IMG/VR virus record: IMGVR_UViG_3300001598_000033
Span: 90,413-154,412 of that record
Length of the DNA: 64,000 nt
Source: a virus
Lineage: Duplodnaviria; Caudoviricetes
Reading direction: 5' to 3' (one strand)
How positions within the stretch are numbered: the stretch's first letter is position 1; each line of letters starts with the position of its first letter. This document shows, piece after piece, positions 1 through 64,000 of this stretch. The notes below the pieces were generated by a model. The model was not told the DNA's origin. It ran no database searches and saw only the letters and a list, made by a program, of their open reading frames with translations. The position numbers and the translations under genes are program-made.

Positions 1-363
1 AAAGTTTGGAATTTGTACAATATTGATATAGAAAAACCTATATATGTATTTGAAGGTATTTTTGATGCGTTAAGTGCATATCAGTGTGGTCTAACTAATG
101 TTATTGCTTGTTTAGGCGCAACACCACCTTTAGATCTATTAAAGGGATTGGATTTAGTATTTTGTTTAGACAACGATCGTACCGGGTATATGAATAGCAT
201 AAAATACCTTAAACAAGGTTATAAAGCTTTAATTTATCCTGATAGTATTAAACTCAAAGATACTAATGAAATGTTAAAATCAGGAATTGATATTAAAGAT
301 TTAATCCTAAATAATATAGGAAGTGGAATTTTAGCGCAAGTTAGAATCCAAAGAAAATTGTAA
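1..363 (+). CDS. gp61: DNA primase (gp61-like), C-terminal TOPRIM part; 5'-truncated by the window
   Basis: Frame open from base 1 (KVWNLYNID...); TOPRIM motifs YVFEGIFDALS and CLDNDRTG; KDTNE. Confidence 0.85.
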   Translation, partial: KVWNLYNIDIEKPIYVFEGIFDALSAYQCGLTNVIACLGATPPLDLLKGLDLVFCLDNDRTGYMNSIKYLKQGYKALIYPDSIKLKDTNEMLKSGIDIKDLILNNIGSGILAQVRIQRKL

Positions 364-455
364 AATAAATGGGTTTTATAAAAATTTTTTTATTATATTT
401 TATATAATATAATATAGTTAAATATTTAATTTGTAATAGTAAAAAGGAAAAGAAA

Positions 456-875
456 ATGAGAATCCTAGAAGTAAATAACCGTGTAATTAATTTAGAAAAG
501 GTTTCAACTGTAAAATTAGATGAAGTAAAGGATAGAATATATTTTAATATGACTTTCGTAACCCAAAATTCATCTGGTGTTTACATTCAAGATTATGTAT
601 ATGTAAAGTACACACCTGAAATTTTAGAATCAATCGTTTCAGAATTAAATAGAAGCGGAACTTTCATTCAGTACGAAGTTAATAAGTGGATAAATGTTAC
701 TTGCATTTCTTCTATGAAATTAGACGAAGAATCTAATAGAATTATTATGAACCTTTCTAACCCTCATACTTACGAATTTCCACACGGTAAGAAAGTACTA
801 GCAGAATTCATTTACATGGAAAATGCAACTGCTGACACACTTAAAGGTATTATTGAAATTATGGGTAATATTTAA
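456..875 (+). CDS. Hypothetical protein with an internal tandem domain duplication
   Basis: SD AAGGA; halves INLEKVSTVKLDEVKDRIYFNM and INVTCISSMKLDEESNRIIMNL are similar. Confidence 0.7.
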   Translation: MRILEVNNRVINLEKVSTVKLDEVKDRIYFNMTFVTQNSSGVYIQDYVYVKYTPEILESIVSELNRSGTFIQYEVNKWINVTCISSMKLDEESNRIIMNLSNPHTYEFPHGKKVLAEFIYMENATADTLKGIIEIMGNI

Positions 876-900
876 TAGGACGAGAATAAGGTGGTAAATA

Positions 901-1197
901 ATGGAAGAATTAGATCAAGTAAGCACTGAAATTGAAGGATTAACAATTAGTTTTGCAGAACGATATATTAGATTACAATTGCAAAAGAAATCGTTAGGTG
1001 AAGATGTAAAAGAATTAAAGAAGGAATTTGAAGAACAAGGATTACCAACAAAGCAGGTAATTAAAGCAATTGATAGAATACGAAAAGAATTAAAGGAAGG
1101 ATCTGAATCAGAAATTGAAATCAATACATTTAAAGATATGTTATGCGATAAGGCAGTTATTCAAAATGGATTGACTGAATTAGATGCAAAAGGATAA
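901..1197 (+). CDS. dsDNA-binding protein, T4 DsbA/GapR-like
   Basis: Pattern SFAERYIRLQLQKKSLGEDVKELKKEFEEQGLPTKQVIKAI resembles the GapR/DUF2312/DsbA helical motif. Confidence 0.65.
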   Translation: MEELDQVSTEIEGLTISFAERYIRLQLQKKSLGEDVKELKKEFEEQGLPTKQVIKAIDRIRKELKEGSESEIEINTFKDMLCDKAVIQNGLTELDAKG

Positions 1198-1232
1198 TTA
1201 ATATTATTTTATATATAAAGATATAAGAAAAT

Positions 1233-1259
1233 AAAAGGTCATCTGTGATGACCTTTTTT
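1233..1259. terminator. Bidirectional intrinsic terminator
   Basis: AAAAGGTCATC-TGT-GATGACCTTTT hairpin between convergent genes. Confidence 0.8.
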
Positions 1260-1276
1260 ATTTGTTATTAGTATTG

Positions 1277-1307
1277 TTACATATGGATTACATATGGATT
1301 ACATATG
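1277..1307. repeat. 11-bp tandem repeat (TTACATATGGA, ~2.8 copies)
   Basis: Read directly; overlaps the stop codon of the 1299..2885 ORF. Confidence 0.85.
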
Positions 1308-2885
1308 TTTAACCATACCCTTCCAACCAGCTCTAAGTTCACTGTTTTGACAAGATAGAAGTTTAATAGTCATAACACCTGAACGAACTGTCAATTCTTT
1401 ATTTCTACCTGGTTCAGTTAAGAAGTCAATTGCTTCATGTACAAGTGCAGGTTCATAACCTTGTTTAAGTAGGATTTCTGTAATACGTTTAGCAACATCT
1501 GTAGCTGTTAACCATAAGTCAATACGAATTGAGCGTGAAATAATAGCTTGGTCTAACTTCTTAGCTGGTAAGTTGGAAATGAATATTAAACCACCTGAAA
1601 AGAAGAACTTTGATGGCACCCAGTAACCTGCAATATCATCAGCTGTAAAATCTTCAACACCATTTGTAGTATCTATACCATTTTCCATAGCATTCATAAA
1701 TGTAATACGATTCCATTTATCGAAAATCTTACTACCATCCTTTTCCCTGTATGTACCATTCCACATAGCAGGACCTTTTACTGCTTTTGATACAGGCGCA
1801 CCTTGTTCGATTAGTTTATCTACACATGCTGAATAACGCTTAATTTCATCATCTGACATCTTGAAACAAGGCATCTTACCTGGAGCATATTCCATTGTAT
1901 TTTCACCTGTTGTATCTAGCATAGGTTTTAACATCACAATACATTCTGGGTTAGTTAAAATACTATCTGCTTCATCAAATACTGTAATATAATCGCGACA
2001 ACGGAATAATTCATCATAGAATGTAGCAGGTGTAAATTCCTTACCAGCTGTATATAACCAATCCTTACCTTGAGTACCTAAAGTACGCTTTAAAGCTTCC
2101 TTAACGTGGTAAGTCTTACCTAAACCACCCATACCACAAAGTACGAATGAACGAGAAATTTGTTCAGTAACAGCAATAGTTGCTAATTCGATTTCATTAA
2201 ATATTGTGTCTGGATTACAATATTGATGTTCTTCTAAAGCTTTTTCTGTCTTCTTGATTTCTGTTTCTAATTCATTACGTTCTGGCTTGCCAGGTTCGAT
2301 TTCAGCAATAAATTCATTCCATTCATCTTTTAAACCATTAGTGTCAATCCATTCATCAAATTTATTCTTCATGTTAGCACGCCAAGCTTGGCCACCCTTT
2401 TGTGCTAAAAATTCCTTACGAACATCAGTGATACTAGCTTCATTTACGTTTTCTTTAACAGAATCCATAAAATCACCAACTGAATATCTACCTGCTTTAC
2501 CATTACGGATTAATGCGCCTAATTTCTTCCAAATTTTAACTACATTCACTGCGCGTGAGAAATAACAAGTTGTGGTAGGGCATGCATAATCTTCAGCACC
2601 TTGTTCCCAAAAGTCAATTGAACTTAATACAACGAAATCTCTAGGAGCGTTTGCAAAGTTAGAAGTACGATTTGAGAAGTTGATGCGTAGCATTCTACCC
2701 ATCTTATTAATCATACGAACGCCTTGACCTTTTTCTTTTTGTTTTTGATACCATTCGATATTAAATGGAAGGAACTTACCACCAAATTCTTTACCAAATA
2801 AAGCACCATATGCGTTTGCAACCTTTTCAAGGTCTTTTACACTAAATGAAGCTTCATTCAGCATGCTTTCATAAAACATATTCAT
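1299..2885 (-). CDS. P-loop (AAA-like) ATPase, probable late/internal virion protein
   Basis: Walker A GMGGLGKT, Walker B VFDEAD, IFISN sensor, SRS arginine finger; N-terminus MFYESMLNE-A; late promoter upstream. Confidence 0.75.
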   Translation of the reverse strand: MNMFYESMLNEASFSVKDLEKVANAYGALFGKEFGGKFLPFNIEWYQKQKEKGQGVRMINKMGRMLRINFSNRTSNFANAPRDFVVLSSIDFWEQGAEDYACPTTTCYFSRAVNVVKIWKKLGALIRNGKAGRYSVGDFMDSVKENVNEASITDVRKEFLAQKGGQAWRANMKNKFDEWIDTNGLKDEWNEFIAEIEPGKPERNELETEIKKTEKALEEHQYCNPDTIFNEIELATIAVTEQISRSFVLCGMGGLGKTYHVKEALKRTLGTQGKDWLYTAGKEFTPATFYDELFRCRDYITVFDEADSILTNPECIVMLKPMLDTTGENTMEYAPGKMPCFKMSDDEIKRYSACVDKLIEQGAPVSKAVKGPAMWNGTYREKDGSKIFDKWNRITFMNAMENGIDTTNGVEDFTADDIAGYWVPSKFFFSGGLIFISNLPAKKLDQAIISRSIRIDLWLTATDVAKRITEILLKQGYEPALVHEAIDFLTEPGRNKELTVRSGVMTIKLLSCQNSELRAGWKGMVKHM

Positions 2886-2929
2886 ATTATTATGATTCCT
2901 CTAAATTTATTATTTGAATATTTTTTATA

Positions 2930-2937
2930 TATTTATA
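2930..2937 (-). promoter_or_regulatory. T4-type late promoter TATAAATA
   Basis: TATTTATA on + strand, ~45 nt upstream of the 2885 start. Confidence 0.55.
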
Positions 2938-2940
2938 ATA

Positions 2941-3036
2941 ATGCAAAAAAATTTAAAAAAAAGCGTGCCTTTATTTTAAAAACATGATATAATATATACA
3001 TAAGAAATGAAAAATAAAATTTAAGAGGTATCTAAC
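2941..3036 (+). promoter_or_regulatory. Degenerate copy of the early sigma70 promoter cassette
   Basis: GTGCCT(2965)-17 nt-TATAAT(2988) with TG extension, then ATATACATAAG...AAGAGGTA RBS. Confidence 0.65.
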
Positions 3037-3291
3037 ATGAGAAACGAAAATATAAATTCAAAAACTGTAGGTTCTTCAGGATTTTCTATAAGTTTAGTAG
3101 TATTCATTGTGCTAGTAGTACTAAAATTAGTGGGTGTTGTGAATATCAGTTGGATAATGGTTTTCGTAATCCCATTTATATTAGTTCCTATAGTAATTGC
3201 ATTATCATTATTCTTATTCATTGTTGCAGTAATGTTAATTGTAGTAGTGTTAGGTAGCTTAATCAAAGTAGATAGAAAAGATAGAAATTAA
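3037..3291 (+). CDS. Small membrane protein
   Basis: Long hydrophobic stretches; RBS GAGG. Confidence 0.7.
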   Translation: MRNENINSKTVGSSGFSISLVVFIVLVVLKLVGVVNISWIMVFVIPFILVPIVIALSLFLFIVAVMLIVVVLGSLIKVDRKDRN

Positions 3292-3307
3292 AAATTAGCT
3301 AGAGGTA

Positions 3308-3538
3308 ATGAATATGAATAAATATGCAGTGATTAGAGTCGGTGGTTCAATAGGCTGTGGTAATTTTGTTACAGTGGGTATATACGGAGCTAAAGAAGAA
3401 GCACAAGAAGAAGCACAAGCAGAAGCTAAATTTAGAAGAAGTCGTTTAAGCCCTTGTGAAAAGAAATACTATGGTATGAAATACAAGGTTGTTGAATGCA
3501 CCCCAAGAAACGTGGAAAATTACGAAATAAAGCTATAA
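3308..3538 (+). CDS. Hypothetical protein
   Basis: RBS GAGG; contains a 12-bp in-frame duplication (EEAQEEAQ). Confidence 0.65.
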   Translation: MNMNKYAVIRVGGSIGCGNFVTVGIYGAKEEAQEEAQAEAKFRRSRLSPCEKKYYGMKYKVVECTPRNVENYEIKL

Positions 3539-3553
3539 GGAATAGGTGATATT

Positions 3554-4267
3554 ATGAAACCTTGGTCATTAAGTAAAGTACAATGTTACGAAAGTTGCCC
3601 GATGAAGTACAAGTATCAATATATAGACAAAATTAAACCTGATGCAAATTGCAATAGTGCTTTAGCTAAGGGTGCTAAAATTCATAACATTTTAGAAAAC
3701 TTGGATAACTTCATCGATAACCAATCCAAGGATGTTGAATACGATATTGTTAATAATTTCATTAAATCACCGTTGTTTGAATCTATTAGTAAAAAGGTTC
3801 AGTTAGGTGAAAAAGAAGTAGCATTCGGAATTGACATTGTAGATGGAAAATTAGTACCTGCTGAATACAATAACAAAGTGTTATTCAGGGGTAAAATTGA
3901 CTTATTATACAAAAATCAAATTTTTGATTATAAGACAGGCAAATTCAAAGCATACGATGATCAAGATTGGACACAATTAAAATGGTATGCTATTTGGTTC
4001 TTTTTAAAATACCCAGAATATGATGAAGTTCGTATTAGTTATCTATACGTAGAGCATTGTTTACATAATTCTATGACTATAAGAAAAAGTGAAATTGCTG
4101 ATATTACTAATGATATGCTCTCAAGAATTAGAAACGTTACTATAGGTGAATCAGAACCCATTACAAAGTGTAATAAGTCAGCATTATGTGGTTGGTGTGG
4201 ATATATGCTATTATGTGAAGATAAGCAAAACGATATGAATATAAAAGTTGATTTTGAATTTTTATAA
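3554..4267 (+). CDS. Cas4-like / RecB-family PD-(D/E)XK exonuclease
   Basis: WSLSK..YESCP, RGKIDL, IFDYKTG, QLKWYA and C-terminal CGWCGY...C (Fe-S cysteines). Confidence 0.85.
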   Translation: MKPWSLSKVQCYESCPMKYKYQYIDKIKPDANCNSALAKGAKIHNILENLDNFIDNQSKDVEYDIVNNFIKSPLFESISKKVQLGEKEVAFGIDIVDGKLVPAEYNNKVLFRGKIDLLYKNQIFDYKTGKFKAYDDQDWTQLKWYAIWFFLKYPEYDEVRISYLYVEHCLHNSMTIRKSEIADITNDMLSRIRNVTIGESEPITKCNKSALCGWCGYMLLCEDKQNDMNIKVDFEFL

Positions 4268-4270
4268 ATA
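4263..4270 (+). promoter_or_regulatory. T4-type late promoter TATAAATA
   Basis: Exact motif upstream of the capsid-like gene at 4303. Confidence 0.6.
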
Positions 4271-4302
4271 ATAATATTACTATTTAGTTTAAAGGTATTA
4301 TA

Positions 4303-5160
4303 ATGAAGAATGATTATATAAATGAATCAGCACTAGCACCTAATATTGCTGATACAGATGAAAATGTGGTATTAAACCAAATTTATATGAAATTATCATT
4401 ACCTAGCTTAGGTAGACGTATTTTTGGTTTTACTAAAATTCATGGACCTACAGGTGGTGTATTTGCTATTAAATCAAAAGATACTGGAGATGGACTTGAA
4501 TTATTAAGAAATAATATTACAGTTAATGATGATGTATCTAACAGTATTTCTATTTCACAAGAAGCGTTCGATGACTGGGTTAACATGTTTGGTGAAGATG
4601 TAAAAGAACGTATTGTTACTTATATGGGTAGATATGCAAATATAGATGAAAATGATTATTGTATTGAATTCTTAAAGAATAACTCAAAATTAAGTACAGC
4701 TCTTACATTGTCAAATCCAGCAGATCCAGATGTTGTATGGAAGGAAATTGCATATAAAGCAACACAGTTAGTTTTAGAAGCTAATATGAGTGGTCGTATT
4801 ACTTTTAATTCATATTTAGTTGTTCCATATAAGTACGCGGCTTCAATTATTGCAATGTATCCTAAAATGATTAGCCAGAATGAACCCGTATTGGATGATA
4901 TGTACGTTGGCAATGTAGCAGGTATGGCTATTTATATAAATCCAGATGTAGAAGATGATAATGTATATGTAGGCTTAAGGGATGATGAAATTGGACGTTG
5001 TAGTGCAATCTTTACTTCTTACTATGATAAAATTATAGGCCCGGTTGCCGATGTAAAAACAGGTAATCATAAGTATTTTATATTTAAAAGATTTGCTATT
5101 ACAGCTAATCCATTACATACAGACACAACACCAATGATGTTTAAATTTAAGGTTAACTAA
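4303..5160 (+). CDS. Capsid protein paralogue (gp24 vertex / gp23-like)
   Basis: GPTGGVFAI capsid motif; IAIYINP...VYVG, AIFTSY, RFAITANP resemble the gp23/gp24 C-terminus; INE-S processing site. Confidence 0.7.
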   Translation: MKNDYINESALAPNIADTDENVVLNQIYMKLSLPSLGRRIFGFTKIHGPTGGVFAIKSKDTGDGLELLRNNITVNDDVSNSISISQEAFDDWVNMFGEDVKERIVTYMGRYANIDENDYCIEFLKNNSKLSTALTLSNPADPDVVWKEIAYKATQLVLEANMSGRITFNSYLVVPYKYAASIIAMYPKMISQNEPVLDDMYVGNVAGMAIYINPDVEDDNVYVGLRDDEIGRCSAIFTSYYDKIIGPVADVKTGNHKYFIFKRFAITANPLHTDTTPMMFKFKVN

Positions 5161-5531
5161 TGAGTTCGAGTTTCAGGAATTTTTTTAATAATTTATTATT
5201 AGAAGAACAAAATAAAATTATTGATATGGTTGATAAGAGTGCAAAAGCCCAGTATACTAAAACACAATTAAAATCGCCTAAATCTTCTAAGCCTAATACA
5301 ACTAAATCAAAACCTCAAAATGTTATTAAATCAAATACAGTAAATGTATATGAAATTCCTGAAGTTATTAGGACTTATAGTATTAAAATTAAACATACTA
5401 AATTATTAGATGATGGGATTGAAATTGAGTTATTTAATTTAGATGACATTGATAATACCTTAAAAATATTAAGAAATTTAGGGATAAAATCTTATAATCT
5501 TAATGATTTAGTTATTACTATAAAGGGTTAA
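5160..5531 (+). CDS. Hypothetical late protein, possible internal head protein
   Basis: N-terminus SFRNFFNNLLLE-E; translationally coupled (TAATG). Confidence 0.6.
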   Translation: MSSSFRNFFNNLLLEEQNKIIDMVDKSAKAQYTKTQLKSPKSSKPNTTKSKPQNVIKSNTVNVYEIPEVIRTYSIKIKHTKLLDDGIEIELFNLDDIDNTLKILRNLGIKSYNLNDLVITIKG

Positions 5532-5534
5532 TAT

Positions 5535-5882
5535 ATGTTTACAACTTTAGAACAATTTTTTAACGACTTTAGAATTAAAAACGATATGGTTCCTTCTGAG
5601 GTTGTTCTTAATAAGGGACCTATGCGACTTAAAAGAGAAGTAAGGGAGCTAAAATCATTATCGGATATTGTTATTGGTAATGACATTCCTGCTTGGAGTG
5701 CAAATACACGATATGAAGTAGATGAATATGTAAGTTATAATAACATTATATATCGTTCTACTAATGATGGTAATTACAATTACACTCCAGATAGTCATCC
5801 TGCAATGTGGGTAAAGGTTGAAATAGTATCTTTAAAGAGATTGCTAGCGAGAATTGAAGCATTAGAAGCAAAAGTGAGGTAA
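5535..5882 (+). CDS. Carbohydrate-binding (CBM5/12, ChtBD3-like) structural protein
   Basis: AWSANTRYEVDEYVSYNNIIYRS...P....W motif; C-terminal coiled coil LLARIEALEAK. Confidence 0.65.
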   Translation: MFTTLEQFFNDFRIKNDMVPSEVVLNKGPMRLKREVRELKSLSDIVIGNDIPAWSANTRYEVDEYVSYNNIIYRSTNDGNYNYTPDSHPAMWVKVEIVSLKRLLARIEALEAKVR

Positions 5883-5885
5883 TGC

Positions 5886-6737
5886 ATGGATTTTAAGCAA
5901 TTCAGAATAAGCGAAATGTTAGGATTAATGGAATTATTAGAATCAAATAATTCTGATATTAAAGATTTAAAGAACATTTCTAGTGAATTGGATACTGATG
6001 ATGTAAAAGAATCCAAAAAAGTATATAATGAACTTATTGCAATGCTTAAAGAAAAACCTTATGAAGAAGCAATAGGATTTATAGACGATTTAGTGAAGGA
6101 TCCTAAATTAAAATTTATACTTTCATTGGGTTTTGGTGGTAAGTTTGCAGATTATAAGTTAAAACTTAAAAAGACTAATATTCCAGCATATAAGTTGATT
6201 CCGACTCAAAATGAAATAGGGTTGGATGAAACACTTAAGTATATGATGAAAGGTGATAATATTGAAAATTGCTTTAAAAGTCCTGCTTGTATTAAAAAGC
6301 CTATTGTTACATTCCAAGGTACATTTATAATTGATGGACATCATAGGTGGTCTGAAATATTTGTTACCAATCCTAGTGCTAATTTAGAATGTATTAATAT
6401 TGAGGGTAATTTGAGTCCATTAAGTATGCTTAAAGCAGTTCAGGCAACTATAGGATCTAACCTAGGTAAATTGATTATAAAAGACGTAGAGGGTAAAAAT
6501 CTTCTTAAATGTTCTAAATCTGTAATTGAGAAATACTTGCAAGATATGCCTGAAGATACAATTAAGAAGCTTAAAAAGTATTATAATGATCCAATTAAGT
6601 CAATAGTTGATAATTGTATGGAATTAAAAGCAAATAATACACCTATATTAAATGCCCCAAAAAGAGGTGATATGCCTCAAACTACTAAAGATCCTGAATT
6701 ATTTGATGATTTGAAGAAAGGAATCTCTAAAATATAA
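5886..6737 (+). CDS. ParB/sulfiredoxin-like domain protein
   Basis: LIPTQ...PIV....IIDGHHRW motif; leader MDFKQFRISE/LLE-S. Confidence 0.75.
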   Translation: MDFKQFRISEMLGLMELLESNNSDIKDLKNISSELDTDDVKESKKVYNELIAMLKEKPYEEAIGFIDDLVKDPKLKFILSLGFGGKFADYKLKLKKTNIPAYKLIPTQNEIGLDETLKYMMKGDNIENCFKSPACIKKPIVTFQGTFIIDGHHRWSEIFVTNPSANLECINIEGNLSPLSMLKAVQATIGSNLGKLIIKDVEGKNLLKCSKSVIEKYLQDMPEDTIKKLKKYYNDPIKSIVDNCMELKANNTPILNAPKRGDMPQTTKDPELFDDLKKGISKI

Positions 6738-6800
6738 AAAAAAATTCAGTTTCTTATATATAATAATATTAATAAAAAAATATTAATATAAAAAAATAAA

Positions 6801-6828
6801 AAAAAATCCAACGAAAGTTGGATTTTTT
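6801..6828. terminator. Bidirectional intrinsic terminator
   Basis: AAAAAATCCAAC-GAAA-GTTGGATTTTTT between convergent genes. Confidence 0.85.
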
Positions 6829-6844
6829 ATTTCTATAATTTTTA

Positions 6845-9800
6845 TTACATACACAATTGAGTGCCAAATAACATATCATTCATTATATCAGTAATAAACA
6901 ATGCATCTGAAACACCATCGTCATTTTTAACTGCATCTTCTTGCATATCTGCTTCAGTATTTCCAGATCTAATTACATTTACTTGTGTTCCATTAGCATC
7001 AGCTTCCCAAGCACTTAAGAAATTCGATGCTTTATCCTGATCTGACAATGTATCCCATATACCGCTCCTTCTTAAATTTGGAGGAACGTTTTTATTAATA
7101 TTGGTCATTGTCTTATCATAATCTTTATCACCTTTCTTTAACTTACCTGAAGCTATTTTACTTATATTTGCGATTCCACCAGCACCTTGTTGGTGTGCCA
7201 TGTACATTGTATATCTAGTTAATGGAGTACCTGTATTCTTCAATATACTTGCATTTCTCTTAACTAATAACTTAAATGCTTTAAAGTTTTCGTAAGGATC
7301 TGTAGCTAAACTGAAATCCTTACCTTTAGTTATATCAGCCCATGTAGCTTCTGTAAATTGGAACAATCCAGTTGCTGAACTTAAAGGACTTTTAGCATTA
7401 GCTCTACCACCAGATTCTTTATTCAATACATATTGTACAAAAGGATCATCACTGTAATATATACCATTACCTTTATCGTATATATTAGAATTCATTACAG
7501 AATTTAAATCAAATTCTCCAGATACATTTCCATTACCATAATTATTATCAACCTTACCAATGGTAGGATTTGTATTACCAAAATAATTTTTATCACTTAT
7601 ATAATTAATGCCACTAGATTTCAATACACCTTCTGATAATTTACCTCTGTACTCAGAATCCATAACGTTTCCATTTATATTATCAACCCGAGCCATTGCA
7701 ATATTATTATTAGGTTGAGTTACTACTAACTTATTAACTACCTTAATTATATCTTCTTTGCTAATGGATTTATCATCCATAGTACTCAACTCATTGATGT
7801 ATTTCTTGTTTTCGCCTTTATTATCCTGTAACATTTGCATTAATGCTTTATGATAGTTTTTAACAATATCATCAAGATTATCAAGTTTTATTTTACGATT
7901 ATCTGGCATGTTCTTGTTATAGGCATCAGCATAAGCCAAACACACTTCTGCAATAGCTAAAGAAGCATTATTATTTGTTTTCAAAGCTTCTTGTGTAATA
8001 GCACCAGCTAATTTAACTTTATTGATATAATTACCATCATCCTTAAGGCTACTGTCTAACTCAATATATTCTCCCAAATCATAATCAATACCTATATTAC
8101 CAAATTTCAAAGATTCATATCCAGATCCTGGATTTGTGATATCAACACCTTTAATAACTTCATTTTTAAAACTAGAAGTGTTATTTAACTTAAGATCGCT
8201 ACCAATATATAAACTTTCACCTTTAGTAATTTCAGTTATATTTTCCTTATTCTTATCATAATAATCGTATATTTTATCCCAATCTTCTGGCGAACGTAAT
8301 ATTTCAACCATAGTTCTAACAGTTTCTACGTCTATTTTATTTAAAGCTTCACGAATATTAGTATTATTACTATTTCTATATTTAAATCTATATAATAAAT
8401 AAATTAAACTATAACTTTTAATTACTTGTGTTAAACCTTCATTATTTTGACACCAACTATTTACATCATTTAAACTATTTACAACATTTGGTGCTATATT
8501 TTTTCTTAAGAATTCTATTTCATTACTTACACCTTTCCACTTATCACCTGGATACCCTGCATAGTTAAATCTTAGAAATTCCACAGCTAATACCCATTCT
8601 TTACGGAATCCTATATAAGTATTTTTACCATTAATGAAATTTTTAATTTCATCTCTTAATTTAATATTAATATTATTTCTAAATAACATGGATATTGTGT
8701 AAAGGAAAAGTAAAGAATATATTATATTTTTAATTAAAAGTACAGATGAAGCTTCATCACCAGTAAGTATTTTAGATGCAGTTAAATTACCATTAGTTAT
8801 AGGTTGATATAATCCTTCTCCACCTTCCATTTTTGGATAATATATAGCACTCTGTCCACCAGAGACACTTATAACATCATCACCATATTTTTCAATAGTT
8901 TCATCACCACCTAATATAAATGAGTGTGGTTCCAATGCATTATTTTTAATTGTATTATCTTTATAATGAAGGCCACTTCTAAAAGCATTTAAACACAATA
9001 CAGTTAAACCCCAATTCACTCTAGCTGTAGTAACACTACCAGACCAACCAGGTTTTTTAACAAAAGTATTGCTAAAGTCATATTTTACAACCCTTTGACC
9101 ATTAATTCTTCTAATTATAGCATTAACACCAGATTGTGTTGCTACGGCTCTTGCATCTCCTGATCGTCTAAACTCTTCCTTTATATCTTCTATTCTAATA
9201 TTACTACCATTTAATAAGAATGATACTGTTGTAGCTTTTACTAAATCTTCTTGGCTAATAAATGTATATGGGTTATCAAAATCAATAAGATCAAAATCAA
9301 ATCCCAACCACACATCTCTAACCCAATCAAATAAAGCATCTAATACTGATGTTACTAATACAGAAACAACTAACCCAATACCACCAGTACCAGCACCTAC
9401 CCCTATATTAATTGCTGATAATGTAATGGATTCCATAATAGTTGCTAGCCACCACTTTCTAGAGGATTCCATATTACTGATTATTTTCTTACATATCTCT
9501 TGGTATCTGGCTTTATCTTTAAATCTACTTTCATCTCTTTTAAGGATTTCTAAAGCGTGATTTATTTGCTTATCCATATCTACACTAAAGAAATTGATTA
9601 TATCAGGAACGCTAAATAAACATCCAGCACCTACACCAATTACAGGTACTTTCTTAACCATTTTTTGTAAGAGTCTATTTTTACGTAATTGATTAGAAAA
9701 TCCTTTATAATTGACAGTTTTTTGTAATTCACTGGTATTTAAATATCTTTTTACCAGCTTGTCATCAGCCATATCAAAAAGATCTCTAGCAGTTCCTTTA

Positions 9801-11083
9801 ACCCAACCTTTGATGCCTTTGCTTGATGCTGATTCTAATTTCTTAACCTGTTTTGATATAATATCACTCAATTTAGCATTAACAGATAATCTTGCATTAT
9901 AAATAGCATTTTTACCTGCTTGTCCTATAGTTTTAGCTAATACAGTGCTTTTCTCTATACCTTTACCAAATAAATATGATTGGGTAGAATGTGATGCTAT
10001 TTGACCTAATGTATTAAAATACCCATTTCCATTAATATATGATGAGACACTTTGAGATGCCATTCCTCTCATACTTAAATCATTTCCACCCATAAATGAA
10101 TCTTTAAGGGTTTGTGCTAAAGGTTGTAATGTACTTGATATTAAACCTCCTGTTGATTTTAGGAGTTTCCCAAATTCACTACTATCCAGAGTGAGAGCGC
10201 CATAGGTTAAAGCCGCAATAATTACGGCACCTAATTTATGTTTTGCTAAAAATCCCAATACTTTATGTTTAGCTAGAAACGCTTTCATTTTATCTGCGTT
10301 CTTAGCAACCACAGCTTTTGATGATCTCACTTCAGATGATAGTGCTTTACCAGTTGCTCTAGCTGTAGCTACTGTAGCCATACCTTTTGCTATATTTCTA
10401 ATACCTAAATATTGGAACAATGGTCCAAAGAAAGATTCACCATTATCATTATCATTTGGCAAAAATATAGGAGATGAACCTTCAGAACCACCTTCATTAA
10501 CATTAATAACTACAGTTTGGTCTTTCTTCTTATGTTTAATATCCTGTTGTACAATGAAATGATGTTGGATTTTCTCCATTACTTTATACATCTTTTCTTG
10601 TATAAGAGAAATTCTTTTAACTGAATTACCACCAATATCACTGAACATTTGGCTTTCAACTAAGGATCTTTGTAGGTCTAATAATGCTGATAAATCAGTT
10701 TGAAATAAAGAATTTAACCTAATATCAAATTCTCTCATATTATTAATATTAAATAAAGTAGCTCTAAAATCCTCAGCTATTCGGTTCAATTCTTTACTTA
10801 ACGAATTACTATCAGTGATTCTTTTTTCAATTTCCTTATGATTTATTTTTTCCTTTTTGAAATCATTTTTAACCCATACCTGAGGAACTTTTTGATTTGC
10901 ATTTTGTGCTTTCAATAAGTCTTGAATTGCCTTTAAGGATTTATCAGTATCACTTTTATTTTTATTAAAAATACTACCCTTAACACTTACTGTTCCGTTA
11001 GAACTTCCTTTATTCATAAATCTGGTATATGAATTAGGATCTTTAAGTGCTCTAAGTAACTGTTTCTGTATTATATCAGCCAT
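6845..11083 (-). CDS. Tape-measure/baseplate hub-like protein with C-terminal lytic transglycosylase (SLT) domain
   Basis: 1412 aa; helical N-half with hydrophobic Gly/Ala segments; KESGG...SSATGLFQF..ATW and YMAHQQGAGG SLT motifs; follows hub genes. Confidence 0.7.
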   Translation of the reverse strand: MADIIQKQLLRALKDPNSYTRFMNKGSSNGTVSVKGSIFNKNKSDTDKSLKAIQDLLKAQNANQKVPQVWVKNDFKKEKINHKEIEKRITDSNSLSKELNRIAEDFRATLFNINNMREFDIRLNSLFQTDLSALLDLQRSLVESQMFSDIGGNSVKRISLIQEKMYKVMEKIQHHFIVQQDIKHKKKDQTVVINVNEGGSEGSSPIFLPNDNDNGESFFGPLFQYLGIRNIAKGMATVATARATGKALSSEVRSSKAVVAKNADKMKAFLAKHKVLGFLAKHKLGAVIIAALTYGALTLDSSEFGKLLKSTGGLISSTLQPLAQTLKDSFMGGNDLSMRGMASQSVSSYINGNGYFNTLGQIASHSTQSYLFGKGIEKSTVLAKTIGQAGKNAIYNARLSVNAKLSDIISKQVKKLESASSKGIKGWVKGTARDLFDMADDKLVKRYLNTSELQKTVNYKGFSNQLRKNRLLQKMVKKVPVIGVGAGCLFSVPDIINFFSVDMDKQINHALEILKRDESRFKDKARYQEICKKIISNMESSRKWWLATIMESITLSAINIGVGAGTGGIGLVVSVLVTSVLDALFDWVRDVWLGFDFDLIDFDNPYTFISQEDLVKATTVSFLLNGSNIRIEDIKEEFRRSGDARAVATQSGVNAIIRRINGQRVVKYDFSNTFVKKPGWSGSVTTARVNWGLTVLCLNAFRSGLHYKDNTIKNNALEPHSFILGGDETIEKYGDDVISVSGGQSAIYYPKMEGGEGLYQPITNGNLTASKILTGDEASSVLLIKNIIYSLLFLYTISMLFRNNINIKLRDEIKNFINGKNTYIGFRKEWVLAVEFLRFNYAGYPGDKWKGVSNEIEFLRKNIAPNVVNSLNDVNSWCQNNEGLTQVIKSYSLIYLLYRFKYRNSNNTNIREALNKIDVETVRTMVEILRSPEDWDKIYDYYDKNKENITEITKGESLYIGSDLKLNNTSSFKNEVIKGVDITNPGSGYESLKFGNIGIDYDLGEYIELDSSLKDDGNYINKVKLAGAITQEALKTNNNASLAIAEVCLAYADAYNKNMPDNRKIKLDNLDDIVKNYHKALMQMLQDNKGENKKYINELSTMDDKSISKEDIIKVVNKLVVTQPNNNIAMARVDNINGNVMDSEYRGKLSEGVLKSSGINYISDKNYFGNTNPTIGKVDNNYGNGNVSGEFDLNSVMNSNIYDKGNGIYYSDDPFVQYVLNKESGGRANAKSPLSSATGLFQFTEATWADITKGKDFSLATDPYENFKAFKLLVKRNASILKNTGTPLTRYTMYMAHQQGAGGIANISKIASGKLKKGDKDYDKTMTNINKNVPPNLRRSGIWDTLSDQDKASNFLSAWEADANGTQVNVIRSGNTEADMQEDAVKNDDGVSDALFITDIMNDMLFGTQLCM

Positions 11084-11108
11084 AATTATCTCGTTATTAT
11101 CCCTTTAG

Positions 11109-11867
11109 TTATCCAAAGTTAGGTGTTTGGGATTGAATTTCCTTTCGTCTTTTTTCTATTTCATTTTTTGTTTCTTCCAACAAACCATACTCTAATATTC
11201 GTTGTAATGGTGTCATTTCCATTAAATCACCTCTGGTTTGTCTTCCGTTATACACTAAAATATGTAAGAGTCTTGAAAGTGAATCAAAACTTTCATCCGA
11301 AATGAAATTTATTATTAATCTTTTATTAAAATCAAATTGGTTTTCTTTTCTACAATATTCACAAGGACATTTTTGTATAAAATTATATGTGTCTATATAC
11401 TTACCTATATTATTTTTAACATCATCATATAGGTCTAAATCCATATCTTCTATATCGCTAGGTGATACTATATCATCCACTTGTAAAATGCCTGCATATT
11501 CTTCATCAAATATACCTTTTATTTTACTGTTAGGAGTTTCAGCTAATTTGATCATATTATTTATATTAATTGTGGCTTCAGCAGGCTTACCACAATGTAA
11601 ACATTTAAATTTAACCTTTATTTCATCCCCTATAGAAATTTCTCTTATCTTTAATAATAATATTATTTTTTCTATATCGGTTAAACCATTAATATCAATA
11701 TTATTTTTAACTAAAAACTCATTTATAAAAGAGTCTACATCCTCTTCGGATAAATCCTCATGAATGTATAAAAACTCTAAGCAATCTAATTCATCTTTAG
11801 TTTTATATGATTCGATTTTAAAAGTTTTGCCGTTAAGATGTAAAATACTTTTCATTATAAATTCCAA
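11109..11867 (-). CDS. Baseplate hub assembly protein (gp26/gp51-like)
   Basis: LLKIREISIGD, CLHC and CPCEYC motifs; MEMTPLQRIL gp51-like tail. Confidence 0.6.
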   Translation of the reverse strand: MEFIMKSILHLNGKTFKIESYKTKDELDCLEFLYIHEDLSEEDVDSFINEFLVKNNIDINGLTDIEKIILLLKIREISIGDEIKVKFKCLHCGKPAEATININNMIKLAETPNSKIKGIFDEEYAGILQVDDIVSPSDIEDMDLDLYDDVKNNIGKYIDTYNFIQKCPCEYCRKENQFDFNKRLIINFISDESFDSLSRLLHILVYNGRQTRGDLMEMTPLQRILEYGLLEETKNEIEKRRKEIQSQTPNFG

Positions 11868-12751
11868 TCATTCCAGCTAGGTGGGTAAAAACCAGGCACA
11901 TCTTCAAAATTATATTTACTTATACTATGACATTCGGGGCATTCAATATCATTATCAATAACTGTCTTAAATCTAATTTTATTCCATTCTTCTACCAAAT
12001 TATCCGCAACGTCAGCATCTAAATCATCTATTAGTTTTATTACTTCAATTAAATTATCTCGGTCATTTACTTCTAAATCATCAATTTTCTTAATGTGTAA
12101 AATCATATCAGTCATAAACATTTGAAAATCGCTCAAATCATCTACATACATAAATTCATCGTAAATTTCTTGGCTTAACGGGCTACCAAATTCTACATTA
12201 ATGTCCTCATCACCATTCTTAACAACAATCTTTCCATTTAATTCATAATCACCGCCAGATGATTTTACAATATTTTCCAAGCGTATTTCTAATCTATGAA
12301 TATGTCCACAGTTAGGGCAAGAAAAATTATTAATTAAAGGTTTATGTACACTATCATATCTAATTTTATGTAATAGGAAATTAAATTCTTCATTATCAAT
12401 AATTGGGTTGTTTTGTAAACAATTATATACTAATGCATATTTCATATCAGTTATAGTCTTAGATTTATCCAAATACTTTTTATCCTTTACTTTCCATTTA
12501 CGGTACTTTATTTCGCCATTAGATAAATGAGCTTCACCAGGAGTTTCGTTTATACGTTTAGTAATATTACTTAATAAAGCTTTTTCGATTATAGGAGTAT
12601 CTACTACATCTGATGCTAAAGCTTCTGGAGTTTCTAAACCATATTTTTCTTGTAATTCCTTTAAGGAATTTTTAATATCCTCAGGTAATTCAGTTTTTAA
12701 ATCGATAACTTCTGCACCTTCAGGTAATTCAATATTTTCTAATTCTGACAT
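11855..12751 (-). CDS. Baseplate hub assembly protein (gp26-like)
   Basis: IKYRKWKVKD, LLHKIR..SV, CPNCG and CPEC motifs. Confidence 0.6.
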   Translation of the reverse strand: MSELENIELPEGAEVIDLKTELPEDIKNSLKELQEKYGLETPEALASDVVDTPIIEKALLSNITKRINETPGEAHLSNGEIKYRKWKVKDKKYLDKSKTITDMKYALVYNCLQNNPIIDNEEFNFLLHKIRYDSVHKPLINNFSCPNCGHIHRLEIRLENIVKSSGGDYELNGKIVVKNGDEDINVEFGSPLSQEIYDEFMYVDDLSDFQMFMTDMILHIKKIDDLEVNDRDNLIEVIKLIDDLDADVADNLVEEWNKIRFKTVIDNDIECPECHSISKYNFEDVPGFYPPSWNDWNL

Positions 12752-12814
12752 TTAAAAATCCTTATATTAATAATTTTATTTAATATTTATTATATAATAT
12801 AAAACGAATTTTTT

Positions 12815-13384
12815 TTATAAAACATTGCTCACAGTTGAATCTAAATTATCCTTAGTATTCTTATTGATTATTATTTTTGGAGTTTGTATACTTATAGAAA
12901 ATGTTAATATAGTCCCAGAACCTTCAGAACTAGCATTTAAGTCTAATTGGGATACATTATTAACAACACAATCTGTTATTTTAGCTATAGGAAATTCTTT
13001 TTCATTTGCATTATCAGGTAATTTAATAAAAGTAACATCAAATTTATAATCATCTAAATATTGATCAAGTTGATCAATAAAATGACTAGACCAAAATCGA
13101 TATAATTCCAATTGATCGTGATCTAAAAAATCTATAGATACAGTCATTATTTCCACAGTACTCATAGTTTGGAAATTTCTATGATCTATCCATTGTACAT
13201 CTGGAGTCGCTGATAAAGCAGGTATATTGGCCTTTACCAAATACACTTCATTTTCACCATCAGTACCGTTTAGTTTATTTGATTTTTCTGGATTATTAAA
13301 ATTAAATATACATTTAAATGTATTATTAAATGACCAGTTTGTATTCTTTAATTTACTATAAGCGCTTGATAATTTTGAAGCCAT
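12815..13384 (-). CDS. Tail tube (gp19/gp54-like) paralogue
   Basis: KANIPA, FLDHDQLELYRFW, VSQLDL...ILTFSISI tube-fold motifs; likely start MASKLS at 13384 with SD AAAGG. Confidence 0.6.
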   Translation of the reverse strand: MASKLSSAYSKLKNTNWSFNNTFKCIFNFNNPEKSNKLNGTDGENEVYLVKANIPALSATPDVQWIDHRNFQTMSTVEIMTVSIDFLDHDQLELYRFWSSHFIDQLDQYLDDYKFDVTFIKLPDNANEKEFPIAKITDCVVNNVSQLDLNASSEGSGTILTFSISIQTPKIIINKNTKDNLDSTVSNVL

Positions 13385-13410
13385 ATATAAACCTTTTTTA
13401 TTAAATATAT

Positions 13411-13422
13411 TATTTATAAATA
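13411..13422. promoter_or_regulatory. Overlapping divergent late promoters (palindrome TATTTATAAATA)
   Basis: TATAAATA on both strands between divergent tail genes. Confidence 0.65.
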
Positions 13423-13439
13423 TATAAGAGGTAAAATAT

Positions 13440-14015
13440 ATGTCCAATTATCAAGATTTAATGAGAAAATATTTAGGTGATGGAGCGAGAAATACAAGAT
13501 TTGATATTAAGTTGAATATTCCATCTAAAATAGACAATTCTTATAATGATCCTAGAGCTTTATCCATAATGTGCAAATCTACTAATTTACCTAATAGGAC
13601 TATACAAACACAAAATATTGTATTTAGGGGTAGAAGCATTCCTGTTCCAGTATCCACAAAATATAGTAATACATGGACTTGTACTTTTTATAATGATGAA
13701 AATCATAATATGAGAAGAATGTTTGAGTTATGGTTAGATGCTGTTGATTCTAAAAATGAGTATACTTCATTCACAGATGAAATGAAAGGGCTAATCGGGA
13801 ATGATTATATAAAGGATGAAATAAAAATTGAACAATACTCAAGTACCTCTAATGATTTAGAATCAGCTACTCCCACTGCAGTATGGACATTATATGGGGT
13901 ATATCCCACAGATGTATCTTCTATAGAACTGGGTTCTGAATCAGAAGCAATAGAAGAATTTACAGTAACATTTTCATATACATATTATGAAATAGATATT
14001 AAAGGAAATGAATAA
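13440..14015 (+). CDS. Tail tube protein gp19 paralogue
   Basis: GARNTRF, CKSTNLP, WTCTFYNDE, YPTDVSSIEL, IEEFTVTFSY. Confidence 0.8.
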   Translation: MSNYQDLMRKYLGDGARNTRFDIKLNIPSKIDNSYNDPRALSIMCKSTNLPNRTIQTQNIVFRGRSIPVPVSTKYSNTWTCTFYNDENHNMRRMFELWLDAVDSKNEYTSFTDEMKGLIGNDYIKDEIKIEQYSSTSNDLESATPTAVWTLYGVYPTDVSSIELGSESEAIEEFTVTFSYTYYEIDIKGNE

Positions 14016-14569
14016 TGAACCCTATATCACAAGTAAAATCAGCATTAGCAGGTGGCTTGTTTAAAAATAAATTTAAGATATTTTTTAATGCACCAAAGAA
14101 TGATACTAAAAGTAATAATATATCTGAAAGTAATTATGATGATGTTTTAGATGTGTTATGTACTAATGTTGCCTTTCCTACCCGCAAAGTAAATACAGTG
14201 ACTATGTTCCACAGGGGTAGAAAATTAATACTAAGAGGTATAGAAGAAAATCAGGATACAATGTCCGTTACAATAATGGAAGATAATCGATGCTCTGTTA
14301 GGAGACTTTTTGAAAATTGGTTGATGGGTGTGGATTCTCAAGTAAAGAATTCTAATTGGGACGGATACACAACCACTATGAAAATAGTTGAATTAAATCA
14401 TGAGCAAGATCCTATATTTGGATACGAATTTACTGATTGTTTTATTACAGAAATAGGCTCGGTTGATTTTTCTGATAGTTCTCAAAACGAATTAGTTTCA
14501 TATAATATTAGTTTTGCTTATTCTAAGTGTTATCCTATTAGTAGTGCTGACTTAAATAGTTTGAAATAA
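14015..14569 (+). CDS. Tail tube protein gp19 paralogue
   Basis: LCTNVAFP, HRGRKL, VRRLFENW, YNISFAY. Confidence 0.75.
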   Translation: MNPISQVKSALAGGLFKNKFKIFFNAPKNDTKSNNISESNYDDVLDVLCTNVAFPTRKVNTVTMFHRGRKLILRGIEENQDTMSVTIMEDNRCSVRRLFENWLMGVDSQVKNSNWDGYTTTMKIVELNHEQDPIFGYEFTDCFITEIGSVDFSDSSQNELVSYNISFAYSKCYPISSADLNSLK

Positions 14570-14627
14570 TAAAAAATTATATAATATTATAAATATAAAT
14601 AAAATATATTTTTATATGAGGTTTTAA

Positions 14628-15224
14628 ATGACAAATCGTATTTCAGAAATTAAAGCCAAAATTGGTGCTGGTGCAAGACCGAACAAATTTATGGTTTATA
14701 TTACATTTCCTCAGAACCTAGATGTAGGTAGTACTAATTTAGAAAATGATGCCGCAATTTTATGCAAAGCTTCTTCTATTCCAGATAAGACTATTGGCGT
14801 TATCGAAGTATGGAATCAAGGTCGTAAATATAATTTACCTGGTGATACTACATTTACAGGAACTTGGGATTGTACATTCTACAACACAGAAGAACATAAT
14901 CTTCGTAGAGCATTTTTAGCTTGGCAAAAGGCTATGGACCATGCTCAAACTGGTACTCATACAGGTAACCCTGCTTCATTGCAAACAACAATGAAGGTAG
15001 CTCAGTTAGATTCAGCAGAAAATGAAACTGTGGTTTATGAATTACATAATGTTTACCCTACATCAGTAGCTACTATTTCATTAGATCAAGCTGGTGTGGA
15101 TCAGTTAGAAGAATATAATGTAACATTTAGTTATAGTGATTGGGTAATTGGTGATGATGAAGATAATGACCAACCTGCTAAATTTACTAGTGCTACTAAG
15201 AATGATGTAGCATTAAATAACTAA
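14628..15224 (+). CDS. gp19: Major tail tube protein
   Basis: GARPNKF, CKASSIP, GRKYNLPGD, WDCTFYN, EEYNVTFSYSDW; tandem late promoters at 14588/14594. Confidence 0.85.
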   Translation: MTNRISEIKAKIGAGARPNKFMVYITFPQNLDVGSTNLENDAAILCKASSIPDKTIGVIEVWNQGRKYNLPGDTTFTGTWDCTFYNTEEHNLRRAFLAWQKAMDHAQTGTHTGNPASLQTTMKVAQLDSAENETVVYELHNVYPTSVATISLDQAGVDQLEEYNVTFSYSDWVIGDDEDNDQPAKFTSATKNDVALNN

Positions 15225-15242
15225 TGTAATTAAGGATATAAA

Positions 15243-15908
15243 ATGAAAGAAGAAATTTTAAATTTAGTGAAGGGTAACCCTGATGGATTTGAAAAGGTTT
15301 TAAAGGAAGCCCTTGAAGAAAGACTTGTTAATCATCCTGCAATCCAAAAAGCTAAGAAAATCACACGTATTTATGAAGAAATTAATGCTTTAAATACTAG
15401 AGTACATGATCTTTTAATTGAAGCTAATACATTAATGAATGAATCTCATGAACCAAATGACCAAGATTTAGACTCTATTAAGTCACATGGTGATGTTGAA
15501 GATGTAGAAACTATTGAAGAAGGTAAGATGATGGGTTCTAAAGTGTTTAATTTTGACCCTGAATCAATTGGTTTACAAGATACTAATGATAACGTAGAAA
15601 AGATGGTTGTTAAGGATATGAAGGTATTAGATGGTACTGAAGCACCTAGTTCAATTCCTTTGTTCCAAGATGGTCCAGAATGGTTACAAGAACCTATTGT
15701 AGTAGGTAAACCTGAAGCTGGTGATACAGATATTACTTCTGGTGCTAAGTTGGATAACCAAACAATTGGTAAGACTAAATCATCTCAAGGTGAATTAGGA
15801 AGAGAAGCTGTAACAGGATTCGATTCTACATTTGATAATGTTACTAAAGTAAAAGTAATGAAATCTTTTACTAGTGATAATGATATTAGAGATTGGGATA
15901 AGGAATAA
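15243..15908 (+). CDS. Probable prohead core protein
   Basis: Acidic; several L/I/M-x-E sites; lies immediately upstream of gp21. Confidence 0.5.
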   Translation: MKEEILNLVKGNPDGFEKVLKEALEERLVNHPAIQKAKKITRIYEEINALNTRVHDLLIEANTLMNESHEPNDQDLDSIKSHGDVEDVETIEEGKMMGSKVFNFDPESIGLQDTNDNVEKMVVKDMKVLDGTEAPSSIPLFQDGPEWLQEPIVVGKPEAGDTDITSGAKLDNQTIGKTKSSQGELGREAVTGFDSTFDNVTKVKVMKSFTSDNDIRDWDKE

Positions 15909-15911
15909 TTT

Positions 15912-16568
15912 ATGGGTAGCTTGATGTTTGATGCTGATGCTCAACAGTTACAAATAGAGCGTGAAGAATCAATTAATGAAGCTACTGGTAAATCCGAAAA
16001 GAAATATAAGATTAAAGGTATATACTCTACTATAGCTGAAAAGAATAGAAATGGTAGAGTGTATCCTAGAAATCTTTGGGAATCGGAAGTTGCTTCTTAT
16101 CAAAATGAAATAAAAACAGGTTCTATTAATACATTAATGGAATATGAACACCCTGCAAGAACTGCTGTTGATCCAATGAAGGCTGTAGCTAAAATTGAAA
16201 AATTGTGGATTGATGGTAATTATGTAATGGGTGAATCAGTATTATTAGATAATCCTCAAGCAAACCAACTTAAATCATTAATTGACAATGGTGTGAAAAT
16301 CTCAGTTTCAAGTAGAGGTGTTGGGAATGTTCGAAATGGAATTGTGGAGTCATTCAAACTTATTACTTATGACGTTGTGCCTAATCCTAGCGACTATAAC
16401 GCAACAATGAATGGGATGTGTGAATCAATGCAGTTATGTGAAGGTGTAGTTCAAGGTAAGAACTTTGAATGCGACCAATTCGGTAACTTAATTGAATGTG
16501 AAAGTGTAGAAGATGTACAAAATGCTATTAGAGGGGCATTTGATGATTTTCTAAATAAAATTATTTAA
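15912..16568 (+). CDS. gp21: Prohead protease
   Basis: NRNGRVYP, EYEHP, VSSRGVG, YDVVPNPS motifs. Confidence 0.95.
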   Translation: MGSLMFDADAQQLQIEREESINEATGKSEKKYKIKGIYSTIAEKNRNGRVYPRNLWESEVASYQNEIKTGSINTLMEYEHPARTAVDPMKAVAKIEKLWIDGNYVMGESVLLDNPQANQLKSLIDNGVKISVSSRGVGNVRNGIVESFKLITYDVVPNPSDYNATMNGMCESMQLCEGVVQGKNFECDQFGNLIECESVEDVQNAIRGAFDDFLNKII

Positions 16569-16622
16569 TTATAATATTATAAATATAAATAAAATAAATT
16601 ATTAATATTGGAGAATTTCGAA

Positions 16623-17438
16623 ATGCTCGAAAATTTAAAAGAAAGTATAGGTGAAGCATTCACTGAGGACCTTCGAGAAGAACTTGAAGTAAAAATTCAG
16701 AAGGCAGTAGATACTAAAGCTGAAGTTAAGGTACAATCATTGATTGAAGCTAAGACTGAAGAACTTAATGAAGCTTGTGAAGAATATAAAGCACAGTTAG
16801 CTGAAGAAGCTCACAAAGCTGTAAATGATAAGATTACAGAAATCAATGAAATGGTTGATAAGTATGTAGATCATGTAGTTGCTGATTTTATTTCAGAACA
16901 TCAAGAGGTGTTTAAGGTAAATGAAGAAGATCTACGTGCAGAAGCAGTATTCCGTTGTTTAAGTAATGCTTGCTTATCAGCAGGTGTGGAAGCTCAAAGA
17001 ATCTCTGAAAGTATTTATGTACAAGACAGTTGCTGTCATTCAGGTATTAACTTAGGTATTAATGTAGATGAAAAGCGCATTTTAGAAAGTTTATTAAAAT
17101 CTCGTAAGGAATTAAATTTACTTAAGGAAGAAAATAGTAAGCTTATTAAGATGGGTATAATTGCTGAAATGTCTGAAGATTTAACACCTTCACAAGCTAA
17201 GGAATTTGCAGAGTTAGCTGAAGCAGTTGAATTTGTAAAAGATAAATCATTTGCCAATAAGCTAGAAGATATTAAGAATTCAATCTTAGAAAGTGAAGAT
17301 GAAGAAGATGAAGATGAAGAAGTAAATGAAAGTGTGGATATCGTTCGTAGTTTAAATGAAAGTATCAAAACACGTTCAAATAGCTCTACTAACTTAATGG
17401 TTGAATCATTCAGAGATAGAATGAAAGGTTTAGTTTAA
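16623..17438 (+). CDS. gp22: Prohead scaffold protein
   Basis: Acidic coiled coil between gp21 and gp23; VDKYVDHVV; ATG 16623 with SD GGAG; late promoters at 16578/16584. Confidence 0.8.
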   Translation: MLENLKESIGEAFTEDLREELEVKIQKAVDTKAEVKVQSLIEAKTEELNEACEEYKAQLAEEAHKAVNDKITEINEMVDKYVDHVVADFISEHQEVFKVNEEDLRAEAVFRCLSNACLSAGVEAQRISESIYVQDSCCHSGINLGINVDEKRILESLLKSRKELNLLKEENSKLIKMGIIAEMSEDLTPSQAKEFAELAEAVEFVKDKSFANKLEDIKNSILESEDEEDEDEEVNESVDIVRSLNESIKTRSNSSTNLMVESFRDRMKGLV

Positions 17439-17504
17439 AATTTATATAAATAAATATAAATATATTACAAAAGATTACAATTTTAATAAATAGGAGTTCC
17501 ATTA

Positions 17505-19007
17505 ATGGAAATGTTAAACGAAGCAGTACAAACTGCAGTATCAAATGAGTATGCAAAGGAAATTTTTGAATCATCTAAGTATGGTGAACAATTAACCGGT
17601 ACTCAACGCGATAATATGATTCAGTTATTTGAAAATACACAAGCTGAAGTAATGAAGCAATTAAGTGAAGGTACTTTAACTTCAGATATTGCTCAATTTA
17701 CACCAATCTTATTACCTATGGTTCGTCGTATTTACCCTCAATTAATTGCGAATGAATTATTAGGCGTACAACCTATGTCTATGCCTACAGGTTATATGTA
17801 TGCAATGGTTAACCAATACTTAGGTGATGGTTTACGTAAGGTTGAAGACCGTACACGTCCTGCTGGTGTTGTTTACACAGTTAGCGCATCAGATGCGGCT
17901 ACTATTGAAGCTGGTATTGGAGCTGGCACAATCCAAACTGGTGTTACTAAGGTATTAAATTCTGATGGTGATGCTGTTGGTACATTATTATATGTTGAAA
18001 AGGATGTTCGCACTAATGTATTAGGTGAAAATCAACACGTTGGTACTAAGATTTTAGCTACAATCGATGTAGATACATCATCTGTATTAGAACAAGACTT
18101 AGTATTAACTACTGGTGAAACATTCAGTTTAGGTACAGTTAGTGGTTTAACAGTAGTTGCTACTTACTCAAACGAAGCCGCATTTGCTCATATCCTTAAG
18201 AATTACACAGGTCCATATACTACAGTGGAAGCTGAACACTTAGGTGACGAAATAAGAGAAGTTGGTTTCAGTATCGCTCGTAAGAGTATCGAAGCTAAGT
18301 CTCGCGCGTTAAAAGCTAAATACACAGTTGAAGCATTCCAAGATTTAAATGCACAACATGGTTTAACTATGGACTCAGAATTAATGAGTACAATGCAATA
18401 TGAAATCCAATCTGAATTAGACCGTGAAATTGTTTCATTCGTTAAGAACAATTCTACATGGTTACCAGATATGCAATTTGGTACTCAAACTAACGTACAA
18501 ATTCCAGATGGTCGTTGGGAAATTGAACGTTACCGCGCTCAAGCTATCCGCATTGATAAGGAATCAGTACAAATTGGTTTAGATACAAAGCGTGGCCAAG
18601 GTAATATCTTATTAGTATCACCTAAGGTATGCACAATGTTAGAACAAGTTGGTTCATTCAACCCTGCACCTATTTCTTCTGATGTACGTCAACCAATTTC
18701 TGGTGGTGTAGCAGGTACATTCAATAACAAGTACAAGGTTGTAGTTGACCAATACGCTGATGATAACTATTGTACAGTATTATACAAGGGTGCATCTAAT
18801 AAGGACGCAATGGGTATGTTCTGTCCATACGTTCCATTATCATTCACTAAGGTAACTGACTACGTAACTGGTCAACCAGTAATCATTGCTAAGACTCGTT
18901 ATGCATTAGGTACAATTCCTGGTGTTGTTAACCCAGAATCTAATGACCGTGCTAAGTCATATGCTCGTAGCTTTGGTGTAAATTTTGCTAACACAATTTT
19001 AGCATAA
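17505..19007 (+). CDS. gp23: Major capsid protein
   Basis: LPMVRR..PQLIA, GVQPM..PTG, EAKSRALKAKYTVE, QDLNAQHG, CPYVPL, KTRY. Confidence 0.97.
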   Translation: MEMLNEAVQTAVSNEYAKEIFESSKYGEQLTGTQRDNMIQLFENTQAEVMKQLSEGTLTSDIAQFTPILLPMVRRIYPQLIANELLGVQPMSMPTGYMYAMVNQYLGDGLRKVEDRTRPAGVVYTVSASDAATIEAGIGAGTIQTGVTKVLNSDGDAVGTLLYVEKDVRTNVLGENQHVGTKILATIDVDTSSVLEQDLVLTTGETFSLGTVSGLTVVATYSNEAAFAHILKNYTGPYTTVEAEHLGDEIREVGFSIARKSIEAKSRALKAKYTVEAFQDLNAQHGLTMDSELMSTMQYEIQSELDREIVSFVKNNSTWLPDMQFGTQTNVQIPDGRWEIERYRAQAIRIDKESVQIGLDTKRGQGNILLVSPKVCTMLEQVGSFNPAPISSDVRQPISGGVAGTFNNKYKVVVDQYADDNYCTVLYKGASNKDAMGMFCPYVPLSFTKVTDYVTGQPVIIAKTRYALGTIPGVVNPESNDRAKSYARSFGVNFANTILA

Positions 19008-19050
19008 TTTAGAAATATAAATAAAATAATAAAGTTCATTAAATAATTTT

Positions 19051-19079
19051 AAATCCTATCGAAAGATAGGATTTTTTTT
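19051..19079 (+). terminator. Intrinsic terminator after gp23
   Basis: AAATCCTATC-GAAA-GATAGGATTT plus T run; same hairpin recurs at 45728 and, with a different loop, at 44354. Confidence 0.9.
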
Positions 19080-19140
19080 GTATTAATATTTTTATATATT
19101 AATTTTATATATTAATTATTATATAAGAAACTAAAATTTT

Positions 19141-19240
19141 TTTTCAAAAAATTAAAAAAAAGTGTTGATTTTTATTTTAAGTTATTATATAATATATACA
19201 TAAAGATAAGGAATTAAAGAAAATCTAAAAGGTAATTGAA
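19141..19240 (+). promoter_or_regulatory. Early sigma70 promoter cassette
   Basis: A tracts, TTGATT(19165)-17 nt-TATAAT(19188), conserved leader ATATACATAAAGATAAG. Confidence 0.85.
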
Positions 19241-19663
19241 ATGATTAAATTGGTTAAAACATTTACTTATAATGGTAGAGACTGCAGTATTTGTAAGGTA
19301 ACAGATGGTTTGACACAATGGCTAACTGCTTATGTTCACCTCCCAGAACTTACTGAATACTACGAAGATGAAATGGCCAGAGTTCCTGACTACATTGACC
19401 GTGTAGAGGAACCGTTGGATGATTACTTATTTAATGCTCCATTTGTATCATTTATAGGAATGTTTGACAGCACTAAAGTGGTAGGTTATGACCATGAAGT
19501 TGTTAGCGATAAAGTTTTTAGTGTTGGATTAGACTTAGCACACTTACAATATTTAGAACTAAATGATAAAATGTCTATTGATTTAGCTGAGTCACAATTA
19601 AAAGAAATTGTTGACTTTATTGAAGATAATTACAAAGAAATAGAAAACATTATTAAAGGATAA
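19241..19663 (+). CDS. Hypothetical early protein
   Basis: First ORF behind the early promoter; WLTAYV...GLDLAH. Confidence 0.7.
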   Translation: MIKLVKTFTYNGRDCSICKVTDGLTQWLTAYVHLPELTEYYEDEMARVPDYIDRVEEPLDDYLFNAPFVSFIGMFDSTKVVGYDHEVVSDKVFSVGLDLAHLQYLELNDKMSIDLAESQLKEIVDFIEDNYKEIENIIKG

Positions 19664-19676
19664 TATGGAGTAATAT

Positions 19677-20573
19677 ATGGAATTTAAAGATTTTAAATAT
19701 ATGCACATAGAACACTGGGACACTGATGAAGTTTTACACTTAAAAAATTCTGAAGCCTTATGTGTTCAACCTAAGTTAGATGGTACTAACTGTTGTATAA
19801 CATTTGATAATGGTAATATTATTATTGGTTCCCGTAACCGTTTTATTACACCAGAAGATGATAATAATGGTTGCGCAAAATATATAATGGAAAACCTAAA
19901 GGAAGAATTGTTAGAGTATTTTAAAGCTAACCCTACAAACATTCTGTATGGTGAATACCTAATAAACCACGTTTTTAAGGTTAAACCAGAATATGTGAAT
20001 AGGTTTTATATCTTTGACGTATATGACAGGATTACCTGCGAATACAGACAACCAAATAGTACTGAAGAAGATGTTGGGTTGGATATTGTACCTACAATCC
20101 CAGCTCAAAACAGACCTAACTTTAAAGAATTTGTTTTAAGTGACCTAAAGCAATTCAGTAAATTCCTAATGGATGATGGATTTGAAACTGGTGAGGGTTT
20201 TGTAATTAAGGATTACACTAATCCTAGAAACAAATATGGAAGAATTTGCTGGGCAAAGGTATTATTTGAAAAACCTAAGTTTGAAGGCAAACATGTTGCT
20301 GGTAAGGACTTTTGGTTAAGCATAAGAGAAAAGTTTTTTACAGATGCTTTCATTGAAAAGGAAACTATTAAATACTTAGAAACTAATAATCTAATAGAAA
20401 TTGATAACTTTAATAAGTATGCTAATATTGTAATTGCAGAATTTATCAAGGAAGAAATTGCTAATATAATATTTAAGTGTAAGTATCCAAAAATCAATTT
20501 CCAGGAATTGAAAGTGTTTCTAACTAAGATTTTAAAGGATTTTCGTGATGTTCATAATAATAACCTTAAGTGA
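19677..20573 (+). CDS. RNA ligase (Rnl2-like nucleotidyltransferase)
   Basis: QPKLDGTN, GSRN, LYGE, FYIFDV, GEGFVIK motifs. Confidence 0.85.
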   Translation: MEFKDFKYMHIEHWDTDEVLHLKNSEALCVQPKLDGTNCCITFDNGNIIIGSRNRFITPEDDNNGCAKYIMENLKEELLEYFKANPTNILYGEYLINHVFKVKPEYVNRFYIFDVYDRITCEYRQPNSTEEDVGLDIVPTIPAQNRPNFKEFVLSDLKQFSKFLMDDGFETGEGFVIKDYTNPRNKYGRICWAKVLFEKPKFEGKHVAGKDFWLSIREKFFTDAFIEKETIKYLETNNLIEIDNFNKYANIVIAEFIKEEIANIIFKCKYPKINFQELKVFLTKILKDFRDVHNNNLK

Positions 20574-20751
20574 GTTTTTACATTGGTATGCCGAATTTAA
20601 AACTGTGATTTCTGTTAGAACAGACGATACAACATACCCTAGTTTAACAGTATCAGAATGGTTAAAGAATATGGAAAAGTACGAAGAAATTATGGATGAA
20701 GAAATATCTATAATCAGTGTAGAAGATAATGTGATGGTAATATATCTATGA
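20545..20751 (+). CDS. Small hypothetical protein
   Basis: ITLSEFL.../EEISIISVE pattern shared with neighbouring small ORFs. Confidence 0.5.
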   Translation: MMFIIITLSEFLHWYAEFKTVISVRTDDTTYPSLTVSEWLKNMEKYEEIMDEEISIISVEDNVMVIYL

Positions 20752-20957
20752 AAGTTGGTGAATTAATTTTTCATGCAGACCACTTCGACTATGTTGAGGT
20801 GGAGTTTAATAAAATCATAGCTTTTGAAGATGCAAAGGTTTTGCCTTTAGAAATCCTAGAAAAAGAAGTAATCAGTTTCAGTCCGTACATTGAAGATCCT
20901 TATGATCCAAATAGTAAAATAACTTTGCTAATAGAGGTTAAAGATGGAAGAATTTAA
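20748..20957 (+). CDS. Small hypothetical protein
   Basis: MKVGELI...ILEKEVISF; ATGA coupling. Confidence 0.6.
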   Translation: MKVGELIFHADHFDYVEVEFNKIIAFEDAKVLPLEILEKEVISFSPYIEDPYDPNSKITLLIEVKDGRI

Positions 20958-21090
20958 TTATGACGAGTTGTTGACTAAGAGACAAAAAGAGTTGCTAGAC
21001 GATTACATCAAAAGATCGCTAATGGCAGAAATAGAAGGAAAAGAATTTGAAAGAAAAGAAAGTGATGAAGAAGCAGAAAAAAATAATTAA
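20944..21090 (+). CDS. Small hypothetical protein (48 aa, not in the ORF track; possibly frameshifted at an A7 run)
   Basis: SD GAGG; MEEFNYDELLTKRQKELLDDYIKRSLMAE... Confidence 0.5.
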   Translation: MEEFNYDELLTKRQKELLDDYIKRSLMAEIEGKEFERKESDEEAEKNN

Positions 21091-21177
21091 AGAATTTTGT
21101 TCTTTGTTTAAACCTAATTATGGGTAAGAAAATGAAAACTACGGTAAATATTTAGTGAGACGCAATAGAGGTAGAAA

Positions 21178-21444
21178 ATGAAAATAAGAGAATTTTTTGA
21201 ATTATATAGAGAACCTGAATGTGTAGAAGATTATGTTTGGGAGTTTAATATAGATAAAAAATATAAAATCATTGATAAGCAAGGTTTGCTTAACTACCCA
21301 GAATTATTTGATAAAGAAATGACCTATTTTACCATAGTTAATCAGATTGACTATGAAAAGGACGTAGTTTATAGTTTTGGTGGATTAAAAGTATATCCAA
21401 AAGCTAGGGTATACATATACACAACTGAATATAACGGAGTTTAA
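21178..21444 (+). CDS. Small hypothetical protein
   Basis: SD GAGG; MKIREFF...LFDKEM. Confidence 0.65.
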   Translation: MKIREFFELYREPECVEDYVWEFNIDKKYKIIDKQGLLNYPELFDKEMTYFTIVNQIDYEKDVVYSFGGLKVYPKARVYIYTTEYNGV

Positions 21445-21642
21445 ATGATTTACTGTAAGGAAAATGTTTCCGATTGTATAGTGCATATTGGCAAAACTGG
21501 TTTATTTTCCCATAGTGAAGATTTTAAAGAATTTGCTCAGGGAAAACTAACTAGAATTGTTATTTGCGAAGATAAAGTGCTTTATGAGTGTAATTATGCA
21601 GATAAGAAATTTTGCTATTTTAGATATTTTAAAATCATATAG
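21445..21642 (+). CDS. Hypothetical protein (short member of the 21661/22187 family)
   Basis: IGKTGLFSHSEDF..FAQGKL resembles IGEEVYLSNDSDF..YFKGKL. Confidence 0.55.
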   Translation: MIYCKENVSDCIVHIGKTGLFSHSEDFKEFAQGKLTRIVICEDKVLYECNYADKKFCYFRYFKII

Positions 21643-21660
21643 CATATATGGAGTTAAGAA

Positions 21661-22200
21661 ATGTCTGAACAACTAGATTTAGAAAATACAAGAATATACT
21701 TAAATACATATGGTGATATCTTATGCGCCTTTACACACATAGGTGAGGAAGTTTATCTTTCTAACGATAGTGATTTTGGTACATATTTTAAAGGGAAGCT
21801 TATTGGTATTACTTATGTAAATGTAAATGATAGCACTTATACAAGGTATCCTTTTATTGGAAGAACTGTTGGAAATAGTGGTTTAGAAATAAGCGGGAAT
21901 TATATGTATTTTATCCTTGAAAAAGACACCAAGTTCAAGGAAAAGAAATTAAGACCTTATGGTATAAACGAATTTTTTGATAAATTCACTATGCTTTCAA
22001 GAATTACCTTTAGAGAAAAAGGGAATAATGACTGTATTATTACTTGTATTGTTAATGGTTATAGGACTAGACCTGTCTGCATAGATGTATGTTTAGGTGT
22101 AGAGTGGATATCTCTAGGAACACTTTTTGATAAGTATGAATATAAAGATAAATTAGGTAATTGGTCACCATTTGGAGTGTTAGAAAATGAAAAAGATTAA
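21661..22200 (+). CDS. Hypothetical protein, paralogue 1
   Basis: EEVYLSNDSDF...LFDKYEY...WSPFGV. Confidence 0.7.
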   Translation: MSEQLDLENTRIYLNTYGDILCAFTHIGEEVYLSNDSDFGTYFKGKLIGITYVNVNDSTYTRYPFIGRTVGNSGLEISGNYMYFILEKDTKFKEKKLRPYGINEFFDKFTMLSRITFREKGNNDCIITCIVNGYRTRPVCIDVCLGVEWISLGTLFDKYEYKDKLGNWSPFGVLENEKD

Positions 22201-22726
22201 TACAAACAAAAGTGTAATTTATGGAAATGGAATATCCGATTTAAAAAAGTCTTCTAAATACTTAAATGAAGAAGTTTATTTTTCAAATTTTTCAGACTTT
22301 TCTGAATACAAAGAAGGTATACTAAAATCAGTTAAGATGTCTTATGGTGCTGGTTATTCTTATGGGAATGGGTGTGATAATCAGAACTACAACTATTTCA
22401 TACCCAAAGACATGGTTGCGTTTGGTGATGAACCGAAAAAATATTACAAACCTTTCAAAACTATTGGAGAATTGCTAGACAGTACAGGTTTAGTCTTTCA
22501 CCAATACCCAAACACAGTTCAATATCTAGAATTTAGAAGTAATTGTGGCGATACATACTACCTATCTTATAATGGATATGAAATAGACAAATTCGGAACT
22601 GTTTATATCCATTTGGGTTCATTAACATTTACACTTAAGGAGTTATTTAATTCCTATGAATACACTTCGGATGGCATTAAGTGGCTACCTTTTGGTGTAG
22701 AATGTGAGAAAGATGAAGTAGAATAA
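22187..22726 (+). CDS. Hypothetical protein, paralogue 2
   Basis: EEVYFSNFSDF...LFNSYEY...WLPFGV. Confidence 0.7.
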   Translation: MKKINTNKSVIYGNGISDLKKSSKYLNEEVYFSNFSDFSEYKEGILKSVKMSYGAGYSYGNGCDNQNYNYFIPKDMVAFGDEPKKYYKPFKTIGELLDSTGLVFHQYPNTVQYLEFRSNCGDTYYLSYNGYEIDKFGTVYIHLGSLTFTLKELFNSYEYTSDGIKWLPFGVECEKDEVE

Positions 22727-22800
22727 AATAGCATTTTATTTAATTATATTAATTTTTTATTAATATTATATTATAGAAATACTAAAAAATTTTTCTTTTT

Positions 22801-22901
22801 TTTTTAAAAAATCTAAAAAAAAGTGTTGACTTTTATTTTAAAGTATGCTATAATATATACATAAAGATAAGAAATTAAAGAAAACTTAAGAGGTAAAGAA
22901 T
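22801..22901 (+). promoter_or_regulatory. Early sigma70 promoter cassette
   Basis: TTGACT(22826)-17 nt-TATAAT(22849) with extended -10 TG; RBS GAGG. Confidence 0.9.
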
Positions 22902-23357
22902 ATGAAATTAGATGTTATGGAAATTTGTGAAATGTGTGAAAAGAGCAAAGATGAATTTTGCAATAAATTTGCCAAGGAAGCTCAAGCTGAATTAGATGCA
23001 ATGATTCCAGAATGTCCAGAAGGCGAAAAGTTTAAAGAAATTAAGGAAGCCATTGATAAAGGTTGCAAGTATTTCAATTCTAGCTATTGGTCAGATGTAT
23101 ACCCAGGAATTATCACAAAGGTAATAAACCCAAAAACCATTGAAGTGTTGGAGTTGGATCGCATTGCTGATGTGAGAAAGGCATGTGGGCCTGGTTATCA
23201 GAATTGGATAATTTACAGAGATGACAATAAATGTACAAAGCATATCTTTACACTAAGAAAGAATGGAAGATGGATTGAGAAGGGTGGTACAATGAAGAGT
23301 GGATTACACGGTAGTATTTGTGACGACCCCCACTATTATTACGATTGGTCATTTTAA
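22902..23357 (+). CDS. Hypothetical early protein
   Basis: Single-gene unit between early promoter and terminator; WSDVYP...FTLRKNGRW...YYDWSF. Confidence 0.75.
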   Translation: MKLDVMEICEMCEKSKDEFCNKFAKEAQAELDAMIPECPEGEKFKEIKEAIDKGCKYFNSSYWSDVYPGIITKVINPKTIEVLELDRIADVRKACGPGYQNWIIYRDDNKCTKHIFTLRKNGRWIEKGGTMKSGLHGSICDDPHYYYDWSF

Positions 23358-23379
23358 TACTATAGCATGATAAACGTTG

Positions 23380-23411
23380 TATAACCCTATTTTCATAGGG
23401 TTATATTTTTT
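23380..23411. terminator. Intrinsic terminator
   Basis: TATAACCCTAT-TTTC-ATAGGGTTATA plus T run, between convergent genes. Confidence 0.75.
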
Positions 23412-23414
23412 AAA

Positions 23415-23687
23415 TCACTTTATAAAAATATTTACTATTTGGTTATTATTTAACCCCAAATACATCGATATTACTTTTATATCTTTTATTGATAAATGAT
23501 GATGTATTTTATAGCTTAATTGCTGAGGAGATATATTTAAAACTTCTGCTAAATTATTAAATCTTGTATTTGTTACCTTTAACAATAACTGTAATCTCTT
23601 AATCAAAGTAATTTCAGAAGTTTTAAATATATCACCTTTAATATAAAATATATCACCATTTTCAGACATTATAGACTGTAATGGCAT
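23415..23687 (-). CDS. Cro/C1-type HTH protein
   Basis: LAEVLNISPQQLSYKI...LSIKDIKVISMYLGL. Confidence 0.65.
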   Translation of the reverse strand: MPLQSIMSENGDIFYIKGDIFKTSEITLIKRLQLLLKVTNTRFNNLAEVLNISPQQLSYKIHHHLSIKDIKVISMYLGLNNNQIVNIFIK

Positions 23688-23696
23688 AATATTTCC

Positions 23697-24179
23697 TTAT
23701 GGTTTAAGTTGATCCTCTGTTAGTATTATAAACTTCATATTTTGCTGTTTAGCAAATTCATCAGCTGATTTCCATTTAGCTTGATTTACTAAATAAGTTT
23801 CTATTGAATCTTTATAATACTTTGCATTCTTTTCATTTAGTACTTTTGGTTTCTTTGGCTTTTGTGTTTCTCCTTTTGATTTAATTTCTACAATAAATTT
23901 ATCTCCTGTAATGAACTCTAAAAACATATCTATAAAATACCTATGTTGTTTATTATCAGTAGGTTTTATATATTTAATATTAAAAGGTTCAATACTAAAC
24001 CTTTTAATTTTAGGGTTCATATCAGCATACCTAAACGCTATTCGTTCAAGCATAGATTTATATTGAATATACGAAACCCCATTTTGTATTGTATAGGATT
24101 CCATATATTCATCTAACGGTTTAATAAATTTCTCAGGGTGTTGCAAAGCATACCACCCTTTATGAGATTTGTATTTCAT
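23697..24179 (-). CDS. gp4: Head completion nuclease
   Basis: HPEK, YKSMLER, HRYFID, VEIKS, VNQAKW, FIILTE. Confidence 0.9.
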   Translation of the reverse strand: MKYKSHKGWYALQHPEKFIKPLDEYMESYTIQNGVSYIQYKSMLERIAFRYADMNPKIKRFSIEPFNIKYIKPTDNKQHRYFIDMFLEFITGDKFIVEIKSKGETQKPKKPKVLNEKNAKYYKDSIETYLVNQAKWKSADEFAKQQNMKFIILTEDQLKP

Positions 24180-24182
24180 TTA

Positions 24183-24971
24183 TTAGAAAATAATTCGCCA
24201 TGTAATTTTTAATTCAGTTGTATCATCTTTTACTTTAGCTGGAAATGTTTTCATGGAAAATAATCTTCCATTTACATATAAACCAGCTTCTGTAAATAAT
24301 GATACTTCACTATTAAACCCTGCTTCACTTGCATTATGCTGATTATTTGCCTGACTCTTTGGTATAGTGAATACAAACTGACATATTGTCTGTTTTAAGA
24401 TATCTTCTGAAACATCTTCAGGTATAGACACTGTACATCCACATCTATTATCTTTTGAAGCACCAATTGTTAAATTAGTTCCATCATATGTATTACCTTC
24501 TAAACTGAAGTTTATATTATAATAATATGGTTTAGAAGTTTGTACAAAATCTTCACCATTTATTGCAGTATCGGTAATAGGTAAGACTTTATCTTCTCCA
24601 GTATATCTGTAATACTTATTATAATACTTAACAATATCCCATTTACGCAAATCAGCATTGCTACCTTCAGTTACTGTTATTACAGGTTGTTCTGAGTATA
24701 AACATTGATGTAGTTTATCCTTATTAAATCCTGTTTGTTCTGATTTAGGGGTATATTCCGAGAATGTACAACCTTCAGTACCAATTACAAATCTATTGGC
24801 GAATTGGATGTTTTTATCGATGTTCTTTCTATTAAGGAATATTTCAGCCATTGAACGTCTCGCTGACATCATAATGGTATTATGGTCTTCAAATACATCA
24901 ACCACCTTACCATCTTTTATACATTCAACTTTGAAATAACCCTCAAATCCGGTTCTAATCTGATCTTTCAT
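24183..24971 (-). CDS. Baseplate/tail structural protein
   Basis: EDHNTIM; FTEAGLY...LFSMKTFP.KVKD...LKITWRI, typical of phage baseplate/fibre-attachment proteins. Confidence 0.55.
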   Translation of the reverse strand: MKDQIRTGFEGYFKVECIKDGKVVDVFEDHNTIMMSARRSMAEIFLNRKNIDKNIQFANRFVIGTEGCTFSEYTPKSEQTGFNKDKLHQCLYSEQPVITVTEGSNADLRKWDIVKYYNKYYRYTGEDKVLPITDTAINGEDFVQTSKPYYYNINFSLEGNTYDGTNLTIGASKDNRCGCTVSIPEDVSEDILKQTICQFVFTIPKSQANNQHNASEAGFNSEVSLFTEAGLYVNGRLFSMKTFPAKVKDDTTELKITWRIIF

Positions 24972-24979
24972 TATAACCT

Positions 24980-25234
24980 CTAAATTTCAAACCAAACTAT
25001 AAGTTGCAATGTTTGGTTTTTCATACCTTTATATAATTTTGAATTTGCGGTATTCCACCATAGCATAATGCCATTAGATGTAAATCCATCATAAGTTGGT
25101 GGATCATTACTTTCGATAATTTTAGTATAACTCTTTAGTGTTTCTGTTATTCCATGTGCTCTCCATAAAGCTTCAACAGCATGTTGTGCTGTCATACCAC
25201 AAGGATAAGCTTGAAATCCGTCTAATGTTGCCAT
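24980..25234 (-). CDS. Hypothetical structural protein
   Basis: In the baseplate operon; late promoter at 25263..25270 (-). Confidence 0.6.
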   Translation of the reverse strand: MATLDGFQAYPCGMTAQHAVEALWRAHGITETLKSYTKIIESNDPPTYDGFTSNGIMLWWNTANSKLYKGMKNQTLQLIVWFEI

Positions 25235-25282
25235 ATTAAATCCTTTAAATTTATAATAATATTATTTATATATTAAACAATA

Positions 25283-27691
25283 TTAATTCCTTTTAGCAGT
25301 AATTACGTTATTTATTCTTAACCAAGAAGCTCTGTCTATAGTTTCTGGATATCCACCTAGTTCTACAGTGAATAAAAATGTATTTTCATTATTATTAGTA
25401 ATAAAACTATGTGCTAATGCATCTTCGTAATTAGCAAAATCACAACCCTTCGCATCATCATTAAATACTAAGAAATATTCAGATCCTACTACATCAATAA
25501 AAATACTATCCTTAATTCTTCTAGAATCGTCCGATACAAATTGTTCTGAGGTATCACAATCTATATGATTATATCCCTTATTAATAAATACCCCTTGTGG
25601 TGTTAAAGCCTCATCCAATCCAGTTAAATTATATTCAAGGTAATTATCTAAATTTACATAATCAGAACCTATTAAGTTCATTTCTCTGAATTCATAGCTA
25701 TGTAAATCACTTAAAATTGGTCCTGTTGTTGGGTACCTATACATTTGTTTAGTATCTGTGTTTTTAAATTCAACAGGGCTAATTATTGACTGATTTAGGT
25801 TAGGTTTTTTAAATATAGGCATTTGTAGTTCTGTGTTATGATAATTTTCTACAAATAAGTTAGTCTTTATATATAAATTATTAATATATAATATTAATAT
25901 ATCATTAATTTTTCTTTCAATTCTAAACTCACCATTATTAACATTAACAGTTGATTTATTACCATTGAAATCAATATTTAAAGTTTGTAAGTTTGATTTT
26001 CCTTTTATAATAAGTCTACCGGTTATGTCGTTATAAGTCCAACTGGTAATCCATGTACCTTTATTTTCTGTACTTAATAAATCTAATATATTAGTTTGTA
26101 AATATACATCAGATTCTGTAGTTAAAGCTCTTACATTTATAATACCTGCATATCCAGAAAGGTTAAGACTAACATTATTCTCACCTTCACAATATGTTTT
26201 TCTAAAACTATGTCCATAAGAATCGCTTATACTGATATAGGTTTCAAAATTATTCTTAAAAGACATATCAAATATAAATTGTTCATCCCAATTTCTTAAA
26301 TCACTTTGGTCCATCTGAACAGCAATTACATTATTACAACCTTCATCATAACCTTGGGTATACACCATACTTTGTCCATAAAGTTTAAACGCTTTATTGT
26401 GGTTTGGCTCTAAGTACTTATAAACTCCATGAGTTGGCTCAATGGCAGTTTCGGATTCCATATCATCTGTGTAAAGGAATTTGTAATCTAAAAGATCGTT
26501 TATTTCTTTTGTAGATCCACAATCCAACACCCAATAAGGATCCAATTTGTACATTTTAGATAAATCAGGCTCTACATCATAATAATCCAATTTACCAAAG
26601 TATACACTGTCATTATCGTAATATAATGAATAACCATTGCTAAATGTAACTAAAGAATTTTTACATTCCTGATTTTCACCATAGTAAAAATTGTATCTCT
26701 CAAACTCATATGGTACTAATAATATATCACAATCCTCCATATACATATCAATATACTCAGGATTAAATTCACTATCAAGTTGTTTAATAACCATTTTTTC
26801 AATATCAGATACAGTAACACTTCTATTGTAATCATTTATAGAATTATTACCTTGCGCATCTAAATGTTTACTATAATATAAAGGACCTTCTTTCCATATT
26901 GTATTATATCTAGTTTCGTCTGATTTAACGGCTTCTCTTAAATTATCTAAAAATTCTGTAGGAGTTAAATTAGTAAAGAAAATACATTTACCTGCACGTC
27001 TTAATACAATTCTAGGTAACTTGTAAATAAATTCAATACCAAAATAATCTTCAAGAATAAAGCTTAACATAGTTGTATAAGCATAACACCATCCAACAGG
27101 GTGCGCCAAATCATGCATAAACTCGGTAAAATAATACTTATGAAGCGATCCGCTATAGTTCATAATGAAGTTGCTAGGCACTTTAGAATCCAGTGTTAAA
27201 TCGCTTTTTAAGTACCCTGTTTCTATATACTTTGCAAATTGGTATATGTAATGGATAGCATTTTCAGTACCCATTGATTGTTGTACAATTCTGAACGAAC
27301 CTAAGAATTCAGATGTTAATATATTATGTTGTTCCTCAAATATTAAAGAAGTTTTATAATTACGCATCTGGGTAGCTTCTCTAATATTATTGTTTAATTG
27401 GGCTTTAGTAATACAATCATATAATAATCCCAAATAAGTCATAAACAACCCTTTCTTCAGGTTGTCTTTTGATTCTTTAAGAAAAGCACTGTCAGTTACT
27501 ACTAATGTGTTACCTTTATCATCTTGAGTGTACCATGCTTCGTCATCCACAGAATACAACTTAGATATCCTTTGAGATATTGCTCCATTACGGTTCAACA
27601 TCTCAATGAATATAGCTAATGATTTTTGTACTAATGGTATATTTTTAATGTTATCGGGTACAATAGCATCAAAAATTACATTTAATTCCAT
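25283..27691 (-). CDS. Baseplate wedge protein (gp7-like)
   Basis: MGTENAI..I and LAHPVGW motifs; follows gp6. Confidence 0.6.
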   Translation of the reverse strand: MELNVIFDAIVPDNIKNIPLVQKSLAIFIEMLNRNGAISQRISKLYSVDDEAWYTQDDKGNTLVVTDSAFLKESKDNLKKGLFMTYLGLLYDCITKAQLNNNIREATQMRNYKTSLIFEEQHNILTSEFLGSFRIVQQSMGTENAIHYIYQFAKYIETGYLKSDLTLDSKVPSNFIMNYSGSLHKYYFTEFMHDLAHPVGWCYAYTTMLSFILEDYFGIEFIYKLPRIVLRRAGKCIFFTNLTPTEFLDNLREAVKSDETRYNTIWKEGPLYYSKHLDAQGNNSINDYNRSVTVSDIEKMVIKQLDSEFNPEYIDMYMEDCDILLVPYEFERYNFYYGENQECKNSLVTFSNGYSLYYDNDSVYFGKLDYYDVEPDLSKMYKLDPYWVLDCGSTKEINDLLDYKFLYTDDMESETAIEPTHGVYKYLEPNHNKAFKLYGQSMVYTQGYDEGCNNVIAVQMDQSDLRNWDEQFIFDMSFKNNFETYISISDSYGHSFRKTYCEGENNVSLNLSGYAGIINVRALTTESDVYLQTNILDLLSTENKGTWITSWTYNDITGRLIIKGKSNLQTLNIDFNGNKSTVNVNNGEFRIERKINDILILYINNLYIKTNLFVENYHNTELQMPIFKKPNLNQSIISPVEFKNTDTKQMYRYPTTGPILSDLHSYEFREMNLIGSDYVNLDNYLEYNLTGLDEALTPQGVFINKGYNHIDCDTSEQFVSDDSRRIKDSIFIDVVGSEYFLVFNDDAKGCDFANYEDALAHSFITNNNENTFLFTVELGGYPETIDRASWLRINNVITAKRN

Positions 27692-27710
27692 TTTATCTCC
27701 TTATTAACTA

Positions 27711-30700
27711 TTAGTATAACTCAACAGCATTCTTAAACTTAACGTTATTTAAACGAGGAACTACGTTCTTTATTACTTTAAAGTTAGTGCTTGGATACTT
27801 AACATTTAAATATACATTTTGTCTAAATAAGTCAGTAGTTAATGGTGTATATAAGTAATCACTTTCCTTATAATTTCTTATAATTTCACCTGTATAATAA
27901 TCAGTATCTGAAACATCTTCTATGGTATCAACCAAATAACCTTCTGTTGTAATATAACGGTTATTTGAAGTTCCATTTACTGTTGTGTAATTTTCTGATC
28001 TTAATAAACTATTTATTTTAGCTACAACATTTGCAGGTATTTCTGTTTCTTCATTTATTTCCATAGCACTACCATCTTCTTCAGTAGTTGTTATATACTT
28101 TTTATCAGATGTATATAAGTATGCTCTAGGATTGCTATATGTTACATCAATATAATTTACATCATCATATATTGCAGTTTCATTTGCATTAAATACATTA
28201 TATAATTCTGTATTTTCATTTAATGTATTTGTTCTCATACCATTAGAGGCATCTTTAAATCCTTCATGGTCGCCATTTACAAATAAATGTATTAATATAT
28301 CTTTATTAAAAGTATTATTTAAATAATAATATCCACATGTTCTGGAGAATTCAATTTCCAAAATTTTACCTACTTGGTTGGTAATTAAATTGCTTCTAAT
28401 CCTTAATTTAGATCTATCTTCATAATTTGGTATGTACGCAGAACCATTAACTAATGCATCATTTGCAATAACTGTGTCATATTGCCCTGAAGCATTTACT
28501 ACACATACCCTGCACTTAATACCATTATATGATTCATCTTTTGTATTATCAGGAGCTAACCTAAACCCTAATTGTATATCAACAAACCCGTTAGCATCAA
28601 AGAAATCCTTTAATTCTTGTGTTAACAAATAACGGCATTTCATTTTGATCTTTATAGGCGCTATAAACATCTTTGTGTTAATATCCGAATAATCCTTTTC
28701 TGCGTCAGTGCTTTGTAATACTTTGTTTTTATTAGTATTTTCAATTATATTTGTCCAATCTGTATATAAATCACCAGTTACTAATGAAAATCTTAAAGCA
28801 TCCTTATCACCGTACTTACCAACATATAATCCATCATATTCAGATGGAACTTCATTTCTTATCTTATCATATGTAAAATTAATAAAGTTTTCTGTATCGA
28901 TACTTGGTAATCTTGAAGGGTCTAAGAATCCATCATCTGTAAAGTATTTTTCAAATGGTACGCCTAGTGGAATATAAACATCTTTATATTCGGATTTCCA
29001 ATTTTCAGTACTTAATGTCTTTTCATTTAATATTAACTGTGTTTCCAATGTACTTGTAAAACCACATAAATCTGAAATTAAATAATCTAATCTCTTAACT
29101 ATATTGGTATGGAAATATTCCACATCAAAATTTTCTAAATGTAAAGAATCATCTCCGCAGAAACAAGCATTTAAAGCATCAAATAATTTTTTATGTACAT
29201 TAGAAGTCTTATCTTTTATATTATATTTTAATATATTAAAATTATAATTAAAATTCATATAAATTGGGTGTCTATGATGGAAAGTTAAACTCGGAACGCA
29301 TTTATCAATTAAATCACCCCAAACACCACTATATTTTCTTACAATAGTACCATTTTCATCTTTTTCAGCTCTATATCCTTTTATTTCTGTATTTAAGATA
29401 TAATTCTTTCTATAGTATTCATTTCTTAATTGAGTTTGGTAAGTACTATCACCTTCAGCATAATTGTATACTAATTGGTTATTAGTTCTTTGGTACTCTG
29501 TATTATTATTATCTGAAATGAATTGCCTTGTAGATGATTTTTCAGGCATAAAGCTAAACCAAATATGACCAGGCGCTTTAGGAAACTCATCTTCACCACC
29601 CCACACAGAACTGTCATAAACATAAGGACTACGATTACAAGCATACTTATAATCCAACTTAGTGATTAAACGGTTAGCACTATTGTATACCTTTGGTGCG
29701 TTTTGTTGGATACTGTAACTTGATTCTTCATCAGCTCCTGTAAGTACTAAGTCACAACCAATAATTTGTGCATCTGCAAATATATTTTTAATATAGTCCG
29801 GTTGTGTATCCACACCACAAGGTAATTCAGGTAATTCTAACCCAGAAAATACATTTAATTCTATAGTTGTTGGATCTGATGCTGTTTCTTCTCTGTACTC
29901 AGCTTCTGTTTGTTTATGGTCATACATTTGGTCATAATTAGGTAAACTAAATATATACTTTTCAGAACTTGTATTTAACTCACCTTCAGAACCCTTAGTT
30001 TTTAGGATACTGATTTGCACAACAGATCCGAATGGAACACCCTCACCTAACCCCGCATATTTAAAGTATATTCTAGGTGTGCCCATTTCAATATCATCAA
30101 TACGAATGAATTTATGATTAACTGCACCAGTATATGTAGAATCCTTTTCAAAGAAATAATCAGAAACTTTATTATATGGTATTTTTTCTTGATAATTGCC
30201 ATAACTGTCGTAATAAGATACATATACATTAATACCATCATTCTCAACATTAGTATATGGAATATCAATATAATTTCTTACAGTTGTTTGCCCATTAACA
30301 GTAATTGAACCTATAGTAACTTCTAATGAACTAGGATCTATACTATAATCAATTATTTCACCTTCCTTTACAGGAATTTCAATATTCCTATTGCGTTCAA
30401 ACATTGCATGAAGTTCTTTAAGATTATCAACATAAAATCCATCTTGAGTCTTAGCTGTTTTAATATACCCGTTATTTTCATTATACTCTAATTCTAATGT
30501 TCTTTTATCGTATTCTACATCACCAACTTTAAATTTACCTGTATCAATAACAATGCCATTTTCTTTAGAGTTATGTAAATCATTATTTTCTATAAAAACA
30601 TAAGTATTATCGTTGGATGTAAATTTTGTATACTTAGGAATTGTAATTTTGCCATAACCAATCATATTATATCCTAACTTAATAGTTAGTTTATATTGAT

Positions 30701-30965
30701 ATGAGGTTGCATGTTGAGGTTCGTATCCTAATACTCTCGCATCCTGTAAGATATTATTACGTTTTGTGGCATAAGGTAGTAATGTTTCATTTATATTCAT
30801 CGCTGTATTAGTATTCATAGATGATACTAAATAAGACATTACAGCCGATAATTGTGATGTATTAGAACCATCAGATACATCGAATCCAGCATTTGAAAAA
30901 AGATTTCTGGATTCTTCGAACAAATCATCAAAACTAAATGGAACTGTTTGTGTAGTTTTAGACAT
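27711..30965 (-). CDS. gp6: Baseplate wedge subunit
   Basis: FDVSDGSN, NETLLPYATKR, ARVLGY.P, GADEES..SI, NRLITKLDY, VWGGE. Confidence 0.85.
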   Translation of the reverse strand: MSKTTQTVPFSFDDLFEESRNLFSNAGFDVSDGSNTSQLSAVMSYLVSSMNTNTAMNINETLLPYATKRNNILQDARVLGYEPQHATSYQYKLTIKLGYNMIGYGKITIPKYTKFTSNDNTYVFIENNDLHNSKENGIVIDTGKFKVGDVEYDKRTLELEYNENNGYIKTAKTQDGFYVDNLKELHAMFERNRNIEIPVKEGEIIDYSIDPSSLEVTIGSITVNGQTTVRNYIDIPYTNVENDGINVYVSYYDSYGNYQEKIPYNKVSDYFFEKDSTYTGAVNHKFIRIDDIEMGTPRIYFKYAGLGEGVPFGSVVQISILKTKGSEGELNTSSEKYIFSLPNYDQMYDHKQTEAEYREETASDPTTIELNVFSGLELPELPCGVDTQPDYIKNIFADAQIIGCDLVLTGADEESSYSIQQNAPKVYNSANRLITKLDYKYACNRSPYVYDSSVWGGEDEFPKAPGHIWFSFMPEKSSTRQFISDNNNTEYQRTNNQLVYNYAEGDSTYQTQLRNEYYRKNYILNTEIKGYRAEKDENGTIVRKYSGVWGDLIDKCVPSLTFHHRHPIYMNFNYNFNILKYNIKDKTSNVHKKLFDALNACFCGDDSLHLENFDVEYFHTNIVKRLDYLISDLCGFTSTLETQLILNEKTLSTENWKSEYKDVYIPLGVPFEKYFTDDGFLDPSRLPSIDTENFINFTYDKIRNEVPSEYDGLYVGKYGDKDALRFSLVTGDLYTDWTNIIENTNKNKVLQSTDAEKDYSDINTKMFIAPIKIKMKCRYLLTQELKDFFDANGFVDIQLGFRLAPDNTKDESYNGIKCRVCVVNASGQYDTVIANDALVNGSAYIPNYEDRSKLRIRSNLITNQVGKILEIEFSRTCGYYYLNNTFNKDILIHLFVNGDHEGFKDASNGMRTNTLNENTELYNVFNANETAIYDDVNYIDVTYSNPRAYLYTSDKKYITTTEEDGSAMEINEETEIPANVVAKINSLLRSENYTTVNGTSNNRYITTEGYLVDTIEDVSDTDYYTGEIIRNYKESDYLYTPLTTDLFRQNVYLNVKYPSTNFKVIKNVVPRLNNVKFKNAVELY

Positions 30966-30968
30966 TCT

Positions 30969-31334
30969 TTACTCCAATAATGTTATAGATACAGAACCAT
31001 TCATTCCGGTATCTTTAAAGCGATATTTTATATTTGCTACTAATTTATTTTCTTTATTTTCTATAATATCTACATCATTAAAATCTATACGTGTTTCCCA
31101 AGCTACTAATGCTTCTCTAACAATTCGTTTTAATAATGTATGTGTAATATCATCATTTGGCGAAAATGGTATTTGCATAATTCTAGACCCAAATGTTGGT
31201 CTACCAGGCATTTTACCTTTATGAGTTAATAGTATATTAGTTATTGAATTTTTTATAGCACTTTCATCGAACACGGTGGTGTTGGGTTTCACAAAATCTT
31301 CATATAACTTATCAAAACTTGAAAATGTAGACAT
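30969..31334 (-). CDS. gp25: Baseplate wedge subunit
   Basis: AIKNSITNILLTHKG..P..PTFGS...WETRI. Confidence 0.9.
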   Translation of the reverse strand: MSTFSSFDKLYEDFVKPNTTVFDESAIKNSITNILLTHKGKMPGRPTFGSRIMQIPFSPNDDITHTLLKRIVREALVAWETRIDFNDVDIIENKENKLVANIKYRFKDTGMNGSVSITLLE

Positions 31335-31360
31335 TTTTATTCCTATAGGTTTTTATTTAA

Positions 31361-31372
31361 TATTTATAAATA
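31361..31372. promoter_or_regulatory. Overlapping divergent late promoters (palindrome TATTTATAAATA)
   Basis: Between divergent gp25 and gp13. Confidence 0.65.
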
Positions 31373-31397
31373 ATATAAAAATATTTTAGGATATAAA

Positions 31398-32129
31398 ATG
31401 GTTAAAAAAGTTATTGATACTGAATTAAAGTTAATTGCATACATAAGATCCCAATTAGGTGCGCCAATAATTGATATTGAAGTGAGTGATGAACAAATCT
31501 CTGAGATTATAAGTGATGTAGTACAGGAATTTACTGAAATAGCATATGGGTCATTAGAAGGAACTGTATGTGTAGATTTAAGGGGTAAAGGTGAATACCA
31601 AATGCCTAAGAATGTTACTAATATAATTAAAGTATCAAGAGGCAACGTATCCAACATATCGAATTTCAGTGCTAACTACGGTTCTAATTATGTTCCAGAC
31701 CTTTGGTCTCAGCAATTTTTCACAGCTTCGTTAGGTGGAGATATATTACCTAATGTAGCTCAGTTGAGTAACACTAGGGCAATGCTTGAAAAATACTTTG
31801 GAGATGATATTTACTTTAACTGGAATCCACATAAGAAGGTGTTACAGGTATTTGAACCATTTAAAGGTAGAGCTGTGATACATTTTGTTTATGAGTACTA
31901 TCCTGATGAAGAGGATATGATTTATGATCAAATGTGGGTGAAGAAAATGTGTATAGCGCGTACAAAATTTCTTTGGGGTTCTATTGTAGGTAAGTATTCT
32001 GCTAATCTTGTTGGTGGGGCTACAATTAACTACTCAGATCTAAAGTCAGAAGCTCAAACTGAAATAGATAACCTTAAGGAAGAATTAAAGGATCGTTGGG
32101 AAGATCCATGCCCTGTATTAATTTCGTAA
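31398..32129 (+). CDS. gp13: Neck protein
   Basis: LGAPIIDIEVSDEQI, WVKK, WG..VGKY, GGATIN, EAQTEI..LKEEL. Confidence 0.9.
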   Translation: MVKKVIDTELKLIAYIRSQLGAPIIDIEVSDEQISEIISDVVQEFTEIAYGSLEGTVCVDLRGKGEYQMPKNVTNIIKVSRGNVSNISNFSANYGSNYVPDLWSQQFFTASLGGDILPNVAQLSNTRAMLEKYFGDDIYFNWNPHKKVLQVFEPFKGRAVIHFVYEYYPDEEDMIYDQMWVKKMCIARTKFLWGSIVGKYSANLVGGATINYSDLKSEAQTEIDNLKEELKDRWEDPCPVLIS

Positions 32130-32144
32130 TTTAGTGGGATTAAA

Positions 32145-32933
32145 ATGACTATATTATATAATTATAAACATTATTTCGTTTATTTAATATGGAATAAAAT
32201 AAACAGAAAAATGTATATTGGATATAAATCAACAGATAAAGATCCGTATGATGTTATTGGTAAGTCATACTTTTCAAGTTCATCCAATAAAGAATTTATG
32301 AAAGATCAAAAAAATAACCCAAATAATTATAGATATAAAGTTTTAGCTGATTTCAAAACATCGGAAGAAGCTTTAGAACTTGAAATAAGTTTACATGAAA
32401 AGTACAACGTTGATATTAATGATAGGTTTTATAATCTTTCTAAACAGAGGAAAAATGGTTTCACAACAACAAACTATAAAGGATTGTGTGGTCCAGAAAA
32501 TGGAATGTTTGGAAGGAAACGAACAGAAGAGGAAAAGAAATTAATATCAGAAAAAACAAAAGAGGGTATGAGGAGAAACGGCATAACAAAAGAAAAAATG
32601 TGTGAAACATCTAAAGCTTTTTGGGAAACTCATGAGCATCTTAAAAGTATTTATGCTGAAAGAGCATCAAAACAATTTAAAGAGTTATGGACTGATCAAG
32701 AATTTATTGATAAAATGAAAAACAGAACTGTGAAGCCATATGCCAGGACAAGTGAGCAAAAGGAATTTATCACCAATCTGAGAAAAGAAGAAGCAAAGAA
32801 TGGAACAGGAGCTTATAAAAAATTAACTTGTCCCCATTGTGGAAAAATAACAAATACTGGAAATTACGCACAGTACCACGGTGACAAGTGTAAAAAAAGA
32901 CATATATGTCCAGCACCTGTATTAATAGGTTAA
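32145..32933 (+). mobile_element. Free-standing GIY-YIG (Seg-like) homing endonuclease
   Basis: FVYLIWNKINRKMYIG; YFSSS; FYNLS; NUMOD3-like NGMFGRKRTEEEKKLISE; C-terminal CPHCGK...HGDKC. Confidence 0.85.
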
Positions 32934-32949
32934 TTAACGGATTAACACT

Positions 32950-33270
32950 ATGAAAAACATAACGAAGGAAAATATTGACTTTAGAGAGCGACAAATTCGT
33001 TTGAATAATGAAAACGAAAAAGAAGACTCTATGCGCTACATGACATGGTTTGCATTAGTTGGTATGTTGATTTATCCTTCGTTATTGATAGCATGTGATA
33101 TATTTCATTTAAATGAGGCAATCACCCATTTAACTTCAATCGCTGAAATATATTTTATTTCTGTTAGTGGGTTAGTATCAGTATATTTTGGTTCTAATGC
33201 ATATTCTAAAAAGAGATCTAACCAACATCAATCAAACTATAATTCATATAATTCAGATTCAGAAAATTAA
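32950..33270 (+). CDS. Two-TM membrane protein (holin candidate)
   Basis: Two hydrophobic helices, YFGSNA, hydrophilic ends. Confidence 0.55.
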   Translation: MKNITKENIDFRERQIRLNNENEKEDSMRYMTWFALVGMLIYPSLLIACDIFHLNEAITHLTSIAEIYFISVSGLVSVYFGSNAYSKKRSNQHQSNYNSYNSDSEN

Positions 33271-33387
33271 TTATATTAATATTATTATATAAAATACTAT
33301 AAATAAAAATTGATTTTTAGATTGAAATATTATATAATTGATTCGTAATAATTTTTTTTTTGCTAGATCAAGAGATAGGAGAGAAAA

Positions 33388-33516
33388 ATGGCTTGTAATG
33401 GTAATTTCGTGGCTAAATATGACTGGCAGATTAACAAAGCAAAAACATTTATAGATCGTAAAAAGGCTTTTAAAAAGGGTTATAAGAAGCATAAAGGAAA
33501 AAATGATTTTTTATAA
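33388..33516 (+). CDS. 42-aa basic protein (not in the ORF track), possibly ArfA-like
   Basis: SD AGGAGA; MACNGNFVAKYDWQINKAKTFIDRKKAFKKGYKKHKGKNDFL; TATAAATA at 33298. Confidence 0.65.
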   Translation: MACNGNFVAKYDWQINKAKTFIDRKKAFKKGYKKHKGKNDFL

Positions 33517-33520
33517 AAAA

Positions 33521-33618
33521 AATAAAAAAAATAAAAAAAATTGAAAAAAAAGCTTGACTTTTGGATTACTTTATTATATAATATATTCATAAGAGATAGG
33601 AAATAAGAGGTAAAGAAG
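33521..33618 (+). promoter_or_regulatory. Early sigma70 promoter cassette (variant)
   Basis: A tracts, TTGACT(33554)-17 nt-TATAAT(33577), RBS GAGG. Confidence 0.85.
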
Positions 33619-33813
33619 ATGTTAGTAAAAGATTTAGTACAAAAAGTTATAGAAACATTAGGTGAAGATGATTTAAGAGTTATCTTTAAAATCAATGGAG
33701 ATTCTTACCGCTTAATGGATATCGAAGATAACCCAGTAGTAGGATGGATTGAAGTGGAAAGTTACTCTGATAAAATAACTGAATCAGACCGTGTTATATA
33801 CATCAACTATTAA
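33619..33813 (+). CDS. Small hypothetical early protein
   Basis: First ORF after the promoter. Confidence 0.65.
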   Translation: MLVKDLVQKVIETLGEDDLRVIFKINGDSYRLMDIEDNPVVGWIEVESYSDKITESDRVIYINY

Positions 33814-33825
33814 ATCTTAGAGGTA

Positions 33826-34065
33826 ATGAGAATGAAATTAAAAGATGCTGTAAAATTTATAAAACACAATGGTTGTTCTTGTAACGCAAGTGATATAGAA
33901 CATTTTGCAAGAATTGTTTTACGAGATGGTTTGACTGATGAACTAACAAGAGAAATTCTTGAAATCTATGGTAATAACGAAGTTCTAGATGTTAATGTAA
34001 TTGTTGAACTTGAAGGTCACGAACTTATGAACTACATTATTTACGATTTTTACTTGGATATTTAA
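33826..34065 (+). CDS. Hypothetical protein, tandem duplicate A
   Basis: MKLKDAVKF..HN.C.C...HFARIVL.DG...FYLDI. Confidence 0.7.
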   Translation: MRMKLKDAVKFIKHNGCSCNASDIEHFARIVLRDGLTDELTREILEIYGNNEVLDVNVIVELEGHELMNYIIYDFYLDI

Positions 34066-34075
34066 GGAAAAGAAA

Positions 34076-34324
34076 ATGAAATTGAAGGATGCTGTTAGAT
34101 TCGTTTGTCATAATGATTGCCCGTGCTATGATTACGATACCCAACATTTTGCAAAAGTTGTTTTGCAAGATGGTTCAACAGAAGAAATGTTCTTATATAC
34201 AACAAAGGAAATACTTAATAAGTACGGCGATGCAAACGTTTTAAAGGTGAATGTAAGCGTTACCATTGAAGGTGATAATGAACTTAACGATTATATAGTT
34301 TATGAATTTTATTTAGATATTTAA
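34076..34324 (+). CDS. Hypothetical protein, tandem duplicate B
   Basis: MKLKDAVRF..HN.C.C...HFAKVVL.DG...FYLDI. Confidence 0.7.
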   Translation: MKLKDAVRFVCHNDCPCYDYDTQHFAKVVLQDGSTEEMFLYTTKEILNKYGDANVLKVNVSVTIEGDNELNDYIVYEFYLDI

Positions 34325-34363
34325 GGAATAAGGAAATAAGAAAAAAATTAAAAGCCTGGGGTA

Positions 34364-34567
34364 ATGGAAATGTTTAAAGAAGAATATTTTGGTAAAGATA
34401 AAGAAAACCGTAAAGCATATAGAGGTGCTAAATCCGTATCTAAATCTTGCAGGAGTCACGGAACTTGTGACTGGTGTAAAGCTAACAGACTTTACTCTAT
34501 TAATAAAAATATTGAAAAAACTGAAAGCGAAATGAAAATGACTAAAATGGGGTTAATGAATGAGTAA
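34364..34567 (+). CDS. Small Cys/His protein
   Basis: SCRSHGTCDWC motif. Confidence 0.6.
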   Translation: MEMFKEEYFGKDKENRKAYRGAKSVSKSCRSHGTCDWCKANRLYSINKNIEKTESEMKMTKMGLMNE

Positions 34568-34997
34568 AGACGAAAGATATATCAAAATATCCAAAGAAAT
34601 TGCTTCTTGGAGTAAAGACCCTAGCACTAAAGTTGGCGCTATCATTGTAGGTGATAAAGGTCAAATTGTATCACAAGGATATAACGGTTTTCCAAGAGGA
34701 TTTGAAGACACTATTGAACGTTATTCTAACAGGCCTATAAAATACAAATACATCATTCACGCTGAAGCTAATGCTATTTACAATGCTTTATATAATGGTG
34801 CAAATGTAGAAGGTTGTACTATATACGTTCACGGATTACCACCTTGTTTAGAATGTGCTAAAGCAATAGTTCAATCCGGAATTAAGAGAGTTGTTACTGA
34901 TAGTAAGCCAGATGAAAGATGGTTAAAATCCAATCAAGATGCTATGGATATTTTTAATGAAGCAAAAGTTGAATTTGAGTATTTGGATTGTGAATAA
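34560..34997 (+). CDS. cd: dCMP deaminase
   Basis: SKDPSTKVGA, GYNG, HAEANA, PCLEC. Confidence 0.95.
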   Translation: MSKDERYIKISKEIASWSKDPSTKVGAIIVGDKGQIVSQGYNGFPRGFEDTIERYSNRPIKYKYIIHAEANAIYNALYNGANVEGCTIYVHGLPPCLECAKAIVQSGIKRVVTDSKPDERWLKSNQDAMDIFNEAKVEFEYLDCE

Positions 34998-35007
34998 GGA
35001 CATAAAA

Positions 35008-35292
35008 ATGACCGTAGAGGAATTTGAAGAATTTGAAAAATCAATTAAGAGAATTGAAACAGGTATAACACTTTCAAAGTTTCTTAGTGAGTTAAAGGTA
35101 TGTAAAAATGATAGGGTTGTAATCTATGATGATTCAGATAATATGGCCTTTGATTCAGATGTCTTTGGTTTTGATGATCCCGAATTGTTTGGGTATAATG
35201 AGTATTGGGAGATGCTTGAAGAAACTATTTGCCGTGTTTCAGATGTTACCGAAAACGGTAAAAGATCAATTTTTATTTTTATGAGTTATTAA
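35008..35292 (+). CDS. Hypothetical protein
   Basis: Start moved to ATG 35008 (SD AAGGA). Confidence 0.6.
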   Translation: MTVEEFEEFEKSIKRIETGITLSKFLSELKVCKNDRVVIYDDSDNMAFDSDVFGFDDPELFGYNEYWEMLEETICRVSDVTENGKRSIFIFMSY

Positions 35293-35311
35293 AGTTTAGA
35301 GACTTTGAAAT

Positions 35312-35749
35312 ATGGAAATAAGTAAAGATGAATTGAAATTAGTTAAGTCTTATATTGGGAAATTACAAGATATACTATCTCAATGTGGCAATCCAGAACA
35401 TTATTTAGATTCAGATGAACTAAAAGAACTAGATAAGGATTATTCTTCGGTATGTAATCTTTTTAATAGATTATCAAGTGATGAAACCTTAGAAGATTTG
35501 AAAGAAGAAATTAAGTATCTTAATAACGAGAATGACACTCAATTTGATGTTATAGACGGACTGTATACAGCTATAATTTCCGTAGCATCGCACAATGAGA
35601 TAAGTGCAGGTCAATTCAATGTTTTATGTAAAGCATACGGAATGCTAGGTGGTGATACTTGGGAACCCGAAACTATTTTAGGAAAAGTTACTGTTACTGA
35701 TGTTAAAAACATCAAACCTGAGTATTTGAAATACTTTAAAAAGGCGTGA
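35312..35749 (+). CDS. Hypothetical protein
   Basis: Co-oriented ORF in the early island. Confidence 0.65.
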   Translation: MEISKDELKLVKSYIGKLQDILSQCGNPEHYLDSDELKELDKDYSSVCNLFNRLSSDETLEDLKEEIKYLNNENDTQFDVIDGLYTAIISVASHNEISAGQFNVLCKAYGMLGGDTWEPETILGKVTVTDVKNIKPEYLKYFKKA

Positions 35750-35758
35750 GTAAAAAAA

Positions 35759-35986
35759 ATGAAAATAGAAGTAATGGTCAGATGTATAAAAGATAATACA
35801 AGTGTATATAGTTGCAATGCTACATATCGTTCAGAAGGTAATATGCTTATTCAATCAGAAGTTGATGAACATCAAAAGCAATATCTTTTGAAAATGGCTT
35901 CTGATGCTCTATATACGACAAATATGCTATTAAGAAATCAAATTAAAATGGAACTCCCTGATAATAAAACAGTTGATGAAAGGTAA
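35759..35986 (+). CDS. Hypothetical protein
   Basis: Co-oriented, tightly packed ORF. Confidence 0.55.
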   Translation: MKIEVMVRCIKDNTSVYSCNATYRSEGNMLIQSEVDEHQKQYLLKMASDALYTTNMLLRNQIKMELPDNKTVDER

Positions 35987-35989
35987 ACT

Positions 35990-36199
35990 ATGGAAAGAAA
36001 ATTAGGAAGAGAAGAATTTTGTGAGAAAGGAAATCTTCATCAGCGTTATCTTTCTCGTGATATTGACGAAGTTATTAAAAATATTCTTGAAAATCCTTCA
36101 GAAGAGTTGATACATCAACTTATATACTATGTTGAATTAAGAACTTTAAGAACTTTCCAAAAACAGTTTAATTTTCTTGAAGAAACAAGTGAGGATTAA
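35990..36199 (+). CDS. Hypothetical protein
   Basis: SD AAGG; tightly packed. Confidence 0.6.
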   Translation: MERKLGREEFCEKGNLHQRYLSRDIDEVIKNILENPSEELIHQLIYYVELRTLRTFQKQFNFLEETSED

Positions 36200-36201
36200 A
36201 A

Positions 36202-36411
36202 ATGAATTTACAAATACCTTTTGAATTGCTTGGACATTATAAGTCTATTGTACTTAATACAGACGATACTTTCTATCAATTAACTGCATACTATCCAAGT
36301 TTTAATATCACTATAATTCTGAACAATCATGAAATAGAATCTTACAATTTTAAACTTGCTACTATTGATGGCAAGCGAAAAGTTAAAAAAATTTCTACCA
36401 TTGTTAATTGA
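36202..36411 (+). CDS. Hypothetical protein (possibly frameshifted at an A7 run)
   Basis: SD GAGGA; a shifted frame continues to TGA near 36472. Confidence 0.55.
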   Translation: MNLQIPFELLGHYKSIVLNTDDTFYQLTAYYPSFNITIILNNHEIESYNFKLATIDGKRKVKKISTIVN

Positions 36412-36510
36412 TTATTTTGAAAAACTTGGTTTTAATGATGTTTGCAAAATGAGAGAAAAATGGAAAATTTGATGAATAAGGACTTGTAATTAGAACTAAA
36501 GGAAATAAAA

Positions 36511-36711
36511 ATGAATGAAGAATTAAAAGAAAAATTAGAAAATCAAAAGTCTGAATTGTTAAATACAGTTAAAGAAGTTGAAAAGATTATTGATTTAATT
36601 AAAGAATCTAATACTTTGGATTTTGAAACTAGAACAAAGACAACTGCTTTTCTTGAAGGCTATATGAAAGCTTCAAAAGAACAGATTGAATGGCTTTATT
36701 TTATTCTTTAG
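36511..36711 (+). CDS. Hypothetical coiled-coil protein
   Basis: SD AAGGA. Confidence 0.6.
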   Translation: MNEELKEKLENQKSELLNTVKEVEKIIDLIKESNTLDFETRTKTTAFLEGYMKASKEQIEWLYFIL

Positions 36712-36729
36712 TAATTTTGGTGTTGAAGA

Positions 36730-36873
36730 ATGAAAATGTTAGGATTGACAGTAGGGTCAATTCTTATTGTCCTTACAATTTGTTTTTGTGAGTATAAAGA
36801 TACGTGTTGTTTTATGTGTGTTTTCTATGCTTGGTGTATGGTTTGGTATAGTTTGGACGCTAAGGATGATTAA
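36730..36873 (+). CDS. Small Cys-rich membrane protein (47 aa, not in the ORF track)
   Basis: MKMLGLTVGSILIVLTICFCEYKDTCCFMCVFYAWCMVWYSLDAKDD fills the gap exactly. Confidence 0.45.
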   Translation: MKMLGLTVGSILIVLTICFCEYKDTCCFMCVFYAWCMVWYSLDAKDD

Positions 36874-36875
36874 AA

Positions 36876-37121
36876 ATGAACATTTTAAAAGCTATCAAAG
36901 AATTTTTTTGTCCAAAGAAATATAATGGTTTTGAAATTGCAGAGATGAGGAAACATATCAAGTTTGACTACTACATAGAATCTTTAACTTTAATTTATAG
37001 TTCAAATAAACTCACGGAATCTGAAAAAGATAGACTTGTTAGTAAGCTTATTCATGGTTATACTCAAAACAAGTTTATTGATAAACGCACTTATGAGTAT
37101 CTTAAAAAGAAACTGATGTAG
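36876..37121 (+). CDS. Hypothetical protein
   Basis: SD AAGGA. Confidence 0.6.
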   Translation: MNILKAIKEFFCPKKYNGFEIAEMRKHIKFDYYIESLTLIYSSNKLTESEKDRLVSKLIHGYTQNKFIDKRTYEYLKKKLM

Positions 37122-37282
37122 ATGTGAGTTGCAAGAAAATAGGACTTAAAAACGTCTGAATTTACTAATGATGGTGTTATTTTAAATAATTTGTACTTAT
37201 ATAACATAAGTGAGAATATTATTAAGAATATAAATTAAATTATATATTAATAAATAATATAATAGAATAAAGGATTTTTTTT

Positions 37283-37951
37283 ATGGAATATTCAGTTATT
37301 TTTGCTTGTAGTGAAAATGGTGTGATAGGCAAAGACAATACCATACCATGGAAAATAAGCTTAGATATGAAACTATTTAAGAAGCTTACTGAAAATAATA
37401 TTGTTATTATGGGTAGGAAAACATATGAAAGTATAGGTCACCCTTTAAAAAACCGTATTAATATAATTGTTACTAAAAATCCCAATTATAATATTTCAGG
37501 ATGTACAGATAATGTGCTTATAGCAAATTCCTTACAAGAAGCATTAAAGGTTGCAGAACCTTTAGCATTAAAAGAATTTCTTGATGTTATGAATCACAAC
37601 AAGAAATTACTCAACGATACTTCTGTGAGTATATTTGACAAGATACCTAAAGATGTTCCACTACCTAAAAAGATTATGGTTATTGGTGGCAAAGGATTAA
37701 TTGAAGAAGCTTTACCAAATGCAGGGGCTGTGTATAAAACTACTGTATTAAAAACAATAAATGATGATAATACAGTTGCTTTATCAATGGATTCTTTAAA
37801 CTATATTGAAAGTACATTTAAGAGTGTATTTTCAGTTACATTTGATCCTGAGATGGATCCTGTATCCAATACAGAAGTAACAGCTAAATTCCAAATATTA
37901 GTTAGGTTTAATGAAGGTGCCGAAGTACCTGAAGAAGTTATATTAACCTAA
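37283..37951 (+). CDS. frd: Dihydrofolate reductase (with a ~35-aa insertion)
   Basis: NGVIG..NTIPW, D...FKKLT, VIMGRKTYESI, PLKNRINI, VIGG. Confidence 0.92.
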   Translation: MEYSVIFACSENGVIGKDNTIPWKISLDMKLFKKLTENNIVIMGRKTYESIGHPLKNRINIIVTKNPNYNISGCTDNVLIANSLQEALKVAEPLALKEFLDVMNHNKKLLNDTSVSIFDKIPKDVPLPKKIMVIGGKGLIEEALPNAGAVYKTTVLKTINDDNTVALSMDSLNYIESTFKSVFSVTFDPEMDPVSNTEVTAKFQILVRFNEGAEVPEEVILT

Positions 37952-37964
37952 ATAATCTAAACTA

Positions 37965-38567
37965 TTATACATAAGGGCTGTATGGTTTTGTTTTGTTATT
38001 TTTACCACATTCGCATTCGCAGTCCTTATCACAACCACATTCACAAGTACTTTCCAATTGAGATTTAGGATATATATTAAATTCCTTTCTTTCTTCAGCA
38101 GTTAATCCTTCATGACTAATTTCAAACCATTCGTATTGTAAACTTAAAGTAAATGTGTTTAAAGTAGAAGGGTCGTTAGAACTTAAACTTATATCCGATA
38201 TATTTTCTATACGGCAATTTCTAAACCAAATAGTAAAAATTAAATTACCTTTATTATTATAAATTTCAGTATAATAATCAAACATTCTATTGGCAAAAGA
38301 ACCATTTGTAAATGATTTGGATTTTTGCATTTCCTTTATTATATGTTCATATATAGCGAAATCTTCATCACATAGTACTTCTACACTTAAACCATTAAAT
38401 GAAACACTATCATTTGGCATTAAAGCTTTCATACCTTGATTATAAGCATCTGGCAATGAAAAATTTACACCAGGTACTACTGCTGTTGTTAGGTACATAT
38501 GTATATTACCCAACTGAGGACTACCAGCAATAAAATTAGTATGCTGAGCATAATTCAATTGATTCAT
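37965..38567 (-). CDS. gp3: Tail terminator / tail completion protein (gp3-like) with a Cys-rich tail
   Basis: N.AQ.TNF, VPGVNF, VLCDEDF, FTLSLQY tube-fold pattern. Confidence 0.65.
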   Translation of the reverse strand: MNQLNYAQHTNFIAGSPQLGNIHMYLTTAVVPGVNFSLPDAYNQGMKALMPNDSVSFNGLSVEVLCDEDFAIYEHIIKEMQKSKSFTNGSFANRMFDYYTEIYNNKGNLIFTIWFRNCRIENISDISLSSNDPSTLNTFTLSLQYEWFEISHEGLTAEERKEFNIYPKSQLESTCECGCDKDCECECGKNNKTKPYSPYV

Positions 38568-38658
38568 TATTATTCCTTAATAACAGGTTAAATACTGTAT
38601 TTTATTTATTTTAAAATATTGTATAATATATTATATTTATTAAATAAAAGGATTTTAT

Positions 38659-39516
38659 ATGAAACATCATTATACCAATGAGCTTGAGTTGAAATCACTC
38701 ATTATAAGGGTAAAGCAAACAAGGAAGGTGGATAATACCGTAAAATCATCCCAAGTATTAGCCAGAACCGATAAAGAAACTGTTAAAAGGAATAATATTA
38801 TTAATAAGTATATTAAATGGTATACTAAAATATTAAATAGAAAAAATACAAATATTGATTCATCCAAAGTGAAAAGGGTGCAAAATAAATTAAAGGATAA
38901 GGTAATTAAGTTATCTGAGGATTGCTGTATCGATAAAAATACGTATGAACGATTTGGGTATGTTATAATGCAAATGATTAGCCATATAATGACCAAATCC
39001 CAATTTAGAGGATATTCTTACCAGGATGATTTTACTAGTGATGCTGTGTATAAAATCCTTAAGTATTTGGATAATTTTGACCATACAAAAATATCGAAAA
39101 TATCCGGGCAAAATGTATCAGCGTTTAGTTATATTACACAGATTATCCATAATTCTTTCTTATTCATAATATTAAAGAAAAAGAAAGATCAAGAATTTAT
39201 AACAGAACAAATGATACTTAAAAGAGCTGAGATGGGATTAAGTACTGATGGGTTTGTATTTGATAAATTTGAGAATAAACCAGTTATTGAACCTGTTGTG
39301 GTAAGACTAGAATTAGGTGAAAATAGCAATTTATGTTATGAATGTATGAATGTAATTGAAATACATAAAGCTAAATTGGTTGATAAAAATTATAAGTTAA
39401 TAATAGAATATATTGAAAATGATGAATATCCACTAAATATCGAAGATATAGCCTTTATTCATAATGTTAAAAAATCTTATAAGAATGTAGAAATAAAGGG
39501 TATAGATAATGACTAA
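38659..39516 (+). CDS. gp55: Late-transcription sigma factor
   Basis: FRGYSYQDDF.SDA, KYLDNFD, AFSYITQII.NSF. Confidence 0.9.
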   Translation: MKHHYTNELELKSLIIRVKQTRKVDNTVKSSQVLARTDKETVKRNNIINKYIKWYTKILNRKNTNIDSSKVKRVQNKLKDKVIKLSEDCCIDKNTYERFGYVIMQMISHIMTKSQFRGYSYQDDFTSDAVYKILKYLDNFDHTKISKISGQNVSAFSYITQIIHNSFLFIILKKKKDQEFITEQMILKRAEMGLSTDGFVFDKFENKPVIEPVVVRLELGENSNLCYECMNVIEIHKAKLVDKNYKLIIEYIENDEYPLNIEDIAFIHNVKKSYKNVEIKGIDND

Positions 39517-39772
39517 CATTGATTTCAGAGACGTAGATATTAAGTATGCATATTTAATTAAGGATTGTTTAGAATATGTTTTAAATGTAAGGAGGGTTCA
39601 TCCAGAAGAAGAAATAATTGATATTATTATGACTTTTTGTTTTGAGAAAAATATAGACCCTGAGGAGATGGGAGATGCTATTTCTCAAGATGAATATTTT
39701 AAACAGTTAGTTAAACTTGATGTAGTTGCAACTGATAAAGAAGAATCTAATTTAGATTTAGATGATTGGTAA
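39509..39772 (+). CDS. Late promoter co-activator (gp33-like)
   Basis: IDIIMTFC.EKNIDPEE pattern; acidic-aromatic C-terminal clamp-binding-like tail (LDLDDW); follows gp55. Confidence 0.55.
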   Translation: MTNIDFRDVDIKYAYLIKDCLEYVLNVRRVHPEEEIIDIIMTFCFEKNIDPEEMGDAISQDEYFKQLVKLDVVATDKEESNLDLDDW

Positions 39773-39890
39773 AATATTTTTTATTAAAAAATTTGATGTA
39801 GATTATATTTTTTTAGAAAAAATTATAAATAATATATATATGATATATCATAATTGACAATATAAAATTATTGTAAATAGGAGAACGACT

Positions 39891-39977
39891 ATGAGATTAT
39901 TTTTAAAGAAGGTTACTTCAGTGAAATTACCACCATTTACTAAGGATTATCATTTCTCTTACGTTAAGAGAGATTAA
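39891..39977 (+). CDS. 28-aa small ORF (not in the ORF track)
   Basis: SD AGGAGA; MRLFLKKVTSVKLPPFTKDYHFSYVKRD; TATAAATA at 39824. Confidence 0.4.
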   Translation: MRLFLKKVTSVKLPPFTKDYHFSYVKRD

Positions 39978-40058
39978 TAACAAAGGCTACTAATATTAAA
40001 TAACTATACTATACCTTATACTATAAGGAGTATAAATAATTTAAAATAAGGATATAGT

Positions 40059-40610
40059 ATGGAATCAACAAAACTAACGAAATTAAAACAAATTAAGGAA
40101 GTGGATTTGGATTCATTAGAACAACTTAAATCCACTTCCATTTCTTATGCACGTGAAAAAATATCTGAATTGCAACAAGGTATATGCCCTTTGTGTGGCA
40201 ATACTGTAGTTCGTCCTGTTTTAGATCATCAACATAAACAAAGAAAATCAGACCCTAATGGTATTAATGGTAATGGCTTAATCCGTGGCGTACTTTGTAG
40301 TGATTGTAATAGTACTGAAGGAAAAATTTGGAATGCAATTGGACGCTATTTAGGTGCTAGAGATGTTCAAAGCAGAGTTAAATTCCTTCAAAATTTAATT
40401 GAATATTACCAATCAGGATACTATCCTTTAATACATCCAAATGAAGCAATTAAAGAAAAGGATGTATCTAAACTCAATTTTAATAAATTAAATAAATTAT
40501 ATAAATTAAAATATCCTAAAAAGAAACCTTTAGTATACCCAAAATCTAAAAAATTAACAAAACAATTAAAAGTACTATTTGAGGAATTTAACATTAGTCC
40601 ATATAACTAA
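40059..40610 (+). CDS. gp49: Recombination endonuclease VII
   Basis: CPLCG, LDHQH, GLIRGVLC..CN..EGK, IHP; late promoter at 40031. Confidence 0.9.
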   Translation: MESTKLTKLKQIKEVDLDSLEQLKSTSISYAREKISELQQGICPLCGNTVVRPVLDHQHKQRKSDPNGINGNGLIRGVLCSDCNSTEGKIWNAIGRYLGARDVQSRVKFLQNLIEYYQSGYYPLIHPNEAIKEKDVSKLNFNKLNKLYKLKYPKKKPLVYPKSKKLTKQLKVLFEEFNISPYN

Positions 40611-40634
40611 TGAAAGGTATAAGGGTGATTAAAT

Positions 40635-41015
40635 ATGCTTGGTATATTTTCTAATATTAAAATAATAAGTATAATACTAATTATAGTATTCATCGGCTCG
40701 CTATGTGCTTATAATATATACCTTAGAAATGAAAATGAAGAATTAACTACTAAAAATATAAAATTAAACGAAGATCTCAGGCAAACTAAAATTGATATAG
40801 AAGATATTAAAAAAATTAATATTAATTTATATAATAATAATATTAAATTAAAAAATGAATCCAATGATTTAAATAAAAAATTAAGTAAGTTATCTAATAT
40901 TGATAAGATGGCCCAAAAACACCCAAAGATGTTAGGCGATATTTTAACTAATGCATCTAAAGAAGTTAATAGATGTTTTGAGAATATTACAAGGGGTGAA
41001 GAATGCGAACCTTAA
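40635..41015 (+). CDS. Inner-membrane spanin (Rz-like)
   Basis: N-terminal TM helix, coiled coil, C-terminal Cys; overlaps a lipoprotein gene. Confidence 0.75.
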   Translation: MLGIFSNIKIISIILIIVFIGSLCAYNIYLRNENEELTTKNIKLNEDLRQTKIDIEDIKKININLYNNNIKLKNESNDLNKKLSKLSNIDKMAQKHPKMLGDILTNASKEVNRCFENITRGEECEP

Positions 41016-41305
41016 GGACTTTGACATGGACTATTATTACATTATGCATTATACTTGTGATTTGTAGTTTATCTGGATGTACAAACACCACCAGCAGAAC
41101 ACTTTTAGATTTGCCATACCCCGAACCAGTAACAATGCTTGACTATAATATTTCTGTATATACAATTAATGATGAAGCCAAAATATGTGTTAGTGGAGAA
41201 GGATATGAAAATATGTCTAAAAACATGATGGAATTAAAACGATATATTATACAACAAAGAACAATTATTGAATCTTATAAAAAATATTATGAAAATAATA
41301 ATTAA
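41003..41305 (+). CDS. Outer-membrane spanin (Rz1-like lipoprotein)
   Basis: Signal peptide with lipobox LSGC; Pro-rich segment; ELKRYIIQQ. Confidence 0.75.
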   Translation: MRTLRTLTWTIITLCIILVICSLSGCTNTTSRTLLDLPYPEPVTMLDYNISVYTINDEAKICVSGEGYENMSKNMMELKRYIIQQRTIIESYKKYYENNN

Positions 41306-41344
41306 ATTATAAATAATAAAAAGAGTTAAAAAAAGGGGGAAAAA

Positions 41345-41626
41345 ATGTTTGCTATAAGTATATATATCGGGGTAGTAGTATTGGTTGTAATAGGGCCATT
41401 ATTTGCATTATTCGCGTTTTGGAAGTATAAAAAATTAGAAAAATTAGTTGAAGGAACACGCAAGGATTTAACTGATTGCCAATATAGTATTGAGGTTATT
41501 AATGCTCAACTAGACTCCTTTCGAGATACAATCAAAAGAATAGATACACAAATTACAGATTTGGAAACCAAAGTATCCACAAAGACTAGAACCAAAGGTA
41601 CAAGAGTACTAAAAAATAAGGAATAA
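41345..41626 (+). CDS. Membrane-anchored coiled-coil protein
   Basis: N-terminal TM helix; late promoter at 41308. Confidence 0.6.
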   Translation: MFAISIYIGVVVLVVIGPLFALFAFWKYKKLEKLVEGTRKDLTDCQYSIEVINAQLDSFRDTIKRIDTQITDLETKVSTKTRTKGTRVLKNKE

Positions 41627-41633
41627 TATAAAT

Positions 41634-42209
41634 ATGGGATTTAATTCTTTCAGGACAGCATTATCAGAAAATAGTATCGATGGTATTAGTACTAACGATG
41701 TAATACAATGCATAATGGATATAGTTACTAATGAAATGGATCCAGAATGTGTAGATGAATTTGGTTTTTATTTATATAGTATGTATTTTTCAGATGGTTT
41801 GGATGATCTGGAAAATGATTATTATGAATTCACACCAAATGATATAAAAGATATGCTAGATGCTATATCCAAAGAAGATGATTCCATTTACCTTTTAGAT
41901 GATATTTTAGGCTCATTAGTTTTAGATGAATTTGATGATGATAGTATCAATGAGTCTTTAATGGAAAGTGTAACTCCATATATGAAAGCATCTAACAGAA
42001 ATCTTAAGAAACGTAAATTTATGGCTAATTCTAAAATGTATTTATTTAGAACTAAACAGGAACGTAAGCGTGAAAATTTATTAACTAAAAATAAAAGACA
42101 TAGAGAATATTTAGTTAATAAAACCAGAATCTCACAATATCAAAAATCCAGAGAAAATAGCATTAAAAAGCATTTACATATAGTGAAGTTACGTAGAAAG
42201 GTTGGATAA
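41634..42209 (+). CDS. Probable internal head protein (acidic N-half, basic C-half)
   Basis: MGFNSFRTALSE leader; INE-S and LME-S sites before a very basic tail. Confidence 0.55.
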   Translation: MGFNSFRTALSENSIDGISTNDVIQCIMDIVTNEMDPECVDEFGFYLYSMYFSDGLDDLENDYYEFTPNDIKDMLDAISKEDDSIYLLDDILGSLVLDEFDDDSINESLMESVTPYMKASNRNLKKRKFMANSKMYLFRTKQERKRENLLTKNKRHREYLVNKTRISQYQKSRENSIKKHLHIVKLRRKVG

Positions 42210-43287
42210 AATGATTTATGATTATAAAGCTAAAGGATTTAGAAAATTCTTAATTGAGAATGAAGTTAGTAAAATGAGCGCTGTGGATGATTCTCCAAAA
42301 CTAACATCTAAAGTGGATAAAACAGTACTTAATTTATTAGCCCAACACAAAAAAGAAGTTGATAAGAAATTTGATCCAAGTGATTTAAAAGGTACAGCTA
42401 AAGAATTAAAAACTTTATATAATTGGACTAAAACTAAAGCGGACCCTGCGTCAGGTAAAAAAGACAATAAAGCAAGTTCAATATTGAAAAAAGTGCAAAA
42501 ACTTCAAGATAAAGAAAAGGGTGAAGAAGATTCCAAAGATATCGAGAAAAAGAAAGATTCAAAAGATGCAGAGGAACAGGAAAAGGCTAAAGAAAAGGGT
42601 GAAGGTGAAGAAGGCATAAAAGAAGATCCAGAAGATAAAGTTTTAGATGATGTAGATGTTAAGAAAGAGCAAGAGCAACGTGTAGAGAAAGTAACCAAAC
42701 AGGATGTTAAGAAACATAAAGAAGTACGCACACAAGCAATAGAAGACTTAATGGATGATATGAGTCCTAATGATGAAAAGGAAGTTAAAAATAAATTCCT
42801 TGATGCCGGCATTAAATTAGGTAAAGGCCCTATTAAAGATGTGTTAAATGCTATGGCTTCGATGTTGGGTATTGATTCTGAAGTATCTAAAATGGTGGAT
42901 GATCTTGTAAGCGACGCTGAAAAACTCAAAGAATTTACAGAGAAGGCTAAATCAAATAAAGAAGATGCCATATCCCAGTGTAAAAAAGAATTAAAAGATA
43001 ATAAAGATAATTACAATCAAGTTATAAAACAAATAGATGATAATCTTAAAAAGAAGGATATTTCACCAGAAGATAAAGCAAAACTTAAAAAACTGAAAGA
43101 AGACGCTACAGCAAAGTACGAAGAAAATAAACGTATTATTAAAGATAATATGATGAAAAAGGTAAGTAAATATAATAAGATATTAGGATTAGAAGATAAA
43201 AAAGCTAGCATTTATCTTAAGGATGAAGAAGAAGGTGCTGATACTGATGAAGAATCTAAAGACGATGATGAAAATAAAACTGAATAA
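42202..43287 (+). CDS. Highly charged coiled-coil protein, possible internal head protein
   Basis: KGFRKFLIE-N leader; K/D/E-rich. Confidence 0.55.
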   Translation: MDKMIYDYKAKGFRKFLIENEVSKMSAVDDSPKLTSKVDKTVLNLLAQHKKEVDKKFDPSDLKGTAKELKTLYNWTKTKADPASGKKDNKASSILKKVQKLQDKEKGEEDSKDIEKKKDSKDAEEQEKAKEKGEGEEGIKEDPEDKVLDDVDVKKEQEQRVEKVTKQDVKKHKEVRTQAIEDLMDDMSPNDEKEVKNKFLDAGIKLGKGPIKDVLNAMASMLGIDSEVSKMVDDLVSDAEKLKEFTEKAKSNKEDAISQCKKELKDNKDNYNQVIKQIDDNLKKKDISPEDKAKLKKLKEDATAKYEENKRIIKDNMMKKVSKYNKILGLEDKKASIYLKDEEEGADTDEESKDDDENKTE

Positions 43288-43374
43288 ATAACCTATTATA
43301 GATAATTTTTATTTTAAATCCTTTTATTATATAATATAATTATATTAAATATTAGTTAATAAAAGGATTTTTTT

Positions 43375-44292
43375 ATGGAAGTAAAGAATGTAGGTAATTC
43401 AGTTTGGTATCATAAGTATAATCCAGAGTTTTTAGAAGATGTAATTCTTCCACCAACATTAAAAGAAAGATTACAAAAAGCTGTTAAATCAGGTAAATTA
43501 CCAAATTTAGGATTTTGGTCAATGAGCCCAGGATTGGGAAAATCAAGCACTGCAAGGGCTTTAATCCACAGTTTAGATGCAGATTCAATGTTTATAAACG
43601 CATCTAATGAAAAGGGTATTGATGTATTAAGAAATAAAATTTACAACTTTGCTTGTTCAGAAAGCTTTGATGATAAACCAAAAGTAATTGTAATGGATGA
43701 AGCAGATTATATTACAAAAGATGCACAAGTAGCATTTCGTAGTTTTTTGGATGAACATAGTGCAAACTGCTCATTTATATTTACAGGCAATTATAAATCA
43801 AAAGTAATCGAACCTTTACTTAATCGCCTTGAAAATTATGATTTTGGAGAATTTAAACCTGAAGATATGAAGATGCCAATTTACAATAGATTGACATGGA
43901 TATTAGAACAAGAAGGTATTGAAATTACCCAAGAAGTTAAGGTATGTGTGTGTAATATCATTAAATCTTATTACCCAAGTATTCGTTCTATGATTAGTGG
44001 AATTGAGAGATTAGCATCCACAGGTAATTTCGTAGTTGATACAGTAAATACAAGTTTTGATGACATTATAAATACTATGAAATCAAAAAATTATTTAGAA
44101 TTAGTTTCTAAGGTTAATGCTTTACCAAATCCGGATGCTATGTTTGAATTCTTATATAATAATATTAATATATTTAAAAATATACCAAATTCAATTATAG
44201 CTATTGCAGATGGTCAGTATAAAAGTGAAACAGTACGAGATAAGAATTTAAATTTATGCGCAACATTAGTTAATTTATCTCAATGGATTTAA
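43375..44292 (+). CDS. gp44: Clamp loader large subunit
   Basis: W..KY.P, SPGLGKSS, INAS, VMDEAD, FIFTGN. Confidence 0.93.
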   Translation: MEVKNVGNSVWYHKYNPEFLEDVILPPTLKERLQKAVKSGKLPNLGFWSMSPGLGKSSTARALIHSLDADSMFINASNEKGIDVLRNKIYNFACSESFDDKPKVIVMDEADYITKDAQVAFRSFLDEHSANCSFIFTGNYKSKVIEPLLNRLENYDFGEFKPEDMKMPIYNRLTWILEQEGIEITQEVKVCVCNIIKSYYPSIRSMISGIERLASTGNFVVDTVNTSFDDIINTMKSKNYLELVSKVNALPNPDAMFEFLYNNINIFKNIPNSIIAIADGQYKSETVRDKNLNLCATLVNLSQWI

Positions 44293-44353
44293 AAATTAAA
44301 AACTTCTCCTTGATAATAAATAAAAATAAAAACCGTTAAAAACTAATAATTTT

Positions 44354-44380
44354 AATCCTATCATTTGATAGGATTTTTTT
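44354..44380 (+). terminator. Intrinsic terminator
   Basis: AATCCTATC-ATTT-GATAGGATT plus T run. Confidence 0.85.
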
Positions 44381-44459
44381 GCCTTATTTTTATATTTTTA
44401 ATTTTATTTAAAGTATTATTATAAATATTAAATAAAAATTAATAATAAGGAAATTTTGC

Positions 44460-45677
44460 ATGAATTTTAAGAATTTCAAAGATTATGTTTTTCAGAATCT
44501 AAGTGAGGCTGTCGTTAACAAGCATAGTACACACATCGAAGAAAATTTCTTGGTGAATGGTAAACAAGGCCTTTTAGATGCGGTTGAGGGATTACAGTAT
44601 ATTATTGATACAATCGGCACAGGTAAACCTGATGTAAGTACTAAGATTGATGGAGCTCCTGCAGTTATATTTGGTTGGAGTAAAGATGGGTTCTTTGTAT
44701 CTACTAAGGCTATCTTTAACAAAACACCTAAAATTAATTACAGCAATGATGATATCAACAATAATCACGAAGGTGGGTTAGCTGATACCCTAAAAGTTGC
44801 TTTAGAATACCTAAGAGATATCACACCAAAGGATGGTTCTGTGTACCAAGGTGATATACTATTTACAAAATCTAGTTTAAAATCAATTAGTGTAGACGGT
44901 AAAGCTTGCTATGCATGGCATCCAAACACAATTGTATACACTGTGGAAAAAGATTCAGATTTAGGTAAGGCTGTAGGGAATGCAGAATTTGGTATTGCAG
45001 TACATACAAGATATACTTGGCAAGACTCAGACCCTACAACATTATCAGTTGGTGGTTTTGGAGTAAACAAGAGTGTATTTAAGGATTCTAAAGATGTGTT
45101 TATGATTGACACTGTATCCAACCTTACAAACAGCAAAGCTTGTTTCGATCCAAAAGAAGCAAAGGAACTAGAAAAGATCCTTTCAAGTATCAAGGCATAT
45201 GGTAATAAGATCAAGTGGAATGAAATTAACGATGAACGTGCTTCGCATTTAATGACATTCTTCAACACTTACATTAGAGCAGGATCTCCAATGCCAAATC
45301 CTAAGAAACGTGAAGATGAATGGGTTGCATACATTACAACTAAAGCCAATAATGAAATTGAAAAGAAGAAAACAGAAAAGGGTAAGGAAACAGCAAGACA
45401 GAAGTTCGCTGATGTGTTGAATTTTAAAGGCTTAACTGCTATATTCGAAGTATTCGATTTAATTACTAAAGCTAAGTTAATGATCCTTAACCAATTAAAT
45501 AAAATGAAGATGTACAACAACTTTGTACTTACAACTAACGGTGATTATATTCCAACTAAGGATGAAGGTTTTGTATGCGTACAAACTGGTTCTAAAGGTT
45601 GTAAGTTGGTTGACCGTTATGAATTTTCTAGAAATAATTTCTCTAAAGATATAGTTGCAGGTTTTGATAAAGGCTAA
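44460..45677 (+). CDS. DUF6267-like protein with ligase-like motifs; probable internal virion protein
   Basis: HSTHIEE, TKIDGAPAV, YQGD, PNTIVY, EGFV, KLVDR.EFS; leader MNFKNFKDY...LSE-A; late promoter at 44420. Confidence 0.65.
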   Translation: MNFKNFKDYVFQNLSEAVVNKHSTHIEENFLVNGKQGLLDAVEGLQYIIDTIGTGKPDVSTKIDGAPAVIFGWSKDGFFVSTKAIFNKTPKINYSNDDINNNHEGGLADTLKVALEYLRDITPKDGSVYQGDILFTKSSLKSISVDGKACYAWHPNTIVYTVEKDSDLGKAVGNAEFGIAVHTRYTWQDSDPTTLSVGGFGVNKSVFKDSKDVFMIDTVSNLTNSKACFDPKEAKELEKILSSIKAYGNKIKWNEINDERASHLMTFFNTYIRAGSPMPNPKKREDEWVAYITTKANNEIEKKKTEKGKETARQKFADVLNFKGLTAIFEVFDLITKAKLMILNQLNKMKMYNNFVLTTNGDYIPTKDEGFVCVQTGSKGCKLVDRYEFSRNNFSKDIVAGFDKG

Positions 45678-45727
45678 CCCTTTATTATTCTCAATTAGTT
45701 ATATTTGATTATTTACTCTTCTTTTTT

Positions 45728-45758
45728 AAATCCTATCGAAAGATAGGATTTTTTTTTT
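45728..45758 (+). terminator. Intrinsic terminator
   Basis: Identical hairpin to 19051. Confidence 0.9.
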
Positions 45759-45810
45759 GTTTATATTAATATTTTTTATTAATATTATTATATAAGAAAT
45801 TGAAAAAAAA

Positions 45811-45911
45811 TTAAAAAAAAAATTTGAAAAAAGTGTTGACTTTTATTTTAAAGTATGCTATAATATATACATAAAGATAAGGAATTAAAGAGAAATTTAA
45901 GAGGTAACGAT
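45811..45911 (+). promoter_or_regulatory. Early sigma70 promoter cassette
   Basis: TTGACT(45836)-17 nt-TATAAT(45859), extended -10. Confidence 0.9.
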
Positions 45912-46574
45912 ATGCAAAGTATTAAAGAAATAATAGCAATCTTGGAAAGCATTTTCGATAAGGCTAACGAAAAGTTCTACGACGGTAAGGTTATTAAACC
46001 AGTAATCACAGTACAAACAGCACGTAGAGGTGTGTTAGGATGGTGTTCTTGCAATCGTATCTGGAATAACGAAGAAACTAATGAAAAAGCTTATGAAATC
46101 AACATTGTTGCAGAACAACTAACACGTTCAATCAATGAAGTAGTTGGCACAATGTTACATGAAATGGTACATCTTTACAATCTCCAAAATGGCATCAAAG
46201 ATTGTACCGCTCAACAGTATCATAACAAACATTTTAAGAACTGTGCATTAGAACATGGATTGAAGTTAATATTCAATAGAGCAGATGTAAACAGAGGTTA
46301 CTCTTACACAGAATTAAATGATGAAGGATTAGCATTCGTTAAGGAAATGGGTCTAGAAGACTTCAAAATCAACAGAGGTATTAAGAAGGAAGGGGACTCA
46401 GAAACTCCAAAAGTGCCTAAGGCACCAAGACTTCCAGTTAATACAAAAACATACACATTCGAATGCGATTGCGGTATCAAAATCAAGCACAAGGATAAAG
46501 AATTAAATGTTACTTGTGGTTTATGTAAGACAAGATTTATGCTAAAGACCAAGTCTGGCAAGGTAGGTAAATAA
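45912..46574 (+). CDS. SprT-like zinc metalloprotease with C-terminal Zn ribbon
   Basis: TMLHEMVH, YHNKHF, CDCG...CGLC. Confidence 0.85.
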   Translation: MQSIKEIIAILESIFDKANEKFYDGKVIKPVITVQTARRGVLGWCSCNRIWNNEETNEKAYEINIVAEQLTRSINEVVGTMLHEMVHLYNLQNGIKDCTAQQYHNKHFKNCALEHGLKLIFNRADVNRGYSYTELNDEGLAFVKEMGLEDFKINRGIKKEGDSETPKVPKAPRLPVNTKTYTFECDCGIKIKHKDKELNVTCGLCKTRFMLKTKSGKVGK

Positions 46575-48184
46575 TGAAATTTGAAGCTATATGGCAAGAC
46601 AGAAGCCAATGGAAATACTTAGCGAGGTTAAATGATGGGGAGACTACTAAGGTGGTCGAAGTCCCTTCACAGTTTGAGTACTATGTACAACATAGCAAAG
46701 GTACTTACAAATATGTTTTAGACCAAAGTATTTCACTTCTTAAACGACTAGGCACATCTAAAGATGCTAAGGATCAGTTTGGTGTTGTCAACCCTATGTA
46801 CCGATATATTAGGGATAATTACTGGGGTAAGGGATATAACTTATCACCTAGGGTATGGTATCTTGATATTGAAACTAGAGCTGATGGTGCATTCCCAAAA
46901 CCAGAGTTAGCAGAAAAGCAAATTACATTAATCCAGATATTTGATAATAAGTTAGAGACAATGATTATATTTGGGTTGCGTGATTTTGAGATGGAGAAGG
47001 GATATGAATTACCTTATAAAGTAAAGTATATTAAATGTACTGATGAATTTGAACTTTTAAATAAATACCTTACAGTATTTAAAAAGTTAGACCCTTTAAT
47101 TATCCATGCATGGAATGGATTAGGTTTTGACTATCCATATATTCATAATAGATTAAAGAATTTGGGTATAGATCCGAATTTAATGTCTAACTATGGTAAG
47201 GTGGAGTATTCTGCAAACACAGATAATAAAACTCAAAAATTAATGTTTGATTTCACAGCACATGGCCATTACTATATTGATATGTTAGATGCATATAAGA
47301 ATTTCACATTTGATGTTAAATCGTCTTATGCATTGGATTTTATATCTAATATAGAGTTAGGTGAAGGTAAGGTAGACCATAGTGAGTTTACAACATTTGA
47401 TTCATTTTATACTGGTGAGTCATACCAAATATCTAATACATCTTATGATGATAAAGTGCGTGAGGAAATCCGTCAATTAAAAATAAAAGAACGTAATAAC
47501 GAAAATTATGATAACGATAGATTGTTAAAATTACTGCAATTTCAATTCGTATATTATGGTATTAAGGATGTGTACTTACTTAAACGATTGGATATGAAAA
47601 TGAATCTTACTAATATTATGTTAGGTATGGCTCAAAAAATGGGGTGTTTGGTAAGTGATACTATGGGTACCATTAAACCTTGGAGTACATATATTAACAA
47701 TGTATGTAATAGTAAGAACCTAGTATTTCCTCCTAGACAAGAGCATGAAAAATCTGATTTAAAAGGCGGGTTTGTGAGAAAACCTGTGAAGGGTAGACAT
47801 AAATGGGTTTTATCATTTGACTACAACTCGATGTACCCCATGAACATGGTTGGATTTAATATGAGTCCAGAAACTTATGTACCATTAGCAAAATGCCCTA
47901 GTGATTTAAGAGATTTAGTAATGAAATACTTTAATTCTCAAGATGAGGATAAAGCGCTAGATGTAAGTCAAGATGTGTGGGATAAAGTGACACCTTTACT
48001 ACAAAAGTATAATTATTCAATGGGTATAAATGGAGCATTATTTGATAAGTCTAAAGAAGGTATAATTCCTAATTTAGTATGGGATATATACACTCAAAGA
48101 AAGAAGGACAAGAAGATAATGTTAAAATATGAAAAACAAAAAGAGGTTATTCAAAAAATTATTTTAGCTAGAAAAAAATCTTAA
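46574..48184 (+). CDS. gp43: DNA polymerase B, N-terminal chain (gp43A: exonuclease, palm A, first finger helix)
   Basis: YLDIET (ExoI), WNGLGFDYPY (ExoII), YGIKDV (ExoIII), SFDYNSMYP (motif A), QRKKDK. Confidence 0.95.
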   Translation: MKFEAIWQDRSQWKYLARLNDGETTKVVEVPSQFEYYVQHSKGTYKYVLDQSISLLKRLGTSKDAKDQFGVVNPMYRYIRDNYWGKGYNLSPRVWYLDIETRADGAFPKPELAEKQITLIQIFDNKLETMIIFGLRDFEMEKGYELPYKVKYIKCTDEFELLNKYLTVFKKLDPLIIHAWNGLGFDYPYIHNRLKNLGIDPNLMSNYGKVEYSANTDNKTQKLMFDFTAHGHYYIDMLDAYKNFTFDVKSSYALDFISNIELGEGKVDHSEFTTFDSFYTGESYQISNTSYDDKVREEIRQLKIKERNNENYDNDRLLKLLQFQFVYYGIKDVYLLKRLDMKMNLTNIMLGMAQKMGCLVSDTMGTIKPWSTYINNVCNSKNLVFPPRQEHEKSDLKGGFVRKPVKGRHKWVLSFDYNSMYPMNMVGFNMSPETYVPLAKCPSDLRDLVMKYFNSQDEDKALDVSQDVWDKVTPLLQKYNYSMGINGALFDKSKEGIIPNLVWDIYTQRKKDKKIMLKYEKQKEVIQKIILARKKS

Positions 48185-48225
48185 GTTATTATATAATAAT
48201 AGAATAATAAAAGGAAATAATTTTT

Positions 48226-48903
48226 ATGATTGATTTAGAACCTGAAAAAATACTTGAACTTAGCGAGGAAGAGCTAAGTAAATATAGTATTGAAGATTTG
48301 GAGCATTTTTACGATATATGTCAGTATAATGAGGAATTTTACCATACACAACAATTAGTTGAAAAAATTATGATTAACTCATTATATGGTGCAGTAGGCA
48401 AGGAATTTTTCCCATTATTCAACCTCGATATGGCTAGAGCTATTACAGGTAATGGCCGTTACCTTGTTAAGAATACAGCTAATATGATTGAGGAAAAATT
48501 ACAGGAATTATTACCAACTGATTCTAAGTATGTGGTCTACGGTGATACTGACTCTGTGGTTTCCGATACCATCATAAATACCAGCAAGGGAAATATAACC
48601 ATAGGTGACTTGTACAATAATACTGATGGTAATATTGTTATAACTAAATCCAATAGCTATATAAAAACACCTAGCGAATATATTGAATCTTTAAGCTTAA
48701 ATAAAGACCTTAAAATTGAAAGTAAAAAGATAAAATATATTATGAAACACAAGGTTAATAAAAGAATGTTTAAAGTAAAATGTAATGGTAAAGAAGTTAC
48801 GATTACGGAAGATCATTCTATTATGGTTGTGAGAAATGGTATTTTAACTGAATGTAAACCAGCAGATATAATTAAAGGAGATAAGTTGATAATAAATGCC
48901 TAA
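48226..48903 (+). CDS. gp43: DNA polymerase middle fragment fused to a split-intein N-half (IntN 48553..48900, 116 aa)
   Basis: KIMINSLYGA (motif B), YGDTD then SVVSDT (block A) and ITEDHSIMV (block B). Confidence 0.92.
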   Translation: MIDLEPEKILELSEEELSKYSIEDLEHFYDICQYNEEFYHTQQLVEKIMINSLYGAVGKEFFPLFNLDMARAITGNGRYLVKNTANMIEEKLQELLPTDSKYVVYGDTDSVVSDTIINTSKGNITIGDLYNNTDGNIVITKSNSYIKTPSEYIESLSLNKDLKIESKKIKYIMKHKVNKRMFKVKCNGKEVTITEDHSIMVVRNGILTECKPADIIKGDKLIINA

Positions 48904-49774
48904 GAAGAATACTGTTTCTGGTAAATTTGCTAAAGATATAAAAGGATTTGAGAACCAGTTTATATTTTTAAAGAATTTATTTATTAAAAACAACTGGTCT
49001 TTGAGCTCTGTGCATAATACCATGAAACGATTCGTTGAAGGGTGGAATTACGACAATATTAAACCTGATGATATAGATCTAAACGCGTTCAGCGATAATA
49101 TAATGTTTATTAGGCAAAATAGATTTAATCGACAGAGTAAAAGTTATTTTATAGCCCAATATGGGGTGAATTTAGGTGAAATAAAATTCAGGAATCTTCA
49201 GAAAATACAATCATATACAAATTCTAAAGAATATAAAGGTATGGCTGATGACGAGTTTGCTGATTATAATAAATCCAGAGCCGTTACTTTAGATAATATG
49301 ATTATAAAATACGGTGAGGAAATCGGAACTAAAAAATTTAATGACTTTGTACAAAAGCATAATAAATTCTATTCGAAAATAGCTTCTGATTTCTTTACCA
49401 AATTAGATGAAGGAATTAAGGATTTTAAATTAACCACTAAATATGAACCAAAGACCTGTGAATTTTGGTTGGTTAATAACAATAAACTTTACTATTATGA
49501 TTTCTTAATAGAAGAATTAAATTATATAATTGAATTTAATGGTGATAGTTTTCACGCTAATCCTAAGTTGTTCAAGGAAGACGATCACCCAAATCCATAT
49601 GTTAAAAACTTAACAGCCAAAGAAATTTGGCTAAACGACCAGAAAAAGAATTCGATAGCTAAAGATGTTGGCTATGATATTGATGTTATCTGGGAATCCG
49701 ATTATAATAAAGATAAAAATTATTATATTAACTACTATATTAACAAGGTTAAAGAAAAATTAGGAAGGGTATGA
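48896..49774 (+). mobile_element. Free-standing Vsr-like homing endonuclease between the intein halves
   Basis: YG..LG..KF repeats, YSKIA..FF, YYYDF, IIEFNGDSFH, VIWESD; overlaps both flanking ORFs. Confidence 0.8.
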
Positions 49775-50700
49775 TGGAATTAGTGAACGAATTTGAAATT
49801 GAAGATTTAGGTATTCAAGAATTAGATGTTTATGATATAGAAGTGGAAGATAATCATAATTTCTTTGGAAATGATATATTAGTTCACAATTCCGGGTACT
49901 ATACGATTGCGCCATTTATGGATAAGGTAATTAAGGCTTATCCTAATTTATCAATGAATGATTATGTTGATAAAGCTGATGATTTTGAGAAGAAGGTTGT
50001 AGCCCCAATAATTGATAAATCGGTAGAAATAGCTTGTGGTAAATTAAATGCTTTGAGACCTGAGGTAATTGGAGCTAAACGTGAAATTATATCAGACTCG
50101 GTTATATTTGTTGAAAAGAAAAAGTATATAGCCCGTATCAGAGATTCCGAAGGTACAAGGTACCCTGAAGAAAAACCACATATGAAATTTATGGGAGTTG
50201 AATTAGCAAGGTCTCAAACAGCACCATTTACAAAGAGAAAGCTATTAGAATCCTTAGATATATTATTGGATAAGGATGAAAATGCATTAAGGGATTGGAT
50301 GGAAGAACAAAGAACCGAATATTATAACTCCGACATAGAGGATATAGCAACATATGGTTCAATAAGTGATATAAATTATAAACTGTCCGATAAGGGAATA
50401 CCTTATATGTGTAAAGGTGCAATATATCATAATAAATATATAACAGAACATAACTTACAAGGTAAATATAATCTATTTACTAGTGGTAGTAAAGGTCGTT
50501 GCATAATGATTAAACAACCAAACACGTTCGGACCTACCGATAGATTGATATACAACGATACTTCATTCGCCGAAATGTTTTTAGATTATATTGATTATGG
50601 TGAATCATTTGAAAAATTCTTTATACAACCGCTTCAAAACATGGCTAAAGCAATGGGGTATGAAATGGCGAAGAAGGTGGCAACTTATGACGAATGGTAA
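49771..50700 (+). CDS. gp43: Split-intein C-half (49771..49890, 40 aa) fused to the DNA polymerase C-terminal fragment
   Basis: VYDIEVEDNHNFFGNDILVHN/S (blocks F/G), then KREII, KKKY, KFMGVE..RS. Confidence 0.92.
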   Translation: MMELVNEFEIEDLGIQELDVYDIEVEDNHNFFGNDILVHNSGYYTIAPFMDKVIKAYPNLSMNDYVDKADDFEKKVVAPIIDKSVEIACGKLNALRPEVIGAKREIISDSVIFVEKKKYIARIRDSEGTRYPEEKPHMKFMGVELARSQTAPFTKRKLLESLDILLDKDENALRDWMEEQRTEYYNSDIEDIATYGSISDINYKLSDKGIPYMCKGAIYHNKYITEHNLQGKYNLFTSGSKGRCIMIKQPNTFGPTDRLIYNDTSFAEMFLDYIDYGESFEKFFIQPLQNMAKAMGYEMAKKVATYDEW

Positions 50701-50896
50701 GGTAGATGATACCGAATTAGAAGATTTATTAAAGTATTATATAACAATGAATACTTATAGCAGGACTTTAGTTGATAAAGAGAATCAAGCTAGAATATTT
50801 AAAGTTATGTTAGCATTAAATGAATTAAAAGAATTAAGAGACGCAGTTAAAGATTTAAAGAGGAAAAATGATGGAAAATCAAATCAATCAAATTAA
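50687..50896 (+). CDS. Hypothetical protein
   Basis: Likely start MTNGK at 50687 (SD AAGG). Confidence 0.5.
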   Translation: MTNGKVDDTELEDLLKYYITMNTYSRTLVDKENQARIFKVMLALNELKELRDAVKDLKRKNDGKSNQSN

Positions 50897-51089
50897 TGAA
50901 AATGATATCACAATCAATCAGGAAGCTTTACAAAGAGATGTAACCTTTATGATTCAGCAGTTGTATATCAAGCAGATTGCAAAACCAGGTTCTAAGATTG
51001 AAATTGTATTTGAACCAAAGGCTAAAGTTCAAACTGTAGTTGATGACAAGATTGAAGAAAAGGTTGTTACTATGGAAGATATCCGATAA
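50868..51089 (+). CDS. Hypothetical protein
   Basis: SD GAGGA. Confidence 0.6.
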   Translation: MMENQINQINENDITINQEALQRDVTFMIQQLYIKQIAKPGSKIEIVFEPKAKVQTVVDDKIEEKVVTMEDIR

Positions 51090-51111
51090 GATACAATAGA
51101 TAGGGTAATAT

Positions 51112-51486
51112 ATGTTTAATGTATTTAAAAAGGTGCTAAGTACAGATTCAAAATTCAGTCAAGAAGAATTGGATAAAGTAAGTGAATTTGTATTATGTAG
51201 ATGGTTATGTGGTAATGCAGGATTAGTGAATATAGCAAATACTTTAAACTATTACCATAAAATCCCAAAAGATATACAGTTAAAATTTATCCAAAATGTT
51301 ATTAATGGCAGGGTGAAGTTTATACCTTATCCAAAATCTACTAAAGAACAAACTGGGGATAGTAATATTGCAGTTAGAAAATTCTTTAATGTTTCTGAAA
51401 GAGAAGCAAATAATATGTTGGAATTTTTAACAGAAGAAGAAATGAAGATTATTAAGGAGTATTATAATGATTCACTTCACTCATAA
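51112..51486 (+). CDS. gp62: Clamp loader small subunit (gp62-like)
   Basis: FVLCRWL, AN.LN, Q..F, KF..YPK, FNVSEREA. Confidence 0.7.
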   Translation: MFNVFKKVLSTDSKFSQEELDKVSEFVLCRWLCGNAGLVNIANTLNYYHKIPKDIQLKFIQNVINGRVKFIPYPKSTKEQTGDSNIAVRKFFNVSEREANNMLEFLTEEEMKIIKEYYNDSLHS

Positions 51487-52411
51487 TGATATGGATGCAT
51501 TGGGATGTATGCTATGTGTTAATTCAAAATATAAAGAAAAGATTACTAAAGTATACCATACATTTTATGGTGATTTTGAAAAGCAGGTAGATGCTATTAT
51601 AAATGATCCTGATGATATTGTTATTATTACGGACTTAAGTTTTTCTGAAAGACCAAAATGTTTAAAGGATTTAATATCAAAAAAGAAATTCGTACAATTA
51701 GTGGATCACCATTCTTATCCAAAAGAATTCTGGGTTGAGTTTGATGAACTACCTAATTTTAAACGTATTATAGATGATAGTGTGTGTGCCACATTATTAT
51801 GCTATAATACCTTTACTGACCACCTAGATGAAAATGAAAGAAAATCACTTAAGGCATTATGTAATATAATTGATGTATATGATTGTTGGCGAGAAACACA
51901 TGATTTATTTACAAATTCCCAATTAGTTAATTTATGGTTCTGGACTAAGAATTTAGATGAATTATGCGCTGAAATTGAAAATAATAAGTATAAGCTACCT
52001 TCTAACACAACAAATGAAATTAGTTCCTTAAAAGCAGAGCAAGAAGAAGCTGTTAAAAAGGCATATGAAAATAATCAGGTTCATAAATGCGGACCAGTAA
52101 CATTTGTATTTAATAACGATGTATTTAATCCTATTCTTATTAAAGAAATGAAAGAAGGCCAAGGACTGGTAGTTTGCAACTTTCAATTTAATAATGGCGC
52201 ATTTTGTTTTAAATGTAGGGTTAAACAAGGTACTTTAAGCCCGTATTGTTTAAATAAATTGAGATTAGAGTTAACAGGAGGAACTTCAGGTCATCCTAAT
52301 GCATTTAGTTATATAAAGGATTTTAATAACTCTATGGAAATTACCAACGAATATAAGAGAATAGTTGAAGTATATAGTAAAATATACCTTGAAGATGATA
52401 TCCCATTTTAA
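51467..52411 (+). CDS. DHH-family phosphoesterase
   Basis: THNDMDALG, ITDLS, VDHH, DVYDCW, SGHPNA. Confidence 0.85.
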   Translation: MIHFTHNDMDALGCMLCVNSKYKEKITKVYHTFYGDFEKQVDAIINDPDDIVIITDLSFSERPKCLKDLISKKKFVQLVDHHSYPKEFWVEFDELPNFKRIIDDSVCATLLCYNTFTDHLDENERKSLKALCNIIDVYDCWRETHDLFTNSQLVNLWFWTKNLDELCAEIENNKYKLPSNTTNEISSLKAEQEEAVKKAYENNQVHKCGPVTFVFNNDVFNPILIKEMKEGQGLVVCNFQFNNGAFCFKCRVKQGTLSPYCLNKLRLELTGGTSGHPNAFSYIKDFNNSMEITNEYKRIVEVYSKIYLEDDIPF

Positions 52412-52414
52412 AAT

Positions 52415-52447
52415 GATTTAAATAGGATTTAAATAGGATTTAAATAG
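52415..52447. repeat. 11-bp tandem repeat (GATTTAAATAG x3)
   Basis: Read directly, upstream of the helicase. Confidence 0.85.
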
Positions 52448-52531
52448 GTTAAATAAAATTTTATTTAGTATTAATTATATAATATAATATAATATAGAAA
52501 ATATATTAATACTAAATATTTAAGGAATTGT

Positions 52532-54025
52532 ATGTTTGAGTTTGAATTTATTATTTTAAAATCTTTAATCCATGATGGGTTATATTTCAATAAATGTTTT
52601 AGCTTATTGAAAAATGAATACTTCAAAAATGCAGGTAATAAAGAAATATTTAAATTACTTAAAAAGTATTATAATGAATATAAACAAAGACCCCAAGAAA
52701 CAGCATTATCAGTAATGATTAAAAATGTTCCTAATGCTGAAATAAGAAAGGTTATTATTGAATCATTAAAGGTATTAAAAACTCAGGAATTAAATTCTAA
52801 TACAGAATTTATGTGTAATGAAACAGTTAAGTATATAAAGGATATTATATACTACAAATCCTTAGAAATCGGTTCAGAAGGTTTAATGGAGAAGAATGAA
52901 TCTAAAATAAAGAAAGCACAAGCTTTAGTTGAAGAGATGAATAAAATCCAAATAGATTCTGATTTAGGTTTAGATTTTGACAGCATTGAAGAACAAATAG
53001 AATATTTTTCTAAAAGAGAATACGGAATTAAAACAGCTCATAAATCAATAAATAAACGTTTAGGAGCAGGGTTTTTACCAGGCACACTAAATGTTATATT
53101 AGCGGCTCAGGGTGTGGGTAAATCATTACTAATGTGTGATTTTATGAGTACTATGTTACAGGACAGTAAAAATATTTTAATGGTTTCATTAGAAATGTCA
53201 GAAAATGAAATGATGAAACGTATTAATGCTAATGTATTTGATATTGATATTAATAGCTTTAGAGATTTATCTAAAACTAGAGGAGAATTGGATCAATTAC
53301 AAAGACCTGAAACTACCAAAGACATGATTTTAGGGGCTTACGAAAAATATAAGTGTTCAGGTAAATGTGGTAAATTATTCATTAAGGAATTTCCTGCTGG
53401 CTCATTTAGCGCTAATATGTTAGCCTCATTAGTTCAAAAATTTGAGAATGAAAAGGAAATTAAATTTGATATAATTTTTATCGATTACTTGGGTATTATG
53501 AAGTCTGACCTTTTGAATCCAAATGCTGGTCTGTATACTTACGTTAAGAGTATAGGCGAAGAAGTACGTGCTCAAGCAGTTAAATTACAAGTACCTATTG
53601 TAAGTGCTTCTCAGCTTAATCGTGGAGCAATAGGTAAAACTGATGGAGATAATTCTTCAATATCAGATTCTATTGGTACAGCAATGACAGCTGACTTTAT
53701 GCTATTTTGCTTACAATCTGAAGAAATGAAGAAGAATTGTGAGATGGTACTGAAAGTAACTAAAAATCGTTATACTGGTATTACTGATACATTTATGATG
53801 AATATTAACTACCCTAAAATGAGATTTAGTGATATAGCTGAAAATCAAAATTTACCAGAAGGTAGTACTGTGGATTTTAGTTCTGGGGCGCAACAATATA
53901 AAGCAACTAATTTTGCTAATAATGAAGTACGTCAAATAGTTCAAGATGATATGGAAAAAATTAAAGAACATGATAGTAAGGTTGAAAAGCAAAAGGATGA
54001 ATTGATGGATTTGTTGGGATTATAA
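52532..54025 (+). CDS. gp41: Replicative DNA helicase
   Basis: AAQGVGKS, SLEMSE, IKEFP, IDYLGI, SASQLNR, KNRY. Confidence 0.95.
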   Translation: MFEFEFIILKSLIHDGLYFNKCFSLLKNEYFKNAGNKEIFKLLKKYYNEYKQRPQETALSVMIKNVPNAEIRKVIIESLKVLKTQELNSNTEFMCNETVKYIKDIIYYKSLEIGSEGLMEKNESKIKKAQALVEEMNKIQIDSDLGLDFDSIEEQIEYFSKREYGIKTAHKSINKRLGAGFLPGTLNVILAAQGVGKSLLMCDFMSTMLQDSKNILMVSLEMSENEMMKRINANVFDIDINSFRDLSKTRGELDQLQRPETTKDMILGAYEKYKCSGKCGKLFIKEFPAGSFSANMLASLVQKFENEKEIKFDIIFIDYLGIMKSDLLNPNAGLYTYVKSIGEEVRAQAVKLQVPIVSASQLNRGAIGKTDGDNSSISDSIGTAMTADFMLFCLQSEEMKKNCEMVLKVTKNRYTGITDTFMMNINYPKMRFSDIAENQNLPEGSTVDFSSGAQQYKATNFANNEVRQIVQDDMEKIKEHDSKVEKQKDELMDLLGL

Positions 54026-54054
54026 ATATAATAAAATAATAAAAGAGTATATTT

Positions 54055-54588
54055 ATGGCTGGTAAAATAGATTTAAGCTTTGTTAAACCATATAGCCCGA
54101 AAGATTCCTTTAAAATTCTTAAAGGGATCGTTATGGATTATAGAAAAAATGCATCTAGTGGTAAGCCTGATTGGCGAAATATAAAACCAGGTAAGGTTAT
54201 ATTTTTTAAATACGATGCTAAGGATAAAAATCATACATTTGATAAATATCCTTTAACATTAGTACTTAAAACATCTAAATCATATATGTTGGGGTTAAAT
54301 TTCCACTGGTGTGAAGCACACGCAAAAATAAGACTTATTGAAAAAATACTAGCTATGAATACAGATTCAAAGGGTAGAATAAGAAACCCTTTGAAATTTA
54401 CTTATGAGATGCTTAAACCATATTTAACCAAAAAAGGTTATAGATTGTGTTTAAGATTATATATTAAAAAACGACTTAAATCCAACGCTATAATTATTGA
54501 TTCTAAGTATCTTTTAGATATTGCTAGAATGAGATTAACTAAATTCGTTGACCCTAACCCGCCTGCATATATTACTCGTCCGTATTAG
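54055..54588 (+). CDS. gp2: DNA end protector protein
   Basis: PGK..FFKYDAK.K...DKYPL, GLNFH, CLRLY; late promoter at 54021. Confidence 0.85.
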   Translation: MAGKIDLSFVKPYSPKDSFKILKGIVMDYRKNASSGKPDWRNIKPGKVIFFKYDAKDKNHTFDKYPLTLVLKTSKSYMLGLNFHWCEAHAKIRLIEKILAMNTDSKGRIRNPLKFTYEMLKPYLTKKGYRLCLRLYIKKRLKSNAIIIDSKYLLDIARMRLTKFVDPNPPAYITRPY

Positions 54589-54808
54589 AATTAGCCATTT
54601 CAGTTAATTCTATTATAGCAAGTAGTTTACTTGCAAATTTCTTTAAAACAGACACTCTAAAATCATTTTTCATATATGAGCTTAGTAGGTCTGTTTTTAA
54701 TTCGTTAAATAACATTTTTGGGTTATCATTATCTTCTAAAATCACTTCGCTTTTTCTTTTTATCTCATTTAAAATTTTTTCTTTAATATTATTATATATA
54801 ATATCCAT
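54572..54808 (-). CDS. Hypothetical protein
   Basis: Coupled (TAATG) to the upstream minus-strand ORF. Confidence 0.55.
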   Translation of the reverse strand: MDIIYNNIKEKILNEIKRKSEVILEDNDNPKMLFNELKTDLLSSYMKNDFRVSVLKKFASKLLAIIELTEMANSNTDE

Positions 54809-55401
54809 TATTTTATTTCTCCACCAACATTGTTAATATCAGATTGAACATCCCTGTCATTTGGATTTAAAACAATATCAGGTAAAGGTTCAGTTTCTTT
54901 AATATTCTTCCTTTCTTCAACAACATGGAATAATGCATCTTTAGTAGCACTTTGTAAAGAACCATATTCAGAAACATAAACATTAGCTCTATTCCAATCT
55001 AATTCAGATATAGCATCCTTTCTTAGTTGTACAGGTTTATCATTAAACCATTGGAAAAATACATTCATAGGTTTTTCATATGAACCTGGACGAGGCATTA
55101 TAGTACCATAATACAAGAATAAGTATATAGTGGTCTTATCATTAGACATTTCATCAATTTTCATATATCCTGAATTAACATCATCAAAGTATATACTTGT
55201 AATGTTCGGTATACTCCCACTACTATCTCTGTAATCCTTCCTTAGTGTCCACTTAATACCATTAACATAAATCTCCTTTGGAGGCTCCCACCCATTTATT
55301 TGTCTAAGGTTCATTGGGTATGTATTGAGTGATGTAGGCATTGATGCTACTGGGGCTTTTTGTAATGGCTGTTGGTAGTTCAAATAATTATTTGGATACA
55401 T
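54808..55401 (-). CDS. Hypothetical protein with a Y/Q/P/N-rich N-terminus
   Basis: SD AAGGAG; MYPNNYLNYQQPLQ. Confidence 0.7.
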   Translation of the reverse strand: MYPNNYLNYQQPLQKAPVASMPTSLNTYPMNLRQINGWEPPKEIYVNGIKWTLRKDYRDSSGSIPNITSIYFDDVNSGYMKIDEMSNDKTTIYLFLYYGTIMPRPGSYEKPMNVFFQWFNDKPVQLRKDAISELDWNRANVYVSEYGSLQSATKDALFHVVEERKNIKETEPLPDIVLNPNDRDVQSDINNVGGEIK

Positions 55402-55453
55402 CGTATCTCCTTAAAAATTTCAGTATGTATTTGTGACATCGTGTCACAAAATT

Positions 55454-55777
55454 TTAATTATTAGCGTTGTAGGTGATGATTGAAGCTTTTATTAAGTCCA
55501 TTAGTTTGCATCGGAATAATTCTTTATTACATTGAGATCTTGCATCAACAACTGATGATAATTGTTCCTTCAGTAATGCACAAAATTCTCTTTTAGTAAT
55601 ATGCTCATTCCATTCTTCAGGGTATTCACTTACATCAATTGCGCTAAAAATTGATTTATTCTTAGTATTATCAGATTTATCAGCAACCTTTGAGCTTACT
55701 GGACTTTTATCATTATTTTTGTTAACATCTTTAAAATCACTAATATGAATTTTATTGCGTTTGATTATTATACACAT
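55454..55777 (-). CDS. Hypothetical protein
   Basis: SD AAGGA. Confidence 0.65.
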   Translation of the reverse strand: MCIIIKRNKIHISDFKDVNKNNDKSPVSSKVADKSDNTKNKSIFSAIDVSEYPEEWNEHITKREFCALLKEQLSSVVDARSQCNKELFRCKLMDLIKASIITYNANN

Positions 55778-55863
55778 AAAAAAAATCCTTATTTTTATAT
55801 AATATATAATAAAAGTATTAATATTAATCTTTAAACTAACACTAATACTTTTACTATTACACT

Positions 55864-56565
55864 TTAAGCTGTCTTTAATTGGTCAATTAAGTAAGCTGTT
55901 TGAGCAGTTTGTGAAGCATTAAATGCTAATTGATTTTCAAGATTATTTGCTTTACATTTAGCATCTGCAAGCATACCTTGTAAACCACTAATATAGTTTT
56001 GTTGAATCAACTCTCTAGTCTTAGCACCTTCATCAGCGATTGCTGTTTTTAGTGAGCAACAACAACTTCCCATTTGAGTACCTAAGTCCTTAGTTGCTAA
56101 TCTTGACTCATAACCTTGATTTGAGATATTTGAGTTGATTACTGCTAAATCCTGACCTAAGTTAGTACCAACAGAGTTGATAGCAGTCTGTGTTGCGTAC
56201 TGACCTTGTAAATTAGCAACATTGTTAGCATTAAGAGCATTAGTTAAACCTACATAGGCACTTGAAATACCATTTGATAAGTTCATATTTACTCTGTAGT
56301 TAGCATCAGTTTGACGTGCGCCAATGTTTTCTAATTGATTTTGAATTGCCATATTATCGTCATGTAACATAGAAGTATCAAAACCATTTTGTGCCATAAC
56401 ACCAGCAGTTCCAATACCAGGTCCATAACCATAGCCACGATTACCCCAACCAAATCCACCATTACCAAACCAAGATCCAATAAATCCACCAAGGCCAGCA
56501 CCTAGTGCAGTATTACCACCACATATACCTAAGTTAGTACCTTCACCTAAATTAATATCTGTCAT
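55864..56565 (-). CDS. Gly-rich / coiled-coil protein with a CCC motif
   Basis: SD AAGGAG; GAGLGGFIGSWFGNGGFGWG...SCCCSLKTAI..EG.KTRELI. Confidence 0.75.
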   Translation of the reverse strand: MTDINLGEGTNLGICGGNTALGAGLGGFIGSWFGNGGFGWGNRGYGYGPGIGTAGVMAQNGFDTSMLHDDNMAIQNQLENIGARQTDANYRVNMNLSNGISSAYVGLTNALNANNVANLQGQYATQTAINSVGTNLGQDLAVINSNISNQGYESRLATKDLGTQMGSCCCSLKTAIADEGAKTRELIQQNYISGLQGMLADAKCKANNLENQLAFNASQTAQTAYLIDQLKTA

Positions 56566-56694
56566 ATTATTTCTCCTTTGTTAGTTTTGAATATAATTTT
56601 TTATATTCTATATTATTTAAAAATATTAATATCAGTATTATTAAAAAATAAATAAAAATAATAATATTTTAAAAAATTAAAGGTATTTAATATA

Positions 56695-57795
56695 ATGGAA
56701 AATTCTAAGTTAAAAGAAATTTTCACTATCGATACAATAACCCATTATAAAAATAATAAAGGGTTAATCACAAGTGAATTATTAGAAATATTAAGATCCC
56801 ATGGAAATGAAGGTAAACAAATAGCTTGGGATATACTTGATACAGAAAAATCTGAAGATAATTACTACTTAGATGCATATGGTGAAAAGATTTCATATGA
56901 AGGCGATAGAAACCTTAAAAAAGCATATACGGATATGAAGTTATCGTCTATTCATATTGAGGAATTAAGGAAATGCAAAGAAGATCTGTATTACTTCAAA
57001 GATAACTACGTAAAAATTAGAACAAAAGAAGGTGTTAATTTCCCTGAAACCCGTTCATATCAAATCGAATTTTTAAACAGCATCATGAGTGAAGAATCTG
57101 AAGGTACAGTATCATTACAAGGTCGACAATCAGGTAAGTCAGTAACAACCGCTATATATCTAGTATGGAAGTTTTTATTCACCGAAAATATTAACATCGG
57201 TATATGTGCCAATAAAGGTTCATTAGCAAGGGAATTTCTTAATAATGTTAAGATGATATTTGGCTTTTTACCAATGTGGATGAAAGTTGGTATTGTAGAA
57301 TGGAATAAAGGCTCAGTTGCCTCAGAATCGAATACCCGCATATTAACAGATGTTCCTAGTGAGAACTCATTTCGTGGTTTTAGTATTCATATATTAGTTA
57401 TAGATGAAGTTGCATTTATTCGAAATACAATATGGCGGGAATTTGCAGATTCTATATTCCCTTCTCAATCATCATTAACTTGGAAGAAAAATATTCTCAT
57501 AAGTACTCCTAACGGATTGAACCATTGGAAAACAATTTGTGATAAAGCTAAATCTGGTGAATCTGGTTATTCGTTCCATTTCGTAGATTGGAGAGACGTT
57601 CCAAGATTTGATAATAAAGGTAGACAATTAACTGCAGAAGAATTTAAAAACAAAATAATCAGGGAGAATGGTATAACCTTTTTCAACCAAAACTATGCAT
57701 GCATAGATGGAGATTCCGTAATAAATATTTATGATAAATTAAATGAATCATTTTCACAGGTTAAGGTAAAAGATTTATATGAAAAACTCACGTAA
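56695..57795 (+). CDS. gp17: Terminase large subunit, ATPase half, fused to a 31-aa atypical split-intein N-half (57700..57792)
   Basis: YFKDNY, RQSGKS (Walker A), LVIDEVAF (Walker B), STPNG; then CIDGDSVINI...KVKDLYEKLT stop. Confidence 0.93.
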   Translation: MENSKLKEIFTIDTITHYKNNKGLITSELLEILRSHGNEGKQIAWDILDTEKSEDNYYLDAYGEKISYEGDRNLKKAYTDMKLSSIHIEELRKCKEDLYYFKDNYVKIRTKEGVNFPETRSYQIEFLNSIMSEESEGTVSLQGRQSGKSVTTAIYLVWKFLFTENINIGICANKGSLAREFLNNVKMIFGFLPMWMKVGIVEWNKGSVASESNTRILTDVPSENSFRGFSIHILVIDEVAFIRNTIWREFADSIFPSQSSLTWKKNILISTPNGLNHWKTICDKAKSGESGYSFHFVDWRDVPRFDNKGRQLTAEEFKNKIIRENGITFFNQNYACIDGDSVINIYDKLNESFSQVKVKDLYEKLT

Positions 57796-59971
57796 GCAAA
57801 AATATATACATACAAGTCTGTTACATTATGGTGTTGATCACCCTATGCAAACAGATGAAATAAAAGAGAAAAGAAATAAAACATGCTTAGAAAAATACGG
57901 TTGTGAATCTTTTTCATCATCAGCTGATGGCCGTGCAATAATTTCTAAATCTCGAAAACTAGAGCAGGAATATGATGGTGATTTTTATGATTTTCAAACA
58001 ACTAAAAATTTTTGTTTAAATATTGATAACAAATATTTAAAATCTGGTGGATATAGGACATTAATCAAAGAAGATAAAAAAATGTATTTTTCTATATTAC
58101 ATCATGCAACTGAAGTTAGTAAGTGTAAAAATGTAACTTTTAGATCATATGTCTGTTTTCTACAAGGTAAAGTAAATGAGTATAAATGCCCAATATGTGG
58201 TGCTTACTATAAGTGGGATATTGCTGAGTTTGTATTTAAGATGCCTTCTACGGATATTCATTATAAGTATGATAGAACACTGGAGTATTATACGAAGATA
58301 TATGGTCGAGAATTAGGCCTTGAAAAATTTAATAATTATAATGAAAAAAGAAAAATAGGTACAGAAAAAAGTAAAAAACAAAAAGTTAATTCCAAGGAAT
58401 ATTATATCAAAAAATATGGCAAAGAACTTGGAGAGAAATTATTTATTGAAAAAACTAATAATAGGTTAAATAAATCAAAAAAGTCATATTCTAAGATATC
58501 TCAGAAATTTTTTAATGAGTTAGTGACAATTTGTGATTTGGATAAAACGAAATGCTATTATGCTACTAATAATTATGAAAAAACTTTTAAATTAACTGAA
58601 GAGTATAAAAATAAATTGCATCAAGATGTAATTAGAACTGATTTCATGATATCTAATAAAGTTATAGAATTTAACGGCACATACTGGCATAAAAACAGTA
58701 TTGAGAAAGATATATACAGAAAACAGTTTTTAGAGTCGCTTGGTATTGATGTATTAATTATATGGGACGATGAGGATTGGGATACAGCTTTACATAGGGC
58801 AAAAGAATTTTTAAATAATAATAGATATCAAATAGAAACATCAGACAAGTATTCTGATTTTATTGGAATTAGAAAAAAAGAAGTTTCAGAAGTTTTAAAG
58901 ATAACATTTGAAAATGGTGATATAACCGTCTCAAAAGATCACAGATTTGTTGTATATGATAAAGAAATTTTTGCACATTCGTTAAAAATTGGGGATGTAA
59001 TAATAACAAAGGATTTATTACCGACTAGAATTATTAATATAGAAACAATCAAAGAAAAAACAGACGTATATGATATCATTAACACTGATAATCATACTTA
59101 TATAGCTAATAATATAGTGAACCACAATTGTGAATTCATTGGTTCATCTACAACATTGGTTAATCCTGATGTATTATCTACATTAACAGCTAAACAACCG
59201 GAGCTGATATGGGATTCTAAATTAAAAATATACCAGGAACCTATACCTAAACATAAGTATATTTTGGATGTAGACCCTTCTAAGTGTTATGGTGATGCTT
59301 TCGCTGTGCATGTTGTTGATATTACTACTAAGCCTTTTATTCAAGTTGCTTCAGCACAGCTATTTGATGAAAATTTCCAGCTAATGCCATCTTTCTTGGA
59401 TGAATGGGGTAGAAGATATAACAATGCATTTATGATTATTGAAAATAATGAAGGTGCAGGTACCTTTGTTGCTATAATGTTGAAGAATGACTATGAATAT
59501 CCTAATTTATTTTATGATAAAACGTATAACAGAATGGCCCCATTAGGTAAGGTTAATAAAGAGCCAGGTTTTAGAACCACATCTAAATCAAGAAATTTAA
59601 TACTAGATACAATGAAGTTGTTTTTAGATAATAACTTACTGGTGATAAATGATAAAGCTACAATTGAGGAATTTTACACATTTATAGCCATAAACGGTAA
59701 GTATCAAGCTGATAATGGGTATCATGATGATATGATTATGTCATTAGCTTTAACATTCGCTCCTTTTTGTAATTCAAGAAACTTTGAGGATATGACTGCA
59801 ATTATAAGTACATTATACAATAAAGATGCAGATGAAGATGTGTTAATCGGTGATTATTTAACTATAGGTAATTTTGATGATTATTCAGATGAAAATGAAT
59901 ATAAAGAAGATAAGAAATGGGATTGGAATAGCTTAGGATGGAACTCTTATAATTTTGGATTTAAAAAGTAG
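57779..59971 (+). CDS. gp17: Fusion: Vsr-like endonuclease (~aa 1-345) + intein C-half (~58820..59128) + terminase nuclease domain (from Cys at 59129)
   Basis: CLEKYG, CPICG, YG.ELG..KF repeats, VIEFNGTYWH; VSKDHRF (block B), VYDII...NIVNHN/CEF; DVDPS, IENNEG, HDDMIMSL. Confidence 0.9.
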   Translation: MKNSRKQKYIHTSLLHYGVDHPMQTDEIKEKRNKTCLEKYGCESFSSSADGRAIISKSRKLEQEYDGDFYDFQTTKNFCLNIDNKYLKSGGYRTLIKEDKKMYFSILHHATEVSKCKNVTFRSYVCFLQGKVNEYKCPICGAYYKWDIAEFVFKMPSTDIHYKYDRTLEYYTKIYGRELGLEKFNNYNEKRKIGTEKSKKQKVNSKEYYIKKYGKELGEKLFIEKTNNRLNKSKKSYSKISQKFFNELVTICDLDKTKCYYATNNYEKTFKLTEEYKNKLHQDVIRTDFMISNKVIEFNGTYWHKNSIEKDIYRKQFLESLGIDVLIIWDDEDWDTALHRAKEFLNNNRYQIETSDKYSDFIGIRKKEVSEVLKITFENGDITVSKDHRFVVYDKEIFAHSLKIGDVIITKDLLPTRIINIETIKEKTDVYDIINTDNHTYIANNIVNHNCEFIGSSTTLVNPDVLSTLTAKQPELIWDSKLKIYQEPIPKHKYILDVDPSKCYGDAFAVHVVDITTKPFIQVASAQLFDENFQLMPSFLDEWGRRYNNAFMIIENNEGAGTFVAIMLKNDYEYPNLFYDKTYNRMAPLGKVNKEPGFRTTSKSRNLILDTMKLFLDNNLLVINDKATIEEFYTFIAINGKYQADNGYHDDMIMSLALTFAPFCNSRNFEDMTAIISTLYNKDADEDVLIGDYLTIGNFDDYSDENEYKEDKKWDWNSLGWNSYNFGFKK

Positions 59972-60020
59972 TATATTAATATTTTTTATTAATATTATTA
60001 TATATAAGAAACTGAAAATT

Positions 60021-60132
60021 TTTTCAAAAAAATTAAAAAAAAAGTGTTGACTTTTATTTTAAAGTATGCTATAATATATACATAAAGATAAGAAATTAAA
60101 GAGAATTAAAGAAAACTTAAGAGGTAATAGAT
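60021..60132 (+). promoter_or_regulatory. Early sigma70 promoter cassette
   Basis: TTGACT(60047)-17 nt-TATAAT(60070); three leader repeat units. Confidence 0.9.
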
Positions 60133-60561
60133 ATGCAAGCACTTGAAATAGTAGATATCACATCACAAGCTAAGGCTATGGTTACTAAGGGATGCCCTAA
60201 GATCCACGGTTATAGAATCGATGCAATGGAAAAGGTTGAGTTAGTGATTGATGCAGATCCTAACAAGTTCGTTACTTACCTACGCGTAACATTAAGCAAG
60301 GGTTGTAATGTAGATACAAATGTTACTCATGCAACTGCTAAGTACCTTAAGCACATTAAGCACTTACACAGCAAAGAACAAGTATCTTTTGAAGTTAGTG
60401 GTACATTTATATTAGCAAAGGTAATGTGTTTATTTACAGTGCCTGATGAAATGAAAGCGAAGTATGCTAAGAAAACTAAAATTGATTTAAAATCAATACT
60501 AAGAATCCTTGAAAAACATCCAGAAATTAAAGATACAATAATTAATGAATTAGGTGCTTAA
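60133..60561 (+). CDS. Hypothetical early protein
   Basis: First ORF behind the promoter. Confidence 0.7.
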   Translation: MQALEIVDITSQAKAMVTKGCPKIHGYRIDAMEKVELVIDADPNKFVTYLRVTLSKGCNVDTNVTHATAKYLKHIKHLHSKEQVSFEVSGTFILAKVMCLFTVPDEMKAKYAKKTKIDLKSILRILEKHPEIKDTIINELGA

Positions 60562-60610
60562 GATTCTTAAGTCAACATCAAGGTTTAGTTAAAATAATTA
60601 AGGAAATTAT

Positions 60611-60850
60611 ATGTTAAAGAAAGTTTTATTTGTAATGGTTGCTGTGTCTTGTTTTGTTACAGGTTGTACTGATAAGGTTGCTTATGTTGGATATTCTGAT
60701 CACGAATGTAAGTATGTTGAAATTAACGGTGAGCCTATGACTTGTGAAACTTTCGATAACGAATTTGAAGTTGTATGGGTTGATGCTTGCCTTATCCCTA
60801 CTGAAGAAGATGGTGTAGAAGCAAGCACCTCATTATGTAACAAGGATTAA
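60611..60850 (+). CDS. Small lipoprotein
   Basis: Signal peptide with lipobox VTGC; Cys-rich mature part. Confidence 0.7.
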   Translation: MLKKVLFVMVAVSCFVTGCTDKVAYVGYSDHECKYVEINGEPMTCETFDNEFEVVWVDACLIPTEEDGVEASTSLCNKD

Positions 60851-60851
60851 T

Positions 60852-61436
60852 ATGGATTATACAAAACTAATTAAATTGTATCCAAATGCTAATAAGGGGG
60901 TGTTACAACACCTTTCCTTAATAGACAAGGAAAATTGGACTACTACTAACAAATTACATTTTTTAGCGCAGTGTGCTCACGAAAGTGCTGGGTTTAGGGT
61001 TCTAAGAGAAAACTTAAATTATAGTGAGCAATCATTAGCTAGGGTCTTTGGCAAGTACTTTAGGGAGTTGAGTGTCAAGGACTATGCGCGCAAACCAGAT
61101 GCTATTGCAGATGTTGTGTATGCTAATAGGATGGGTAATGGTGATGTAAATAGTCATGATGGCTCTCGTTATAAAGGTAGAGGTTTGATACAATTAACCG
61201 GACGTAATAACTACACTAAATTTGGTCATCAAAACGACCCTGAATATTTAGAAACTCCTGAAGGTGCTGTTAAAAGTGCTATATGGTTCTGGATTGTTAA
61301 CGGTTTGCATCAATACAACCAATTTACAGATCTTAAAACCATTACAAAGAAGGTAAATGGCGGATTTAACGGACTAGAGGATAGAGAAAAGCAATTTAAT
61401 AATATTAAAACATTATTTGAAGTATTATCAGGTTAA
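60852..61436 (+). CDS. Glycoside hydrolase family 19 endolysin
   Basis: FLAQCAHESAGF, ENLNYS, YANRMGNG, YKGRGLIQLTG..NY, VNGG.NGL.DR. Confidence 0.92.
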   Translation: MDYTKLIKLYPNANKGVLQHLSLIDKENWTTTNKLHFLAQCAHESAGFRVLRENLNYSEQSLARVFGKYFRELSVKDYARKPDAIADVVYANRMGNGDVNSHDGSRYKGRGLIQLTGRNNYTKFGHQNDPEYLETPEGAVKSAIWFWIVNGLHQYNQFTDLKTITKKVNGGFNGLEDREKQFNNIKTLFEVLSG

Positions 61437-61520
61437 ATTCTGATAGATAATATGTAAATAAAAAATTTAATTATTAGATATTATATTATATAATATTAAT
61501 ATATTTTAAATTATAAGGAA

Positions 61521-62426
61521 ATGAATATGAGTCTAAGAGTTTCTGAAATTTTTTATAGTATTCAAGGTGAGGGTGTCAGAGCAGGCCATCCATCAGTTTT
61601 CATTCGTGTATTTGGTTGTAATTTTAGATGTCCTGGATTTGGTATGCCTAAGGGTGAATTAAGTACAGAACCGGATGAAATTGTTAATGAAGTGTTAGCG
61701 AATCCAAGTAAGTACCCAACTTACGAATCATTACCATTAGCAAAAACAGGTTGTGATAGTTATCCAAGTTGGCATCCAAAGTTAAAGGATTACAGCCCTG
61801 AGTTAACATTTGAACAAATTATTGAAAAAATAGAATCAGTGATTCCAGAAGATGTAAGGAAATCTCAAGTTGATATAGTGTTTACTGGTGGTGAACCTTT
61901 ATTAAGATGCAATCAAATTGCTATAAATGAATTATTAGTGTTTAATGAAGAATATTTTAAAGAATTTAGTTCATTCACATTTGAAACTAATGGATCGCAA
62001 CCATTATTAAGTGGTACAATGGATGTAATCAATAAATTATTAGTAAGGCCTTTAATTGTTAGTATGTCTCCTAAATTAAGTTGTTCAGGAGTTCCAAGAG
62101 CTAAAGCTATTAAACCAAATATTTTAACTGAAATGTTTGAATTCGTAGTAGGTGGATTTGTGTCAAATGCTTATTTAAAATTTGTAGTAAGCCCTGAAGA
62201 TATTGAAGCCCAGTTGGATGAAATAAATGATATTGTATTGAGGATTAAATATTTAATAAATGAATATACAGATGTGGAAATTCCTGTTTACCTAATGCCT
62301 GAAGGTGGTACTGAAGAACGATATAATGAAAATATGAAAAAGATTGCGACTATTGCGATGGATAAGGGATTTAGATTTTGTCCTAGATTACACGTAACAT
62401 TATTTGGTAATAGTTGGGCGTCATAA
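61521..62426 (+). CDS. queE: 7-carboxy-7-deazaguanine synthase (radical SAM)
   Basis: EIFYSIQGEG, GCNFRC...GCDS, FTGGEP, FETNG, SPKL, RLHV. Confidence 0.92.
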   Translation: MNMSLRVSEIFYSIQGEGVRAGHPSVFIRVFGCNFRCPGFGMPKGELSTEPDEIVNEVLANPSKYPTYESLPLAKTGCDSYPSWHPKLKDYSPELTFEQIIEKIESVIPEDVRKSQVDIVFTGGEPLLRCNQIAINELLVFNEEYFKEFSSFTFETNGSQPLLSGTMDVINKLLVRPLIVSMSPKLSCSGVPRAKAIKPNILTEMFEFVVGGFVSNAYLKFVVSPEDIEAQLDEINDIVLRIKYLINEYTDVEIPVYLMPEGGTEERYNENMKKIATIAMDKGFRFCPRLHVTLFGNSWAS

Positions 62427-62432
62427 CGGTTA

Positions 62433-62657
62433 GTGAGGGTTAATATGAATTTTGGTGAAGCATTAAGTGAATTAAAGAAAGGAAAGAAAATAACAACTAA
62501 GGGGTGGGGAGATGCGTATATCAGGCTTCATATACCCAACGATTTAGACACAATTAGTATACCTTACATTTATATGGTATTAAGTTTTAAAGAAAAAATT
62601 GTTTGGATGCCAACACATACTGAAATATTAGATGAAAATTGGAGTGTTGTTGAATGA
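62433..62657 (+). CDS. DUF2829 / Thoeris anti-defence Tad2-like protein
   Basis: MNFGEAL..LKKGKK....GW...PYIYM...W.P...EIL.ENW. Confidence 0.75.
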   Translation: MRVNMNFGEALSELKKGKKITTKGWGDAYIRLHIPNDLDTISIPYIYMVLSFKEKIVWMPTHTEILDENWSVVE

Positions 62658-63223
62658 TAATTGGATTAGCTGGACCTAAAAGGTCCGGTAAGGATTATGC
62701 TTATAATGTTATAAAGAAATATTTTCCATATGTTGAAAGAACTGCTTTCGCAGATCCTATTAAAGAAAAAATATGCAATATATTTAATATTAATAGGGAT
62801 GAACTGGAAAATTTAAAAACCCAAGTTGATTTTTGTATAAAAAATAAAGATAATAGTTATGGTTCATTTACAGGTAGGGATTTAATTGTTGGCATTGGTA
62901 CTTTAATGCGTAGTTATAACGATCATCAGTTTGAAGATTATGTAAAGGAAATAGTAGAATCAAATCCTAATAAACTTTACATATGTACCGATGTAAGGTA
63001 CCAATCGGAAGTAGACCTTATACATTCTTGTCTAGGGGGTGTGGTAGTACAAATACAACGTGATGGGGTTGAATATGAAGGAACTGAAACAGAAAGTGGA
63101 ATTAAAGGCTATGACTATATAATTAAAAACGATTCTGATTACGAAAAAAATTTAATTACATTAGTAGGCAGAATCTTATTAGATTCATTAAACAAAGTAA
63201 ATAAAGAATTAAAGGAATTATAA
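62654..63223 (+). CDS. Deoxynucleoside monophosphate kinase (T4 gp1-like)
   Basis: IIGLAGPKRSGKD, AFADPIK, GT..R, TDVRY..E. Confidence 0.88.
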   Translation: MIIGLAGPKRSGKDYAYNVIKKYFPYVERTAFADPIKEKICNIFNINRDELENLKTQVDFCIKNKDNSYGSFTGRDLIVGIGTLMRSYNDHQFEDYVKEIVESNPNKLYICTDVRYQSEVDLIHSCLGGVVVQIQRDGVEYEGTETESGIKGYDYIIKNDSDYEKNLITLVGRILLDSLNKVNKELKEL

Positions 63224-63787
63224 ATGTATACAGTAGAGAAAACTTTTGAATTTGATTTAGCACATAGAATCCATAACCAGAATTTGGATGGTGATTTTAC
63301 AGAAGGTAAGCCAGTATTAAAGTGCAGAAGATTACATGGCCACACGGCACAATTAAAGGTAAAGCTAGGTTCTGATAAACTAGTGGATGATATGGTACTT
63401 GATTATAATGAAATTGGGTTTGTCAAGAATATGATTAATGATATTTTAGACCATCGTACATTGTTAAGCATAACAGATCCTTTATTTAATAAGGTTGTAA
63501 AGAAAATTCATGATGAATACAGTCAATTTGAATTCAGCACAATTGACACTGGCTGGGATTCATTAAAGGTAAACATCAGTCATATTAGCGATCAGGATAT
63601 TAGAGAGTTTTTAGATGCATTTATTTTAGTACCATTTACTACAAGTTCGGAAAATATATCTAAATGGGTTGCAGACATTGTTAGTAAGAAAATTGAATTA
63701 TATAATTCTAAAAATGATACTAATGTAAAACTTGTAAGTGTATCATATAAGGAAACACCTAAATCAGAAGCTGTATACACAGCATAG
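63224..63787 (+). CDS. queD: 6-carboxy-5,6,7,8-tetrahydropterin synthase
   Basis: FDLAHR, CRRLHGH, MVLDY, LDH, TSSENI, ETPKS. Confidence 0.92.
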   Translation: MYTVEKTFEFDLAHRIHNQNLDGDFTEGKPVLKCRRLHGHTAQLKVKLGSDKLVDDMVLDYNEIGFVKNMINDILDHRTLLSITDPLFNKVVKKIHDEYSQFEFSTIDTGWDSLKVNISHISDQDIREFLDAFILVPFTTSSENISKWVADIVSKKIELYNSKNDTNVKLVSVSYKETPKSEAVYTA

Positions 63788-63840
63788 TAGAAATTTAATT
63801 CAATTGCAGTCGTTACTTCGTATATAAAAAAATTTTAATT

Positions 63841-63909
63841 TTTTGAAAAAATTTTGAAAAAAGTGTTGACTTTTATTTTAAAGTATGCTATAATATATAC
63901 ATAAAGATA
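63841..63909 (+). promoter_or_regulatory. Early sigma70 promoter cassette
   Basis: TTGACT(63866)-17 nt-TATAAT(63889). Confidence 0.9.
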
Positions 63910-63997
63910 AGAAATTAAAGAGAAATTAAAGAGAAATTAAAGAGAAATTAAAGAGAAATTAAAGAGAAATTAAAGAGAAATTAAAGAGAAATTAAAG
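63910..63997 (+). repeat. Tandem array of 8 perfect AGAAATTAAAG units in the promoter's 5' leader
   Basis: Counted directly; followed by AGG, the start of the cassette RBS. Confidence 0.9.
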
Positions 63998-64000
63998 AGG

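Follow-up and report, generated by a model that had tools for sequence, protein, structure and literature searches.

How is a replicative DNA polymerase encoded when its gene is found in three pieces, with a nuclease gene lodged between two of them? The question is raised by gp43 of an uncultured T4-like phage, located in the window, i.e., the whole 64,000-nucleotide stretch analyzed here, which belongs to an IMG/VR record of 154 kb with an estimated completeness of 84%. An earlier note, made from the letters of the window, had proposed that two different splitting mechanisms act on this one gene. The ORF calls agree with the four ORFs it had placed here, of which the last three overlap: three polymerase cistrons and one nuclease ORF, all on the plus strand.

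46574..48184, plus strand: gp43A, 536 aa; N-terminal domain, 3'-5' exonuclease, palm motif A and first fingers helix, T4/RB69-type family B
48185..48225, plus strand: intercistronic spacer, 41 nt, with SD AAAGGAA at 48210-48216; shifts the reading frame from gp43A to gp43B1
48226..48552, plus strand: gp43B1 extein, 109 aa; second helix of the fingers, which includes motif B (KIMINSLYGA), and palm motif C as far as YGDTD
48553..48903, plus strand: IntN, 116 aa; Ser1, block A SVVSDTII, block B TEDH, then stop codon
48896..49774, plus strand: free-standing gene of a Vsr-like (EDxHD family) putative homing endonuclease, 292 aa
49771..49890, plus strand: IntC, 40 aa; block F VYDIEVEDNHNFF, block G ILVHN
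49891..50700, plus strand: gp43B2 extein, 269 aa; Ser+1 completing YGDTD-S, remaining palm and thumb

Fragment 2, the ORF of gp43B1 and IntN (48226-48903, 225 aa), overlaps the nuclease ORF by 8 nt (ATGCCTAA), and the nuclease ORF overlaps fragment 3, the ORF of IntC and gp43B2 (49771-50700, 309 aa), by 4 nt (ATGA), with an AGGAG-like site upstream in both cases. Translation of all four ORFs appears to be coupled in a single unit, preceded by a putative promoter near 45836-45864; this operon structure is deduced from ORF packing only, since a promoter scan gave 38 promoters versus 34.8 expected from shuffles, i.e., no enrichment.

By Pfam, gp43A matches DNA_pol_B_exo1 (PF03104, 1.1e-17) and DNA_pol_B (PF00136, 3.1e-11), and it also matches phrog_262 (7e-106); fragment 2 carries DNA_pol_B and the N part of Intein_splicing, and fragment 3 the last 24 positions of Intein_splicing and DNA_pol_B. 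Alignment of the exteins to RB69 gp43, proposed earlier as a check, proved collinear, with gp43A on residues 100-502, the gp43B1 extein on residues 527-633 and the gp43B2 extein on residues 630-899, and with a gap only at the fingers tip. Exo I (DIE), Exo II (N..FD), Exo III (Y...D) and motif A (D....YP) of gp43A are invariant in its homologue alignment, as are the motifs of fragment 2 in its own. Exo I-III, motifs A (DxxSLYPS), B (KxxxNSxYG) and C (YGDTDS) and the collinearity place the gene in family B, of the T4/RB69 gp43 type, and motif C is complete only once gp43B1 is joined to gp43B2. Very probably, this is the replicative gp43 of a T4-like phage, broken by two independent interruptions, a fingers split and a split-intein/nuclease cassette. 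A decaying, non-functional polymerase, with another enzyme replicating the phage, might be suspected from three interruptions in the gene, a deletion in the nuclease gene and a record only 84% complete. This is very unlikely, however: the exonuclease and polymerase motifs are all intact, no piece contains an internal stop or frameshift, near-identical copies persist across many samples, and no second polB match was found in the rest of the ~84% complete record, in which the three-cistron gp43 is the only DNA polymerase detected.

The stop codons might also be errors of sequencing or assembly in a gene that is truly contiguous, or contiguous except for a cis-intein, as the source is a metagenomic assembly and in some deposited relatives, the CP21 record among them, the polymerase ORFs are obviously fragmented. 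Yet the ORF lengths recur in three clusters at 90% identity drawn from independent ENA, Logan and JGI assemblies: gp43A has 536 aa in 13 of 15 members and is shorter in two, fragment 2 has 225 aa in 14 of the 15 listed members (n=25), and fragment 3 has 308-313 aa in 14 of the 15 listed (n=22). Because independent assemblies give the same lengths, the stops are not assembly noise. Furthermore, each cistron has its own SD and start codon, two stops stand in the gp43B1 frame 5' of its ATG, the breaks fall where cultured phages have them, and an intact 292-aa homing endonuclease gene sits between the intein halves, all of which makes errors of this kind extremely unlikely.

The first interruption lies in the fingers. 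The earlier note had gp43A stopping there directly after QRKKDK; the stop is indeed inside the fingers, but 23 residues further, where the chain ends in IILARKKS (RB69 ~502-527), within 1-4 residues of the gp43A ends of Aes123, PTm1, Va1 and pv27. As in a 44RR-type split, the break is at the fingers tip and a separate cistron with SD and ATG lies downstream; the gap of 41 nt with an SD of its own was borne out, AAAGGAA standing 9 nt 5' of the ATG. gp43A and gp43B1 are in different frames with stops between them. Their fusion by programmed frameshifting, or by ribosomal bypass of the 41-nt spacer, would be conceivable from an A7 run (AAAAAAA) just 5' of the gp43A stop, gp43B1 being in the -1 frame, and from T4 gene 60 as a precedent for bypass. 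Reading in -1 from the A-run, however, hits TAA TAA before the gp43B1 ATG, and because these two stops lie five codons 5' of that ATG in its own frame, a frameshift cannot fuse the two proteins. For bypass, the spacer offers no matching take-off/landing codon pair and no stable hairpin, and RNA structure beyond shuffled controls was not found in it (z +0.99). Given the SD and ATG at gp43B1 and the whole genes that relatives have in the spacer position (a MobE homing endonuclease gene in Va1, a 65-aa ORF in pv27), a fused product is exceedingly improbable.

With a 44RR-type intercistronic break at the fingers tip, gp43A and gp43B would be made as separate chains, which most likely assemble non-covalently. 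The Aeromonas phages 44RR and 25 have a split gene 43 like that of the window (Petrov, Ratnayaka & Karam 2010, summarised in PMC2988022). According to that summary, the products of both co-purify and are active, those of phage 25, 43A and 43B, being described as polymerase-active; that summary mentions no intein in these phages, unlike the window.

The second interruption lies at motif C. A Ser-type IntN of 116 aa and an IntC of 40 aa ending HN/S had been described there, and both residue mapping and Pfam agree. IntN comprises residues 110-225 of fragment 2 and opens with a Ser in the block A motif SVVSDT, while IntC takes up the first 40 residues of fragment 3, its terminal HN standing directly before Ser+1. 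In Pfam Intein_splicing, IntN covers positions 6-93 and IntC positions 132-155, and both match the Aes123 PolB1 intein (PDB 9hth), IntN with E 1.4e-20 over query residues 107-222 and IntC with E 7.7e-13 over query residues 4-43. The sizes are those of a canonical split site, for which the published ranges are ~100-120 aa for IntN and ~35-50 aa for IntC (PMC13014065). All class 1 residues were found, i.e., Ser1, TxxH of block B, His-Asn of block G and Ser+1 at YGDTD/S; S110, T194, D196 and H197 of fragment 2 and H39, N40 and S41 of fragment 3 are invariant in the homologue alignments. H175 of fragment 2 (in IMKH), also invariant and 22 residues before the block B His, is by its sequence position a candidate for the NX-motif histidine typical of Ser1 inteins (PMC10189870). 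The insertion point in motif C (DTD/S) is identical to that of Aes123, PTm1 and F379, the IntC is 73-88% identical to those of F379, Aes123 and the locus L008, and the intein blocks match the published blocks of phage MIJ3 (PMC6892783).

The Aes123 PolB1 split intein trans-splices (PMC11923092), and from homology to it IntN and IntC of the window should associate after translation and splice in trans, joining ...YGDTD to SGYY... in a gp43B of ~378 aa. Alternatively, the intein halves could be splicing-dead and only dock the gp43B pieces non-covalently, giving a three-chain enzyme; even the natural IntN precursor of Aes123 reached only ~30% splicing efficiency in vitro, owing to aggregation (PMC11923092). 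The catalytic set of the window, including the penultimate His and the terminal Asn, is nevertheless complete and invariant in homologues, and its IntN and IntC are 43% and 79% identical to the active Aes123 intein, which leaves only a slim chance for dead halves. A canonically split class-1 Ser1/Ser+1 intein, which together with the nuclease gene would form a 'fractured gene' cassette at motif C, is the preferred reading.

The gene between the intein halves encodes, as the earlier note held, an endonuclease of 292 aa; its predicted fold is that of Vsr and I-Bth0305I, and its homologues include the annotated VSR endonucleases of Aes123, Aes508 and PTm1 as well as CP21_248. The ORF matches phrog_22677 (1.4e-43), and a Pfam scan of it returned no family. 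N-terminal helical repeats KYGxxxGxxKF are combined with a C-terminal nuclease domain of ~residues 157-292, for which the pLDDT of the AF2 model is above 90. VIA-align of model residues 157-290 gave Z 11.2 with Vsr (1cw0_A; 115 residues aligned, rmsd 3.0) and Z 10.6 with I-Bth0305I (3r3p_A; 97/97 aligned, rmsd 2.7), and Foldseek ranked Vsr first with probability 1.00. The model thus predicts a Vsr-type fold for this domain; the match of the sequence profile to Vsr alone is weak (E 0.07-0.09). A putative EDxHD composite motif (Vsr E25, D51, H64, H69, D97) is represented by E189, D202, N215, H220 and D248, candidate catalytic residues conserved in the nuclease homologues. The last four align to their Vsr counterparts in the profile alignment, E189 is the candidate first Glu by position only, D202, H220 and D248 are invariant in all three nuclease alignments, and an extra acidic residue, E213, occupies the position of Vsr F62. 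Of the KYGxxxGxxKF modules, candidates for repeated NUMOD-like DNA-binding modules, the nuclease has two versus three in the nearest relatives (91-93% identical), a 52-aa in-frame deletion taking out one putative DNA-binding repeat; the nuclease may be impaired by this loss, or a collapse in the assembly may have produced the deletion. In a difference from published 'fractured genes', no hairpin was detected 5' of the nuclease start. Most likely, the nuclease would cut intein-less polB alleles in co-infection and so spread the cassette.

The two-mechanism reading is supported because the fingers break lies at the position of annotated split gp43s and the intein has the full splicing residues and a tested homologue; thus the sequence features that each mechanism requires were found in one polymerase gene, as had been claimed. 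As inferred from these features, the active site would need trans-splicing plus heterodimer assembly.

Each interruption also occurs alone. The closest cultured relatives of the exteins, at 48-60% identity, are the Vibrio phages Va1 (MK387337) and pv27 (OR413349), which have the fingers split at the very same residue, no intein, no Vsr-like gene and a one-piece gp43B. The gp43B1 extein is 51-60% identical to this intein-less gp43B, which is collinear with the window across the junction (YGDTDS-YYYHIEPF versus YGDTD + SGYYTIAPF). In the Campylobacter phages F379/CP21 (Firehammervirus), the IMG/VR locus L007 and the Pseudomonas phage MIJ3, motif C is interrupted, as in the window, by a split intein whose halves flank a nuclease gene (F379 and L007: IntN 52-53%, IntC 73-77% identical), but gp43A and gp43B1 form a single ORF with no fingers split. 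The middle gene of MIJ3 is described as HNH (PMC6892783), unlike the Vsr-like gene of the window, and the nuclease gene of F379 is broken into two ORFs. By these gene layouts the two interruptions assort independently, since Va1 and pv27 have the split only and F379 has the intein cassette with a fused fingers region.

On the gp43A tree the window grouped with Va1/pv27, F379 and L007 with support of 100/100, but the tree did not resolve the branching inside this clade, so that the sequence of gains and losses is uncertain. In the lineage of the window, the fingers split seems to have been inherited, since it is common to Va1 and pv27. The intein cassette looks horizontally acquired; the exteins are closest to the Vibrio phages, and for IntN and IntC the nearest loci have polymerases of only 32-40% identity. 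The balance tips slightly toward a joint scenario in which the three-piece polymerase of this lineage arose separately from those of the Aeromonas and Tenacibaculum phages, the fingers tip and motif C are hot spots invaded separately and repeatedly, the 41-nt spacer is the scar of a lost mobE-like gene, and the loss of a nuclease repeat is decay beginning after fixation. Two separately invaded hot spots are suggested because one clade contains the split only (Va1, pv27), the cassette only (F379, L007) and both (the window).

The locus brings to three the phage lineages in which two different interruptions of an essential replicative polymerase are tolerated together. Its close relatives with one interruption each make up a neat natural set for asking how essential genes are fractured by homing endonucleases and how, once fractured, they stay functional. 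Cysteine-independent split inteins are sought after for protein engineering, and another natural one of Ser1/Ser+1 type is added here; its IntN carries two non-catalytic cysteines.

No new mechanism is revealed, and the novelty that the earlier note implied for the co-occurring splits does not hold: the same three-piece layout is already annotated in the GenBank records of Aeromonas and Tenacibaculum phages. The Aeromonas salmonicida phages Aes123 (JN377899) and Aes508 (JN377894) encode gp43A, gp43B1 with the N-intein, a VSR endonuclease and the C-intein with gp43B2, sharing with the window the four-ORF order, strand, gp43A end, Ser1/Ser+1 intein site at YxDTD/S, homologous Vsr-like ORF between the halves and overlapping start/stop codons. 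Their polymerase parts, however, are only 26-40% identical to those of the window (intein: IntN 43%, IntC 79%), and on the gp43A tree they belong to another clade. Their nuclease has 353 aa versus 292 aa, Aes123 as annotated has no spacer between gp43A and gp43B1 where the window has 41 nt, and in Aes508 a Seg-like GIY-YIG homing endonuclease gene and a group I intron are present as well; Aes516 shows the three-piece layout without the endonuclease. In the Tenacibaculum phage PTm1 (AP019524), a 225-kb jumbo phage, the order is DNA polymerase, two ORFs, an intein-containing split DNA polymerase precursor, VSR endonuclease and DNA polymerase. Both splits, the Vsr-like ORF and an equivalent gp43A end are thus common to PTm1 and the window, whereas ~2 kb with two extra ORFs separates gp43A from gp43B1 in PTm1, and its polymerase is very divergent (24-32% identity, long branch). 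I-Bth0305I has the nuclease fold and candidate catalytic residues in common with the nuclease of the window and is an EDxHD homing endonuclease, but it is intron-encoded in recA and not intein-associated (PMC3239194). In 'fractured genes' (Dassa et al. 2009, PMC2677866), a host N-part with IntN is followed by a free-standing GIY-YIG or Vsr-like homing endonuclease gene, whose 3' end overlaps the downstream gene, and by IntC with the host C-part. The window conforms to this definition (PMC2677866), its parts being adjacent on one strand with overlaps of 8 and 4 nt.

The DNA polymerase locus of this uncultured T4-like phage consists of four same-strand ORFs of 536, 225, 292 and 309 aa, which fill positions 46574-50700 of the window as follows.

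46574-48184, same strand: gp43A, first polymerase piece, with stop codon TAA at 48182-48184
48226-48903, same strand: gp43B1 and the N-terminal intein half, IntN (fragment 2)
48896-49774, same strand: middle ORF, nuclease
49771-50700, same strand: the C-terminal intein half, IntC, and gp43B2 (fragment 3)

By Pfam, the first ORF covers the exonuclease domain of family B and the beginning of the polymerase domain. In the second, the polymerase domain continues and is followed by the N-terminal portion of an intein splicing domain, whose final 24 positions open the fourth ORF ahead of further polymerase domain. The second ORF is also matched end to end by the PHROGs family phrog_27191 (230 positions), and the third is a member of phrog_22677. 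Between gp43A and gp43B1 lies an A/T-rich spacer of 41 nt containing AAAGGAA, after which the ATG at 48226 opens a different frame; the middle ORF shares ATGCCTAA with the end of fragment 2 and ATGA with the start of fragment 3. The 41-nt gap and both overlaps described in the earlier note, which had been made without database searches, are borne out by the sequence, as is the stop of gp43A within the fingers; its placement directly after QRKKDK needs a minor correction, since gp43A extends 23 residues past that motif.

By alignment to RB69 gp43, the three pieces were mapped to RB69 residues 100-502 (gp43A), 527-633 (fragment 2 residues 14-117) and 630-899 (fragment 3 residues 47-307). These ranges put the first break at the tip of the fingers, between the two long fingers helices, and in the same alignment the second break lies directly behind both catalytic aspartates of motif C. 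Of the functional elements, gp43A carries Exo I-III and motif A, fragment 2 carries motif B and YGDTD, and fragment 3 carries the thumb together with the Ser that completes YGDTDS.

The intein halves that flank the second break are as follows.

Fragment 2 residues 110-225: IntN, 116 aa, starting with Ser, with a typical block A (SVVSDTII) and block B (TEDH)
Fragment 3 residues 1-40: IntC, with block F (VYDIEVEDNHNFF) and block G (ILVHN), followed by Ser+1

The intein motif residues are invariant in alignments with homologues from Aeromonas, Tenacibaculum and Campylobacter phages, and they agree with the published intein blocks of Pseudomonas phage MIJ3 (PMC6892783). Furthermore, both halves find their best PDB match in 9hth (E 1.4e-20 for IntN and 7.7e-13 for IntC), which is the PolB1 intein of Aes123 solved by crystallography. 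That intein comes from T4-like Aeromonas salmonicida phages, is naturally split and cysteine-less, and has ultra-fast trans-splicing kinetics and a partner-binding KD of ~12 nM (PMC11923092; PMC13014065). Vibrio phage pv27 has an intein-less gp43B that runs uninterrupted past the insertion point and is collinear with the product predicted for the ligation.

Clustering at 90% identity brought the three polymerase pieces together with sequences from independent assemblies (n=15, 25 and 22) of nearly all equal lengths, and such recurrence indicates that the stop codons are not errors. The broken polymerase gene is confirmed, and the earlier reading that two splitting mechanisms act on one polymerase gene is supported. 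No polB match was found beyond the locus in the genome record, which is 154,412 bp long and about 84% complete. Fusion of gp43A to gp43B1 by frameshift or bypass was considered and rejected: two stops stand just 5' of the ATG in the B1 frame, and no RNA structure or codon pairing favouring bypass was found across the junction, so gp43A and gp43B1 are separate chains. When the RNA of the three junctions was folded, no signal rose above shuffled controls (z +0.99, +0.28 and +1.41), and no hairpin masked the ribosome-binding site of the nuclease. A scan for promoters and terminators showed neither enrichment over shuffles nor a coding-strand terminator-like site within the locus. The candidate sites nearest to the locus lie upstream of an SprT-like ORF.

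44460-45677: DUF6267 protein (1.9e-82), upstream of the SprT-like ORF and adjoining the polymerase in Vibrio phage Va1 too
45728-45751: terminator candidate
45836-45864: promoter candidate (11/12)
45912-46574: SprT-like metalloprotease-family ORF (PF10263, 9.8e-8)

The SprT-like ORF ends on the first base of gp43A, which indicates tight packing and possibly translational coupling.

The middle ORF is homologous (29-40% identity) to the annotated VSR endonuclease ORFs of Aes123, Aes508 and PTm1 and to CP21_248. A fold comparison was needed, because the Pfam scan gave no family match and a profile search of PDB sequences found E. coli Vsr weakly (E 0.07-0.09) and I-Bth0305I not at all. An AlphaFold model built on seven homologues has a confident C-terminal domain, with pLDDT >90 for about residues 160-290; Foldseek ranked Vsr at the top with probability 1.00, and VIA-align gave Z 11.2 against the Vsr-DNA structure 1cw0_A and Z 10.6 against the I-Bth0305I catalytic domain 3r3p_A, with 97/97 residues of that chain aligned, both scoring higher than generic restriction-fold matches. 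By alignment to Vsr, the candidate residues at the EDxHD catalytic positions are D202, N215, H220 and D248, and E213 occupies the position of the extra acidic residue of the EDxHD family (PMC3239194). Across the three nuclease alignments, D202, E213, H220 and D248 never vary, and N215 is invariant in two of them. The ORF is a singleton at 90% identity because of a clean in-frame deletion of 52 residues relative to its nearest homologues, P0047 and P0048 (344-347 aa), which are 91-93% identical elsewhere. The deletion, at window 49280-49310 (about residues 133/134), falls between two AVTLDNMI...KYGxxxGxxKF repeat modules and removes one of three DNA-binding repeats, leaving the catalytic domain intact; it could be either early decay of a homing endonuclease or a collapse of repeats in assembly. 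Elsewhere in the window, the N-terminal region of a terminase-linked ORF (57779-59971) is weakly similar to the locus nuclease (BLASTP 27% identity over 203 aa, E 0.006) and has the motifs IIEFNG..H and IW in common with it, so a single family of nucleases may work with two split inteins of the same genome.

The two breaks are found apart among relatives. The exteins, the polymerase parts, are closest to those of Va1 and pv27, Vibrio phages of about 195 kb (48-60% identity), whose gp43A ends at exactly the same residue and which have no intein. Between gp43A and gp43B, at the exact position of the window's 41-nt spacer, there is a mobE homing endonuclease gene in Va1 (L016:6287-7015) and a 65-aa ORF in pv27 (L017:6108-6302); these inserts fit the idea that the spacer may be the scar of a lost endonuclease gene. 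The intein and nuclease, in contrast, are closest to those of the IMG/VR locus L007, of locus L008 and of Campylobacter phage F379, whose polymerases are only 32-40% identical and in which gp43A and gp43B1 are fused. A tree of the gp43A region, built by maximum likelihood, groups the window with Va1/pv27, F379 and L007 in one clade (100/100), with the Aeromonas phages and PTm1 outside. Since this clade includes the fingers split without intein as well as the intein with fused fingers, the two interruptions assort independently. The tree does not resolve the branching inside the clade, and the three-piece state probably arose more than once.

In a 577-aa gp43B-like ORF (L012:3191-4924, IMGVR_UViG_3300033068_001993), a contiguous (cis) mini-intein occupies the motif C site seen in the window. 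The gene next upstream of this ORF is not gp43A but a tail sheath gene, and the polymerase is thus fingers-split, its halves unlinked and its intein unsplit. A 150-aa ORF downstream of a GTP cyclohydrolase I gene (L013:4995-5447, IMGVR_UViG_3300003873_000007) has only about 43 extein residues ahead of IntN, and the polymerase of that phage may be further fragmented or rearranged. In F379, two ORFs, F379_017 and F379_018 (L002:4539-5385), make up the broken nuclease gene that separates the intein halves. The CP21 record has the whole polymerase region (L001:2336-6444) annotated as about nine small ORFs, probably owing to sequencing errors in that record.

The three-piece layout is not new, being already annotated in GenBank phage records. 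In Aes123 (JN377899), gp43A, gp43B1 with a putative N-intein, a putative VSR endonuclease and gp43B2 with a putative C-intein are listed; Aes508 (JN377894) has the same layout with a Seg-like homing endonuclease gene and a group I intron in addition, Aes516 has both splits without the nuclease gene, and Tenacibaculum phage PTm1 has both splits with a VSR endonuclease. A search of the available literature found no paper on the three-piece enzyme as such, so that these annotations are the precedent. For the fingers split, PMC2988022 summarises the non-covalent 43A/43B division of gene 43, with its short intercistronic sequence in 44RR, and the halves of phage 25 that co-purify and are active; these facts on 44RR and phage 25 are taken second-hand from PMC2988022 and PMC2677866. 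The arrangement as a whole has the layout described by Dassa et al. as a 'fractured gene' (PMC2677866), down to the nuclease 3' end that overlaps the IntC gene. In sum, the locus is a well-formed new example of a known, partly experimentally characterised arrangement.

Follow-up and report, generated by a model that had tools for sequence, protein, structure and literature searches.

The large-terminase gene (terL) of a T4-like phage is divided into two overlapping open reading frames by an atypically split intein, and the C-terminal half of this intein (IntC) is fused in frame behind a homing endonuclease domain. This in-frame endonuclease-IntC fusion is new and conserved at about a dozen phage loci, among them a GenBank phage in which it was already present but had gone unremarked. 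The most likely explanation is that the hinge of the terminase (TerL) holds an atypically split class 1 intein, the halves of which trans-splice, and that the endonuclease-IntC fusion promotes homing of the element. The DNA analysed, referred to below as the window, comprises 64,000 nt (positions 90,413 to 154,412) of the Caudoviricetes record IMGVR_UViG_3300001598_000033, a 154-kb IMG/VR sequence that is 84% complete.

Organization of the terminase locus

An earlier note on the window had described a 31-aa N-terminal intein half (IntN), a 17-nt overlap and a second ORF in which endonuclease, IntC and a CEF sequence follow each other with no Met between endonuclease motif and intein, and this layout is borne out by the ORF coordinates and translations (Table 1). 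The ATG of ORF2 (57779-57781) is built from the TAT-GAA (Tyr-Glu) codons of IntN and is followed immediately by a run of five A residues (57782-57786), and ORF2 lies in the +1 frame relative to ORF1. From the end of the nuclease motif (residue 304) to the block B histidine (His388), ORF2 of the window contains no in-frame ATG, GTG or TTG. Pfam domains detected in ORF2 are DUF7487, a weak DUF559/MTES_1575 and Terminase_6C. The C-extein, which opens with Cys451-Glu-Phe and was aligned to T4 gp17 from the hinge onward, matches the nuclease domains of T4 and RB49 gp17 (3c6a, 3cpe; E 5e-15 to 5e-30) and PHROG 24361 (E 3.7e-35). The two exteins (335 and 280 aa) add up to a calculated TerL of 615 aa, in agreement with the length of about 615 aa proposed before. 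ORF1 carries the sole Terminase_6N match within the 154-kb record, which, being 84% complete, leaves some room for a second terL gene.

Table 1 Features of the terL locus and of a related endonuclease gene in the window
Feature	Position	Strand	Description
ORF1	56695..57795	+	TerL ATPase and IntN; 366 aa, end ...NQNYA/CIDGDS...DLYEKLT-stop
TerL N-extein	56695..57699	+	gp17-type ATPase, 335 aa, end ...NQNYA; Pfam Terminase_6N E 5.5e-18; PHROG 5989 E 2.3e-63
IntN	57700-57792, stop 57793-57795	+	31 aa, from Cys1 (block A, CIDGDS) to DLYEKLT
ORF1/ORF2 overlap	57779..57795	+	17 nt
ORF2	57779..59971	+	Endonuclease, IntC, Cys+1 and TerL nuclease domain; 730 aa
Homing endonuclease domain	57779..58816	+	ORF2 residues 1-346
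DUF7487 repeat	ORF2 residues 4-48		Pfam 29-31 bits (cut-off 27)
EDxHD/Vsr-like nuclease core	about ORF2 residues 236-346		D288, E297, H304, D311
IntC	58817..59128	+	104 aa, ORF2 residues 347-450, end NIVNHN
TerL C-extein	59129..59971	+	Cys+1 (CEF...) and RNase H-like nuclease domain, 280 aa plus stop
Paralogous free-standing endonuclease	48896..49774	+	Same family; flanked by the two halves of a canonically split intein of the DNA polymerase gene

The intein halves

The residue set of class 1 inteins is complete: Cys1 in IntN, the block B histidine (His388 in SKDH), the block F aspartate (Asp432 in VYD), His449-Asn450 of block G and Cys451 as Cys+1. Without exception, the splicing residues of IntC and Cys+1 are shared by 11 ORF2 homologues and Cys1 by eight IntN sequences, the IntN of the window aligning with those of seven relatives. 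When scanned alone, IntC scores 36.4 bits with the Pfam Intein_splicing model (cut-off 35.8 bits). IntC matches CatC of the Cat-TerL intein (6dsl_B) with E 1.6e-6 as a single sequence and 6e-14 as a profile, and a Foldseek search returned 6qaz first, followed by 6dsl_B (TMt 0.75). The top match of the IntN profile in the PDB is CatN (6dsl_A), a weak one (E 0.1).

The atypically split inteins GOS-TerL, AceL-TerL and the engineered Cat-TerL, for which half lengths have been tabulated (PMC11766414; see also PDB 6dsl; Dassa 2009, PMC2677866), likewise reside in gp17-type TerL proteins and have a block-A-only IntN of 25-37 aa, an IntC of about 104-122 aa with blocks B, F and G, and Cys+1. With a block-A-only IntN of 31 aa and an IntC of 104 aa containing blocks B, F and G, the intein of the window belongs to this type, to which the earlier note had assigned it; homology to CatC, lengths and block positions all agree. 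At the published loci, however, IntC begins its own ORF, whereas in the window and its roughly one dozen relatives IntC lies in frame behind the endonuclease, which in the window comprises 346 aa. Natural contiguous mini-inteins of this family are collinear with IntN plus IntC (135 aa in total), and the endonuclease is placed in the loop that follows the DLYEKL helix. This position lies between blocks A and B and coincides exactly with the atypical split point.

Prediction of the complex of IntC with IntN gave a value of 0.70, compared to 0.01 for the best control; this mark is reached by 58 of 80 solved complexes and by 2 of 110 mismatched pairs, and the result may reflect likeness only, because structures of split inteins have been solved. 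The runs share at least 79% of the contacts, which connect IntN with the first strand and with blocks F and G of IntC, and the pLDDT of the partner is 72.

The endonuclease domain

Besides the DUF7487 repeat and the core, the endonuclease contains conserved cysteine residues (C116, C137, C140) and helical modules with YG repeats. Profile matches of the C-terminal core include I-Bth0305I (3r3p, E 4.6e-8), 3hrl (E 0.004) and Vsr (E 0.26). Across 23 homologues, the core retains its D, E, G and H residues, among them D288, E297 and H304, without exception and D311 in at least 90%, and a DUF559 match was obtained for 16 members. An AlphaFold model of endonuclease and IntC (pTM 0.38) did not place the domains reliably relative to each other.

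I-Bth0305I is the prototype of the EDxHD family of homing endonucleases (PMC3239194; PDB 3r3p). Like the enzyme of the window, it is phage-borne and has a C-terminal Vsr-like core, an IE-x-NG-x-YW motif region and modular N-terminal DNA-binding repeats. However, I-Bth0305I is a separate protein encoded in a group I intron, whereas the window enzyme forms one polypeptide with an intein half and, until splicing, with the nuclease domain of TerL as well. The paralogous endonuclease of the DNA polymerase locus shares 28% identity over about 200 aa with the fused one (pairwise E 0.003, profile E 7.8e-14).

Occurrence of the fusion and the empty site

The two-ORF layout was found at 12 loci. Besides the window and the cultured Vibrio phage Va1, these comprise seven contigs from metagenomes and three from IMG/VR; of 192 IMG/VR relatives detected, 80 were examined. 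The 12 loci span 43-98% amino acid identity and differ in their junction sequences. A search of 1.84 billion representatives yielded about ten clusters (at 50% identity) that match endonuclease core and IntC in a single unbroken stretch. A stop codon follows IntN at all 12 loci, the ORFs overlap by 8-29 nt in eight relatives, and ORF2 lies in the +1 frame at all loci except L006 (+2). The linker into IntC (F344, N346, R349), the catalytic D, E and H residues and the whole core are conserved over the entire range of identities. A separate internal start for IntC and the TerL nuclease domain was considered and rejected: in the window and five of its 11 relatives, the stretch from endonuclease to IntC is free of stop codons and canonical start codons, and the candidate starts of the others, such as an in-frame GTG just before IntC in Va1, are found at non-homologous positions, none of them being conserved. 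The endonuclease is thus an N-terminal passenger on IntC at the split point, as the earlier note had read it, and recurs as such at 11 further loci. Sigma-70-like and terminator-like sites between endonuclease and IntC occur at background level, and an internal promoter or terminator was likewise dismissed; the T4 late-promoter word TATAAATA does not occur anywhere in 54029-64000, and the window as a whole shows no enrichment of it.

An empty counterpart of the insertion site is provided by phage phiKT1024, where it reads RQNFE/CNFLGSS. When joined in silico, the exteins of Va1 restore a continuous gp17-type terminase that has the same length as the uninterrupted TerL of phiKT1024 and aligns to it gaplessly, with 94% nucleotide and 98% amino acid identity. 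The presence and absence of the element at 94% nucleotide identity suggest a recent gain or loss. An excess of substitutions at the insertion site, as a trace of target-site immunity or co-conversion, was not observed between these two phages, with 27-30 of 30 positions identical per 30-nt bin throughout.

Proposed mechanism and alternative explanations

In the model that we consider likely, the intein interrupts a single large-terminase gene at the hinge between ATPase and nuclease domain and is split after intein residue 31. ORF1 would be translated into ATPase-IntN and ORF2, starting inside the last IntN codons, into an endonuclease-IntC-TerL nuclease polypeptide. The short IntN would dock into the nearly complete IntC and thereby form the HINT fold, in which Cys1, the block B His, the block F Asp, the block G His-Asn and Cys+1 are predicted to perform trans-splicing. 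The products would be a TerL of 615 aa with a ...NYA-CEF... junction and an endonuclease-IntC protein of about 450 aa that still holds the IntN peptide. In a co-infection, the endonuclease would cut intein-less terL alleles, whereupon the whole element would be copied in. The anatomy of the locus, its homologies, the conserved catalytic residues and the presence/absence polymorphism are direct observations, whereas splicing, cleavage and homing are inferred. Since IntC and the TerL nuclease domain depend on the endonuclease ORF for their start codon, one endonuclease would be made per terminase molecule, and packaging would be coupled to nuclease expression. The passenger of 346 aa could slow the docking of IntN, and free IntC-TerL nuclease protein could arise by non-canonical internal initiation or by proteolysis.

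The separation into two ORFs might be an artefact. If one A is removed from the A-run behind the ORF2 start codon, the frames join, and a homopolymer error at this position would mean that the locus is truly one ORF for a cis-splicing intein with an in-frame endonuclease, a finding that the earlier note had named as its refutation. However, the 11 other loci, which stem from independent samples and have different junctions, also have two overlapping ORFs, the first of which stops behind IntN; the A-run is present only in the window, being replaced by GAGAAGC with unchanged frames in the 77% identical locus L003, and L006 has a different offset. Moreover, neither protein search returned the cis form, which would comprise about 1,100 aa, and an uninterrupted cis intein that includes an EDxHD endonuclease in frame was missing both among the close homologues and among the top 150 representatives, the long matches P0130, P0134, P0195 and P0136 being TerL proteins with several contiguous mini-inteins or with a LAGLIDADG intein. 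The frame break is thus not due to an error at the A-run, a reading that deserves practically no credence. It is also extremely improbable that a programmed +1 ribosomal frameshift or transcriptional slippage in the overlap generates a cis precursor for cis splicing. Such an event would fit the +1 frame at 11 of 12 loci and the A-rich overlap of the window, but no slippery sequence is conserved, the overlaps of 8-29 nt being unrelated in sequence; every ORF2 has its own ATG, the offset in L006 is +2, and the +1 bias arises because the conserved Tyr-Glu/Asp codons of IntN (TAT-GAx) create an ATG. RNA folding of the junction (57725-57825) was no better than that of shuffled sequences (z 0.32), which also led to rejection of a hairpin over the ribosome site or start of ORF2, of the kind known for certain phage endonuclease genes.

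Split-intein halves bind tightly, and the terminase fragments might accordingly assemble via the intein halves into a non-covalent two-chain enzyme with no splicing at all. Nothing specific speaks for this, the complex prediction showing docking only, and it appears very unlikely in view of the invariance of all splicing residues, including Cys1 and Cys+1, and of the in vitro splicing of the related AceL, GOS and Cat-TerL inteins (PMC11766414); in addition, an endonuclease-intein lump of 450 aa at the hinge would probably hinder the motor. Somewhat easier to entertain, although still improbable, is a neutral fusion in which the endonuclease is a decaying, non-homing remnant that serves as a mere translated leader for IntC and the TerL nuclease domain. 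The window copy indeed lacks a 23-aa DUF7487 repeat that is present in the 77% identical relative, but the conservation of the catalytic residues, of the core and of the linker described above argues against decay, as do the affiliation of the fused endonucleases to nearly one old lineage (10 rows, support 93/87) and the presence/absence polymorphism between Va1 and phiKT1024. The trans-splicing and homing model is preferred.

Relation to other inteins and evolutionary aspects

Classical inteins such as PI-SceI are encoded by one ORF and carry a LAGLIDADG or HNH endonuclease between blocks B and F. The terL gene of the window, by contrast, consists of two ORFs, and its EDxHD enzyme, located between blocks A and B, is in frame with its neighbour on a single side. 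The spliced-out endonuclease-IntC protein with its bound IntN would resemble a nicked version of a classical bifunctional intein. An atypically split TerL intein whose halves flank a free-standing endonuclease gene is already known from the "fractured genes" (Dassa 2009, PMC2677866), in which an EDxHD/Vsr-like or GIY-YIG endonuclease likewise lies between the split-intein halves and the ORF ends overlap. Fractured genes, however, consist of three separate ORFs, the endonuclease 3' end overlapping the IntC start by 6-69 bp with no fusion (Dassa 2009, PMC2677866), whereas in the two-ORF terL of the window the break is confined to the endonuclease's 5' boundary. Textbook fractured genes are the DNA polymerase locus of the window (48226-50700) and terL of Providencia phage PSTRCR_127. 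A fusion of endonuclease and IntC at an atypical split was not described in the searchable literature, consistent with the earlier note, which knew of no such architecture.

According to proposed models of intein evolution, mini-inteins are first invaded by free-standing endonuclease genes, which come into frame at a later stage (Dassa 2009; Gosselin et al. 2025). Gosselin et al. (bioRxiv 10.1101/2025.01.02.630785) propose indels as the means; in their non-canonical actinophage inteins, Vsr-like endonucleases are reported only as antisense or free-standing genes. One-sided fusions, the expected intermediates, were not reported in the literature searched; the window and its relatives supply them on both sides of the endonuclease and in an essential phage gene. 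At homologous TerL sites, empty sites, contiguous mini-inteins, three-ORF fractured genes, endonuclease-IntC fusions and the mirror form, IntN-endonuclease fusions, were found, which together outline a path between free-standing genes and intein domains. The idea of the earlier note that the architecture is an intermediate in the origin of atypical splits is supported by the mirror form and by the contiguous mini-inteins, but not with respect to the direction of change: in the endonuclease tree the fused forms cluster together almost completely and the AU test does not reject a single origin (p 0.31), and because the tree is unrooted, it carries no reading of polarity (fusion derived or ancestral). 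It is conceivable, although we regard it as rather doubtful, that the endonuclease-IntC fusion itself is the selected unit, in which HINT domain and IntN peptide aid binding of the DNA target or gate the nuclease. Homing activity would then arise only after the terminase is spliced, late in infection, and the TerL forms would represent the first natural stepwise series from a free-standing endonuclease gene to a non-canonical intein domain, or its exit.

Significance

Because translation of the C-terminal half of the terminase starts in the endonuclease ORF, the selfish nuclease is hard to delete, and its clean deletion would be impossible without loss of packaging; this shared start constitutes a simple "addiction" arrangement. 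The occurrence of the fusion in the cultured phage Va1 makes the idea directly testable. If splicing is confirmed, an N-terminal cargo of 40 kDa would be tolerated in nature on an atypically split IntC, and the small AceL/GOS/Cat-TerL family of tools gains about a dozen divergent IntN/IntC pairs with an IntN of about 31 aa.

Organization of the split terminase locus

The large terminase subunit (TerL) is encoded in the window by two overlapping ORFs (see table), for which ORF calling reproduced all coordinates and residue strings of the earlier note. ORF1, which carries the TerL ATPase domain, ends with the short N-half of an intein (IntN), which comprises 31 aa with block A, from Cys-Ile-Asp-Gly-Asp-Ser to Asp-Leu-Tyr-Glu-Lys-Leu-Thr, directly ahead of the stop. 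ORF2 is composed of a DUF7487 repeat, a nuclease motif with a weak Pfam match to DUF559/MTES_1575 (residues 285-332), an intein C-region (IntC), Cys451-Glu-Phe, and a gp17 nuclease domain, which matches the T4 and RB49 structures (E about 1e-15). IntC scanned alone passes the Intein_splicing model (36.4 bits, cut-off 35.8), the kind of HMM check proposed earlier, and the stretch from the nuclease motif to intein block B contains no in-frame ATG, GTG or TTG, which agrees with the earlier reading of an endonuclease in frame with IntC and no Met between them. The repeat lacking in the window endonuclease may alter the length of DNA bound.

Coordinates of the terminase locus, of other endonuclease genes of the same genome and of compared loci
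Feature	Coordinates	Strand	Description
ORF1 (window)	56695-57795	+	366 aa; Terminase_6N, E 5.5e-18; terminase PHROG 5989
ORF2 (window)	57779-59971	+	730 aa; start 17 nt ahead of ORF1 stop; +1 frame
A5 run (window)	57782-57786		directly 3' of ORF2 ATG
Start of endonuclease (window)	57779-57930		compared with protein match P0004, lacks one 23-aa DUF7487 repeat that most relatives have (alignment columns 52-74)
DNA polymerase gene (window)	46574-50700		three ORFs, the last two linked by a canonically split intein
Break between first and second polymerase pieces	48184/48226		no intein
Endonuclease in polymerase locus	48896-49774		free-standing EDxHD type, 292 aa; overlaps both neighbours
L093 (just downstream of nrdD)	1889-3532 (C1:8388-10031 of the window's own genome)		third family endonuclease, free-standing, 547 aa; five tandem DUF7487 repeats (KQTNLERYGCEY type); extra C-terminal domain of about 170 aa, no known function
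L002 (Providencia phage PSTRCR_127, MW358927)	1169-4101		three-ORF fractured terL
L004	800-6259		one metagenomic terL with three same-family inteins
L006	1597-3341		N-extein broken again
L010	2506-2820		N-extein broken again
L013	1412-1735		N-extein broken again
L017	6-3679		mirror layout
L019	2-2880		mirror layout
L025	2335-4581		EDxHD gene in IntC frame, single stop between
L064	2080-4395		EDxHD gene in IntC frame, single stop between

Identity of the endonuclease and the intein halves

A profile of the endonuclease core (23 sequences) matches I-Bth0305I (3r3p), the prototype of the EDxHD family, with E 4.6e-8, and Vsr with E 0.26, and Asp288, Glu297, Gly300 and His304 do not vary. The free-standing endonuclease of the polymerase locus is a member of the same family, which thus occurs in both split inteins of this genome. 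The earlier proposal of an atypically split TerL intein holds for IntC, which matches the crystal structure of CatC (6dsl_B), from the consensus intein, with E 1.6e-6 as single sequence and 6e-14 as profile, and also the gp41-1 intein. An AlphaFold model of ORF2 residues 1-460 (pLDDT 78.7) gave Foldseek matches to 6qaz and 6dsl_B (TMt 0.75). Among all PDB chains CatN (6dsl_A) ranks first for the IntN profile, although so short a peptide reaches an E value of only 0.1. By sequence, the locus thus belongs to two families, EDxHD endonucleases and atypically split TerL inteins.

When the endonuclease is excised in silico, IntN plus IntC (135 aa) align end to end with natural, contiguous mini-inteins of their family (L004, L006 and L036), and the endonuclease lies in the loop that follows the Asp-Leu-Tyr-Glu-Lys-Leu helix, ahead of block B, at the atypical split point named in the earlier note. 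All homologues share Cys1, block B His388, block F Asp432, His449-Asn450 and Cys+1. In complex prediction, IntC (residues 340-475) paired with IntN and 10 residues of extein scored 0.70 (best control 0.01), a mark met by 58 of the 80 solved complexes and by 2 of the 110 mismatched pairs; runs agree in at least 79% of contacts, with a partner pLDDT of 72, and IntN is predicted to contact the first IntC strand and blocks F and G. Since split-intein complexes have already been solved, this pass is read as likeness, not as proof of binding.

Two genes or a sequencing error

A single A too many in the A5 run could have produced the split artificially, one A fewer giving a single ORF, and this possibility, allowed for in the earlier note, was weighed against 12 loci (seven contigs of protein clusters, three IMG/VR contigs, Vibrio phage Va1 and the window). 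In all 12, an IntN of 27-32 aa followed by a stop closes the upstream ORF, and ORF2 starts 8-29 nt ahead of that stop; the proposed search of related phages thus recovered the two-ORF layout in Va1 and ten contigs beside the window. The equivalent pair of Va1 (MK387337; Va1_137 and Va1_136, 45% protein identity) overlaps by 29 nt at a junction without a homopolymer, and L003, the closest of the fetched contigs (77% identical), has GAGAAGC at the position of the window's GAAAAAC with both frames kept. A sequencing error was therefore rejected. Among 5.8 billion proteins searched, ten clusters (584-754 aa, 43-98% identity) span the endonuclease together with IntC, and none represents a single chain of about 1,100 aa.

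ORF2 lies in the +1 frame in 11 loci and in +2 in one. This bias does not require frameshifting, because the IntN motif (Asp/Glu)-Leu-Tyr-(Glu/Asp) is conserved and its TAT-GAx codons supply the ORF2 ATG in most loci. The 12 loci share no slippery site, and a folding test of the window's junction RNA gave no significant structure.

Insertion site and origin of the fusion

In Vibrio phage phiKT1024 TerL is uninterrupted, with the empty site Arg-Gln-Asn-Phe-Glu/Cys-Asn-Phe-Leu-Gly (slash, insertion point). Joined in silico, the Va1 exteins comprise 1,899 nt, exactly the length of phiKT1024 TerL, and align with it without gaps (94% nucleotide, 98% amino acid identity); in a third allele (P0180), this site of a Va1-like TerL is occupied by a contiguous mini-intein. 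This comparison is evidence for a mobile element that sits at a precise position within an essential gene. The window's genome (IMG/VR record, 154,412 nt, 84% complete) has a single match to the terminase ATPase, and therefore the split gene should yield the working enzyme.

A tree of endonuclease cores places ten fused sequences together (support 93/87), within a larger, well-supported set (97/99) to which free-standing and IntN-fused endonucleases belong as well. With L018 set aside, the AU test does not reject one common origin for the fusions (p 0.31). By this tree the fusion is old and stable; the tree is unrooted and does not give the direction of change.

Layouts among relatives

Among the best 80 of 192 IMG/VR relatives, 76 contain an atypical IntC. 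In about 70 it stands alone, at or a few codons past the start codon, and about 15 of these have a same-family endonuclease immediately upstream as a separate ORF, which overlaps IntC by 7-28 nt or is in frame with it but for a single stop codon (L025, L064, L081), one substitution from a fusion. The same three loci place long atypical IntCs in other host proteins too, namely a DnaB-like helicase and a clamp-loader-like ATPase. The 76 further include three endonuclease-IntC fusions (L013, L014, L018), three contiguous mini-inteins (L036, L037, L075) and two mirror layouts (L017, L019), in which TerL ATPase, IntN and EDxHD endonuclease form one ORF overlapping a separate IntC-TerL-C ORF by 7 nt; the closest endonuclease relative of the latter two is the free-standing L027. 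In the exhaustive search (50%-identity representatives), endonuclease core and IntC lie in one stretch in about 10 of the best 150 clusters. No cis intein with an in-frame EDxHD domain was found among the long matches, which are TerLs with several contiguous mini-inteins (three to four in P0130 and P0134).

L004 combines an atypically split intein, accompanied by a free-standing T5orf172/GIY-YIG-like gene, with a contiguous mini-intein that follows after only 8 residues and, as the third, a split intein with endonuclease and IntC fused. In one sub-clade (L006, L010, L013) the IntN-bearing ORF has only about 103-107 aa; the preceding 478-aa piece of L006 ends without an intein motif in a 4-nt ATGA overlap, and the ATPase part of L010 is not adjacent. 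The cultured Straboviridae phage PSTRCR_127 has the classic ATPase-IntN, free SegE-like GIY-YIG and IntC-nuclease ORFs, two of the three annotated only as hypothetical; Yersinia phage MHG19 and Serratia phage 92A1 seem to share this arrangement.

Relation to known systems and proposed mechanism

The GOS terminase intein was described as 'fractured at an unusual point' with a C-part of 122 aa, and free-standing Vsr-like or GIY-YIG genes were found between split intein halves, overlapping the downstream IntC ORF by 6-69 bp (Dassa et al. 2009, PMC2677866). AceL-, GOS- and Cat-TerL were later made into tools (PMC11766414). The EDxHD family was defined as intron-borne, free-standing or located between split inteins (Taylor et al. 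2011, PMC3239194), and Gosselin et al. (bioRxiv 2025) state that Vsr-like endonucleases are known with inteins either in the split setting of Dassa et al. or encoded antisense, and in no other way; they propose that indels bring free-standing genes into frame. Neither these papers nor the other full-text literature searched describe an in-frame endonuclease-IntC fusion, consistent with the novelty suspected earlier. Unlike a fractured gene, defined by three ORFs, or a bifunctional intein, defined by one, the window locus has two.

From this anatomy we infer the following function. ORF1 and ORF2 are probably co-transcribed, with translation probably coupled through the overlap. IntN would dock on IntC, and class-1 trans-splicing would join ...Asn-Tyr-Ala to Cys-Glu-Phe... 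in a 615-aa TerL, leaving endonuclease-IntC with bound IntN as by-product, comparable to a bifunctional intein with a nick. Co-infecting phages with an intein-less terL would have this gene cut by the endonuclease, and the element would home. Because the endonuclease ORF gives the only start for IntC-TerL-C, the nuclease would be made one-for-one with terminase and could not be lost by simple deletion. As a layout, the endonuclease-IntC fusion is real, conserved and sound in sequence; the predicted splicing and cleavage and a possible adaptive role can be put to the test in Va1, a cultured phage.
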